Positions 1 to 64,000 of a stretch of 64,000 nucleotides of DNA are shown here, piece after piece. The stretch comes from Asterionella formosa (Eukaryota). A model generated the notes under the pieces. The model saw only the letters and a program-made list of their open reading frames with translations, was not told where the DNA came from and made no database searches. Each line of letters starts with the position of its first letter. Positions within the stretch are counted from its first letter, which is position 1. The translations under genes and the position numbers were made by a program. The DNA lies in assembly GCA_002256025.1 (NCBI GenBank), contig NKIB01005148.1, positions 1-64,000 on the forward strand. The letters run 5' to 3'.

Positions 1-2313
1 TACTAGTGCCTACGAGGACAAAAAGAATTATAGCACGTTACTTTGTCTATGACAAGAAAATTATTGGGTGTTTGGTTCCACCTCGAGAAAAATGTACAGG
101 GGGGTCCAGCAACCATAGGGGGGGTCCAGGACAATGAAGTATACGGTATGCTTGACATTGCCAGTATACATTTGGCACTTACTCCAAGCACATGAAGAAC
201 CTGTGTTTTCAAGCACTAATGCACCATTCAGCCTAGATTGCATTTGTCTACGCTAAAATGACAACATGCAAGGAGGTCATGACTTATTACACCTATCTAC
301 ACATTCATTGATCACTAGACGAACAGTTACTACTCTACCACTTACCCCAGCAATCATGAATCAAGTACACACCCTTGCTGTGCAGGAAATTATGCCAGAT
401 GGTCTCAAGATATCGAATCGAACGGGACAACTATTTTATGATAGTGCTTGGATTGCAGGAGTGGATTATGATAATGAAGCATTTGAAGATGCACAAGATG
501 AAGATTATGAAGATCAACACGCTAGTGACGATAAAAGCAATGATGAAATTCTCGGAGAAGATTATGATGAAATGACTCCGGATGAAATATATGGAGCAGA
601 ACAACTTAAATTAAACAACAATATCCTAGAGGATGACCCTGAACCTGAGGGCAACAACGATGAAGAAGCATTTCACTTTGTTCAGTCATACAGCTTAAGA
701 AAAGGCCTCAAGAAATTTGGCCAGAAAGGAAGAGATGTTGCATATAAAGAAATGAAACAACTACATGATAGAGTTGTATTTGAACCGATTAGGATTGAAG
801 ACCTAACCGATATCGAAAAGCGACGTGCAATGGAAAGTCTAATTTTTTTGGTTGAAAAGCAAGACAAGAGTATTAAAAGCAGAGTTTGTGCCAATGGCAG
901 TTCGCAACGTGAATACATGGAAAGAGATGAAGCAGCTAGTCCAACTACCATGACTGAATCTGTTATGATAACAGCAACAATTGATGCAAAGCAAAATCGC
1001 TGATGTTATGACTGCAGATATACCCAATTCATTTGTGCAAGTGGATATCGATGAGAAAGAAAAAGGGGAGCGAATCATTATGAAGATTAGAGGTTTACTT
1101 GTCAACATGTTGACAGAACTCAGCCCCAAGACTTATGAAAAATATGTTGTTAATGAAGGAACCAACAACAAGGTCCTATATGTTAGGATGATCAAGGCAT
1201 TATATGGCATGTTACAGTTATCATTATTATATTACAAGAAATTTCGGAAGGATATTGAGTCAATTGGATTCAAGGTCAACCCATATGATCCATGCGTTGC
1301 AAATCCCATTGTTCATGGCAAACAGCACACAGTTACTTGGCATGTACACGATTTGATATCTAGTCACGTGGACAGCAAAGTGAATGATCAATTTTTGGAA
1401 TGGCTCAAAAAGAAATACGCTTCTGACGAAATTGGTGAAGTCAAGGTCATGCGTGGAAAGAAGCATGATTATTTGGCGATGACACTAGATTGCTCTCTTC
1501 CAGGAGTGTTGAGTGTGGATATGACCAAATATGTCAAATCAATTATTGATGATTTTCCAGATAAACTTGGGTGTCGGAAAATTTCCATGGACAGATAAAT
1601 TGTTCACGGTTGATATGAAATCAAAGAAGCTTGAATATGAAAAAACAAAAATATTTCATACTTTTGTTATGAAAGGAATGTTTCTATGTAAGCGAGGAAG
1701 ACAGGACATTCAACCAGGAATTGCATTTCTGGCAACCCAAAATACCAAACTGAATGAAGGCGATTGGGCAAAATTAGTTAAGATCATGAATTTCTTGAAA
1801 GCAACTCAGAATGAGGTTGCATCTATGAGTGCTGATGACACTCAGAGCATTAAATGATACCTTGATGCGGCGTTTGCAGTACACAAAGATTTTAAAAGTC
1901 ACACAGGAGCTACATTGTCACTTGGAAACGGAATTATTTGTTCTATGTCTACAAAACAGAAAGTGAACACTAGAAGTTCGACTGAAGCAGAATTGGTTGG
2001 TGTCGATGACATTATATCAAAGGTGTTGTGGACGAAATTATTTATTGAAGCACAAGGACACAAGGTGACTACGAATGTCATTTACCATGACAACACTAGC
2101 GCAATGAAGCTAGAAGCAAATGGAAAAGCAAGTTCAGGAAAACGCATGCAACATTTCAACATCAAGTATTTTTACTTTACTGATCTTAATGAAAGAAAGG
2201 AAGTACAGATTAAGTACTGTCCAAAGGATGCAATGATTGCAGACTACATGACGAAACCACTGGTTGGAACGAAATTTATTCATTTTCGTGAACAAATTAT
2301 GAATTCAAAGTGA
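1..2313 (+). mobile_element. Ty1/Copia LTR retrotransposon (diatom CoDi-like), degenerate pol 3' part: integrase tail, RT, RNase H; runs off the window start
   Basis: ORFs 266-1003, 981-1598, 1531-1857 and 1915-2313 carry Copia RT/RNase H motifs in order (KSRVCANGS, ADIPNSFVQ, KALYGML, NPYDPCV, WHVHDL in place of xVDD, KQKVNTRSSTEAELVG, ADYMTKPL), broken by frameshifts and stops. Confidence 0.93.
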
Positions 2314-2335
2314 GCATCCATGTCCAGCAGGAGTG

Positions 2336-2752
2336 TGTTGGAGAAATTATTTTAGGAAAGAAAAATCCCGGTATGAATTACCTTCTTCATATTGAATCGA
2401 ATGAATCAAAAAAGAATACGGTACCAGAGAAAGCTCAGAATTCGAAAACAATCTACATCACCAGTAAAACCCATAATTCTACTAAAACTCCTAGGAACGA
2501 TTACAATCGATTACTGCAACATCGTTTTTAATATCTACAGCCTATTGGGTCCCTGAAGTGTCCTTACAGGATACAAGAAAGCAATAGAGTGCTTCGGGAC
2601 TCAATTTCAACATATGGTAGAATAAATGGCAAAGGAGAGCTCAGCCAAGTAGCGATGCTGTATCCCTATTTCACACAGCAAGCAACGAGCAATGGAATAC
2701 TCTATATAGAATTCACAACAGAGGAAATGAAAGCAAGAGATTGATGTCAACA
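2336..2752 (+). repeat. Probable 3' LTR of the first Copia element (right boundary uncertain)
   Basis: Purine-rich CAGCAGGAG immediately followed by TGTTGG at 2336, just after the RNase H stop; candidate ...CAACA ends at 2612, 2720 and 2752; no second LTR in the window to confirm. Confidence 0.5.
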
Positions 2753-4153
2753 ATGCTTATGTTGCCTGAGGAACGAAGGCCCGAGGCAAGGCAACATGTG
2801 TGTGTTCTTTCTTTTTGAATATATCATATCGTAGTATGGTGTAACCATGTTACCGTACCTGGCGGGATGTAGTATGTACGGACACATTCGCGGACCAGCG
2901 GTACCTGTAGTCTACTCGAACATGATCATGTTAGATGCATTTTATAGTATCGCTTTTTACAAGGAGCAGTCTAAGATAGATGACTCCAGGGAACCAGGTA
3001 CCTGCTGGTAGTATACCGTTATACCAAGTAGTACCAGCATGTTGCGGTAATTTTGCTGAAACTAAAGATTTAGCTATCTTTATCCCAGATTAAAATGTTA
3101 GTTTAAGCAAAATGACCGCAACTTGCAGGTACGCATCCTGCTGTATACCGGTACTTGGCAACTGGTACCAGGGACCGGTATTTGTTGAAGCATCACTGTT
3201 AGGAGAAACAGGAACGGAGTACCACCTACCTTTCTAGATAGATCTAGGTGTTCATTTCTCTTTCGTTTCAACATTTTTATTGTGAGTTACAAAGCTAGTT
3301 TATTAGGTTTGTTCAGTTTCAATAATCAAATGAACTATTCTCTAAATGCTGTTCGCATTGTCAGCATAAACATTCATAGATATACCTATGTCTATCTCAC
3401 ACTTACTGATCATAGATTTATAACCGTTGATCATTGGATTCAAACTATTCGTTTCCAAATATTTATTGGTCTAATGAATAGTCTTTATTGTCTGGCTCAT
3501 TATAGCAGAAAAATATTGTGTGGTTGATGGGAGCTTGGTATAACCAAAGTTGACTCATTCAACTGAGTGTGATAACTATGACGATGAGCTCACTTTGACA
3601 TATACATACATCACATTCGAAATATCGACGAAAATTGAACACCATAATGCATTGACATCTTCTCCATTTTGTCTTTCTTCATGTGCATATATTATGTCAG
3701 CATTGCTTCTCCAGTACTTTGCTAGCACAGTGGAATAATTTGAGCCATAGAATAATAAACTATCAAGACATCAAATTATAAATATAGATTGCATGAAAAG
3801 GCTCCTTGTTTTGAGTTCAGTGCTAAGGAATATACCCTGTTTTCAATATCTGGGTTTGGGTCCCCCACCATTTCCAATATCTGGGTTCTGCTGCAGGTGC
3901 GGTGTGCTTTGCTGTCAGAGGGGCTGAGGGTGGCTGATCTAGACCATAAATTGCAAATGGCTTGGTGATGTTAGACTTACCATTTTAAAATTTATAGTGC
4001 ACATCAGTCCATATATATATCCATTGTAGCTATGTACTTTGTGTTACAAAATAGCTTATTTATATAATTTATGCAAATAAACTTGTTACAATTTACGATG
4101 AACGACATAAATCCCATGTACAGCTAATATATTTAGCCAACGGAAGAAGCGAA

Positions 4154-4777
4154 ATGGTAACTGGTGAAGTCGCCATGGCAGTCTCTTTCTCAGCACCAAG
4201 TAGCGTTGCATTTCGCCACTGTTCAGCCTTTATGTCAGGCAGACAGCATCACCTACTATTATTGGGCGATCGACGCCGTTTCATAGAATTTGCTCGTCCA
4301 TCGAAGCGCGAGCCTCTGGAGACAATCACAGACACGCTCGGCGCCATTCTCACCCAGCCCTCACCCTTGGTACCAGCGTTGCCGCTGGGATATCCAATTG
4401 CCCTGCTTTCCACGTGGGCGTTTCTACCACTTTCAACCGCTATTCTCTTTGTTGTCGCGTTTGTGGGATTTTTTGTGTTTACTAGACAGGTAAACGGCGA
4501 CGAAAATGACGACGAAGGAGATGCGCCTCCGATGAATTTACTGGCTTTTCTAGCAGCATTTGCATCCGCTGGATTGCTCTCACCATCTGGTTTGGAACCC
4601 ACTTGGAGCCTGATGGGAGCAATCACAACGCTGATCATTGCTGCCGCCTCAGTCACGTTGAATACATCAAGTATTGAAAAGGAGGAAGTTATAGAACCTA
4701 CATCGCTCGATCTTCAGGCAATGAAAGATTGGGATGACAGGATGGAACAAACCGAACAGGTCGAAGACCTTAAGTGA
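4154..4777 (+). CDS. Hypothetical multi-pass membrane protein (207 aa), possibly plastid-targeted
   Basis: Intact ATG-to-stop ORF with several hydrophobic stretches; N-terminus AVSFSAP...VAF followed by an Arg/Ser-rich segment loosely resembles a diatom bipartite targeting peptide. Confidence 0.7.
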   Translation: MVTGEVAMAVSFSAPSSVAFRHCSAFMSGRQHHLLLLGDRRRFIEFARPSKREPLETITDTLGAILTQPSPLVPALPLGYPIALLSTWAFLPLSTAILFVVAFVGFFVFTRQVNGDENDDEGDAPPMNLLAFLAAFASAGLLSPSGLEPTWSLMGAITTLIIAAASVTLNTSSIEKEEVIEPTSLDLQAMKDWDDRMEQTEQVEDLK

Positions 4778-4922
4778 TTTGTAACACGCAATGATCCTAA
4801 ATGAATTATTGGGATGCACAGGCAATGATGGAGGATACAGTCATCTCTATTTTGAAGGGGGAATCATTATACGACACCGATTGTATCTACAGAATCAATC
4901 AAATGCGCTTTTGGTGGAACAT

Positions 4923-7900
4923 TCACATTATTTTCGCAGTTCCTTTTACGATGTCAGGTTCTTTCCCCCTCTTGGATATTGGAATGGCAAATATCTGGTC
5001 GTAGAAATCAAATAGGATCTGGGAAATGCATAGCCCCCGCTTGGAAAGCCAAACGAGACAATACCACGATTCGTTCTCCTCCAGTCTACCTTTACCAAAA
5101 ACGCATGCTTTGGCTAGTTGCCATGTCAGCTTCAACACAGACTCGCAGTGAACACCACTTAAATGACACAAAAGAAAGATTTTATAGCAACAAACTTCTG
5201 TGGAACTTGACATCACATTTGGAACAAGAGAATTCAATTCGGAGCCTTCTTGCGCTTTCCCAAAGGTGTTAAATGGGACTGGAAATTCACTATCATAGCT
5301 TTTTGTTCGTTCGGCCATTTCTCGTTGTTGGTCCTTCGCTATCGACTCAGAATCGACTTCGTCGGAAATTGATGTTGAAATCCAGTCCATGTCGTCGGAG
5401 TTCAAATTGTAGGCGAGATCTGGAACCAGGCAGCGGTCGTTATTGTTTTCCCCAACTCTTTTTATGTTAGCTTCTATAACCCGACAAACGTTAATAACCA
5501 AAGCCCCTCTTCTTTCGCGAGTTGTAATAGTGACGACGGGCGATAAAAGCTGATCTGTCCACCAAGCGCGTTCCTCGCCCCACCAACCCTTTTCCCTCAG
5601 ACACGAGTGGTCCACATTGAATCCGTCCCTGAGTCGTTTACACTCAACACAATTTTCGCACTTTGTACGTTGCTCTTCAGATACTCGCACTCCAACATGT
5701 CCAAGCTCGTTGACCAACCTTCTCCAGTTTTGAATGTTACCAGGATCATTTTCAAGAGTAGCAGCGAGGGTGGCGAGGAAACTGCCCTTAGGCGCAGCAC
5801 CACGACCAACAATTGAGCTAATTGCCTGGCTTATCGTAAAGGATGGCATGCTTGTTGAAGTCCAATGGAAAAAATGATGAGCGTGCAACCTACGAATTTG
5901 GTTCCATTGGTCACCATCTCGCCCCCTAGTCCATGGCGGCCCTGCCAGGAGCGAAACAGCATCTTTCCATTCCAGAAAGGAGCAGATTTCCTGGCTAGTT
6001 TTTGACAGTGGCCGCTTTCGACTGTACTCAACCAAACTACGAAACGCGGATGCCGCCATACGGCGAGTCTCGTGAAATTTGGGCAACATCTTTCGGATCT
6101 CATGCTTAGGAGTGACCTTTTCTCCTTGCGAAAATATGTCCTCGATGTTCTCAACTTTCTTTGATGACGGTAAAGTATGCGCTCCAGACCCGACCTTGTT
6201 ACCAGACGAAAGCACAAGGGACCCCGCCAGTAATGCTAGGTGCCAACATGCGTACTCCGGTTCGAACTGACTAATCTCCACGCATTTCTGAAGCATAGAA
6301 GTTGCCTCGTGAAAAAAATACTCAACCTGGCCTACGTGCAAAGTTATGGAGCCTTTTACATGACATCGATCATCCGTAAGCATCTTGTTATTCTCCATAT
6401 GAACCAACGTTTGATTTACCAAATCAAAAGGAGTCGTGTGATTATTCAGAGGACGTGAGATGATTTCTGCTGCCGACGGTGGAAGTTGGCGGGCGATGGA
6501 AGCGAGAGCAAATACAAGATGAACTCTTGGAAAAACTTTCAACCCGTGGTGCGTGTGATGAGCTTCGAAGGCTTCATAGATGCGCTGCGCAAGGATATTA
6601 AGGGAAACGGGAGTTGACGCGATAATTTCGCTTCGTTCATCACCAAGGGAGTACTCATCCCCGTCACCAACGCCTTCAGATTTGAGAATCGATTCATAAA
6701 ATGCTCCACTGTTGGCGATAAAACTGAAATAATGCATGAATGATTGATAATATGGCAACATCGCAATTTCGTTGATGCCCTTGATTTTTAACCACTTTGT
6801 CTTGGTTGGATCTTTGCGATTCAACGCAGGTAACCTCTCCACATATGATATAAGGAGATCTTGAATTTCTTGTGATTTTTTTACATCATCTCTTGCTCGC
6901 GCTGAGCCCAGCTGACACAACAGGGCAGCTGTCGTCAATATATAAGTAGATCGTTCGATTCTACAAGCTCGAGCAATTTGAGCTCTGGGATCTTCTTTCC
7001 CAAACACAATGTTGGCTTCGTCGAGTGGAAAAAATGGTATTGGGGGCTCTGTTCCCGCAATGTAGAGGTACTGCGAAGGATCGATTTGTTTCTTCTGCTG
7101 AATACCTAGTTCAGGCTGTTCAGTTGCCACCGTGGCTACTGATGATTGACCGGAAGCTGGATAGTCGGTGGAGGAGGACGTAACACAGTTTTCGGATCCA
7201 CTCGTGGATTCCAGATCATTAACTTCTTCTTTAAATGATTCCGCAGCAGTCGTGAGGTTTATTGCGTCACTATATCTTTCCACAATCGGACTGATGCCGT
7301 ACGTGTCGATTAGCTTGGCGCGTCTCGCTTTTCTCGTATCGCGTACAGCCGACGGGTCTAACGAATGTCCCACCCAAGATGGTGCGTTGCAATCAATATT
7401 TAGCTGCGACAACACGGCTTGCTTATTGCTCCATATCTCGGATCGTAAAAATTTCAGGTCCAATGCTTGCTCACTGGCTTGGTACAATATAAATTGCTCG
7501 CGATGAACAGGAAAGTGGTTATCCACTTCTGATCGGTGAAGCATCTTAATGAGTCGATTGTCAGTATTGGGATCTAACGCAGCACAACCCACCAAATACT
7601 TGGCAGCCAAGTTTCGTGTCGTGCGTTTTTGAAAAAAATGGCTCCTAACAGCGGCGTGGTTGCTAATTAGGTATTGCGACGGCCCAATGATACCACTGGT
7701 TCGATTGTATGGAATGTATGGAAATTTGGCAAGTTGAGGGTAATTGTCATTCTTACCTATATCCTTTTTGACCAGTGGAACATGTTCGTTTCCATAGTAA
7801 AATTCCAAATCTCTCTTTCGAGGTGCTGTATATCCTTGTTGGTAATAGTCCATGTCATCTTGTTCCAGCTTGACTGGAGTAGCACGTTCTGCTCCTTTCT

Positions 7901-8561
7901 CATTCGCCAGCAACGATCCTAGGTTAAACTGTAGCTCGTCTTCTGAACTGTCCGAGTAAATAAGGATCTGATCTGTCACCACCAATGGTTTTCCCTTTGA
8001 TTTTCTCTTTCGTTTCAGCTTCATTACCAGTCGTGCCATGCACTCGACAGCACCACCAACATCGGATTGGCCTTCCATGGATATCTTCTTTTCTTGCCAC
8101 CGCAAGCGCATGCGGCCATACTTCAATTCTTCTTCGCGCTTGTATTGACGTGCATCTGCAGCAGATTGACTCTCGTAGTTGTCTTGGTCTAGTTGGTATT
8201 TTCGTTTGCGGCTTTTTAACTTTTGACGAACGGCTGGCAGTGACGACGATACTGTGACTGGAATCGGAGCCATTGGTGGCGCGAGTCCATAGAAGTCATC
8301 GAGCTGCTCTTCTTCGTATGTGCTCTTGTCTTTGCGGTGATTTTCAGCTTCAGCGGGCAATGGCATCTGTCTCTCCCTGCTGTGAGAGTGAGAGGAACCA
8401 GCAGGTACAGTGGCATGGCGAGCGGTGGCGCGTTGGTGGTCCGAGATAGCAGCTGGGGCGCTTTGGGAATACACCAAATCGCTCAACGACAAGCCAGGGC
8501 CAGCATCGTCTCCTTCTTCACTGTCAGAGTAGAACATGATGCTGCACGTAACTTCTATCAT
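4923..8561 (-). CDS. Large nuclear protein (about 1200 aa); C-terminus resembles Pol I factor TAF1A/Rrn11
   Basis: 3.6-kb uninterrupted ORF with basic NLS-like runs (KLKSRKRK, KLKRKRKSK); C-terminal motifs LENDPGNIQNWRRL, WGEERAWW and EVCCYKIFLLCHLSG; start may be 8537; gene call is strong, product call tentative. Confidence 0.8.
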   Translation of the reverse strand: MIEVTCSIMFYSDSEEGDDAGPGLSLSDLVYSQSAPAAISDHQRATARHATVPAGSSHSHSRERQMPLPAEAENHRKDKSTYEEEQLDDFYGLAPPMAPIPVTVSSSLPAVRQKLKSRKRKYQLDQDNYESQSAADARQYKREEELKYGRMRLRWQEKKISMEGQSDVGGAVECMARLVMKLKRKRKSKGKPLVVTDQILIYSDSSEDELQFNLGSLLANEKGAERATPVKLEQDDMDYYQQGYTAPRKRDLEFYYGNEHVPLVKKDIGKNDNYPQLAKFPYIPYNRTSGIIGPSQYLISNHAAVRSHFFQKRTTRNLAAKYLVGCAALDPNTDNRLIKMLHRSEVDNHFPVHREQFILYQASEQALDLKFLRSEIWSNKQAVLSQLNIDCNAPSWVGHSLDPSAVRDTRKARRAKLIDTYGISPIVERYSDAINLTTAAESFKEEVNDLESTSGSENCVTSSSTDYPASGQSSVATVATEQPELGIQQKKQIDPSQYLYIAGTEPPIPFFPLDEANIVFGKEDPRAQIARACRIERSTYILTTAALLCQLGSARARDDVKKSQEIQDLLISYVERLPALNRKDPTKTKWLKIKGINEIAMLPYYQSFMHYFSFIANSGAFYESILKSEGVGDGDEYSLGDERSEIIASTPVSLNILAQRIYEAFEAHHTHHGLKVFPRVHLVFALASIARQLPPSAAEIISRPLNNHTTPFDLVNQTLVHMENNKMLTDDRCHVKGSITLHVGQVEYFFHEATSMLQKCVEISQFEPEYACWHLALLAGSLVLSSGNKVGSGAHTLPSSKKVENIEDIFSQGEKVTPKHEIRKMLPKFHETRRMAASAFRSLVEYSRKRPLSKTSQEICSFLEWKDAVSLLAGPPWTRGRDGDQWNQIRRLHAHHFFHWTSTSMPSFTISQAISSIVGRGAAPKGSFLATLAATLENDPGNIQNWRRLVNELGHVGVRVSEEQRTKCENCVECKRLRDGFNVDHSCLREKGWWGEERAWWTDQLLSPVVTITTRERRGALVINVCRVIEANIKRVGENNNDRCLVPDLAYNLNSDDMDWISTSISDEVDSESIAKDQQREMAERTKSYDSEFPVPFNTFGKAQEGSELNSLVPNVMSSSTEVCCYKIFLLCHLSGVHCESVLKLTWQLAKACVFGKGRLEENESWYCLVWLSKRGLCISQILFDFYDQIFAIPISKRGKEPDIVKGTAKIM

Positions 8562-9247
8562 GCAGAGCGAACAGAAAAGGAATAAAAGTCATGACAGCAA
8601 ATATCATTTTATTATTCTATTGTTCCGGAAGTGTTGAATTTCTTTGTCATCGGAAATCGATGGCGGTAAGAGTAGAGCAGGAGTCGTCAATACTACCGGT
8701 TTTATTTAGTGTTGGCTTACTACATCATACGAAATTGCCGTTCGCTCTATGTACTGTGTGGCAGCAGGTAGGCCAGGTACCGGGTCGATGGTATCTGGTA
8801 CTCAGTAGCAGTAGACTCCCGGAGTACTCGAGTATTTTAAAATCATGTCTACGCCCATCGGTCTACCGGAATACCGGTACCAGGTAGTGTAATTATCGGT
8901 AAATGCCTGCTGGTGCCCGTGTTTAGATGGTGTGAACCAAAGCAAATGATATGCACAACCTCATAATGCATACAAGCATATACATACCCGTCAGCAAACA
9001 CTCGTAAAACACTGATGGGAATATAATGAATCTTAGAGGTACATACTGGTAACTTACCGGTACTCCGAGTTGTACCTGTCCGGAGTACCCTGGTACGGTA
9101 CCATACCAGTCATGCCATTTTGTTCGCTATACCGGTACCGGTAGTCATTTCCGTATATATAAACCGGTATCGTTGCTAACGTCAAATATACCAGTACATA
9201 TTTACCTAAATATACCGGTAATTGGAGGACCACTCACATCATCAAGA

Positions 9248-9814
9248 ATGACGGAACTGGCCATCATGATGGAACTGGCAGCAGAAATACTTTCCGACAG
9301 GACAGCTTACCCTTCCAACGATTTACACGTACTGTTGGTGGGTCAATCTCATCTGACCAAACCGCTGGCAGCTGCCTTGCTTCAGATCACAGGTGATGGC
9401 AAGCCGCAACCTAAACAGCACGACGACGACCCAGCGATTTCCGCGCTGCGGCGCTTGTATCCCCAGCCGTCATTAGGCCAACGATACATCCATTTGAGCC
9501 AAACGTTAGAAACAGTTGTGGATGTGCGGATGGATCACATTGTATTTGTCGGACCACACCAAGAGGCTACCAAGGAACCAGCAGGCGTGGACTACACTCA
9601 TCTTCAGCATCGACTTAGCCGGGTGGTGGTTCTATTGGAAGATTCAACGTACGTCCCCAAGCCACCAAAACGAAGAATAATGACCACATTTTACGTGAGA
9701 GCGAATGACCATTATTTCACAGGATCCCTTGCTCATATGATACTGCAACGAGCTCGGGTCGGAGCACGATACAAGGCAGGCGTCAGTCCAATGATATTTG
9801 GAGCTTTTGGATGA
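9248..9814 (+). CDS. CENPM: CENP-M-like kinetochore pseudo-GTPase
   Basis: First ATG at 9248; motifs HVLLVG, IHLSQTL, RMDHIVFV and LAHMILQRARVGARYKAGVSPM occur in the same order as the CENP-M motifs I recall ([43 protein letters not shown]); similar length (188 aa). Confidence 0.65.
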   Translation: MTELAIMMELAAEILSDRTAYPSNDLHVLLVGQSHLTKPLAAALLQITGDGKPQPKQHDDDPAISALRRLYPQPSLGQRYIHLSQTLETVVDVRMDHIVFVGPHQEATKEPAGVDYTHLQHRLSRVVVLLEDSTYVPKPPKRRIMTTFYVRANDHYFTGSLAHMILQRARVGARYKAGVSPMIFGAFG

Positions 9815-10754
9815 AGCTCTATTTCAATGTAGACTACATCTTGTCCTTAATCTGCAAATAAGGAATGACTTGCAATGTATGGTTAATGCTTCTATGCCAG
9901 GCAAAGTATTCATGAACAACTTTCTGGGCAGCCTGGTGTAATTGATAAATGAGATCTGGAGTTAATGCTGACTGTGCTGCTTAGGTTTATTAAAGGATTG
10001 ATCAAGGTGACTGGACTGGAGTCGTCGCTGCTGCTGCAAGTCGATTCAGTGCAACCAAAAACTCTATCAGATTGGTCTGATGGCCAGAGCACACAAAACA
10101 ATCTTGGCGCTGGAGCAGGTGTGTCAACACTATGAAGTAGCAAAGCTGCATCTGAATTAACAGACTTGGTATTAGACAAGTAAAGTCAAGAAAGAAGATG
10201 TACTTGCTCAGGCCGAAATTTGGATGGCAATTGCTGAAAAGAAGCAAATTAATAAGAGATCAGAACGACACCAGAGCCAGCAATTCTACCAAGCCTGTTT
10301 TAGTGTGCCCTGCAAGGCAACATAGAAATAATCTCATTCTATTTTCTCCAAAACCTCTGTCAGTTCACTGATTTCCTAGATTGAATAGATTGTCGTTTCA
10401 TCCAAATCAATAACTTGAAATTGATCATTCTTTGTGTTCATTGGATACATTTGAATTAAACAATTGTCAAATGCAATTTTTGTTTGATAGGATGTTTTAA
10501 TTTATCTTTCAGAAAAGATTTCAGATAGCCACCAAAGAAATCAAGTGGTGAACCAAACTTTTGAATCAAATGGGGATAATGTTACATACCATGGAAATTC
10601 TCCATCATTCTTAATCTAATCTGCAATACCATCTCTCTTGACCTTTGAGGACTGGCAAGAGTCTAAGTAACAGATGTGGACAACGGAACGAAAAACGGAA
10701 AGAGAGAGGATTATGAACCAAAAACACATTGCTCACTTATGCTAGTACATCACC

Positions 10755-11012
10755 CTACAAACAACCTTAAATTGGTATATAGAGATGATTGAGGGTACGC
10801 AATAATATAGATGATGGATGGTACATATGTTATAACACGTTCTCGTACAAACAACAATGTAGCGTTGGTATCTATAGGTGATGGAGTGCATGCATAAACA
10901 CGTTTTCGAAGAAATGACCTAATATTGTTATCTATAAGTGATGAGGGGATAGTAGCATGTTCTCGTACAAACAACCTATCATTGCTTGGTATCTATAGGT
11001 GATGGAGGGTAC
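10755..11012. repeat. Degenerate ~60-bp tandem repeat (3-4 units)
   Basis: TCTATA(G/A)GTGATG at 10871, 10931 and 10992; TTCTCGTACAAACAAC at about 10840 and 10960. Confidence 0.75.
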
Positions 11013-12132
11013 CGAGGGTGCCACCTAAAATTGAGGGTCGACTTTTGGAAGATTTTGAACTGGCTGAGAGTTAATGTTGAATCGAGTAAATTCATGTTTT
11101 GGACTAAATATGCTAGATATGAACATAATTGCTCCTTTCCATAGTAGGTCCTACCGAAATGAGATGCGGATTCATAAACATTTTTTGTATTGATATCCTA
11201 ATCACAGAGACAATGAGAAGCGGCAAGTTGTTAACTATGGTTCGCTTGTTTTCAAACACAACAAATTCCTCCGATTCTGGATTGACTTACCAACTATTGA
11301 TGTATTTTCTAAAATTTCTGAATAACAGTGTGTCAGTCCAGTATAACATAAGTGCACATCAATATATTGTTCCGCCGATGTCATTTATAACTTACAGCAA
11401 ATACAGCCCTTGTAGATGATAGTATCTAATTATTTACCTTAGATATTGCGATTTGTTTTTATATATAAAACGCTACAGTGTAGTAGTTGTTGTTGTGAGT
11501 GGCTGGAGAATCCTGTGTCATGCTGTCTCCGCTTTGACCATGACAAAAATAACGAATTTCTCCATGGAAAATGAAATCGATGCTATGCTCTTCGGTAAAT
11601 ATATCGACAGAGATAATAAAATCGTAAAATAAATTGTAATAACGACACAAATATTGACAACGGAAATTGAAGTCACCGATGGCGCATTTCTTCACACAGT
11701 TTAGACGAGTGACGCACAATTCAAAAGAACAAAGAGGTTCCAATGGCCAAGCAAGATTTAACACTTTCACAGCATTCAACACGCTACATTAAGATAATCT
11801 GTGGGTCGAACGAAATTTTGTTTGATTCTCTATTTAACAATATCAATTAATAGTCCATTGATGTTTTCAAAATGACTCTTTCTTTGTTTACGAGTACCAG
11901 TACTGATCCAGTTGTTGACTACATGTGACTAGAAGTTGCTGACTATGACTAGAATTTGCTGACTACCGGTAGCTACGAATAGAACTTGCCAAGTATTGCG
12001 AGAGTGCGGAGCATCATCACCAAAGAAAAAGATGTAAAAATATATGCTGGCTGTATGATGGTGAGCTAAGTATGCCGCAAGACCCCGACGACAACGGATC
12101 ATACCGGTAACGTTTGAAATTTTCCTACCAGC

Positions 12133-12990
12133 ATGATGCGTAAACAAAATGATGTTCGAAGGTACAGATGGCCCAAGCCCAACGTCCTTGTGGCCTTGAT
12201 TGTGGGCATGACGCTCTTGTGGATCATGTTGATAGTTCGATACCTCAAAGGGGCTCCCTCGTTGTCAATGATTCCGGCATCGCATGATGGATGGCACACA
12301 ATCAATGTCTTTTATGGAGAAAAATCCGGCCTCAAAGAAGACATGAATCAAGAGTTTTATGCTCAAGTGCATCAAGATCAAGTACTATTGGACTTGATTG
12401 GTGACAATGGATACTTTGTGGATTTGGCAGCCAATGATGCCAAGATCTTTTCCAATACACTGGTTCTTGAAAGACACGGCTGGAATGGGCTTTGCATCGA
12501 ACCCAATCCTATCTACTGGTATGGTTTGTCACACCGCAAATGCACAGTCGTTGGATCTTTCGTTGGGGCAACCAAAGAAAAAGTACAGGTCAAATTTCGA
12601 GGTGTCTATGGTGGGATTGTGGGCAAGATGGACAATAAATTGGCTAATCGGAAGCATGAGCCCGATATAGAAGTTGAAGAACGGTATACAGCGCCGCTTT
12701 CGGAGGTCTTTGCTGAATTCAATGTACCACGATCAATAGATTATCTGAGTTTGGATGTCGAAGGAGCAGAATTTCTAGTTATGAAGGACTTTCCCTTTAG
12801 TACGTACCACATCAAGGTAATGACAGTCGAACGGCCAAATAAGGATTTGAGAAACCTTCTTGAAGGAAAGGGATTCATATTCCTTAAGGATCTATCATGG
12901 TGGGGAGAAACACTCTGGGCACACAAATCCATGGGCTTGACACCAACCCATCCGAAAATCAGAAAAGTCAAAACTGAAGAAAAACGATAA
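12133..12990 (+). CDS. FkbM-family (Methyltransf_21) SAM-dependent methyltransferase, type II membrane anchored; copy 1
   Basis: N-terminal TM helix VLVALIVGMTLLWIMLIV; motifs FVDLAAND, GWNGLCIEPNP and IDYLSLDVEGAE. Confidence 0.9.
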   Translation: MMRKQNDVRRYRWPKPNVLVALIVGMTLLWIMLIVRYLKGAPSLSMIPASHDGWHTINVFYGEKSGLKEDMNQEFYAQVHQDQVLLDLIGDNGYFVDLAANDAKIFSNTLVLERHGWNGLCIEPNPIYWYGLSHRKCTVVGSFVGATKEKVQVKFRGVYGGIVGKMDNKLANRKHEPDIEVEERYTAPLSEVFAEFNVPRSIDYLSLDVEGAEFLVMKDFPFSTYHIKVMTVERPNKDLRNLLEGKGFIFLKDLSWWGETLWAHKSMGLTPTHPKIRKVKTEEKR

Positions 12991-15975
12991 CTGAGAGGAA
13001 ACATGTGGACTAATATATCCAATGTCATTTGCTAATGTTAATTCTTTCAATGTCCCAACATTAGCATATCCTTGGTCGTCAATTTGAATGCGTCCATCCC
13101 TTTCCGGCCAGTGATTTAAGCGGCATCATTGAATTTTGATAAATGCCAATACTGTGAGGTGAATTCTTGGTTCCCAAAACTCCAAGTTTTGTCAACTGAG
13201 CAATTACAAAGAGAATCCTGCCTTCTTTGCTCACTTTCATGATGACTGCAAATCAAATACGATACCGATTGCTTCATGAATAGTTGTTGCTGTGACATTA
13301 AGTTCTCATGAACCCTGATGGGACTTATCTTCATGATTCAACCGCTACAGATACATAAGCATGTCATGATGTTGCAAGAGCAATGGTAAGCTTTCTGAGG
13401 CCAAAGCCGCCATCCATGGCACAGTCTTATGATTACATTCCTCATAGTGTTGAGATTCAATGTGTGATCCCTATAATTCCTTCTTATCACGTGATTTAAT
13501 GGATGATGAACGATTTCTGGTTGGTTCATGTTCCCTTCAATGCAGTCATTGTTCCGGATTTTTTACATTCACACTCATATTTTCTTTTGTCTCCTTCTGT
13601 GCAGTCATAGTTCCGATTTGCGCATGTTTAGTCATTTTCCCTGTTGTTTCATTTTCATTATGTATTCCAAAAGCTAAAGCATTGAAATGCTGTTAAAATG
13701 ATCCTTTCATCCTATCATGTGCACCACAGACAAAATATCGAATTGTGGATTCTATTTTATGTGATTTGATCATTTAGATCAACAAATAATATCGTTATCT
13801 TTGAATGAATGATGATGCACAATTCAACAGAATGAATCTTGGGATTGACATTGGGATGTCAATTCACTTACAGTGAAGTTTGAGCACTCAAGATTTTGGA
13901 GTAGTCATTGAGGGAAAACCTGTCATGTTTGGGAATGAACAGTTGTTGCAATACAACAATCTGATAAAGTTCATCTTTGCAGTTTTAGTTTCTTACTAGC
14001 TCATAACAGGTAAAGTGTGAAATCTGTTTTCAACTTTAGTTTAAATTTAAGACAAGTCAAGTTACCATCTATGCTAGCAATATGAAAAGTTGGACAAGTT
14101 AGGTCATTGCAATTAACGTAAACTAGATACTTTAACAAACCACCACTCCTGACAGTGGCTTTATCATTCTTAGATGAAGGTGTAAAACTGTATGGGAATT
14201 CACTAAACACATACTTGTCATTACCACTGTCTGTATTGATTTGTCTTCAAAGAACTCATAATGTCAAATCAGAGGAGTCATTCTTCTGGTATAAGTAGTT
14301 CAAGAATAAAGACTATGAAAAATCAATAGATTTGGTTGTGCATTGACATCAATTTAAGATTTTCTGAAAGTTGCTACAAGATGATTCACTGAAATTTGAT
14401 GTATGTATAGAATGAAAGCAATTATCACTCTTTCACTGGCTGTCACTTGATCTTCCTCTTCTTTGCTTAATAAATCCAGCCTATCGATAACGAAAGCAGA
14501 GTATAATTGAGTGGAAAAAATTTAACGTAGGATTAATTGTGTGGCCTCTGCCAGAAATATATATACTAAGAGGTAAGTTGATTTAAAGAGCAAAATTAAT
14601 TCACCAGATCACATGCAACCCTCACCTTAGCCATACATTTGTAAAAATCGGGTTGTTTTGGGTTTTTTACAGATAAAACTTCTTCTTCGAGTTTCACCAA
14701 AAATTTAGTGCAGCCTATCAACACACGCAAACTATAGCACTGAATGTAACTCCTTTTGAATTCATGAAACATTCGCCATTGAGATACCCCTCGAGCACAA
14801 TAAAGCATGAGAAAACCACTAGCAATGTTAAATCAATCAGCTGATCAAAAATGTTGGTGCTTTGGGTATTGTTGGTGAGCTATTAAACAGGCTTAATGAT
14901 AATAAACAATAGGAATTCATGGTTAGAGACTATAGTAAGTTTTGGGGCACACTTTCAATCTGATAGATATTTGCTAGATGATTTGTGTCAATTTGCATGC
15001 AATGGCATTCCCCATATTGATCGCCCAACAATCCATCTGAGAATCGCATTTTTCCACTCCTCCATCGCTACATATATCCATCGAATCGACCATTTGTTGC
15101 TTCCTTTGTACCTGCTGATCTGTTTATTGTAGTGTTGCTTGAAACCTTCACCGATCGGCTCCTTGTCTGGTTACCGATTTTCGACTTGAAGGATGTTTCT
15201 TTGACTTCCATTTTGCCAGTTTTCTTTCAAATCAACCCATTCTTCACATCATCGATATCGCTGCTTTCACAAGAAAGAGAAGGAATGAAAGCGAAAAACT
15301 GAGTGAGATTCTGGCGGAGATAGATGTGCTATGATGATATCTAGTCTACTGCTCATCACTTACTACTAGGAGTTATTTCCATTTGTTGCCACATGAGGGA
15401 CAACTGCTGGTGCAATTACCTTAACTCCTACAAGCGACTACCTAAATCCTATAATCAACCTAACTGCTGTGCAATGCTGTAAGACATCAATCAAGACAAA
15501 CAAGATGACAACAAGGGTTACAAAGATGATGAATGACGACAAAACTAGCTACAGGTGATGTTTGACTAATAAAATATTTATGGTGAACTTGTATTGTTCC
15601 CTGTACTAGCTTTACCGTGTTATCAGAGTGACAACAAAGTCTATGAAGGTTTCTATGTACGAATATATAAGTGATGAATCTCCGAAATTATGAAATCACC
15701 GTGATTTGCGATTTTCAACTTTGTCATCTCTTGGTGAATCTTGGCAGCATTCCAGACTTAAGAAGCTTTCTTCATACACATGATGTAAGTCATATTTCTT
15801 TGCTTATCAGTAGCACTGGATCTAGTTCAGGATTCACAAGATTGCATCCTAGTGTACCTCTAACCCTTGCGTCTCTATACAGTTTTGGCACCACACCATG
15901 TCCTATTATTGGACTAATTCCATTATGCCAATTTGTGGGTTAATTGTGTCCTAGTAACATTGTTTCGCAATACAC

Positions 15976-16930
15976 TTTTTAAGTACATTACTAGTACAAA
16001 CTAGAAATTTCACTCGTGCCTTTATAGACCTCGATGACAACAATTCATGCCTTTTTCCGAACCAGAGTCCATCCCCCATGACAATTTTACCAGATAGTAG
16101 GAGCGAGGCGAAGTTGAGATCCATCTTGCAAAGTGTCCTTCCTATTCTTGCCGCCATGCATTGTATGCTATATCAACTGTTTCCACCCAAAGTCTCTTTT
16201 GTTTTAATGCATGTCTCTTTATTTGCACATCCACTGGCAACAAAAATAGATCATGTTTGTCTGTTTTTTGAACTTATTGATGTGTATTGTTGGCATATCT
16301 TAACCTAATTTGTGTACCCAGCGCTTCTGTCAATTTAAGAAGTTTTTTCTCCTCTGTCTTCCCACATACTTCTTCATTCTTAATTCTCCAGCTTGTCTCG
16401 TCTCGTCTCGAATCCGCTGCCATATACCATAAACTTGCTATCATCCTTGTGCTCCACTGTGTTTACTGAACAATAGCTATCTCCGATTCTCCTCTCATTA
16501 TCATATGATAGTATGGTAACCTCCTTCCATTTTTTACTCAGTCTCCCTCAAAATGCTTGATCCCAATCAATATCCATCTGATTCAAATACGCCTCAAAGG
16601 TTAAATTGCCAATAACATCAAAGGGGGGAGGAATTGGTCCTTCCCATCGTGTTTGTTTGTTTTGTAACCACGGCAAAAGTCCTTCTTGAAGTTTGAATGC
16701 CACAAAGGGACATGCAATTCCATTCTTTTGATCCCTTGATGGTGGATGTAGAGGATGTTCCTCATTATATCTTATTGTGTGTTTTTCATTTTTCTCTTGA
16801 TTATATTTTACTATCGGTTTTGTTGTTGTTGTTGTATTGACTTCTGGTGGGAATCTCCCATAGTCACCCATCCAGTGCGTGTTACACTTGAAAAACTCAT
16901 GGTCCCCTACGTGCCTGGCTTGTTTCACCA
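15976..16930 (-). mobile_element. Decayed 3' fragment of an Ambal-like LINE (copy A)
   Basis: TFEAYLNQMDIDWDQAF matches TFEAFINQQDIGWDQAI of the LINE at 48.6-49.0 kb; 3' end motif shared with the LINE end at 56030-56079. Confidence 0.7.
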
Positions 16931-18013
16931 GGGCGGGATGTTGTCGTTGTAGGTGAGACCTGAATAATGCATTGTTTCCATTTCTCTTTGTATGTAACTC
17001 AGGTCCATGATCAATGTCTGTTCTACTACCTGGGTCTCCTCGACATTGGAGGATCTAGTTGCATCATAGATTTCAAGTATACACTATGGCAGACGGAATT
17101 CACCTAAAGCTCATCCATACTACCTAAAGATATGGTATCATCATGTGGAGTAGCACTCGTGCCTGATCTTGAGGTCCATGCTGGCATAGAGATGAATGCT
17201 GTCCAGCAGGTAACAAAACATCTAGCACGAGGTGATCAAATAGCTACACAGAGTAAAGCTGAGCACTAGCTACCAGATAGTATTTCATAAACTGTTTACC
17301 AAAGTATAGCAAGATCAGTGACTATGTTAAGGCAGAGAGAATCAGATGCATCAATGTTATACCATCTGTGACTTCTAGACAAGGTACAGACATTGATACA
17401 TTACCTGTGCACACTGATAGTATAGATGAGCTCCTCATGTTGTCTCTGATCACTTGAATTAAGTATGATGTGATGCCTCCACTTACAATGAATGCTATAT
17501 TGTATACGTAAAATGAAGAAAGCTTAAATCTGGAATGCTGCCAAGATTTACCAAGAGATAAAGTACCAGTACTGGAAGTTGAATAACGACATGAAAGCGA
17601 TCCAACCCTCATTTCGCATCGCTCGATTGTCAAAATGAAACAAAAATAATTTAGGTATCAAAACAAAAGACTAATTTGGATTCTTTTTACAATGTTTTGC
17701 TATTTTGCCCTTTTCGTCGACAAACGTTTTGTAGCACAAAAAAGCGGCTGTATGAAAAAGCAAAAAGGTTAAAGCAAGATGAAATGACTTGACACATCTG
17801 TTTCTCTTACCGGTATCAGGTACCAGGTACCAGGTACCAGGTTACCATCATAAGTTGACAGCATATTCTAAGATTCATTTTCCCTGAGTGAGGACAATGA
17901 GCGATTGCCGCCCTCCACTCACCAAAATTCAAATTAGGCAGGTGAGCTAAATATGCCGCAAGACCCCGACGACAACGGATCATACCGGTAACGTTTGAAA
18001 TTTTCCTACCAGC

Positions 18014-18871
18014 ATGATGCGTAAACAAAATGATGTTCGAAGGTACAGATGGCCCAAGCCCAACGTCCTTGTGGCTTTGATTGTGGGCATGATGCTCTTG
18101 TGGATCATGTTGATAGTTCGATACCTCAAAGGGGCTCCCTCGTTGTCAATGATTCCGGCATCGCATGATGGATGGCACACAATCAATGTCTTTTATGGAG
18201 AAAAATCCGGCCTCAAAGAAGACATGAATCAAGAGTTTTATGCTCAAGTGCATCAAGATCAAGTACTATTGGACTTGATTGGTGACAATGGATACTTTGT
18301 GGATTTGGCAGCCAATGATGCCAAGATCTTTTCCAATACACTGGTTCTTGAAAGACACGGCTGGAATGGGCTTTGCATCGAACCCAATCCTATCTACTGG
18401 TATGGTTTGTCACACCGCAAATGCACAGTCGTTGGATCTTTCGTTGGGGCAACCAAAGAAAAAGTACAGGTCAAATTTCGAGGTGTCCTTGGTGGAATTG
18501 TGGGCAATAAGGACATAAAAATGGTCAATCCGGAGATTGATCCTGAAGCAGAAGTTGAAGAACGGTATACAGCGCCGCTTTCGGAGGTCTTTGCTGAATT
18601 CAATGTACCACGATCAATAGATTATCTGAGTTTGGATGTCGAAGGAGCAGAATTTCTAGTTATGAAGAACTTTCTCTTTAACACGTACCACATCAAGGTA
18701 ATGACAGTCGAACGGCCAAATAAAGATTTGAGAAACCTTCTTGAAGGAAAGGGATTCATATTCCTTAAGGATCTATCATGGTGGGGAGAAACACTCTGGG
18801 CACACAAATCCATGGGCTTGACACCAACCCATCCGAAAATCAGCAAAATCAAAACATTGGGAAAGCAATAA
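18014..18871 (+). CDS. FkbM-family methyltransferase, copy 2
   Basis: Near-identical to 12133-12990 (offset 5881), including about 73 bp of upstream sequence; same motifs. Confidence 0.9.
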   Translation: MMRKQNDVRRYRWPKPNVLVALIVGMMLLWIMLIVRYLKGAPSLSMIPASHDGWHTINVFYGEKSGLKEDMNQEFYAQVHQDQVLLDLIGDNGYFVDLAANDAKIFSNTLVLERHGWNGLCIEPNPIYWYGLSHRKCTVVGSFVGATKEKVQVKFRGVLGGIVGNKDIKMVNPEIDPEAEVEERYTAPLSEVFAEFNVPRSIDYLSLDVEGAEFLVMKNFLFNTYHIKVMTVERPNKDLRNLLEGKGFIFLKDLSWWGETLWAHKSMGLTPTHPKISKIKTLGKQ

Positions 18872-19005
18872 CTTAGAGTAAAATTTTAGACAAACAAAAA
18901 TCCAATTTATGCTTGTTCAATATCCTTTAGAAATGTCAGTCTTTCCATATCTCAATATTTGCATATCAATGCATATCCATTTGGTGATAAATGTACATTT
19001 CCTAT

Positions 19006-19490
19006 GACACGGCTAGAATGAGCCTTGCAACGAGCCCAATCCTATCTATTGGTATGATTTGTCACAACCGCAAATGCACAGTCGCTGGATCCCTCATGGG
19101 GCAACCAAGGAACAAGTCACTGATAGTTTTCGAGGTGACTATGGAGGGATTGCAGACAAGATGAAGAAACAATTGGCCGATCAGTGCCATAATCCCAAAG
19201 TGGAATTCGAAGGATGGTATACAGTAAAGCTTTCAGAGGTCTTTGCAGAATTCAATCCACAGATAATCTTATTTTGGATGTCAAAGCAGTAGAATTTCTA
19301 ATTATGACGAACTTTCCCTTTGGTATTTGCAATGCCAGGTTGCTGTGAGTCAAAGTACAACATATGGAGTTGAGGGACCTTCTGGAAGAACAAGGACTCA
19401 TATTCTTAAGGGATTTATAACGGTGGAAGGAAACATTCTGGGCACGCAACTCGATGGGCTTGACAAGTGACCATCCGAAAATCGGAATGA
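19006..19490 (+). pseudogene. Truncated, frameshifted third FkbM methyltransferase copy
   Basis: Nucleotide similarity to the 3' half of copies 1 and 2 (CCCAATCCTATCTATTGGTATG, CGCAAATGCACAGTCG, CCATCCGAAAATC); peptide FRGDYGGIADKM...LSEVFAEFN; stops and indels. Confidence 0.85.
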
Positions 19491-19564
19491 GTGGAAAAAA
19501 CTGGTCAAGAGGAACTATAAAAATGGAAAATAATGAATCCAAATCTAATTTTTGGTTTAATAGT

Positions 19565-20342
19565 TTAGGCCTTTCCATATCTCAACATCAACACATCCTT
19601 GGTTGTTAGTTTAAATCCATTCAACCCCTTGAAGGCGAGTGTCGCGTGGGGCTCATCGTCGAATTCAATAAACGCTAATCCTTCTCGAGGGATTCTTACT
19701 TCCCGATACCCGGAGTATTGTCTAAAGAGCATTTCCAACATCATTTGATTACAGTCTGGTGGTAGGTCTTGGGCGAATAAAATGCGCGATGGAGGTTCCG
19801 CCAAGGTAGGGAGGGACGTAACAATTTCCGTTCCAGTAGTAATGACTGGCACAGTTGTGGTGACATGTTCAATCTTTTGCTTGACTCGTCGATTCTGAGG
19901 AACGAATGATCCATCTCGCTTCGCAATTCTGTCGGACTTTTCCCGTGCGTACGATACTTTCAGTTCCTTGCCAAAGAAGGAAGTCCCGTTCGCTGCTTGA
20001 ATGGCAGTCGTCGAAGCTTGGACGTCATCAAAGACAACGAAAGCTTGTCCTCTGAGTCCTTCTTTTCTGAGAGTGATGATTTCGAGAACCTGATGATCGT
20101 TGGAAACGACGGAATTGGGTTAGGTTCAAGGTACTGTAACAGCACCACCCCTCCCACTGAAACTGACACCTCCGGCAGCAACTGTATCGCCCGACAACCA
20201 ACAGCTGCAAACTCACCTTGCCATAACGAGAAAAAAGCGTATACAGCGCCCTTCTCAGCAGAGGTTTCTTTATACTCCAGTCAATGTTACTAGCATATAC
20301 TGTATTGTTGGGCTGCGCAATCGTCATCGTCATCCCTACCAT
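19565..20342 (-). CDS. SNRPA: U1A/U2B'' snRNP protein with two RRMs; intron 20090-20216
   Basis: PNNTVYASNI...LFSRYGK spliced (GT at 20216, AG at 20091-20090) to VLEIITLRKEGLRGQAFVVF...YAREKSD; second RRM PPSRILFAQDLP...LAFIEFDD; could equally be SNRPB2. Confidence 0.9.
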
Positions 20343-20760
20343 GGTTGTCGAATGAAAATAATATCAAGGTTACACATACATAGACAATACCGGCATCCTT
20401 GATGAATTTGCCACCTAACATCTTACCTGATACAGAGTACTGGTACGGAGCGACCAGTTGGTATCAGCTACCGGGATGTAGCAGGATCATCGTCGCATTC
20501 ATGAGCGATGATGGAAGAGGGGGATAACAAAAGTGGTGCGACACTCACGCGCATGGTGAAAATTGGACGCAGGAGCCAGCACGAAGGACAGACGCCTGGA
20601 TCGTTCGGCCTGCTTCTAAAATCATCCGAGCAACCCAAGCAAGCACCATCATCATTCAGCCATGATCTACCGGTATTCTTGTCATCACAGGCACAAGAAA
20701 ATTAGCATCATCACGCTCATCATTCCCTCCTTCCACTGTACTTGGTAGCAGAGCTTGGCA

Positions 20761-21605
20761 ATGTACTTGACTCGCAGCGAATACGATAGAGGCGTCAACA
20801 CCTTTTCGCCGGAAGGGCGTCTGTTCCAAGTCGAATATGCGATTGAAGCCATCAAGCTCGGGTCTACGGCGGTCGGGATTCAGACCAAGCAGGGCGTTGT
20901 CCTCGCCGTCGAAAAGCGCCTCACGTCTCCGCTCCTGGATCCAGCCAGTGTAGAGAAGATCGCAGAGATAGATTCGCACATTGGGGCTGCCATGAGTGGC
21001 TTGGTGGCTGATGCTCGCACTTTGGTGGATCATGCCAGAGTTGAAGCGCAGAACCACACCTTCACTTACGACGAGCCCATTGGCGTAGAGGCTCTGACTC
21101 AAGGTGCGTAATTTTTCAGATGCTGTGTTTGTGCTGTGATGTACACATTCCGTTGCTTCCCTTTTCCCTTGCTGATTATCCAAATATCCGTCGTCCTTGC
21201 TGCGCAGCTGTCTGTGATCTGGCGCTATCTTTTGGTGAAGGGCAAGACGGGGATTCCGGATCCGGCAAACGCATGTCCAGACCTTTTGGCGTAGCGCTCT
21301 TGTTGGCAGGTCACGACGACGTTGACGGACCGCAGCTTTTTTTCAGCGACCCTTCTGGGACATTTGTTAGATACAAGGCCAAGGCCATTGGAGCGGGATC
21401 GGAAGGAGCACAGTCCAATTTAGAAGAATCATATTCGGAAACAATGACACTGGAGGAAGCTGAAACCCTGGCCCTGTCAACGCTCAAGCAAGTCATGGAG
21501 GAAAAGATTAGTACAGACAATGTGGAATTGGCCCGCGTCACTGCGGACCAAGGATTTCATATTGCGACAGCAGCAGAAGTGGGAATTGCACTGGAGAGAC
21601 TGTAA
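20761..21605 (+). CDS. PSMA5: 20S proteasome subunit alpha-5; intron 21104-21207
   Basis: [36 protein letters not shown]; a GT-AG intron joins [32 protein letters not shown]. Confidence 0.97.
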
Positions 21606-21793
21606 ATGAACTACTGCAATGATTAGAACCATCATAGGAATTGAATAATAACTACAATAGTCAAGGCTTCTCACACATGCTGTAGCTACTATATACTACC
21701 GGTACTTGACCTACAACAGAAAGCATGCACAAAGTTGGTTTGATGTATTCAGACTCCAGCAACGAGGCGACCTCTTCTTCAAGTCACTTTACT

Positions 21794-24304
21794 TCACCAA
21801 TCACTATCACTTTCATCGACTTGCTGAGGAGGAATGGCAGCAAGCAATATACTTGCCTTGGCCTCTTTCTTTTTCTTCTTTTCCTTTTTGGCAGCCTTGT
21901 CTTCCTTGGACTTCTTCTTCTTTTCTTTCTTCACAGGCTTTACTTCCTCTTGTAGCATTTTTTTGGCTTGTTCTTCTGCGGCTGCGATGGCTGCCAATGC
22001 TGCAGCACTAAGGCATACCTTCTTTTCAGGAATTGGAACCAATGATGATAGTGCTTTTTCAGCTGTGCCATTCATTCCAGATTCTCGCTGTTCGACAGGA
22101 GATTCTTCTTTTCTTGCCTTGAGCTTCGGATCAGCCGGATCTGCAGCTGACACATCGGTGATGAAATTATCGTCATCACATTCGTCTTGATGCTTGTTAG
22201 TATAAAAAGACTGCTCTGGTGCTGGGTTTGAGGGACAGTTTAGATCTAGATCGATTGCACCAACAGCGAAATCATTGTGGTTGCTATTGCTGCTTTCACG
22301 AGTTTTTGCAGTTTGCCCCTCTGATTCTGAAATTTTCGTTTGTTCGAATTCTTGATTACTACTAGGCGTTGAATCTTGAGGTTTAGGCACTGATGGGGGC
22401 ACCTCATTCTCGACTGTATTGCTAGCATCTGATGGCGAAACCTTCGACTCAGACTCACTAGCACTTGGTAATTCTAGATCTTTTGCAGTTTGTGATACAG
22501 TCTCATCATTTTGAAGTCCCGCTGCACTCACTACGTTCACAATGGGTTGTTCTCTATCTTCTTCGGTATCTTGCGGCTGTTCCATCTTATTTGATGTACT
22601 TGATACTGCCGGTATCCCTCCTTCCTCATCATCATCATCATCATCAATGATTAAATCATCCATCTCATCGCTCCATTCTCCTTCATCTTCGTCGCCGCGT
22701 AAAACAGGTAGGCCAAAAATTGGGGAATATTCGAACCTTGGAGGGTGACGAGGAAATTGTTCGTCGACGGGCGACAACGCAATTGGATCATTTACCTCAT
22801 CATTTACCTTATCTTGTTCCATTTCAACATGTTCTGGTGACTGCTCATGAATCAAATATTCGTCGTCGTCATCGCTCCAGGCTCCTCCTTCGTTTTCGTC
22901 GGCATTCGCTCTTTGCGATGTTGACTGTCTGTACGTGGCAGAAAGGACTTCATTTTTGTTCTGGGTTAATTTTGAATCCGACATATCGATCGCAGATACT
23001 TGCATTGTGTTGCTGTGAACTACTTCCGAAGGTGCAGTCACTTCCTTTGATTTCTGATTATTCGGTTTCAATTCCTTTGACTTGCTGTTCAGTTGTTGTC
23101 GATTTTTGCCAGCCTTATTCTCCGAAATAGGTGGTTTCATCACTCCCATCATCTCTTTTGGTGTCACAAATTCTTGCCCTTCTTCCTGTAATTTTCTGAC
23201 TACAGGAGGTGGTTTCTTTGTGCTCAATTTTAGAGCAATAGCTGCAGTCGTTGTTGTCTTTGTAGTTGGAGTGTTTTGTGATGATGGATCTGCAATGGAC
23301 TTTCGATGCCCACCTTCGTCGTAAAAGAAACCATCATCGTCATCTGAATCGCATTCTTCGACTAGATTCTTGTTGGAGTTGTTAGTTTCATTGTCCTCAT
23401 CACTTTCGGCAAAAAAATCTTCCAAAGACGCGGGAGGGAGAATTTTTTGCAAAGGTGGCGGATGTGGCCTCACGACAACACTTCGGCGTTGCATCCCTGC
23501 ATCCTCTGACCACGACACATTATTCTTGTTTGTATTCCTTGGGCCATCGTCTGACTTGAGCAGCAATGATAAAAATTCGTTATACTCTATTGACGGAACG
23601 GTGGATGTTTCGTGTATCAATTTCTGGCAATGCCTTAATTGGTCAGACCATTCAGCTTGTTTTCTTAACAGGTAGCTCCGATAAATAAAATGGTGCAACG
23701 TGTTGAGTCCGTAACAATCTTTGAGCGATGTGGTTCCGACTTGAACCACAACATTGGTTTTCCCCTGATGTTGGTTCAATATCTGCTGTGCAATTTCTTC
23801 CAAGTCGCGTTCCTGTATCCTTTGATGTCTGTATTGTTGGTCTCTGAAATTGAGCAAAATACATAGTGCCATTGGCCGTGTTCGTTGCTTTAGAAGCGAG
23901 GATAGCAGCTTCGCAAAGTACGGACGGATTGATTTCGGGTCGTGCTGTGGATGAACCAAGACGACGACAAAATCAGCCCCTTTGATTCGGTCATGCAGCG
24001 TCTTTGAGTCTGGAATTTCCACATGAAGCTGAACACGATCCCATAGCATAGACTGCGATTGAAATGGTACTATCACTTGTGTGCTTGGCTCTTCTGTGCA
24101 TGGTTTAAACGGATCTTTGCCTTCCAATCTCTTTAATAAGGTTCGCTTACCACTCGACGGTAATCCTAGCACAACGCCGTGCTGTTGGAGCAATGGTTTG
24201 GTCGGTTGAGCTGCTGGTCGTCGACGCCGTCGTCGTGCTGGTACTGGTACTTGACTCCCTTCGTCAATAGGTGCATCTTGAAGGACAGATTCTGTCGTCC
24301 CCAT
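21794..24304 (-). CDS. RABL6: Rab-like protein 6 (RABL6/PARF)-like: N-terminal small-GTPase-like domain, acidic disordered region, Lys-rich tail
   Basis: LGLPSSGKRTLLKRLEG P-loop; LCILLNFRDQ and SLKDCYGLNTLHHFIYRSYLLRK resemble RABL6 VCVLGNYRD and SMKNSFGLKYLHKFFNIPFLQLQ; C-terminal KKEKKKKSK; first ATG at 24304. Confidence 0.7.
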   Translation of the reverse strand: MGTTESVLQDAPIDEGSQVPVPARRRRRRPAAQPTKPLLQQHGVVLGLPSSGKRTLLKRLEGKDPFKPCTEEPSTQVIVPFQSQSMLWDRVQLHVEIPDSKTLHDRIKGADFVVVLVHPQHDPKSIRPYFAKLLSSLLKQRTRPMALCILLNFRDQQYRHQRIQERDLEEIAQQILNQHQGKTNVVVQVGTTSLKDCYGLNTLHHFIYRSYLLRKQAEWSDQLRHCQKLIHETSTVPSIEYNEFLSLLLKSDDGPRNTNKNNVSWSEDAGMQRRSVVVRPHPPPLQKILPPASLEDFFAESDEDNETNNSNKNLVEECDSDDDDGFFYDEGGHRKSIADPSSQNTPTTKTTTTAAIALKLSTKKPPPVVRKLQEEGQEFVTPKEMMGVMKPPISENKAGKNRQQLNSKSKELKPNNQKSKEVTAPSEVVHSNTMQVSAIDMSDSKLTQNKNEVLSATYRQSTSQRANADENEGGAWSDDDDEYLIHEQSPEHVEMEQDKVNDEVNDPIALSPVDEQFPRHPPRFEYSPIFGLPVLRGDEDEGEWSDEMDDLIIDDDDDDEEGGIPAVSSTSNKMEQPQDTEEDREQPIVNVVSAAGLQNDETVSQTAKDLELPSASESESKVSPSDASNTVENEVPPSVPKPQDSTPSSNQEFEQTKISESEGQTAKTRESSNSNHNDFAVGAIDLDLNCPSNPAPEQSFYTNKHQDECDDDNFITDVSAADPADPKLKARKEESPVEQRESGMNGTAEKALSSLVPIPEKKVCLSAAALAAIAAAEEQAKKMLQEEVKPVKKEKKKKSKEDKAAKKEKKKKKEAKASILLAAIPPQQVDESDSDW

Positions 24305-24626
24305 CGTTTCTAATCGTACAATATATACTATATATGTACATATAGTCTGTCGGGTTGGTAATAATAACAATGATTTGATTTTACTCAGGTCTCAGTATCG
24401 TTGAGGTAGTCGGCAACACAAGATAATTTCGGCTTCATTGTTTTCATTTTCGTAAAGTTCCTGCATTTGAACCCCTACCGGTAGGCAAAAATTAAAATAT
24501 TGCTTAGGGTTGCTGAAATTCCCTGGAAACACGAATTTCTATGGAATAATTTTGAACGCCATGATTCTATTTGAAATAACGGTATTTAAGTCATTGGAAA
24601 TTTGCGTGTATTTAAATTTACATAGA

Positions 24627-25281
24627 AGTTGAAACACAGAAGAATTCTTGATTCCTGATTCCCAGTTAGGTCTCCACTTTGCGTGAAGACAACATTTCCC
24701 TACTAGTCGTTGTGTTTGATGGAACAACGCACAATTAAATACCAAGGTTTATAACCTTCAGACATTTGATAAAGAACAATGTTGAAGGGCGAATTCTATC
24801 AAGTTTTCCCTATGTTTACCAAACAAACTTGGTAAACCCTAAACTACGAATGATTGGAGAGACAAATCAGTTCTGTCTAAAGCATTGAAGAACAATCGAA
24901 TCATCCTATTAAAGGATTGAGGAACAATCCAATCATCATATTGCAGATACCTGAAAAGTATCTCAGTAGAGGAACATCTATGTCCTAGAATCTATCTAGG
25001 CTAGATGGATATATATGTTACAAGGAAGAGGATGAAATCTACTTCCCTACAGCTGTAGGAACTTCGAAGAACCTCGCCTCCAAGGAACAAATAACAAATT
25101 CATTTCAGAAACATGTAGGAGTTGCCATGTTTCAATCGAAACTACATTTCAAAATTATATTTAGTTTAAGCTCACTCTTTTAGAAAACACACAAGTGAAA
25201 CTACTAAGATTGTCAACAGAATATTAAAATCGTAAATTGTACTCCGTGTACTCATACTACTCACCGAGTTGATTTCTAACT
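24627..25281 (+). repeat. 5' LTR of second Copia (AGTT...AACT)
   Basis: 24627-25044 matches 35490-35907; right end inferred at TTCTAACT (25281) because a copia-type PBS-like GGTTATTGCAGCCC follows. Confidence 0.75.
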
Positions 25282-25389
25282 GGTTATTGCAGCCCAATAC
25301 AGCTAAAGGTTTACAACAAGTTGGTTGTTTGGTTGTTACACACCGAAAATTGTGGGAGCAAAGAGTCAACACTTCTTTGCTACTCAGGC

Positions 25390-25780
25390 ACAAAGCGAAC
25401 CCCCCAAGTACAACAACCTACGCTGCGGTGGTACTGTGCCCAAAGCGACAACACCTACAGCTTGGACAAGACACAAGTCACAACTACATCGACGATATCA
25501 TCTACCAAGCACGTTCGCACCTACCATACTAATCTACACTTCTTTGCTAGTCAGGTACAAAGCGAACCCCACAAGTAAAACAGCTTATACTACGGCAGTA
25601 CCAAGTACCTGGTACTGTACAAAGCGAACCCCGCAAGTACAACAGCTTAACAGTACGGTGGTACCAAGTACCTGGTACTGTGCTTCACGCGAAGACAGCT
25701 GCCGGCACAGCCTGCATACCTGTTCAAGACTTCAACTGTACAACCGTACCAAGCGAACCCCGCCGGTAAAAGAAACAGAC
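25390..25780 (+). repeat. Four imperfect direct repeats in the Copia leader
   Basis: AAGCGAACCCC core at about 25393, 25560, 25622 and 25751; the middle two units extend through GTACCAAGTACCTGGTACTG (about 62-bp period). Confidence 0.8.
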
Positions 25781-25980
25781 ACTAGGTTCGATATCGTGTC
25801 CAACGCACGTGGTCTTCCTTTTTTTGTTTTGTTCTTTCTTTTTTTTGGTGCGTGTGTACAGAGCTTCAGTACAGTCTGGTGTTAAGGTTGCCCTTTTAAG
25901 TACAAACCTCGCAAGTACACCGGGGTACCTGGTACCTGGTACCTACACATACCATCGGCAAGGTACCTACCTGGTACAAC

Positions 25981-28900
25981 ATGATGTTGCAGGCAACTAA
26001 ATTTGGACACGTCACCCCAGAAGGACTTCGCTATTCTGGGGGCAGTTTGGATCGTCATTTTATTACTGAAATGTCTCCAATGTTTTCTCCGTATCAGCTA
26101 CGTACAGGAGATACCAAGGAAGTTCGTAGCCTATTTGACTACTGTACCAAAGAGAGGCGCAAGCTCTATAAGGGTCCCACTGGGGATACTACTAAGGACT
26201 ATACCTTGTATGAATTGGAATGTGTAATTCGTAAGGAAGCAGCCATGCTGGGGGTAGACACCTTTTTTTATGCTCCTGATGCAGAGGGTGAGATGTGGGA
26301 CATGGCCACTAATCACTCTAGGATCAAGTTTGCACAGGTCAAACTCTACATTGACAAATGCTTAGAAGTGGAACCTGTCCCAGTGTTTCTACCTAATGAT
26401 CCAGAAATAGAGACAGAAGAATCATATCATAACCAGGCAAAGGTATGGGATAATCAAGCAAGAGAAGATTCAGCACACCTGTGGAGGTTAATTGAATCGC
26501 ATGTAGATCCCAAGATCCTTACTGGTTTATATGAGCGACTGGAGGAATATGGTGATTGGGGTCCAGGTCTACTATTGTGGATGGCACTAATGGATGAGGT
26601 GACATCAGGTTCACCTCAACACATGGATAGTATAGTAGAACAATTTCGTAATCTGTCTCTTTCTAACTATCCTGGTGAAAATGTCTGCTTGCTCGTAAAT
26701 GACGTTCAGGCAACATATAATCTACTGAAGCATGGCAATGCCATGCCTGCTACCATTTCAAGCGTGGCCATTGCAAAGTTTCCATGTTGCAGTGTAGAAG
26801 AGTTCAGAACCCCGTTCTATTCAAAGTCTGTACAGGTAGATGATGAAGGGCGCTCCCTACTTGGTAAGGATGTAGGGACAATTCTGGCATTTCAGAGTAC
26901 TTCTCTGGGTGTAAGTCCTTATGCGAGTTGGCAATGTCCAGTTTTAAGCGTCTAGTTGATTATGACCGCTGGCCACCTCTGAAGACATTACCTAAGTTGC
27001 AGTCAGATGCCCTTCCCAATGCCTATCAAGCAGCAGTTGTTGAGGAATTAAAGCTGCTGTGTAGGAATCTAGGTAGTATTGAAGACTCTCCCGACATTTT
27101 TTGTTATAAGTGTGGAAAAAGGGGCCATATTAAGCCTAACTGTCCAGAAAATGATATGCCTGGAGGTGAATTCAAGAAGAAGGACTCAGGTCCAGAAAGG
27201 ATGAATTCCAAATGCTTCTGGAAGGACATTCCTCCTACTGATGGTTCTCTTAATACAATCAATAGGGACGGAAAAATATGGCATTGGTGCGCGAAATGTC
27301 ATGGCGGGGAAGGCCGTTGGTCCACTACACAGCACTCCACAGCCACCCACACAGGAAGCCAGCCAGTTAAAAACCAGGGTGCAGTAGCAGGTCTAGCTCA
27401 TGCAGTCCTCAACGTGGATGATGCACCAGAGGAGGACGCTACACTTGTTTTTACCCCTTTTGGATATGTTGCTGCCAGTAGTGAAGAGAATGTAGAATGG
27501 TTAAATGGTTAAATGTTGTCCGTGATTCGTTGCATGCTCAACAAGTCGACGCCAGTCTGAAATCCCCATGCGTGACTCCGCCACCATTGGGCCCAAATAG
27601 GACTACTATCCTCCCCACAGGCTACCTCTCTAGTACAGACGAAGACTGTGACATGTTCTTTGATTGTGAATCAGATGTCCATGATGATGAATTCACAGAA
27701 ATGATGGAAGTGGAACAGATTAGCTTAGTCCGTGCAGTCTTGTCTGGTCGCATTTACTGCTCTACTAGTGAGGCAAGTGACTCCGATGATGAATTGGGTA
27801 ATGAGGACCACGATGATCACACGTGGTTCACTAGTACCTTCTGAGTTGCCTGCCAGCAGCGATGCGTCACTGTTGGCCCTACAAATTTACATGAAACCGA
27901 CAGTAAACTACATGAAATATATACACCAGAAATAAATATATTAAGTTCTAATGAAAAAATAAAACCAAATGAAATGGATTCAAACACCATGTTCAACAAC
28001 AAAGATGAACATTTCTCCGTTATTTGGGATACTGGGGCAACACGCCCCGTAAGCGCATATAAGAGAGATTTTGTTGGGGAGTTATCAATTCCCAAGGCAC
28101 CATTACGCCTGGGAGGGATTGCTTCAGGCCTTGGTGCTGTAGAAGGCATAGGCACTGTCCACTGGACTTTTCTATCTGACGATGGACGTTTGTTGCACCT
28201 GTATCTGAATACATACTATGTTCCTCAGTGTACACAGCGTCTTCTATCAGCACCCCAACAAATATTCTCTAAAGAACAAGGTTTTACCGGTCAGTTTGTC
28301 ATACTGGATGACTACTATGCCCAGCTACTGATAGATGGTAAACCACCTTTAACTATTTACTATGACCCAGTCAATGACTTGCCAACAAGTCGAGCAATTC
28401 GTTCTGCTACTGCAGGCCAACGAGAGGAGTTCATATATCTATGCGTCACCGAAGACCGCAATCAGAATTTAACAGAGGCACAGAAGGAGTATCTGCGTTG
28501 GCACTACAAACTGGGACATTTGGGCTCTGCTACAATACAGTGGTTATTACGACAACCGTCATTTGGTAACAATCTCAAGAGTCGAGCAGCTGCCCGTTGC
28601 ACTGCACCTAAGTGTGCAGCATGTGAGTACGGTAAGGCCCATAGAAAACATTTAAAAGCCGCAATCAGAATTCCTTCGCCTGAGAGGGAGGGAAATGTCA
28701 AGTCTGGTGATCTATATCCAGGCTCAGGAGTGTCTGTGGACCATTTTGAATCCTGTGTCCTCGGACGACAATATTCTTCACGAGGAAAATCACAAGATTC
28801 TTGCATGTATAAAGGGGGCTGTATTTTTGTGGATCACGCATCAGGCCTTCTTTATGTCCACCATCAGGTGGGATTTTCGGCAACCGAAACACTCACTGGA

Positions 28901-29996
28901 AAGCAGCAGTTCGAGAATTGGGCTTACAATCACGGTGTTCTTGTTGCATTCTATATGACTGATAACGGAACATTCGGCGCTAAGGAGTTTGTTGACGCAA
29001 TTATTGTGCGAGGACAACAAGCAAGTTAAATACTGTGGAGTTGGTGCACACCACCAGAACGGTGTTGCTGAAAGAAGCATACGCACTGTATCCAATATGG
29101 CACAAGTCATGATGCTACATGCATCTATAAGATGGCCTGAAACTGCTGATGCAACCCTATAGCCTATGGCAGTTGATTATGCTGCGCATGTCTATAACCA
29201 TGTCCCAGGCATACGAAAAGGTCAGTCACCAGTGGATATATTTACTGGGTCTCTAATACCCAGGCATGGTCTTAAGGATTTACATGTGTGGGGCTGTCCA
29301 TCAAAGATGCAAAATGGCATGAAACTGCCCAGATGGGAACCAAGATCTCGGCGTGCTCTGTTTGTGGGAATGTCCCCTAATCACAGTAGCAACGTGCCCC
29401 TGGTACTAAACTTGAAGACTGGAAGTATATCACCTCAATTTCATGTGGTGTTCGATGACTTCTTTTCTACAGTGATGTCCATTCCAGAGGGAGATGACCC
29501 CACAGCATACTGGAAGAATATTTTCAACGAATCACGCTTTCAGGCGTATTTTGATGAACATGATTTGCCTACCTTACAGGAGGAATGGACCGAAAACGAT
29601 GATTCCTACCTAGACAAGAAACGTCATATGGAGGCTAAGGTGTTACCCACCATGGGTCTAAACAGAGATGAGACGCCGTCTTATCTTCAGAGGGAGTCAC
29701 CAATGCAGGTGACTATGACACAAGAAAGAGGGTCACCATTGTCTCCTGGTGTTGCTGTACTTTCGCCCATTGAGATACAGAGTGTACCAGCACGGATTGA
29801 TGCAGTGGATGCTAATAAGTGGCTGCATAGGCTACCACCCACTAGATTGGTACAAGAATCGGCAGTGACCATTCCACCAGGAACAGTAGTGTCACGGGAA
29901 CCACAAGAGAACATTCCGCAAGGAACAGGAGTGGAGCAAGAACACGTGGAGATGCTGTCCCAAATGTCTACTTGCCCACCACAGAGGCGTAGCTAG
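25981..29996 (+). pseudogene. Copia gag-protease-integrase, frameshifted
   Basis: ORFs 25981-26955, 26928-27512, 27497-27844, 27974-29029 and 29166-29996 with domain motifs in Copia order. Confidence 0.9.
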
Positions 29997-30339
29997 CATC
30001 AGAACAAACAGAGTACCGCAACGCTTTACTCCTGGTCTACGTGGGCACAACGGTTATCTTGCAGGGTCATTTCTATCTAGTCGAAGTGAGCAGTATCTGG
30101 AAGATCGCGGTTTCCACCAATCCAAATTGGATCCATGTTTCTTTATTCACCCAGATATGGTGTACCTAAACTATGTAGATGATGATGGGATACTAATTGG
30201 AAAAAATGGTCCCAAGATTGAATCCATGATTGATGATCTCAGTACAACACTTGAGCTAACAAGAGAAGGAGACCTTTCGGCTTTCTTGGGAATACAAATT
30301 GATAAGATTGAGAATGGCTCTTTAATGCTGACACAGGAA

Positions 30340-33300
30340 TGTCTGCAAATAAAAACCATCATATTTCCATGATGCATCATAGGATTATGATCATCTGATC
30401 ATAATTTTTCGTTACATCATCTAATAATTTTGATGAATGCCCTTGTAATTTAAATAGTAACCCTTTTGACTATGGAAATTTAATTATTATATGTATTGTT
30501 TCTTTTAGGTTCCTTTATTTAAATTTCTTGGTAGGATAATGTACCAGTGAAAGTAATGTGGTTTGGCTCACCATTCTCTCCAGTCCTCACTCTGATTCTT
30601 GCAACAACGACAAAGCAGCCATGTCGAGAGGAACGAGATTTTGTGATAAAATCTTCATTTGTCGTTCAAGTCATCATATGTCTTCGATGAATCATCATCT
30701 ACATTGCACAGTATGTTCGTACTATGAAATCCGTTAGGAGCTTGAAAAGAAATCCAATGAAAACGAAATGGCTCATCACACAAGACGAATATTTCCGGCC
30801 GGTCTGTCACTGGAGCATCGGTCAGTGTTACAACCTCAATCATAGCTAGTAAACAACATCCATTATAGAACAGCACAATCTACTTTTCCGTAACATCGTC
30901 TCTCTAACAAGAACGTAATACATCTAGAATTGAAACGCAGCATAGCAGGCGATATGCACAAAGAAGCATGAGACTGTGCCGTCTGTTTATAGTAACAGAG
31001 TGATTCTGGTTTCGTAATTTTCATGTCTCATTAGATTTTCTTTGTCATCGTACTAGTTCCTTACCTTTGAAGACAGGAGCGTATTCTTTGATGTATCTGG
31101 AATATTTCAATGGATGGCAGCAGTTGGATTTAGACACAAATCTCGACAAAAGCACTAGTACCTTGTAGATGTTCATGAAAAGCGAGACACTTTGCTTGGC
31201 CTATCGCCCACCAGCCAGTCTATACTGCAAAAATGCAAGAAGCAAGCACAAGTTGAAAGTCCATTTATGGATTCAAGTTTCAGTAGTGCAACAATGTAAA
31301 ATATTAGAAACCGGAAGTCACATTTCATCTAATTACGGTTTTCATTAGCTATACTAGCTACTAGCTAGTATTGATTGAGAGGAAGGAATGGTAGAATGGC
31401 TGCCAAACGGGCGGGGGCAAACACAGAGAATCCTACTAATTTTTCTCCCCAATGATCCCAGACCCTTCTTGAATGTCACCTGCTACAGAAAATGAAGAAC
31501 AGCCGCCATGATCTGTTGATTGTTGCTTTATGGTGCCACTGACCGAAACCTCCAGAAATCTCAATGAGTTGCTTGTTTCTTGACTTGAATGCAAAAAAGA
31601 TCGAAACCAGTGGAAAAATCAAAACAAGGGAACTAAAATGCTCTGCAAACATCATCAGGACAATTGTGAAAGAGAAATGAAGGTTCTTGGGAGGAGAAGT
31701 AAAGGGATAATTGCTTCTGCTGGTCTTGCGGGAACAAGAATAGATTGACCCAAACAATGTTGACAAATAGGTACCTACGGAAAAAGGAAGCAATGCTTTC
31801 AGCATCATCAATCTATACACAAGCCTGCGCCACCTGATGTCGTCAGTATGGCTACCTCGACTTCATCAATGAAGAAGTCAATAGGTGGAGCATGTGAGGA
31901 AAATCGGGGTTGAGGTTTTCTTGACGCCAACGTGGATCTGCTTGGCTGAACTCCTTGCAGATGAAGGCATTGAGTAACCTGGGCCTGTGAAGCCGAAGGA
32001 TAAAGAAAAATCTACGACAAGGGTGGTGAGATAGTGTTTAGGAGGGGGGAGCAAAAGATATCATAGCTGAACGCATTCGAAACTTGTATAGACAATAAAT
32101 GGTGGTATGCCATGGCTGCTCTTGGCTGACAGCTGCCAAGTCAAGTACAAACACAATGAGGGTGCACAAAAGACAGTCCAATTTTAATCGACTGGCTGAT
32201 AACTAGTTGTGAGACTCACCATTCTCAAATGGGGTGGACTTTGATCATTGCTTCGTTCAAAGCACAATCAATTCGAATGCTGTCCAGTGAAACAGCCAAT
32301 GAAAACAATTGTGGCGAAAAAGCGCAGAACAGATCAAGAGATTTCATAGGAATTAAAATAACAGCAGCAGGGCATATCTGATGCACTGCTCCTTGTGTAG
32401 ACTAGCTATATTTGATCATTTCCATATTTCATACTATACAGGTGCATGGATCACTCCTCCTGCCCTTTCATTAGAGATGCAGCCATGTTGCGATAATTCT
32501 ACAGGGCCTATAGGATTGGTAGTCTGGTGGTCATCATTTCCGCATTGTATATACCAGTAGGAGTCACCATGTATGCATGCATGCTGCGATAATTCTTACA
32601 AGACATAAAAATTTGGTAGCTTGGGGGTTAACACTTCCGTACTGTATACAGGGGGAGGAAGGGGTTGCATGCATGAGCAACTACTCCGGTATAAACTAGG
32701 ATCTTTAATCAATGAATTTAGATTCGTTTATCCTATAACTTTGATCATAACATATTGATCATATGATGAACGGTGTCGTTGATGAGAAAATGAACAATCA
32801 ACATTTATTTTCAAGAATCAGGATTGATTGATCTTATAAATATGATCAAATGATCCTAAACACATGAGCATATTCAGTTTTCTGCTGCACTATTGTGGCA
32901 TTTCCATGATGGAAGTAATTACCAGCAATTATACAGGACTACCGGTAGGCCATATGAATTTTGGTCAATATTTCTATATACATAAATGTATGATTTCGAC
33001 AATTTGAAAATTTGGTGATGACTCCCGTTTATTAAGGGGCTTAATTAAATCAGCCACTGACTTGTAGGTACAAGAATTGACACAAAACAAATTGAAAAAA
33101 CTCAACAGGTCGTGGAAAACTATGAACTCATCATGCATTGTATATATTTGAATTATGTATAATCAAAATTGATTAAAGTATACACAGGATGTGCCGTATC
33201 ATGAGGGTGTTTCAAACTATGAGAATGTTCAACTATATATACATTTAAACTTCTTACAAATCTTTATATATATGTATTCATGGCTGAAACATTTGAAATC

Positions 33301-34651
33301 ATGTTTTCATGTGGTTCCTTGTCATGCATACACTTTGCTCTTGAATTGAAGGATTAACACAGATGATGACGCTGAAAACGAAAGTGATAATATAGCACAA
33401 TGAGCGATACTTGTGGCTTAGAAGAGAAGGGCGGAATCAATTAATGGTAAGTCAAGAGCAAATGCCTTTCATGTTCCTTGTCATGCTGCATCCACTTCCT
33501 GAAATGAAGGATCTCAAACAACGAAAAACTGAAGTAACAATACATCATGCGGCTAAGAAGGAGTGAATATGATGGGCGGAGAAGGGCGGAATCAACAAGC
33601 TGTGTATAGTATCACAGCATGTCAAGAGCATATGCCAGGATGATCAATTGTTGCTGGGATTACAAATACGGAATGACTCGTCCCCTTTCAGTGATTCAAT
33701 TGCTCCTTTTCGATTTGGTGACTGGCCAACCATCAATGGCTGTGGACAAAAAGAAATCGGTAAGTGCTGCCTATCAGCCATCTTTGGATCAATCTACAAA
33801 TGTTAGAAAAACTGACACATGTGTGTTGCTTCTTTCAGGATAATGGTAGACAAACAGTAATTTTAAGTTACAAACAGCAGTGTTGGAGCCCATTTATTGA
33901 TCGATACTTTGCTTCTCATTCAATCTTCGACTGACACATTCTTCTACAGAAATATGCATCAGTTACTTCCTCAATTTGTGGTAAGTGAAGCAAGATAGAA
34001 GCGAAATGAATGTTGTTGTGTAACCAAAACATGAACAGCTAACAATGAATTGCTTCTCTTTGTTAGTATGATTGGGACAACGAAAGGGATTAAATAGTAA
34101 TAGGAAAATGCGTGAATGCAAACTCAGAACAACCCTCAGGAGTAGCTAAATGGAACAAAGCAAGCAGGGGAACAACGGCAAGGCAACCAGCACAACAACC
34201 TTCAGAATTGGATTGGGGGAGGGGGAGGTGGAAGTGAAAGCGGCACCAACAATCATTGCGATGAGAGCATTGTAGAACATTCTGTAGCCACTTAAGATAT
34301 GATAGACTCATAGAACCATTCTTAGCTAAATATCGTACCAAATATCGATCAATTTCATCCTATTTTAGACAGTGATATTGATGAGAATAACGATCATGCT
34401 AAGATAGATGTATGACAAAAGTATACACATCATCATATGACCATGTTTAACTAATTATATGATGCAATGGTATTATAACTATGATAGTATCATCATACTT
34501 CAAGGTCGGTAAATGTTTACTGCATGATCATAATTATATGATACATTGATCATATTTTTGATCGAAAAACTATCATATATGTGAAAATCCTGTGCCACTT
34601 AGCGTACAATACCCTTGATCATATTTTCATGACATTTTTTATTTACAGATG
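30340..34651. mobile_element. 4.3-kb TIR DNA transposon-like insertion in the Copia RT
   Basis: Left end TGTCTGCAAATAAAAA and right end TTTTTATTTACAGATG form imperfect TIRs; removing the insert and one AA restores ...CAG GAA GGC... (LMLTQEG); many ATGATCA-type subterminal motifs. Confidence 0.8.
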
Positions 34652-34653
34652 AA

Positions 34654-35460
34654 GGCCCAATCAGCAAGCGAGTGTTAGAAGCTACAAAAATGCAAGAATG
34701 CAGACCCACAATGACACCAGCTGTCAAGGATACATTGGGTGCAGATGTTGATGGAGAACCGGCAGAAGAACAATGGAACTATAGGTCCGTGGTGGGAATG
34801 CTATTATACTTGGCATCAAACTCGCGACCAGACATAGCCTTTGCAGTACATCAGTGTGCTCGTTTCTCCCATTGTCCTATGGTATCACATGAAGGGGCAA
34901 TTAAGAGGATCTGCCGCTATCTGAAAGGAACTATGAAAGAAGGAATTGTTTTCACACCTTCTGAGGAACTTGCAATAGATTGCTATGTAGATTCTGACTT
35001 TGCGGGTTTGTATGGTACTGAGGATTCTCATGATCCGATTTGCGCTAAGTCCAGGACAGGATACGTCATAACGTGAGCAGGATGTCCGCTACTACGGGTA
35101 TCAAAGCTACAGACCACTATAGCTCTATCTACTATGGAAGCAGAATACCAGGCTTTATCAGCAAGTTGTCGGGACCTAATCTCATTAAGACATATTTGCA
35201 AGGAAGCCTCGGATGCCCTGAAGATAAATGGACCTTTCATAGTATGATCACACTCGAAGAGATATGAAGATAAAAGTGCATGTTTGTCTCAAGCAACAAT
35301 GCCCAAAATGACGCCACGTACAAAACATATAGCAGTGGCTAATCATTGGTTTCGAGAATATGTATTGTCGGGAGACATTGAAGTCTTGAAAATTGATACT
35401 ACGAAGCAAGGGCTTGGTAGCAGAAAGATTTACAGCAATACCCAAGCTGCTGCGTGGTTG
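34654..35460 (+). pseudogene. Copia RT C-terminus and RNase H, degenerate
   Basis: WNYRSVVGMLLYLASNSRPDIAFAVHQCARF, CYVDSDFAG, KSRTGYVI, PRTKHIAV. Confidence 0.9.
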
Positions 35461-35489
35461 GTAAGCAGCTTTCTTCTGCTGAGAGGGAG

Positions 35490-35907
35490 AGTTGAAACAC
35501 AGAAGAATTCTTGATTCCTGATTCCCAGTTAGGTCTCCACTTTGCGTGAAGACAACATTTCCCTACTAGTCGTTGTGTTTGATGGAACAACGCACAATTA
35601 AATACCAAGGTTTATAACCTTCAGACATTTGATAAAGAACAATGTTGAAGGGCGAATTCTATCAAGTTTTCCCTATGTTTACCAAACAAACTTGGTAAAC
35701 CCTAAACTACGAATGATTGGAGAGACAAATCAGTTCTGTCTAAAGCATTGAAGAACAATCAAATCATCCTATTAAAGGATTGAGGAACAATCCAATCATC
35801 ATATTGCAGATACCTGAAAAGTATCTCAGTAGAGGAACATCTATGTCCTAGAATCTATCTAGGCTAGATGGATATATATGTTACAAGGAAGAGGATGTAA
35901 TCTACTT
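35490..35907 (+). repeat. 3' LTR of second Copia, apparently truncated
   Basis: 418-bp match to 24627-25044 with two mismatches seen by eye; preceded by a PPT. Confidence 0.92.
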
Positions 35908-36099
35908 GAAGTGAGTTGGTGTGAAATAACAAATAGAATTTCATTTTTAAATGTTCTAACAAATCAACCACAAAAACAGCGACAGCAACTAGTCATGAGA
36001 AAATCATGGCATGTTCCAGTCATGGCCGCCTCATTTCCGAAATTGGAGATGGTGGTAAAGGAGGACGAAATATAGTTGCTGATGAAAATTAGAATTGGT

Positions 36100-37225
36100 G
36101 TTCCTCTGAAATGCCTTTTCTTCCCATACAACGCACAATCACATCACCAATTGAAACAGAATCTCAACTGAACAGGAATCAAATAATCGACTATAATGCA
36201 TTGTCGAAATTGCTGCAGGAAGATCTGTGTTGCAAAAGTTGTGTTAAAAAATTTGTAAAAGAATATTTCCAACAATCTCTTTGTGACTTTGTAACTTAGT
36301 TTATATCAAATTGAGCGAAAAAAAGCTGTCCATCGAACAGCAATGTGAAGCATTTCTGGACCAGGATGTGTTTGACTTTCCATTTCAACAATGAACTTAC
36401 AAACCATTGATTGTTGTCCCTACCGAAAATTATGGCTTGGCAAGCGAATTCAAAGTCTCCTGTTTGACCTTTCAGAAACTGATTTCTAAACTAGGTAGAA
36501 TCTGCAAGAAGCAACAGCAATGGAGACAGAAATGATGAGATCAGAAATAATGCAATAGAAGGAAAACAAATTTCTATCAACAAGCAGTTTCTTTTAGGTA
36601 GCCACGAAGTCGGAATGGGACTGGCTGATGCAATATCATCTGCTCCGTGCTCCGCAATGAACTTACCACTTACCTTTGGATTTTGGTCTACGCAAAGTAA
36701 TTTCGGTGTTGTAAAGGAAGTGGTCAGAAAGGCTGAAGTTGCTGCAACCGCTCTTGCAATGAAAGAGGCGTGTCCTCAGGAAGTAATATCATATCAGAAA
36801 CTCAATGTGCATGAACAAGGAGACTGGCTGGGCTGACAAAGGACAACGTGATTTTCAGTGGCGGAACAATCTTACTGGTACAGATCGCTTGTCTGTAATC
36901 AAAATGCCATGACTTCTCACCATTATTTAGACTATGATCTGGCAGCAGTGGTCCAGCGGGAATAAGTACAACTCTGTAAGTGGACAAGCTTTTTGTATTG
37001 GTGGCTATACGAAAAAGATACTAGACTACAGAGTGAAATCTTAAGTCTGCAATGTGTGCGACAGGTCTATATGGTACAAGAAACCAATCAAGGAACATGT
37101 TTGCCCCAAGAATCACATAATTGGTAGTTCGAAGGCAATGGAACCAGATGCCAGTGTAGAAATAATGATTGATGCAGTTATGAAAAACAATGTTGTCTAC
37201 TCTACAATCATCTGAGATGATGAAG
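36100..37225 (+). pseudogene. Decayed Mutator-like (PF20700-type) transposase remnant
   Basis: Fragmented peptides LCCKSC, GLASEF, INKQFLLG, CNVC, CPKNHIIGSSKAMEPDASVEIM and VVYSTII*DD, resembling the CxKNxxGSSxxME...DGD family. Confidence 0.6.
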
Positions 37226-37675
37226 GAGTTATTGAAACTACGTCTGTGAATAAAATTTCCATTGGATCTAACGTTTTACTCAGCATGCATTAAAAAAGTT
37301 ATTTATTAAGCTAAATTTTTATTATATTGATAATAATTTGGATAGATCAACAACTTTTTCTGTGTGATCAATCAAATTCACATCTCAGTTCATAATCGTA
37401 CACATGTCACGTTATGCGTATGTAAAAACTTGTTTATCTTATGTACCAAAAATTAATTATCAAGCGAAACTTTTGTTATATCGAGTGAATCTTTGATTGA
37501 TCAAAAACTTTTGCTCTTCGATCAATTCAATTTATATCGAAGGTTATCACATATGCACACGTCACAGATGTGTACGTAGAAGCTTGTACTACCTAATAAT
37601 TGCATACTGATTTTTGTGTATCAGCTCCTTCTTGCCATTCGCACATCAACAATCATCCTTACCTCGTACCAGGTA

Positions 37676-40600
37676 CCACTTAAAAACTGTAAGCCACCGC
37701 TAAACGGAGTAAACGCACGGTTTGAACTTAGGTTAAAGATACGCTATTTATTGTCACGAACGAGTTGTTCATATATATAGCGGTAAATACTTCCGTACTT
37801 GTATTGTTGCATTGTGTACATTTTTAATCAGGTATTATCGCCCAAAGGTTGCTGTCGACGTGAAATTGCGAAAATTGGATATTTTCACGTTTACTCGATT
37901 GAGCAAGCATCACCTTTTATATACGTATACAGATATGATGATATTCCTCCGCTAGAAAACTAATTTAGTATCCTCTAAAATTTATTTAATATGGCTACGA
38001 CGTCATTGCGCTTTCGCTCCATAATAAAGAGATAAATTCACTAATGGAAAACGTCAAAATTTCTGGCGCGCCCGAGTTATGAGTACAAAAATTAAATGCA
38101 AGCACAACAATCACCCATCACCCATCACAATACCAACATCATGACCTCGAAAGCACCTCGAAAGAAATGGTCTCCTGAAGAGTTGGTCAGTGTTCAGATT
38201 TGTCTTAACAATGTTGATTAGGGAGCTAGAAGCTAAGAAGAAGGCTAACAATGGTGGAAAAATGCCTTATGGTGCTATTTCTAGGACAGTATCAGCTAAG
38301 CAACAATGCATTTTCCCTTAGATATCTGTTAACCAAGTGAAGAATGAACTAAAACGAAGTGCTAAACTAGAAGTTAAGTCTAGTACTACTATGTATACTA
38401 GCCCTACTTCTGGTTCGTCCCTCTTTCAACCATCAACTGCAACCAAGGCTGGTGTCTAAATTGACACCTGACCATTGTGGCCCTACTAAACCCCAATTCT
38501 TGGATGCTGATGGCAGCTTTGCCTTGTTATTTCCCAGCAATCTCATTCATAATTCATATGAAATTGTCGAGGAGGAAGAAGATGACAACAATGAAGGTGT
38601 GAGTGAGCATCATGACAGTCAGTTTACAATGGGCATTTTGGCAAATGAAACTGGAAACAATGGTGTGCTTACCTGGGGAAGTTTGGATGCAAATACAAAC
38701 ACAACGAAAACAAACAAGGAGGACATGACTAGTACAACTGTTGGTGGACGGCCCAAAAGTGCCACCATTAGCAACAAATCCCAGATGCAAAATGCATTGA
38801 GTGAAGCAACAGATGAGTACATGAATAAGATGCTAGACAGCAAAAATAACAACAAACGTACCCCCAAAGGAACAATTTCTTTGATCATTGATGCTGCCAC
38901 CAAGGAAAGGAATGGAATATCTGCTATTGTGAAGGTTTGTTTTGAAACAGTCAGAAGCAGAGCAGTAATCAAAATAAAGAAGAGTGCTGGTGAGGTTCAG
39001 AATGGTCAGCATCATATCAGCAAACATAGACATAAATCACCAATGAACGAGATTGAACCTTACCTTGTCGGACTCATTCAACAACTTGCAAAAATGAGGG
39101 TCCTATTCTCTGCTTCTGAAGGACTGATACTTGCCAACTCCTTGATTGCTGGTACTGAAACTATGGCAAAGTTGAACAATTGGAGAGAAACAAATTGCAT
39201 TCCATTCCAAATCAACAAAAAGCTTGAACTTGGGAAATCCTATTGGAAAGGATTTATGAAAGAAATGCACAGTGAGTTACAGCAAAGAAGGGAGTAAAGT
39301 TTGAGAGCAAACGTGCAGATTCGTGTACGTACCAGTCCTTCTTATCAATGTATAAAGAATTCTATAAAGAAATGGTGGCTGGAGGAGTTGCAAAACGAAA
39401 CCCAAGCAAACAATGGTACTCAAAAGAAGGGTTAGTAGTTGAGGAGCAGGAAGCGTTTGGTTTAGCTAGTTAATATGAGCTAATCAGACCTGACCGTCTC
39501 CTCTTTGTGGACGAAGTTGGTTCCAATACATCCGAAACGAAAGATGGCAATGTTGGTGGCGAAAAGTTTCTTTGCATTGCAGGTGGCCGTCCTCAAATCC
39601 GGGCCTCGACCAAAGGTGCACACTTTACTGTCATAGGATTCACTGCAGCCAATGGTCAACCAATCATGTGCGCAATTATTTTTGCCGCAAAAGCCCTGGA
39701 AGACGAATGGGTGCTTGGCCTAGATCCGTTTGCTGCTTGGGAAGGAGAAGATGAAAACATACATGGCAACAGCGGAAAGGGAAAACGATATCCACAAGGA
39801 CTAGTCTGTGATGTGGAAGGGAAACAGTTGCCTAAATCCTGCTGTGTGTCGGAAAACGGCTCAATCACTTCAGAGCTTCTGGTTGGCATGCTAAAGCACA
39901 TGGATGACTCTGGCATCTTTCCTCGAAACAACGGGCCCCCACCATTCCTAATACTTGATGGACATGGGTCTCGCTTTGACATTCTGTTCCTTGAATACAT
40001 AAACAACCCAGTACACAATTGGACAGTCTGTATTGGTGTTCCTTATGGTACAAGCTACTGGCAGGTTGGAGACAGTAGTGAGCAAAACGGTTGTTTCAAA
40101 ATGAACATCACAAAAGCAAAACGCAAATTGCTCACCTTAAAGCAGATCACAGGCAAGAGCTTACAATTAACAAGGTCAACATTGTTGGACTGTTGAATAC
40201 GGCATGGGACGATTCCTTTGCAAATATTGCCACAAACAAGAAAGCAATTTATGAATAAGGATGGTATCCCCTGAACTATAATGTCTTGCTTCACCCTGAG
40301 ATTCAACTAACTCAACCACAACAGAACATCAATGCGCCCACAGAGACTGCCACTCTCCCTCCTGATGAGTTAAACCTCCAAACTGGCTTTGCTGGAACAA
40401 TTGTTGGAAGAATTAACAAGTTTTGCAAACGCGAGGATGTGCGAAATGGAATCGGCCGGGAGGCCCAAGCTAGAAAGAGACAGCGGATTCACACATTGGT
40501 GAGGGACACAAGAAGAGGATAACAGCAGGACTACTGGCCTCTGCACAAACCTTTGCCCTTGGGCCAAATATTCTTGCTGCTACACTGGAACAGAAGCGAA

Positions 40601-41360
40601 TTTCAGACATTGTCATTAGTACAAAAGAAGCAAAAAGGCAGCAAGAATTCAATACACTTCGCGGGAAAGTACTTACATTGAAGGAACAGAACAAAACAAA
40701 AGAACAGATGTCTGTGCCAGAATTGAAATTAATGGGGCGTTGGTACAAACGATCAGGTGATTTGCCGGTTCCACAAACAAGGCAAGCTCTGATTACAAGA
40801 TTCGACAACACCAATCACCGTTGTGACCAGCAGCCGCCATTACCTCTCCATACACCTCCTATTGCTGTGGTTGTTGTGGTTACTGCACCTCCTCCTGTTG
40901 CTATTACCTCTCCTTCTACAACTGCTACTGCCAATCCACCATTCCGTGATGAAGTGTTAGACTCCGCAAGCAAGTAATTGGATGCAAAGAAGCTCGAGAT
41001 TAATGTAATGCATCAGAAGAATTCTCCAACCATGATGCTGCCCTGCAAAAGTGTAAATCGTAAAGTAATAAGAAAATAATTTTTGTAGTATTAACGGAGT
41101 AAAAATAAACACGGTTTGGGGGGAAAATATATTCATGTACATATGAAAAATATGCACTGTAAGCCACCGCTGTGCGATAATCTTACCGGTAGTGACTTTG
41201 GAAAAAATACACCGAATCAAAAGTGATTCCTTAATAGTATATCAGAGAGCATTGTCTAACATAAGCTTTGTACTTGCGTCAAGTTTTGATCGTTGAATTA
41301 CCTACATATTTTTAGTCCAAAAATAGAGTAAAATAACGGTGGCTTACAGTTTTTAAGTGG
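37676..41360 (+). mobile_element. Tc1/mariner-superfamily pogo/Fot1-like DNA transposon, full length but transposase disrupted
   Basis: Perfect 24-bp TIR CCACTTAAAAACTGTAAGCCACCG (37676-37699 and 41337-41360) flanked by TA on both sides; DDE_1-type motifs VDEVGS, LILDGHGSR and QVGDSSEQNG in 38452-40977. Confidence 0.93.
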
Positions 41361-43825
41361 TAACAGGTACCAGGTACCATCGACATTGCCCTATCGTTCA
41401 CTCATTTCAATTCCGACTTGAACACTTTCGCTAATATTCTAATTGTATACTATCGACTACAAATTTTTTGTGTGCAATCTGCCCTTAATTGATTAAAAAA
41501 AACGATGCAAAACGGATCTCGAGAAATAGTGCGAGATGATACATGATGCAAGCAACAACCATCCGTAATGACAAAACAGGCACGGAACGAATCATTTCAT
41601 ATTGAATTTGAAGTGCGAAACTATATATCTATTCTGGTTGATGTCTGTTATCGACTGCAAATCTTTGGAATGCTATTGGGCATGAATTGATGGAGAAAAT
41701 CGAAGCGATGTGGTTGTCAGCAACTGGATGCATGAAGAATATCAACAATCATCCTTACCATCGGCATTGTCAGCATCCAATATGAATTCTTTTATTCTTT
41801 TACATAAATTATATTTCGTATGAATTCTTAAGATACAAAATATATGGATAACATACCTGTATTGTGACTATGTCTGGAATGGCAACGTAATGCATGCTGA
41901 GTGCATTGACCTCAGCTAATGAATAGGTGGCTAGGTAGGACCTGGGACCAGGTACCGGTATACAAGGCCTACACAGGTCTAAGTTATGTTTATGTAAAAC
42001 GAATTTTTTGATCCTACTTATGAATCAAAAGTACGCAATGACATACATACGAACACTCCCGGTATGTTATAATGAAGCAATTCCCGCTCCAGCTATCGTC
42101 TTGCCATTCGGGTACTTTTAAGTAATTTTTAGGCTGTAAGTAATTTCTTGGGGCACACCGAATTTTTCGGCAATAAAATTGCTGATTTTAGCATGACAAC
42201 CAGAATAACGGTAATATGCATAGAGATGGTACAACAAGCGTAAAATACATGAGAATGATTGTAACATGCAACATCAATGAAAATTTAACATGATGTTTGG
42301 AGCAACCAAAGTATGAAATGCAATGTAATGAGTAGCGTCAAATGAGAAATAGAAAAAATTGTTTTGGGTTAAAAATAAAGTTTAAAAAATAAGAGTTTCA
42401 ATGGAGATGTATGCATTGTGACATTGTAGTACTTACACAGGCAATTGAATTTCCATCACCACACAATCAATGACCAAAATAAGAAGGGAAAAAGCTGAAC
42501 CCAATCTTGACCTGCATCGTTATGTAGCATAGACGATCTGCTTGTTGTAACCATGCACATCGCTGTAGGAGCCTGACACCAGTTGCAGTCCTTCCGCCCA
42601 CAGTCCCTGTTCCTTCCCACCAAACAACCCTGATCATCATTCCATTCCAATTCATTCTGATTCAGTATAATCGCCAGGCTGCTCCAGCACTATCGACTCC
42701 CTCTAGCTGAATGTACGTAGCTTCTGATACAAACTCATAGTTGATTGTAGCACTGCTCCAACTGTGAGTGCCTCTCCCAGTAACTTGTTGCTTAGATCAA
42801 TGGAACTCCTCATCGCCGACTCTTTGTGTCACTTGTCTCATCATTGGTGGATTGTGGATGTTCCTGAAGAAGCGCCACCACCTGTGCCAATTTGCTGCTA
42901 CTGGTAGACGTAGAAAGGTCAAGCTCAACTATTATGGCTTTATTGACCTCCAATGCTTTCTTTACTCCCAATTCCAGTCAGTGAGATTGAGATAGAGGGA
43001 AAATTCAACTCCCAGCCTTCCATGCGTCTCTCCGAATATGATGATGGCAGAAATAATGATACCAATCAGTCCAACAATTTCCTTACTTGTGCTGCTCTCA
43101 TTCCAGTACATATGAGAGCTTTGTATACCAGCCAATGGTCAAAAAAGGGAGAAATGGGTCTCCATTGACATGCTCTTTCATGGACTCATTAATGATCAAC
43201 TAGAATTCATTAGGTTCCAACAATTATATGAAGAATATTAAAAAGGTCTTGTCTTCCAAAATTGCTTGAAACCATGAATCTCCCACATGCTTCCTCGTCT
43301 AGAATGGAAGAAACTATGCCTGAAAGGATCATTTGGATTTCAATTTCTTTTGTGTTTTGGATGTCATGACATTTCTGATGATAAAATGGAAACACTAACC
43401 CATATGCCATTGCCTGCAAATGAAAAGTATTTTATTTGTATGATGCATCTTACAATGGTGATAACCTAATTTTTTAAATAGCCCCCAGACTAACATACCA
43501 CAGTCATATGAATAAAGCAAAAACCTATTTTTCCCACTTCTCAAAATCAAGCGATGAGTTGCAAGTTCAACGTGGTGACTACTGGTATACATTATAAGTC
43601 GTAATAAAAGTATCATGTAATGAAATTCAAATTTGATTTCCAAAAATGATTTCCCCCTTATCAAGTCAAAAAATGTATTGTAAATTCAAAATTATTACTA
43701 TAATGCTCCAAAAATCATCCAATATTGTGCTGGGAATATACAATATTGTTTTATAGCCTTGTAAATTCTCAACCACGAGAAATGACATTTAACATTCAAA
43801 ATGCAGAAAGAATACAAAAAACCAA

Positions 43826-46586
43826 TCATTGATATAAACCTTGAAATTTCTTCTTTACCCATATGATATTACCAGCACGGTCCAAAACAGGATTCAGGTG
43901 GTTCTTCCACTCAGAATGCTTATCCTTCTGAGCCTTTTGAGAAATTACTTCATATGATGCTCCAACAATTTCAGTAAGTTTCTTCCTATCCAATTCAAGA
44001 GTAGAATTATTTTGAGTAGCACTTATGCCAGTGAGGAATTCTTCAGTACTTGCGATGAGCTCTTTTGTAAGTGGATCAATTATCATATCCATGAAAAATT
44101 TCTCGATTGATTCTATTGGAAAATGAATACCAGTGGTAACTATGCCAGCAGATACGGCAGCTCTAAGAAGTGACATTGCACATTTGATGGCAGGTGCAAT
44201 ACGTGTCACCCATTGCTTGGTAACCTGTGTAGTAATACAAGTTTCTGTTACAACATCAAATGAATGCTGACAAACAAAGAAAATCAGCACTTCAGTTTTT
44301 ATCCACTTTTTTGGCAATGTCATGATATTGCTTGTGGCCCCTGCTTGTTTACTGGATGGTACAATATAGACAATTCTGGGACATTTTGCATCCACTCCAG
44401 CAGTAAGATTGGCAAGGGCCTGTGTCATTCGTAAAAATTGACTGGCTACATGAGTGATCTGCTTAAGAATCTCTTTTTGGTCCTGCAAGAGATTGGACCA
44501 CATGCCATTTTCAGTTTGTTTCTTCATGTGAAGGTCATACAGATTACAGGACATGAAAGGGTTATTGAACATTTCCTTATTTGAAAAAAACTGGTCACAA
44601 CCAATGATTGGGCACTGAATGGTCATATCACCAAGATGCGTGATGACATGATCCTCAAAGCATTGTTGGCATGTGGAATGGTTTTGGCAAATGGAAACAG
44701 GAGTAGAACGTTTGGCGCACAAGACACACAGTTCAGCGCTTTCATTCAAGCTCAATGTTCCCATTTTTCCACCACAGGATGCTGTGGGACATCCACTAAC
44801 ATTATGATGTGTTTGACTTACAAGTCGACCCATTTCTTCAACCAATTCACTAGTCTTTGGCCTTTTCTCACGATTTGTCTGAATGCAACGAATGGCTAAT
44901 GAGCACACAGAAGAAAGACTTCCACCTTCCCATTCATCTGCAAGAGGATCAACATCCTCCACCAATTTTGGAATTGCCACCTCCAATGCCTGAGTTGGGG
45001 TCCCTTCAAAATTTTCGGGGAGGTAGCGTTCATGGAACTCTTTCAGTCTACCAAATTGGAGGCAGCCTGTTACAAGCTCAATCATGACAATGCCAAAAGA
45101 GAAAACTTCACACGATTCTTCATATGTCCGTTTTCCACGACAATACCATGGACATATAAAGCCAGGTTTCCCAAAGACTCCAACATGTGATGTGTTCCGA
45201 ACTGAAAAAGGAATTGCACTGGTTGAAGTGGAATCATCCACAGGCACAAACTTGGCTAGGCCACAATCAATCAGTTTGGCAGTATAGTTCTGTTGAAGGC
45301 AGATATTAGCCGACTTTATGTCGCGATGAAACAGAATGAAGTTGTCACTTTTCTCAGAATGAAGGCAGTTGATGGCACGAATAATGTCGAACATGATTCG
45401 AAGTCGTCTCTCACTCGAGAGACTTGCCATGCTTTGTTCACTCGCATAAAATTTATCAAGCGAACCCTTGGATGCAAACTCATACACCAGGTATTGAGAA
45501 GGCGAACCAGGGGACAAATGATAGCCATACAAAGATACAATATGGGGGTGTCGGAACCTCTTTAATGCCTAAAATAGTATAGGAGAAGAATGAGACACAT
45601 ACAGTTGTGACATGAAATCCAATAGGTATTACTACACATGCACTTACCTCCAATTCAATTTTAAAACTCTTGCTAACTTGCTGCAACTTATCTTTCTCAG
45701 CAGCGAGATTGAAAAGAATACGTTTAACAGCAAAATACCGATTGTCATCCTTGCCTTTGTAGACAGCACCAAAAGCTCCTTCACCAAGTTTGAAGGCTTC
45801 ATCAAAATTGTTTGTACAACTTATAATGAATTCAACAGGAAGCTCGATTGGTCTTGAATTCACATTGTCCATAGCTGCCTTCATGTTCGATCGACCTATG
45901 GAAATTGGATCTGTGGGATTGTTACTGCTTGGTGTTGGAGTTGTTGGGGAAGACGGATGTGATGCATTTGATTTTGTTGTTTTTGAGATTTGCTGAGTTG
46001 TTTTGGCTGCCAATGGTTTGCGGTACTTGTTTGCATCAACAAGATCTTGAATATCATTCAGTATATTATCGCCAATTGAATTCCATTGGAGATTAACTGT
46101 AGTCAAGACAGTATTGACCGTGAGGGCCTCTGCAATGGACTTGGCGCCCTCATCACCAATTGAATTCCATCGGAGATAAAGTGAAGTCAAGACAGTATTG
46201 ACCTCGAGAGCCTCTGCAATGGCCTTGGCACCATCAACACCAATTGAATTATTCCAGAAAGAAAGTGTAGTTAAGACAGTATTGATCTTGAGAGCCTCCG
46301 CAATGGCCTTGGCGCCATCAACACCAATTGAATTATTGTCGAGACAAAGTGAAGTCAAGCCAGTATTAACCTTGAGAGCCTCTGCAATGGCCTTGGCTCC
46401 ATCAACGCCAATTGAATTACTCCAGAAAGAAAGTGTAGTCAAGACAGTGTTGACCTTGAGAGCTTCTGCAATGGCCTTGGCCTTGGCGTCATCGTCACCA
46501 ATTGATTTGTTGAAGAGAGAAAGTGTAATCAAATTTGGATCATTTGCTTTCAACCTTTTGACATATCTTTCCAATTTTGTTTCCAA
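43826..46586 (-). CDS. LRR - IRAK/Pelle-like kinase - RING - Roco/TORNADO1-like C-terminal domain protein; intron 45569-45647; 5' start unresolved
   Basis: Six 28-aa RNI-like LRRs; GEGAFGAVYKG, AVK, HRDIKSANI, DCGLAK; GTAAG...TAG intron joins KIELE|ALKRFRHPHIVSLYGY in frame; CVLC-C-H-CQQC-CPIIGC RING; tail CPRIVYIVP...FVCQ...IAP...GNIIWV. Confidence 0.88.
46070..46540 (-). repeat. 84-bp tandem repeats encoding the LRRs
   Basis: GCAATGGCCTTGGC/CCAATTGAATT recurring every 84 bp. Confidence 0.92.
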
Positions 46587-48041
46587 CCAAATAATTGAAA
46601 CATTGTCAATGTCGTCTTGAATGTAATTGAAGTTGTTTATTGTTTATTCGAGCGACTTCTTGTTTGGTTCTTGTTCGAGAGAAAGTGTTTTGTATTACAA
46701 AAACTTCTTGTGAGGATATATCTCGAGTCCTATTGCCAAAATAGGTTCTCTACCCCTTGTCGTAGAATTCTACGCAAAAGATACAACTCATTCCTCAGGC
46801 ATGATGTCTGAAATTTTGTCCATCCTCATTTCTACACATATACCGGTATGTATATGATCCATAATGACGATTGTGATACTTTTTAACTATGTAACAACAA
46901 ATATCGTTATGTATCCGATTCGACTACCGGTACATAGGAGTGATGAAAGGGCTTATAAACCCGTAAGCATTTTAAAAAATTTGTGCATTACAAATATTGG
47001 TATATGGAAATATATGAATAAAATTTTTATACTAGCTATAGGTACACATTCACATAGGGGATTTATAGTTGTGTTATGATGTGGTCCGCCTCTTGGCCAA
47101 GAATATCCATCTGTTCTTCCTCTGTGGCTCCGTACAGAAAGGTCCATACACTTTTTGCATAAAAGTGTCCGAAAATGCATAATGGGTTAGTCGGGGGAGC
47201 TCGGGATTACTTATTTGACTAAATTTGTAGCAAATCAATATTAATTTCAATCAATGATAGAAACGTTTCCTAACTAAGTTTACAATGACTCTTTTTAGTT
47301 AGTATATTGAAAATCGAATAATAAAAATATAATTGTGCTTCTGTACATTTTGTCAAGAAATCGGATGCATAATGTGTCGGATGTAATTACATTTTCGACA
47401 TAGAACACATCATACATGCAACATACCTTGTACCGGCACATACTTTGTACATTCCGTGTAAAGAGCTATGCATATTATATATGCTTGGCATACATCCTAC
47501 TGGGTATGTACTACCAGTTCTTGAATGTTTGTTTGTACAGGTGCCTGCGGTATGGGGTCGATGAGACAGTAACTCCATCTTGACCATGACGAAATTATGG
47601 AGATGAATATCTTCACGAATATTGACAATGAGCAATTCCTATTTCACACGTGTATGAACACTAACATAGACGAGATTATCGTTCAATAATAAATATTTTT
47701 GCACTAGTATTGACAACAAAAAGTTGAAATCGGCGCGGGAAGTTGTTTTTGGTCGCCATTTGCTCAGTTTTTAAGATATGACCAAAGTAGCAACAGTTTT
47801 GAGTCCGCGATGATTCGCTTGATAACTTTGACTAGATAAGGTTTTCTATGTTTTGTAGAAATAGATGAGAAAACTTGAGCGACAGTATTCTTGGTGAGGG
47901 TACAACATTTCAAGATGCAACAAATTCCTCTACGTCAATTTTGTAGTGACTTTCATGTACACACTAATTGTCGTGGTTCATATTTCTATGGAATCTTGAT
48001 AAGGTCATTTGACAGCTTACTATAGACATACTTTTAGCCAT

Positions 48042-49667
48042 TCAACAATAGACTGCTTGTTGTTCACGCGAGTAAAAACTTCGCATCGCGGAAATGATCA
48101 TGAACTCCCCTGACTGACGGTTTATGCATTTTCCGACACTTTTATGCAAAAATTGTTTTCTTTCTCCGTACAGAAACTGGCTACGGGAAGTCCATTGCCC
48201 GATCCCAAAGTCCCATAAGTCAGATATAAGCTGGGTTGTCCAGTGATCATCAATATTTGGATCTGGATGTAGCCTTCTTGCTTGGCAATATTCTGAAAGT
48301 ATTACACAACCAAGGGTGGAGACTACCTGAGAGTATTCTTGTGTTTGAGGCTTGGGAGGCGCGAGTAGGTTGACCTTCTCGCAGCACTGGATTGCAAAGT
48401 CTTCAGGTCGCAAACAATGTGGGCAAGAACATATCTCACCAGTACCAAGAACATATCACTCCATTGCTCCCTGTCAACCTGCTCAAACCTGTCCTCCTCA
48501 AATTTCCAAGCCACAAACGCCCATATCAGCCAGTAAATTTCCGATGCATCCTGCTCCTCCTCCTGCCAGATACTACCAGAAGTCTGCACCACCAGCACTT
48601 GCCCCTAAATAAAAAAATTACTTAGGGAAACCAAAAATTACTCAGACACCCACAGTTCTCATCGAAAAGCAAGACGATAGCTAGGGCGGGGATTGCTAGC
48701 GCATTTCCTTTGCCCCAGTTGACACTAATTCTGCCCCAGATGGCCTGATCCCACCCTATGTCCTGCTGATTAATGAAAGCTTCGAAGGTGGGATGCCCAA
48801 TAATATTGTTCGGAGGGGAATAATGCCCTCCCATATACGCCTTCGCTAAACCATGTTTCCATGCTGACCAGAATACTTTCATGACACAAGGACATATTTG
48901 TTGCCCCTTGATTTTGGTCCACCACCTCTCCGTCCATAGCTTATTCCTATAAGTAGTGTTGCGAGCACACCTGATCAAATGATTTAAGTCCTCTAAATCT
49001 TCCACATTGTGGACATTGTCCATCATTTTGTTTTTCGAATTTTCGTCGTTGTTTAATTGTGGCAAACAGATTGAATTCTAACTTGAAAAGCGTTGTCTTG
49101 TGTGAAGACCCAGCTGTCCTCGCCCCCGCTCGATGTCTTCCCTGCCAATTGACCATGTCATAAATTTCTTTTGTGTCTCACAAGGTCTTCGCTATAATAT
49201 ACTTTTCGGTTGATTCGAGGTAGCTATCCTCTCAAATACTAGCCAAGGGATGGTCACCTGTTATCCATGTTTCCTGTACACATAAGGATGCCCTATGACC
49301 CGATGGGGGAGCATACTTCATCGTACACAAGTTGTGGCAGCGGGGACAGGTCCTTGCCTGGTTTGTTGCCAAAGCATCCACATCACAGTTGGGTTTCGCC
49401 TCCCATGGCAATTTGTTAAACGCTATATCTAAATCTTGGTGGGATTTGACGTGATGTGGATGAAGCTCAATATTGTGTTTCTGGACAAGGCACATGGCTA
49501 CCTGAAAGAGATCATAATCAGGAGCAAGCGTTTGAGATGGTCCTTTGTGCTTCCATTTTTGGATTCATGATATGAGAGCTTTATTATCAAAATATTCTAC
49601 CTTCAAACTTTGTATGGGAATTGTGCCTTCTCCCAAAGTGGTTGTGGACAACAATGTGACTACTGCT
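48042..49667 (-). mobile_element. Ambal-like LINE 3' fragment (copy B: RNase H tail and C-terminal region), cut by a TIR element
   Basis: TLAPDYDLFQ, HVKSHQD, NCDVDALA, GWDQAIWGRIS and LWDFGIGQWTSR are homologous to 56.2-57.5 kb. Confidence 0.88.
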
Positions 49668-51420
49668 TGTCTGCAAAAAGAACTACCATATTCCCATGAT
49701 GCATCATAGGATTGTGATCATCTGATCATAATTTTTCGTTATATCATCTAATAATTTTGATAAATGCCCTTGTAAGTTAAATAGTAACCCTTTTGACTAT
49801 GTATTTTTAATTTTTATATGTATTGTATCTATTAGATTCCTGTATTCGAATTTCTTGGTAGGATAATGTACCAGCTCAAGTAATGTAATTTGGCTCGTCA
49901 TTTCCATCCGTCATCACTCCGATTTTTGCAACAACAACGAAATACTAGCGATGACAAGTGGAATGATTGGTTGCGATAATGTCTTCAATTGTTGGTCAAG
50001 TGATCATTATATCTTTGAGTAATCGTCATGTGCAGTGAACCTTTGTTCATAATCATTCAATTAAGAGTTTACAGAGAAGAAATCATTCGAACTCGTAATG
50101 GTTCCGCACACAGCACACATAGTAAATCCGTTTATCCGTTTCGTCGACCACCAGCATTACAATCTCGCCAATCAACCCGTAAACAAACACATTCTACTTG
50201 TTCTCGTTGACATTTTCAATTCTCACATGATACTACATCTACTATTGAGATTCAGCATAGAAGGAGATACAAAAATGTGCGTAACAGACTTCTGTCCACA
50301 TAGCTATAGTTATAGAATGATTGCTTCTGATTTCAATTTCTTTTTCATGTCGCTCGTTTCTGCATTTGGCATGCTGTACTTGTATTTACTATTGAACTTG
50401 TCCGCATCTTTGATACCATCAAGAGAGCTAAAGCAAGTGGCTCTCTTGATTGTTGTTTGCTTGTAGGAAATATTTGATATCCGTATTGTCATTTGCTTGT
50501 TGGAAGTGTCCGTTGCCTCAAACCTGCTTGGCGTGTGCATACACACACTGCCGACTTGTTTTCATTGGTATGTTGTTCTTGTATTCACTGTTGAATTTTT
50601 CCGCATCTTTGTTACCATAAATAGAGCGACAAGTGGGTCTCTTCATTGTTGTTTGCTCCTGGAAAAGTCGGTGTCCATGTCATCATCCTCATCAATAGAG
50701 GGACAAGTGTCTTTCATCATTGCGGTTTGCCGCTGGAAAAATTGGTACCCGGGGTATCGTCATTCGCTCGTTGGAACCACTGTCCGTTGTCTCAAACCTT
50801 ATTAACCTGATTAACCTGTGTGTACATGTGTTCGTGCACTGTCGACTTGTGTACATTGCAGGAGTGACTTAGCTACTAAAGTTCGTGTTATAATATCATA
50901 CTCCGTAGTACGATGCAGAATACAGTTCCCAATCATCTCATCATGATTGATAAGATGATAATGTGACATCACGACAGGGTTACATCGATGCACACATCAC
51001 CAAAGTATGATACGTAATATTTAATAAAGTATATCACATAGCTAGTATGATACATTGATCAAAGAACTATGATGATTTCTTAAAAAAATTTATGACATAT
51101 TTTTAATCAAAATATGATTATGTCAAAAAAATACAATGATAATAAAATACGATAAAATATGGACACAAGTGTTATCAATACATCATAGAAGAAAGGTCAA
51201 GCAATCATAAAGTATATTAGTATATATATATATATATATATATATTCGGCTTTAAATGTATACAGTAAAAGCAAATAGTTAATATGATACTGTTATATAG
51301 TGAATAGGATCTAAGCATATTGATGCGTTGATTTGTACATCACCATAATATGATTTGTGATATGGATTGATGCACATCTCATACCGGTATCCTGAACAAG
51401 GAGCCATCATGTTCATCGTG
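49668..51420. mobile_element. Second, diverged member of the TGTCTGC-TIR element family (right end not found)
   Basis: 49668-49940 aligns with 30340-30615; TATGATACATTGATC shared with about 34537; related decayed minus-strand ORF. Confidence 0.75.
51221..51245. repeat. (TA)n microsatellite
   Basis: About 12 TA units. Confidence 0.9.
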
Positions 51421-52049
51421 GTGTCGTTTTTCTTTGTTATATATATATGTAGTACAGCCATTCTTCCAATGGTCAAGAACATTGAATGGATTAGAAAAAT
51501 CAGACAAAGGATGCTTTCCACTAGCTGACTGTACCCGAACCTACATTTCTGTCTGACCCATCCCACTGAATATGGGTCCTTCTCTGACCTGCTTTTCTGA
51601 AATCCAATGGCCCAGTTTCCCTCGAGCATCCTTCAAAAGCAGATTGTCTCTGAATGTAAGTTTACAAAGGCGCTTGGATTAAAAAAACTCAACCACATCA
51701 CTGTCATTCCCCTGCAGTGCACTCCAGTGCTCAGCAGCAGTAAATGTGTGTTTGTGCGTATATGTACAACAACTTGGTAAACTTTTCCATGTATGCATGG
51801 CGGCAGGAGAAGGGATTACCCCGCGGTACCTGGTACCTGGTACGGAGTGAAGTATCTAACTAGAAGTAGTAGTATTTGTTGAATATATGAGTTAATTAAT
51901 CTTATGTACAACTTGGTTCCCAAGTTGACATCAAAGTATACAATAGGTGTTAGTCGAGTTCTGATATATTTGATATAACCCTAACCCTATATACACCTGT
52001 ATCGATTTCCAGGATCGCTAACTCTCCCACACTTAAGGGAAATTCTTTT

Positions 52050-55000
52050 ACCTATGAAAAGGTTTGATACGACGAATATTACTTTGTTCTGTAATATGCA
52101 TAGAGCGTTGAAAAGTAACTGTACCATTGGCATGTACTTGAATAATAGAATAAGGACCTCGTCCATGATCATCCAAAGTAGTAGGATTATCCAATAGTAT
52201 TAAAATCTCATCACCCACTTTGTAATCATAAGATCGACAACGGAAATTAACACGACGTAGCTAAGCGTTCGTCGATTATCACTTGTCGACGTTGATGTAT
52301 TAATTGTAATTCTGTAATCAAAGGAATATTTAATATCATATCACGTTGAAAAACCCATGCGCCTGGTGAAATACGTAATATACTATGAATAGTAGTAGTT
52401 CGAGCTGCATATGATGCAGTTGTAAAACATGTATCCACAATATTTTGGGCTTGAAATTCATTCCTTGGAGGATGAGCCTTTAACATAGCTAACTCGTAGA
52501 CTATTACTGATAGATTGATGTAAACGTTCACAGATAGCATTTGCTTGTGGAATCTTGACTGTAGTAGTCACATCTTTAATTCCATTCAACACTAACATGT
52601 GTAAGAAAGGAACACCAGTAAATTCACCTCCATTGTCATGTATACAACGTTCTGGATGGGGATATCTGGCTAACCAATCATTTTCAAATTTCATTGCAAT
52701 ATATTCTTATGTTTTATTTTTGATACGTGAAATTTCTGCCGAATTGGTGACCGTATCAATACAAGTTAGCTAGAGCACGAAATTCAATCTCTTGAGTAGC
52801 CACTGTTATCCTCCATGGACCTATTAAATCTACTGCGACTTCTGACTATGGTAATAACAATGCATTCCTGGGTGGAATTTCACCAAAACCAGTACCAGGT
52901 AATTTTGTACGTTGACATGCTTCACATACTCTTACAATATGTTCCACTCTTGCTTTTAATGTAGGGTGATAAAAATGTGTAGCAATTGTAGCATTTAATC
53001 TTGTCATACCCACATGAGCTAACATCTGATGATACCAATTAATAATAGGATCCAATAATGATTTAGAAATAGCAATACGCCAAGTATCTCCTGGATTCTT
53101 CACAAAACATATAAAAAATATATCATGAAAATTGATAGAGGGAAATTTTAACGGATGTGTTTGTTGATTGAGAATCAATTGTATATTCAGCAATTGTCTA
53201 TCATGTATTAAGTTATAATCCAGAGGATATTGAATATTGTCTGTCAAGATTGGATGATTAAGGAAACAGGTAAGCAAAGGTTCATCATCTAATTCAATTG
53301 AAAAAGTAGAAGTGGAAATTGATGTTGGAGATTTCGGTCCAATATCAATATCATCCTCCACCAAAGACTCAAGTCTCGGGAGGCGAGAGATGGAATCTGC
53401 AATAGCATTGTCAGTCCCTTTTACGTATTGAAAATTAGGATGATATTCTTCAATATAAAGTCTCCATCTGAGAACACGTTGAGTATGTAAAGTATTATAA
53501 ATAAGATTTCGATTATCAGTGTGAACATGCAGAACTGCACCCAATAACATAGAGCGAAATTCTTTGAAAGTTTCTGCCACAGAAAGTAATTCTTTTTCAA
53601 TAGTAGTATAACTCTTTTGAGCAGCAGATAATTTTGCGAGAATAATAAGCAACTCTCAGATCATTTTGCATAATGACCGACCCTAATTGATAATCAGCCA
53701 GAGGCATCAGTAAAGATATGAAAAGGAAGATTATGATCAGGATGACGCATGAGTATCTGCAATCAACAACGCTTTCATTTCTTCAAAAGCTTGTTGATGT
53801 ACAGATAACCAGACAAATGGACTAGTTCCAATGAAATCTGTAAGTGGTCCAAGAACATGAGATCTTCTAGGAAACTTGTCTCGATAGTACATAACAGCAC
53901 CAAGAAATGATCTGTCTTGTTTAAGATTGGTAGGTGAAGACATATTAATCAATGCTTGGACCTTTTTAGACCAAGGTTTCAGTCCATCAGGAGTTAACCA
54001 ATAGCCTAACCAATCTGTCTCTTAGACTGCCCATTCATATTTAGATGGATTAATTGTAAAACCATTTGTCTGTAAACGATGTAAAATAGTTTCCAATAGA
54101 TGAATGTGATCCGAAAAATTCATTGAAAAAAACCCACGTCATCAATATAAATGTCCACATCATCTATATCACTAAGAATCTGTTCCATAGTTTCTTGTGC
54201 AATATCAGATGATTGTTTCACCCCCATATGGAGAAGTAAATATTTATATAAACCAAATGGAGTTGAAATAACACACAAGTTTTGACTCTCCACATCTAAT
54301 GCGAAAGTATAGTATTGCATAGAAAAATCCAATTCGGTGAAGAATTCATATCCAGCACGTTTAGTGAGAATAGTTTGTATTCGAGGCAAAGGATATATAT
54401 TGCGATTGATGACTTTATTGAGTTCACGAAAATCTGATACCCATCGGACACTTCCATCCTTTTTAGGAATAATAAAAGTGGGAGACGCCCATTTAGAAGC
54501 ACCACATTTTTGTAGGACTCCAATATCACACAACCGTTTTAATTCGGTTTTGAACACTTCTAAAGCAATGAATATGAGCGACCGGAGATGCTCGTTGATG
54601 ACGAGGGATGGCATTTGATAATAAATCCAAATGTACCTGTTTATGAGGATAAACTTTTAATTTTACATCAAATAATGTTTGATATTTAACCAATAGAGTT
54701 CGTAAGCATGACTGTTGCGTTGTTGTTAAATGCATCTGTTTATTCACCACTGTATCAATATTCACATAATTATATTCAGCAGCTTTAATTTCCAGCGCAT
54801 ATGATGATTCCACAATCATAGGTGCATCAAAATACAATAATAAATCACGTAAACGTTCTCCATCATCAAAGAATGTGAGAGGATGCATATGAACAATCAT
54901 ATTCATACAGGACATGGTATTATTTACGAAATCAATGCCTAAACCAACTTGACGAAGGAAATCACGTCCTAAAATAGCATCAATTGTGCATAAACCATTA

Positions 55001-55940
55001 AAAACTTGACACTTTTGTTGTAAAACATGAGCAGATCGATTTAATTCAGGTAGAATCAGGTTATATCATAAAATAACACTGTCAATGTTTAAACCAACTT
55101 GATGAAGGAAATCACGTCCTAAAATAGCATCAAATGTGCATAGACCATTAAAAACTTGACACTTTTGTTGTAAAACATGAGCAGATCGATTTAATTCAGG
55201 TAGAATCAGGTTATATCATAAAATAACACTGTCAATGTCTAAACCAACTTGATGAAGGAAATCACGTCCTAAAATAGCATCAAATGTGCATAGACCATTA
55301 AAAACTTGACACTTTTGTTGTAAAATTTGAGCGGATCGATTAAATTGCGGTAAAATCAGGTCATATAGCATGACACTGGCATGAGATGAATAAGTACCAG
55401 CTATGGTATGTATTCATTGGGAAGTCTTGTTAGACAAAGAAATGCCTTGAGGCATAACCCGTTCATGTATTAAGGATAACGATCCTCCACTATCAAATAA
55501 TACTCGTAGTATTTTTTATGCATAGGCATAGCATCCACCAATCGTGGCGCTAAAAGAGACATCGGAATCAGATCAATTGACGCTAATATATACTTAGAAG
55601 TAAAACAGGAAACCGGAATTGGGCCCTGATATGTATGTGGAATGTCATGTCCATCGATGCATTTATGTATGCCCCGCGTTACAGCAACAGCGGTATCCAT
55701 AGTGTATTCAACCTGCAAATAAAAAATATTATCCAGGTGATGACTAACGTGAGATATACTCAATGAGTCATTATAAATAGCATCACTTTTATCGCACATA
55801 CCTCTGTAATGGCGATCAGCGGTAGCAAGCTGTTGTTGTGTAGTAGGGACAAAAGTCACTATATGACCAGCAGAAGGGTTCGTGACCACTGAAATTTCCT
55901 GGGCAGATGTATTCTCGGTAGGATCGGCACGTGGCACGCA
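52050..55940 (-). mobile_element. Ty3/Gypsy LTR retrotransposon pol (PR-RT-RH-IN), degenerate
   Basis: DAILGRDFL, WASPTFIIPKKDGSVRWVSDFRELNK, IYIDD, YTTIEKELLS, HVGMTR...[26 protein letters not shown] motif; PPT-like GTGGGAGAG at 52022-52030 on the minus strand. Confidence 0.93.
54932..55378. repeat. 150-bp tandem triplication within the Gypsy protease
   Basis: AAACCAACTTGA at 54941, 55091 and 55241; units nearly identical. Confidence 0.95.
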
Positions 55941-56029
55941 CGGCCCCCCAACCGGAAGGATGAGTATTATGACCCTATCTATTTAACATACGAGCATGTG
56001 GAGCAGGCACAGTTTGTTTGTGAAATAAA

Positions 56030-59000
56030 TTTTTTTTAAAGTACATTAAAACTAGGCTAGCAATAATCGCACTCGTGCCCGGGGGACACAGAAAAAGAAA
56101 GATGCACCATGTTCTGATAACCGGCCAGTACCGGGTCCTGGGATGTTGTCCGTCAAGGATTGCCCATCGAGGTGCTAGGCGGAGTTGAGCTCCACCTCAA
56201 ATACCTTGATCTAACCCTGGATTATTGGCCCGGATGGACGTTTCCACCACTGTCATAATCCATAGTAGTTTTTGATGTATGCATGGTATGATGTGATTTG
56301 CGATTCTGGCAGGGAAGTTGAAAGAGAAACTTGTCAGACAATGAGACTCTGTCCGCCTGGGAATTTAACTGTGTGATGATTCCATCAACTTCTTTGCTAA
56401 GTACATCAATCTGTTCGTCGTCTGTGACACCATAGAGGGACTGATTGCGTGATGTCCATTGCCCAATTCCAAATTTCCAAAGATTATTAATGAGCTTGCT
56501 AGTCCATTGATCATCGATAATTGGTTCGGAATGGAGAAATCTTTCTTTATAATAAAACGCATTTGCCTTCCCACAATTGATGCTCATACAACCCGGCCAT
56601 CATTGTGTATATCATACTTCCTCCGTTATTTCATTGTTGCAAAAAAATCGAATTCCAGTTTGAAAAGCGTCATCCGTTACGAAATGCCAGTTAGCCGTGC
56701 TCCTCCTCTATGTCTTGCCGGCCAATCCACCATTTCGAAGATTTTCTTGGTATCCCATCCATTCCGAGCGCATATATGTTGTTCTAAAGATCCCCAGTAA
56801 CTAGCTTCTCGTATTGCCATTGAGACATGACCCATGATCCACTGACCTTGAAAAAACAAAGTTGCTCTATGTCCTGGAGGTAGAATATACTTCTTTGTAG
56901 CAGCGCTTTTACACCCTGTGCATGTTCTAGCCTGATTTGCCAATGAGTCCACGTCACAATTCAGTTTTGCTTCCCATGAAAGCTCACCGTCGGCTATCTC
57001 AAAATATTTATGGGATTTTACATTGTGTGGAATAACCGTGATGTTATGTTTCTTGGCGATTTGCATGGCCGCTTGGAGGAGATCATAATCAGGGGCTAGG
57101 GTCTTGGATGATCCGCTGTGCAAGCATTGAGGATTATGATAGTTCTTGATGGGATGATGAGTTGACAACAGTGTGTCAACAGCCACTAAACCCCCAAGGA
57201 ACCCACCTATCTCTGCGCGAAGCGATGACATTCCATTGCCGCCACTCGTCTGTACCACTCCATGACCACAAGCACTGGTATTATCCTGTCGACACAAGAG
57301 TTTCCAGCCCTTAGTTGCATCGTTGCTGCAATGTAGAGATCCATCAGATGCCATGACAACATTTCCCTCTGACAATGCTTGCTGGAATATTGCCACATGG
57401 GTTGTTGGAAAGGAAAAATCCCCTAATCTCCATGACAAGCGCCGGATGGAGTGCCTGAATGGACTCATTGATGGTGGATGTTCTTAATGTGTTTGAAGCA
57501 AGTGCAATAGTTGTAGGTACCGCCTGTGTTATTCCGGAAAGCTCTATGTTTGTTGATTATCTTGACGAAATGGTGACTGGAGACAGTTGGGAAGGATGCG
57601 TAAATGCTATTATGCTGGAGGGTTGGAATGTGCTTGGGGTATGACCCTGATCATATATCCTAAATAGCCCACTTTCAGTTTGTTCGACCAATCGATGTGT
57701 TTCCGGATCCAGGTGAAAAGTTCAATGCTGGTGCTTGGGAGGTGAGAGCCAGTTCCCCAATGGAATGAATAGCCGCCTGGACTGGTTGCATAAATTTCTA
57801 TAAAGTGTTTTATGCTACAGGTCCCATGCAAGAGGGGATGGTTGCTGCTGCGGTGGCCACCTGTAAGAATTCTTCCTGTCAGAATGACGATTCCCTTTGA
57901 AGATATTATAAGTAATAAATCTTCCTGTTGCATCACTTATGTCTGCAACTGTGACCACCTGGAGAAATTACCTACATGCATTTAATCGTTTCAATTCTCT
58001 GGGAGCGAGTTTCCAACCAGGAAGTGTCCATATGGACATGAGGTTTTTGTCCTGAGTCCGCTGTTCGCCCAATTCCCAACAGTCCTGAAGGTGAGCCTGA
58101 CCCTTAATTGAATAGATGAATTCCCAAACATTTGTCAACCATGATGGCTCTACATAACGTAAGAATTGGTGTGGATGATAAGTCATGGGAAGAAGGGGCA
58201 AGCCAATGATCAATTGTAAATTTTCCAGCAAGATTTGAAGCAAGATTACAATCTCATCTTGATGACGCATATGACTGAGAAACATCTGCACCTGACTGAT
58301 TTCCTGATCCGTATATGTATCAGTAAAGCCAAAGCACCCCAAACATGGAGGACCAAAGAAAAGAAGTCGTTTTGTTTTGGCATTGAATCCCATCCTGGTT
58401 AATAATGTTGGAAGAAATGATCTGTCACTCTTTGCGCACTCCTGTGCGGTGAATGTGGTTCCGCATGAGGGGTATTTCATGGATGGTCGGAACATGGTTT
58501 TATAAGCAATCATCACCTCGTGCCGTTGAAGTTGTGATCCTGAGATATTCTGACTCAGTGTCCGACCTTTTTGGATCAAATGCGACATCTCTTCCGCATT
58601 GTTTCCACTGGGTGCCAACCGAGGACCAAGATTGTGTGGGCCATCACTAGAATCGCGCTGAGGAATTGCTGTGTGAACATCGATGTTATCACCATAGTAT
58701 ATCGCAATGTCTAACACCAACGCCTCTTTGTTTGTTTTGAGGTGGTATTGGTCATGAATGACTTTCCAATCCATTGCAACAAAGAAGCATTATTCTAGTG
58801 CTAAGGCACCCCCTGTTGTATAGAGGAGTTGCTCCCAGTATTCAGCAATGTGTTGCATTTCCTCTGCCAATGCATGTATATCGCCTTGATACACTGCCAG
58901 CATTAATTCTGTATCATCTACATATGTTTCTGCAGCCCGCGTTATGATAAGAGAATTTCGCGGGTTGCAGAAAGTGATCCCTCTTGATTTGTCAGAAATC

Positions 59001-62000
59001 GCCCCCAGTAATATGCATGTTATTGCTAACCATAAAGCTGGAGAAGCGCCAGACCCCTGCAGTGTTCCCAAGACCCAATTGTGAAGATTCGAGTAGCTCT
59101 TCTCAGAAATTCCCATTGTTGTTCTGATAAGATATGACATTTTCTCTAAAGTGAGCAATAATGTCTGAAGTGCCTTTTTGCTTGCCCGAAGTCGGCGTAG
59201 TGCAATACCTCCCACTGATGGTACCATGTGATCGAAGGCAGCCTTGCCATCATTATTGAAAATTATCCGATCTTCTTACAAATGCGAATACCGTCGCATG
59301 CCATACGTTTCATCAGTATTGCATCCTGGGAGGATCGGTTGGGTCGAGATCCCCATTGAAGTGGTGAAACCAGATGTTTGTCCTCTGCTCTGTGGATTAG
59401 TCTGCGTCCAAATATGATTCGCAATATCATGTTCAGATCTGCCTCATCAACTGAATAACCCGAAGTTTGTCGAGGCGGGCTGTGCCTTTAATTTTTTTCA
59501 GCATAACTTGGAGGCCCATCAACCAGCACCTATCGAGTGTAAAGCCTACTAATTCGAAAGGAATGGACATCACAGTCGAGTAAACATGGCAAAGAATGTC
59601 ATCCTTGAGACTAGCTTTGTAATGTCCCAGATGTCTCTCACTTGGGGATGAGGAAGTTTTTTCCGCAACTGTTTTGAATCCTTGTTTAAACTCATCAATA
59701 GTGATGGAAGATTTTATAGGCTCCTCACCATTTTCGCCTAGCGGATACCTCATTTCCTTGATACATCTCTTAATGGCTGAATTAGCCTCATACTTTGTCA
59801 GGTCTATGGTACCCTCCAATATGGACTCAGAGAACATGTTCTGCTCAAATGGATGCAAATATTTCCCAAAACTACCATTAACAAATGGGGTATGTGCTGC
59901 CTGTGCAAAATGATGCATGACTATTGCGTTGGATAAGGTGCTTGAACACTTCCGTTGACTCCGATAATGTGCGGTAGTCGATGATTTCGCCTGTTGTATC
60001 AAAAACCGGGATTTCAATTTTACTCAATCCAGACCCTACCTCCCCTTTAGAGTATTTACGTAGGCGTGGCCATAACTTGGCCATGTATGCAGCTTCTTTA
60101 ATGCTCGTAAGAGCAGCTTCTCTTGACTTATTTTGTTTTAACAGTGCCTCGTTGATTAAATCTGATAAAAATTTCTGTCTGAGTGCTGCCTGATTAATGT
60201 GTAAGGCTGTCCAAGCATCATACAACTTAGAGGCATAAAATTTGTATCCTAATGTGTGAGAGCCTAACCCAAATTCTTGACATTGGCAAAGGGGCATCAC
60301 CATCATAGGATCTTTGCCAGTTTTATGAACAACGCGCAGACAAGTACGCCAGAAGGTAACTGTACAACCCGCAAGCGCTAGCCTGGGAGACCATCCATAT
60401 CCATAATTCTTATTGGCCAACTTCGTTTCTGCGTGCAAGACTGCATTTGTAACCTCTCTATCAATGTTTTCCACCTCCAACTTTAGTACCTCCTCGATGT
60501 GTTGGACATGAGCATGCTCTCGTAGGTGAGTGCATTGTGCCACAATATTATGAGCTGCTAGATGTTTGTGAACCATAGCAAGATATATTTGTACATGTTG
60601 TTTGTTTTTGGAGTGGAGTGGAGACCCCTGCGATTTTGGGAAATTGGATCTGTCCATGTGGTCAATAGAATGCTTCCTACTTCTAAATCGATGAAAAGTG
60701 CCCGATGATCAGAGAATTTCAATCCACTGTTATATGTTGTCATGCCCCCCCTGTGACTGCCTGAGATACCGCGAAAGACCCAAATATAAAGTCAATCTTT
60801 TTCTTCCCCTGTCTGTGAGATTTGGGAGGCTGATTCAAGCTGTGAAAGTTAGAATGAAGGTCGATGAGATTATGAAGGGTAACCATGCGAAGAAACTGAG
60901 CATCTTCAAAGTCCGAATTTGCATCTAACATTAAAATAATTTCGTCCCCTGTATCCTGGAAATGCGTGAGCTGAGCTGATAATGGTATCAAGAATTGCGC
61001 CCTGGGGTTGACAGGTGTTGCCTTGTTCTGCGCCCTCAGAAACCTCCACTGTTGCATACACGCCGTTTCCATTCTCAACCCCTTAGCCGATTTCTGACTA
61101 ACTTGATACGCAGTGAAGATCGTTAAATGACTCTGTTTGTGACATTTAAAGCGTTGCCATGCCCATCTACCCATGTCTTCATCTGAACCACTTTTTGTCA
61201 ATCTAGACCCCATTGTGTTAGTAGGCATAACGCTAGATCCCCCTCTTTGCAAAATAGTAGATGTGCCTTCATTACGGGAAGAATGAAAAAATACAAATTT
61301 GTTTACCCTTGTTGCAATTTCTGCTCCCATGAGTCCCAAAACCTTGTATTCTTCCAATTGACATGTCTCGCTCATCCCAAAAATATGCCCTTGGAGGCGC
61401 TTCATGTTTTGCTGGATCTCGGCGTTGACCATACTCGATGGTGTGATGCCGTTCACATTCTGGAAAATTATTCGAATTGTATCACCACTTACTGGAGAAA
61501 GTTCATCTCCCCATGAGCCTTGGAAGTCGCTGGATTGTGTAACATTTGGCCCTCCAGAACTTTGAGCATTAGGGTGACAGATATGTTCTCCTCCTATTCC
61601 GAGTGCACATGATGCCCTATTTTGGTTTTGTGTCGTAGCTTGTGGTTGGACATGAGTTTCTTCGATTCCTGGTGATGTTGAACCAGGATCGTCCACATGA
61701 TCCATGTGAGCATTCATGATGCATGCCCACTCTGGCTTGCTTCGCCAGGTTGGGGAAAGGATGGAGGTGATAGTGATATCTCATTGTTTTGTTGGTTTCT
61801 TCCAAGTTGGGAGTTGGTCGGGGTATTGATGGCGGGTGAATTAGGAGACAGACTAGGAGCCAAGAGATTAGGGTGCAGCTCTTGCCTTAACATGTCCATC
61901 ATCAGAAGTAAGTTACCCATAATTTCCTCGGTATCTTGTTGCATAATGGTCACTGTGTCCTGGAGTGCCTCTTGTGCCACCCCTTGATCATATATATTGT

Positions 62001-64000
62001 GTTGCATTTGTAACAGTTCATTACGAAATGAGGACATCATTTCAGTTTGAATAACACTGTGATTACGCCAAGTAGAGTCCGATGGAGTTATTTCAGAGAG
62101 GTCTTCTGAACCTTTCAAGGTTACCTGATCTTTTGCTACCTGTACATACGATTTTCAGGGTGTGGCGGAAAGTGTGCGATGTTGATGAAGCTTATTGGAT
62201 TGTAGTCGACTTTTGCGGGTGCTAACGCTATCCTCAATACTGCTGCAGAGGTCACTGTCAGTATTGTACCTTGTTTGTAGTTGCGCTTTCTTTGACTGAG
62301 ATTCTTTTGTACTGGAGCGTGTTGGTGCTCCAGCAGTATTAAGATAGTTTGCTGATCGTGATGCGTTTCCTCAGGTAGAGTTCACTCCACTTGCCGAAAT
62401 GTATGAATCTACTGCACTGCCGTCGAGAGATGTGGCTTTAGAGGAGATTGACAAGGAAGGGAAAGTGCTATCAAGCTCAGGAAAGATATCATCCAGCTTT
62501 GCTTCTCCATCCTGTTCGTAAACAATTCGTGACTGATGATATGCTGTTGTTCGTTCCAGTAGTGAGTCCATCTCATTATATAAATCATGTACATTCAGGT
62601 CTGGGAATGTCTCTTTAGCCACCGTGAGCAAGTGATATCTAACCTTATACATCTGAGCCTTCTTGCGGGTTGTGCTGGCCAATATTGCCGTCTTTTGTTT
62701 AGTGCCATGTGGCACCACTGCGTCGAACATATTATTGCCATCCTCGTCAAGCAGATTTCTCAGGATCTCCCCCACTGATATGCTGCATCCTTGTACACAA
62801 TCATCTCTTCCAATCCTCGAAGATTGTGTGGCATGAAAGTGATCACTTTCTTTTCAAATGCAAGTTGACCCTGTATAAACTTATCATTTGCATCTGCTGT
62901 ACTCTTGAGCATTGCTACTAAGGGAATGAATCGCAAAAGCGGTCTTGTCCAGTCCTTGTTAGCAATGTCCGTTCCATATAGCTTTGTCAGCGCTGAACAA
63001 GCCTCAGCGTAATCCTCTTTTTTAGAACAAATGGTAGTAGCAAATGCCGATGGAGATGTTTCAGAGGAGCTGTGTATTTTTGACCAGCTGACTTAAATAG
63101 GGATTTCCTTATTTTTATTATGAATACGAATATTTTGAGTGAGATGCTTTGCTAGCTCGATTCGATTTTCCGCTGCCATTGTACCGTAAATTACTCCCAC
63201 CATTACCACTGGAGATATCCCAAATGGAGCCTGCGATACAGATAAAACTGGATACTATGATAATACCTTGTGAAGTCTATTGTTTCCAAAAATATCCAAT
63301 GGCTTAGGTGTTTGCAGATGCAGTAACACATGGAAGTTATCCTTAGTTAATGCGCCTTTGTGCACATAGCGTCTGATAATTCGAGTTTCAATTGAAGCTG
63401 GAATGTTACCCTGCTTTCTTGTGATAGGGTCAAGCAACTTGGATGTAACTAAAGCAATGATTTGAACAGATGGTACTTCTTTGAGAATAGCCTTGAGTAA
63501 TGGCTGGATAATAGCCATGATAGATTCATCGTTTGCTGTGTTGTCCATACGATTTATTTTTATTGCTATATATTGATTATTTGTTTCGCCAAAGAGTGAG
63601 GATTAGTTTTTGTCAAGGTGCATGACGGATCACAGTGTTGTTCGGAAACTTCGGCCATGATATGGTCCTGCTCCTCTCGCTCCAAATCTTTCACCTGTAA
63701 ACTTCGGTTGTCCGTAACCACCGTAGTTTTTGGAAGTACTCGCATCTGTTCATTAACCTGGAGCTCTGTTGTTGTTGTCTTTGGTTGTGTGAATTCCATA
63801 TTCGTTGTTTTGGGAGTTCCCGGAGGGCTCTGCAAGTCGAGCATCTCAACATCTGGTGAACTGTGCTGTGTTGGGCTTGCTGGCATCAGGGCTAGTCTTG
63901 GATCATATGTTTGTCTATCCGGCAACAACATTGGGCGTTTTGTACCTGTTCCTGTTTTAATGGGTGAACTTGGCTTAGTGTTCTTTGCTAGTATGGATGA
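56030..64000 (-). mobile_element. Ambal-like non-LTR retrotransposon (ORF1 plus ORF2 APE-RT-RNase H), degenerate, runs off the window end
   Basis: APE IRIIFQNVNGI...MSET...LMLDANS...KIDFIFGS; RT GTLQGSGASP and YVDDT; RNase H ASDGS, SSLRAE, VKSH and NCDVDSLA; A-rich 3' end at 56030-56037; ORF1 fragments 61714-63931. Confidence 0.9.

Follow-up and report, generated by a model that had tools for sequence, protein, structure and literature searches.

Locus, gene model and setting

The window, the whole 64-kb stretch of DNA that was analysed, carries on its minus strand a gene composed of two open reading frames, 46643–45648 (exon A) and 45568–43829 (exon B), which a 79-bp GT..AG intron at 45647–45569 splices in frame. 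The Pfam Pkinase profile straddles this intron, with profile positions 5–43 in exon A and 52–259 in exon B. The splice joint was also recovered from metatranscriptome RNA contigs of two runs of a single study (X11 and X14, one contig each), where it runs from 45569 to 45650 with one letter between and 97 letters on the shorter side; it was absent from the single DNA run examined, X1. For parts of the gene there are RNA contigs near-identical to the window (for example, 1 difference in 245 nt), and 912 codons remain open across the joined exons, with no internal stop or frameshift. The single frame that a first-pass annotation had proposed after removal of the 79-bp intron was thus borne out by the ORFs, the split Pkinase match and the RNA contigs, and, on the question it had raised, whether transcripts join the LRR and kinase exons, contigs of this one study carry the joint within the kinase N-lobe. 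The coordinates of all features are collected in Table 1.

Table 1. Features of the gene and its presumed 5' leader, in window coordinates.
Feature	Position	Strand	Basis or remark
In-frame TAA just upstream of the LRR frame	46644..46646	-	Stop-to-stop ORF starts at 46643
First ATG of the presumed 5' leader	46601..46603	-	One base out of the LRR frame; TGA after 17 codons
Exon A open frame (332 codons, P0002): N-terminal cap, LRRs, linker, kinase N-lobe	45648..46643	-	
Six RI-type leucine-rich repeats, 28–30 aa each	46023..46532	-	Pfam LRR_6, E 5.1e-21
Ser/Thr/Pro-rich linker and juxta-kinase segment, with the first in-frame ATG	45795..46022	-	Translation
Protein kinase domain, TKL / RLK-Pelle-IRAK-like, intron-interrupted, HRD and DCG	44789..45794	-	Pfam Pkinase, 3.4e-24
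Intron, 79 bp, GT..AG, within the kinase N-lobe	45569..45647	-	Sequence, Pkinase continuity, RNA joint
Cys/His finger, C3HC4 spacing C-x2-C-x9-C-x2-H-x2-C-x2-C-x15-C-P-x3-C	44597..44728	-	Alignment A3
Long single helix between finger and tail (limits approximate)	44399..44563	-	Model 1
C-terminal tail domain, 187 aa, five strands and several helices	43829..44389	-	Model 2
Stop codon	43826..43828	-	C-terminus as in close homologs P0003 and P0004 (same last residues)

The surroundings of the gene are rich in transposons, but to call it the sole host gene among 40 kb of them was an overstatement, since the 64-kb window also contains a pair of FkbM-methyltransferase ORFs and a further two long ORFs that match no family. 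No paralogues of the gene were found by tblastn within the window.

Domains of the encoded protein

The protein consists, in order, of six RI-type LRRs, a linker, a TKL kinase, an eight-ligand finger, a long helix and an alpha/beta tail of ~190 aa. No transmembrane-grade segment was detected in a Kyte-Doolittle scan, the sole 19-residue window above 1.6 falling within the kinase domain, which agrees with the earlier reading of the protein as lacking such a segment. The LRR_6 match exceeds the curated Pfam cut-off and, together with the translation, confirms the six repeats that had been noticed; the Ser/Thr/Pro linker is likewise present in the translation, and its juxta-kinase segment is presumably of the plant-RLK style. 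At the DNA level the repeats form 84-nt direct repeats (46065–46484) that are 80–84% alike, suggesting recent repeat turnover.

Judged from the translation, the kinase retains its catalytic residues, the G-loop, the AVK lysine, the alphaC Glu, the HRD Asp and the Asp of the DFG position all being present. Its nearest solved relatives in the PDB were plant RIPK (1.1e-21), PBL2 and Pto, followed by IRAK1 and IRAK4, with LysM-RLKs also among the matches; by these matches the kinase is closest to the plant RLCK/RLK and IRAK group, in keeping with its first designation as IRAK/Pelle-like. The motifs listed at that time (HRD and AVK intact, DFG reading DCG) were all found again, but DCG does not stand as a deviation, since it replaces DFG in 34 of the 42 family kinases that have an HRD motif and, on this count, is the family norm and not a sign of decay. 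The likeness to RIPK, PBL2, Pto, IRAK1 and IRAK4 extends over the kinase C-lobe (E 1e-21 to 1e-14) and includes the G-loop, AVK lysine and HRD motif, whereas the family-wide DCG and the C-terminally fused finger, coil and tail set the window protein apart. Unlike IRAK it has no Death domain (no Death-fold family was found in the window protein by a Pfam scan), and unlike an RLK it has no transmembrane or extracellular part.

The Cys/His finger was delimited with alignment A3, whose 27 sequences were picked from the proteins behind 58 local phmmer domain rows. Four of its eight ligands (C11, C14, C24, H27, C30, C33, C49 and C54) are invariant and the other four are present in at least 90% of these sequences. 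Pfam RING models matched at most 4 of the 27 members, all below threshold, and in a profile search of the PDB C2H2 fingers ranked first, the best TRIM RING being that of TRIM32 (E 0.023) and a single RBR chain appearing at E 0.095; a separate search of the PDB gave a weak match to the TRIM2 RING (E 0.025). Alignment of the finger profile by hhalign with two Deltex-type proteins whose RINGs are verified by Pfam gave a probability of 0.2%. The finger is called RING-like by its ligand spacing, an assignment left unproven by sub-threshold matches to RING models. The eight-ligand finger at 44728–44597 that had been described as RBR-RING1-like is thus upheld as a finger and not as part of an RBR ligase; its last ligand pair, C-P-x3-C, is taken by us to recall RBR RING1, but RBR identity was rejected because IBR and RING2 are missing, neither an IBR nor a second RING having been found in the window protein or in the Pfam-scanned relatives.

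Where a short helical stretch had been noted after the finger, a long helix was modelled (residues 2–40 of the 231-aa query of model 1), the structural matches of which were coiled coils only (Z 5.5), so that the modelled helix is probably a coiled coil. In its C-terminal half the protein resembles TRIM/TRAF E3 ligases in the order of its parts, a C3HC4-spaced finger, a long helix and a globular domain, but it has no B-box, MATH or SPRY domain, its RING assignment is sub-significant and the fold of its C-terminal domain is different, with no match.

The tail domain and its family

The tail was modelled confidently twice (model 1, pLDDT 80.7; model 2, pLDDT 85.1 and pTM 0.80). It corresponds to no Pfam family, and no sequence match was found in the PDB, the ankyrin matches of the A1 profile having come from C-terminal extras of two members. 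Foldseek returned no fold match at E ≤ 1e-3 in the PDB for both models and in BFVD for model 2, while the best Z of an all-against-all structure search (VIA) with model 2 was 4.2, a value that falls short of proving a new fold; on these models the tail is a candidate new fold. In the ESM Atlas the best score for the tail query was 0.88, below lead level, and a two-copy prediction of the coil and tail as a complex, made without an alignment and with an uncertain fold, scored 0.00, a value that speaks neither for nor against association. The motifs quoted for the tail in the first reading (CPRIVYIVP and others) are present in the translation. The conserved residues are C396, P397, F431, C433, W453, P459, W554 and W570, and the conserved C-P, F-x-C, W, P and W positions are all present in the window copy.

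In a search of 1.84 billion representatives the tail matched 173 clusters (E ≤ 1e-3), 65 of them still at E ≤ 1e-10. A tail-only profile built from 24 sequences recovered 148 of the 159 retrieved proteins when E values were scaled to the full library size (E < 1e-3); by this profile criterion, the tail is a genuine domain that recurs in at least 148 of them. The tails of the TIR, Kelch, DTC, U-box and Ras proteins were recognised at E values of 2e-16 to 1e-54 by a profile built without them. Pfam found a kinase in 51 of 86 tail relatives (with ankyrin repeats in 7 and LRR_6 in 2), ankyrin repeats without a kinase in 7 (one with the repeats after the tail), RING plus DTC in 2, and TIR, Kelch, U-box plus Sel1/TPR, C2 and DUF6824 in one each; one further protein combined Ras-like and ankyrin domains and bore two tail copies, and 20 contained no Pfam family, although this census is rough and many of the kinase-only architectures are truncated, because most of the relatives are fragments of short environmental contigs.

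The family is so far known from one named diatom, Fragilaria crotonensis, and from many environmental contigs. The F. crotonensis protein KAI2491617.1 (P0066, annotated "serine/threonine kinase", 1406 aa long) likewise combines repeats with a DCG kinase and the tail, but carries ankyrin repeats where the window protein has LRRs, and the identity of the tails is only about 28%. A profile search for longer relatives gave 3 matches, a single-protein query found no relative on viral contigs, and a full-text search of a limited library with limited terms found no literature on the LRR-kinase-finger-tail architecture or on the tail itself. As far as these searches reach, no relatives of the tail domain are known beyond one large gene family represented by diatom and environmental sequences.

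Candidate functions and the state of the window copy

The best explanation of the gene, with a probability of roughly 0.5, is that it belongs to a large family of cytosolic multidomain signalling proteins in which the tail serves as a docking or assembly module. The LRRs would recognise a cytosolic protein or ligand, and this binding would control the kinase; the finger and coiled coil would act in the manner of a TRIM/TRAF RING-coiled-coil unit, in oligomerisation and possibly in E2 recruitment, and the tail would dock with other tail-bearing proteins, namely those with TIR, Deltex-type RING-DTC, U-box, ankyrin, Kelch or Ras-like domains. The role of the tail as a shared adaptor is suggested by the logic of these domain architectures.

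Compatible with this family-level explanation is a reading of the window copy, held at somewhat less than even odds, as a young pseudogene or disabled allele amid transposons, its start having been lost by a one-base frame change after the leader ATG at 46603. The gene had been bounded at 46586, but no start codon lies there or nearby; the LRR frame opens right after the TAA (46646–46644) and its first in-frame ATG is downstream of the LRRs, within the Ser/Thr/Pro linker. Because no in-frame ATG precedes the LRRs the copy may be defective, and its description as near-intact is doubtful. Read directly, the minus strand contains no ATG between about 46780 and 46604, and the RNA contigs of relatives extend to about 46774. 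The sole leader ATG fits a former start, as about 42 residues precede the first LRR helix in the full-length relative P0062, the length expected if translation began at 46603. An X1 DNA contig corresponds to 46460–46626 with zero differences, so that the frame offset is not obviously an assembly slip, though X1 may be the source sample. The transposon-rich setting points the same way, as does the kinase P+1 loop, with the unusual changes T134K and Y137F, the tyrosine being present in 34 of 34 relatives. Against a disabled copy stand the long open frame, the near-identical RNA contigs and the retention of 59 of the 62 positions conserved in the family, a mid-range value among its members; alternatively, translation may begin in a 5' exon that went unrecognised or at a codon other than ATG. 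The copy may, then, be a recently disabled member of an otherwise expressed family.

Other observations concern the same region. No homologs of the N-terminus (exon A residues 1–60) were found, and a metagenome search gave three loci, the best of which (L001, 59% identity) was similar only from "LERYVKRL" on. Relatives show a 43-nt joint that goes back, at 46655/46613, with which the in-frame TAA would persist, and an ATA at 46640–46638 is a candidate mutated ATG.

It is possible, though rather unlikely, that the proteins form an ordinary cytosolic signalling kinase family, concerned with stress, the cell cycle or morphogenesis and unrelated to immunity, the transposon setting being incidental. 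Both RI-type LRRs and ankyrin repeats serve generally in protein binding, and a Pfam scan found neither NACHT nor NB-ARC in the window protein, as such a family would have it. Nevertheless, the kinase is nearest to immune-type RLCK/IRAK kinases, TIR and Deltex-type ligases are among the fusion partners of the tail, the family is large with shuffled domains and the likeness of the LRR units suggests recent turnover. Judged from the sequence features, an immune role of the window protein is plausible, with indirect support from the TIR-fused tail of a relative.

A docking tail invites comparison with animals, in which MyD88, IRAKs and their partners are joined through Death-fold domains. As in that network (MyD88, IRAK, Ank- and LRR-Death proteins), a single terminal domain is common to TIR, IRAK-like kinase, ankyrin and LRR proteins; however, the tail has no sequence or fold kinship with Death domains, being an alpha/beta domain of ~190 aa and not a six-helix bundle, and the likeness is one of architectural logic, with homotypic binding putative here. 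By this analogy the tail might be an independently evolved homotypic assembly domain, a diatom counterpart of the Myddosome type for defence or cell-death decisions, a proposal that is speculative and, on balance, improbable.

Still less likely is a tail that acts as a Cys-dependent catalytic domain (ubiquitin-relay or peptidase-like), working with the finger, DTC or U-box instead of as an adaptor. Cys433 is present in 98% of 118 tails, with a His two residues later in 63%, and this conservation could point to catalysis or to a metal site; the tail also repeatedly adjoins E3-type modules (finger, RING-DTC and U-box), to which the presumed RBR RING1 resemblance of the finger's last ligand pair may be added. 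The positions conserved in at least 80% of the tails are, however, C, P, F, W and V, none of them polar, so that nothing like a catalytic dyad or triad stands out and a binding module fits better than an enzyme. Moreover, no hydrolase or ligase fold was matched, and the tail is also paired with Ank, Kelch, TIR or C2 without an E3 module.

The initial proposal of an immune receptor built on a Roco-like chassis, with kinase and RING in place of Roc-COR and a TORNADO1-type post-COR tail, is very improbable and fails because Roc and COR are absent: Pfam gave no Roc or Ras match for either exon product (E ≤ 0.1) and no COR match for the window protein, and a scan of 40 tail relatives with a cut-off of E ≤ 1 found neither domain. 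Like LRRK2 and TORNADO1, the window protein is large, multidomain and cytosolic with LRRs at its N-terminal end, and LRRs and kinase stand in one chain in LRRK2 as well, but the defining Roc and COR pair is lacking, and neither by sequence nor by fold did the tail match a solved chain in the Protein Data Bank, where Roco/LRRK2 structures are deposited. In the distant tail-bearing protein P0099, an N-terminal small GTPase also matches the Roc model (1.8e-12), but it matches Ras far better (2.5e-32) and the protein shows no COR match. Tornado1 has, likewise, RI-type LRRs, which are followed by a C-terminal ROC-COR as described in a review passage where a further tail goes unmentioned (PMC4104024). 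The window protein is not a Roco protein; of the fusion of sensor, kinase and ligase first proposed, the union of repeats, kinase and RING-like finger in one polypeptide is what endures.

To our knowledge, very little is known of how diatoms sense and answer viruses, bacteria and parasites, and few immune receptors are recognisable in them. The single locus is of lower value because the copy may be disabled, but the domain-shuffled tail family, taken as a set of signalling proteins with a docking module, would offer a concrete, testable way into diatom intracellular signalling; the near-invariant cysteine of the tail merits a structure, and the family-wide DCG motif is a small biochemical curiosity. 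If the Myddosome-type proposal were true, the tail would wire TIR proteins, LRR and ankyrin IRAK/RLCK-like kinases and RING-DTC and U-box ligases into one diatom network, of which the window gene would be an LRR-sensor member.

Gene model, splicing and genomic setting

The frames of the two exons were found to be in phase once the 79-bp intron was taken out, and its removal restored one protein-kinase domain (Pfam Pkinase), whose profile is covered over positions 5–43 by the last part of exon A and over 52–259 by the first part of exon B. For the region 43600–47400, contigs at least 90% alike were taken from one DNA run and three metatranscriptome runs. RNA runs X11 and X14, from one study, each presented a single contig in which 45569 was joined to 45650 across one intervening letter, equal to removal of the intron plus one mismatch, and in which the shorter flank measured 97 letters; this joint was absent from the contigs of DNA run X1 at least 90% alike. 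Since the joint-bearing contigs were 90–99% like the window, splicing is shown for this gene or close relatives, not necessarily at the window locus. An RNA piece covering 45874–46118 differed from the window at one of 245 letters.

Features of the window
Feature	Coordinates	Strand	Remarks
Exon A (P0002)	46643–45648	minus	332 codons, read stop to stop
Intron	45647–45569	minus	GT start, AG end
Exon B (P0001)	45568–43829	minus	580 codons, read stop to stop
RVT_2	972–1598
Long open frames	4923–8588; 21794–24391	minus	1221 and 865 codons
FkbM-type methyltransferase ORFs	12118–12990; 17999–18871	plus	290 aa each; Methyltransf_21, E 3e-13 and 2e-12
LTR pair	24627–24926; 35490–35789		direct repeats, 300 nt, 100% identical, 10.9 kb apart
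Gypsy-type fragment	52846–53655	minus	RT RNase H, integrase zinc-binding domain
Tandem repeat	54932–55381		three copies of a 150-nt unit, 84–97% alike

The LRR frame begins directly after a TAA (46646–46644, minus strand), and its first in-frame ATG sits behind the LRRs. No ATG occurs on the minus strand from about 46780 to 46604, and the first one (46603–46601), shifted by one base against the LRR frame, reaches a TGA after 17 codons; it would fall in frame if the short T run behind it were one base longer or shorter. The full-length LRR-kinase-tail relative P0062 carries about 42 residues ahead of its first LRR helix, a spacing that would fit 46603 as the start in this family. The search found no homologs of the N-terminal part, and likeness to L001, the best metagenome relative (59% identity), starts only at the 'LERYVKRL' stretch. 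The RNA contigs of relatives reach up to about 46774 and no further, which gives no hint of an exon far upstream. Because its 5′ end is thus out of order, with the ATG at 46603 off frame and no in-frame ATG ahead of the LRRs, the window copy may be a disabled member of the family, at somewhat less than even odds; against this, the frame stays open for 912 codons and the copy retains 59 of the 62 positions conserved in the family, which is mid-range among 35 relatives (0–9 deviations). Compared with the family, the copy stands out by D154E, R47M and two substitutions in the P+1 loop of the kinase, T134K and Y137F. A DNA contig of X1, which may be the source sample, was identical to the window over 46460–46626. 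The length of the 5′ leader differs among copies when contigs of relatives are compared with the window. Contigs of relatives also displayed a 3-nt insertion in a GAC-GAC run at 46610/46611 (one RNA contig), a 1-nt insertion at 46659, ahead of the frame, in both RNA and DNA contigs, and a 43-nt joint at 46655/46613 that goes back.

The window is transposon-rich. The LTR pair encloses copia-type gag/integrase remnants, including ORFs that match gag-pre-integrase and retroviral SH3-like domains (27845–29996), and together they resemble a copia-type LTR retrotransposon of recent origin. In the DNA run the summed depth of contigs rose to hundreds of thousands over 47156–47400, compared with thousands over most of the gene, an extreme that points to a highly repeated element starting about 500 bp upstream of the gene. 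The FkbM-type ORFs lie in a direct duplication with copies 5881 bp (5.9 kb) apart and 99% identical over 300 nt. The two long frames, of which 4923–8588 falls in a stretch of higher GC (0.45–0.47), matched neither a Pfam family at E ≤ 1e-3 nor a PDB sequence at E ≤ 0.01. Given these four ORFs, the first-pass annotation's description of the gene as the only near-intact host gene in 40 kb of transposons is not established.

Repeats, kinase and finger

Six RI-type LRRs were recognised (Pfam LRR_6, E 5.1e-21), encoded by 84-nt units with 80–84% DNA identity and followed by a Ser/Thr/Pro linker. A Kyte-Doolittle scan bore out the reported lack of a membrane span, with no TM-grade segment between LRRs and kinase (exon A maximum 0.92) and the sole window above 1.6 falling within the kinase domain. 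The kinase presents a G-loop, the AVK lysine, the alphaC glutamate, HRD and DCG. The last, which stands in place of DFG, is no lesion, since 34 of the 42 HRD-bearing kinases of the family carry it (DFG in 5, DYG in 2, DFR in 1). The closest solved structures to the C-lobe were plant RIPK (1.1e-21), PBL2, Pto and LysM-RLKs, then IRAK1 (8e-18) and IRAK4 (6e-15), so that the label IRAK/Pelle-like holds as a best match among solved structures. A passage of an oomycete kinome paper (PMC3019232) records no IRAK-like kinases detected in Thalassiosira pseudonana, which lends some interest to an IRAK/RLCK-like family in other diatoms.

The finger was aligned with 26 relatives chosen from the proteins behind 58 local phmmer domain rows. 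Eight ligands are conserved in the 27 sequences, four invariantly and four in at least 90%, in the pattern C-x2-C-x9-12-C-x2-H-x2-C-x2-C-x15-C-P-x3-C, which is the spacing of a C3HC4 RING. Pfam RING-type models matched at most 4 of the 27 members, all below threshold. In a PDB profile search C2H2 fingers came out on top (YY1, 5e-9 summed; best single stretch 0.006) through matches that run across a linker-like stretch, although a His pair at C2H2 spacing is not conserved in the finger family; next came TRIM RINGs (E 0.023–0.5), with one RBR chain at 0.095. Alignment by hhalign with two Deltex-type proteins bearing Pfam-verified RINGs gave 0.2%. The finger is a putative RING by spacing, an identity for which statistical support is lacking. 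An RBR ligase was ruled out because Pfam scans detected neither IBR nor RING2.

The tail and its family

Exon B residues 262–580 retrieved 173 clusters at E ≤ 1e-3, 65 at 1e-10 and 6 at 1e-30 from 1.84 billion representatives; at least two of the matches listed (P0091 and P0131) were C2H2 arrays matching the finger part only. A profile of 24 tail-only sequences recovered 148 of the 159 collected proteins (E < 1e-3, scaled to the library). No Pfam family was assigned to the tail in the window protein or in any of 40 aligned relatives (E ≤ 1), and no PDB sequence match was found. AlphaFold models of the long helix plus tail (pLDDT 80.7, pTM 0.72; helix at residues 2–40) and of the globular 187 residues alone (pLDDT 85.1, pTM 0.80) were both confident, the latter predicting a helical bundle together with five strands, of which a pair lies at the C-terminal end. 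Foldseek gave no PDB match for either at E ≤ 1e-3, and no BFVD match for the globular model. In the all-against-all structure search the first model had coiled-coil matches only (Z 5.5) and the second a best Z of 4.2, under the level that unrelated models usually reach, a missing match that does not prove a new fold.

Ten positions are at least 80% conserved in 118 tails: C396, P397, P404, F431, C433 (98%), W453, P459 (99%), W554, W570 and V571. The near-invariance of Cys433 leaves a catalytic or metal-binding tail as an alternative, though an improbable one; Asp, Glu, His, Lys, Arg, Ser and Asn nowhere reach 80%, His435 standing at 63%.

The proposed Roco/TORNADO1 chassis is very probably wrong for this gene, as Pfam detected neither Roc nor COR in the window protein. 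P0099, the only tail-bearing protein that starts with a GTPase, is matched better by Ras (2.5e-32) than by Roc (1.8e-12) and contains no COR. As outlined in part of a review (PMC4104024), Tornado1 has RI-type LRRs and then a C-terminal ROC-COR, and the common ROCO plan appears in a section of a brown-alga paper (PMC11378527) as LRR-ROC-COR; by this description, Tornado1 and the window protein have only the LRR type in common.

Pfam domains accompanying the tail in 86 relatives
Domains	Proteins	Remarks
Kinase	51	counts of the next two rows included
Ank + kinase	7
LRR_6 + kinase	2	P0043, P0062
Ank without kinase	7	among them P0060, Ank after tail
RING + Deltex DTC	2	P0100, P0119
TIR_2	1	P0129, cluster of 8 members
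Kelch	1	P0132
U-box + Sel1/TPR	1	P0155, after tail
C2	1	P0029
Ras-like + Ank, two tails	1	P0099
DUF6824	1	P0123
No Pfam family	20

Many of these relatives are fragments from short contigs, so that a protein with a kinase only is often a truncated one. From these fusions, the tail is, on domain assignments, a mobile terminal module shared by proteins with sensor repeats, with TIR, with a kinase of immune type and with ubiquitin-ligase modules of three kinds. The environmental protein P0099 (1744 aa) bears its tails at residues 1128–1307 and 1484–1608, with a Ras-like GTPase and ankyrin repeats. In L001 (1–1485) an RI-type LRR frame similar to that of the window gene ends in a stop and is followed by a frame that is ankyrin-like by eye; it may represent another repeat combination of the family or an unrecognised intron. 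The only named relative is from Fragilaria crotonensis, another belongs to a marine eukaryote transcriptome set and the remainder are environmental, and 'diatom' is a reasonable inference as a label for the family.

The first-pass observation was largely right as a whole, and its fusion of sensor, kinase and possible ligase stands at the level of architecture, shorn of its Roco part and with a role in immunity as a possible function. The protein would be a cytosolic scaffold in which the LRRs bind a partner, the kinase signals, and the finger and coiled coil act like the RING-coiled-coil part of TRIM/TRAF ligases. Death domains dock MyD88 and IRAKs, and the tail may dock the protein to other tail-bearing proteins in the same fashion. 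Among the papers listed by a full-text literature search, none dealt with the LRR-kinase-finger-tail architecture or with the tail, and the real point of interest is this undescribed tail domain and the family defined by it.
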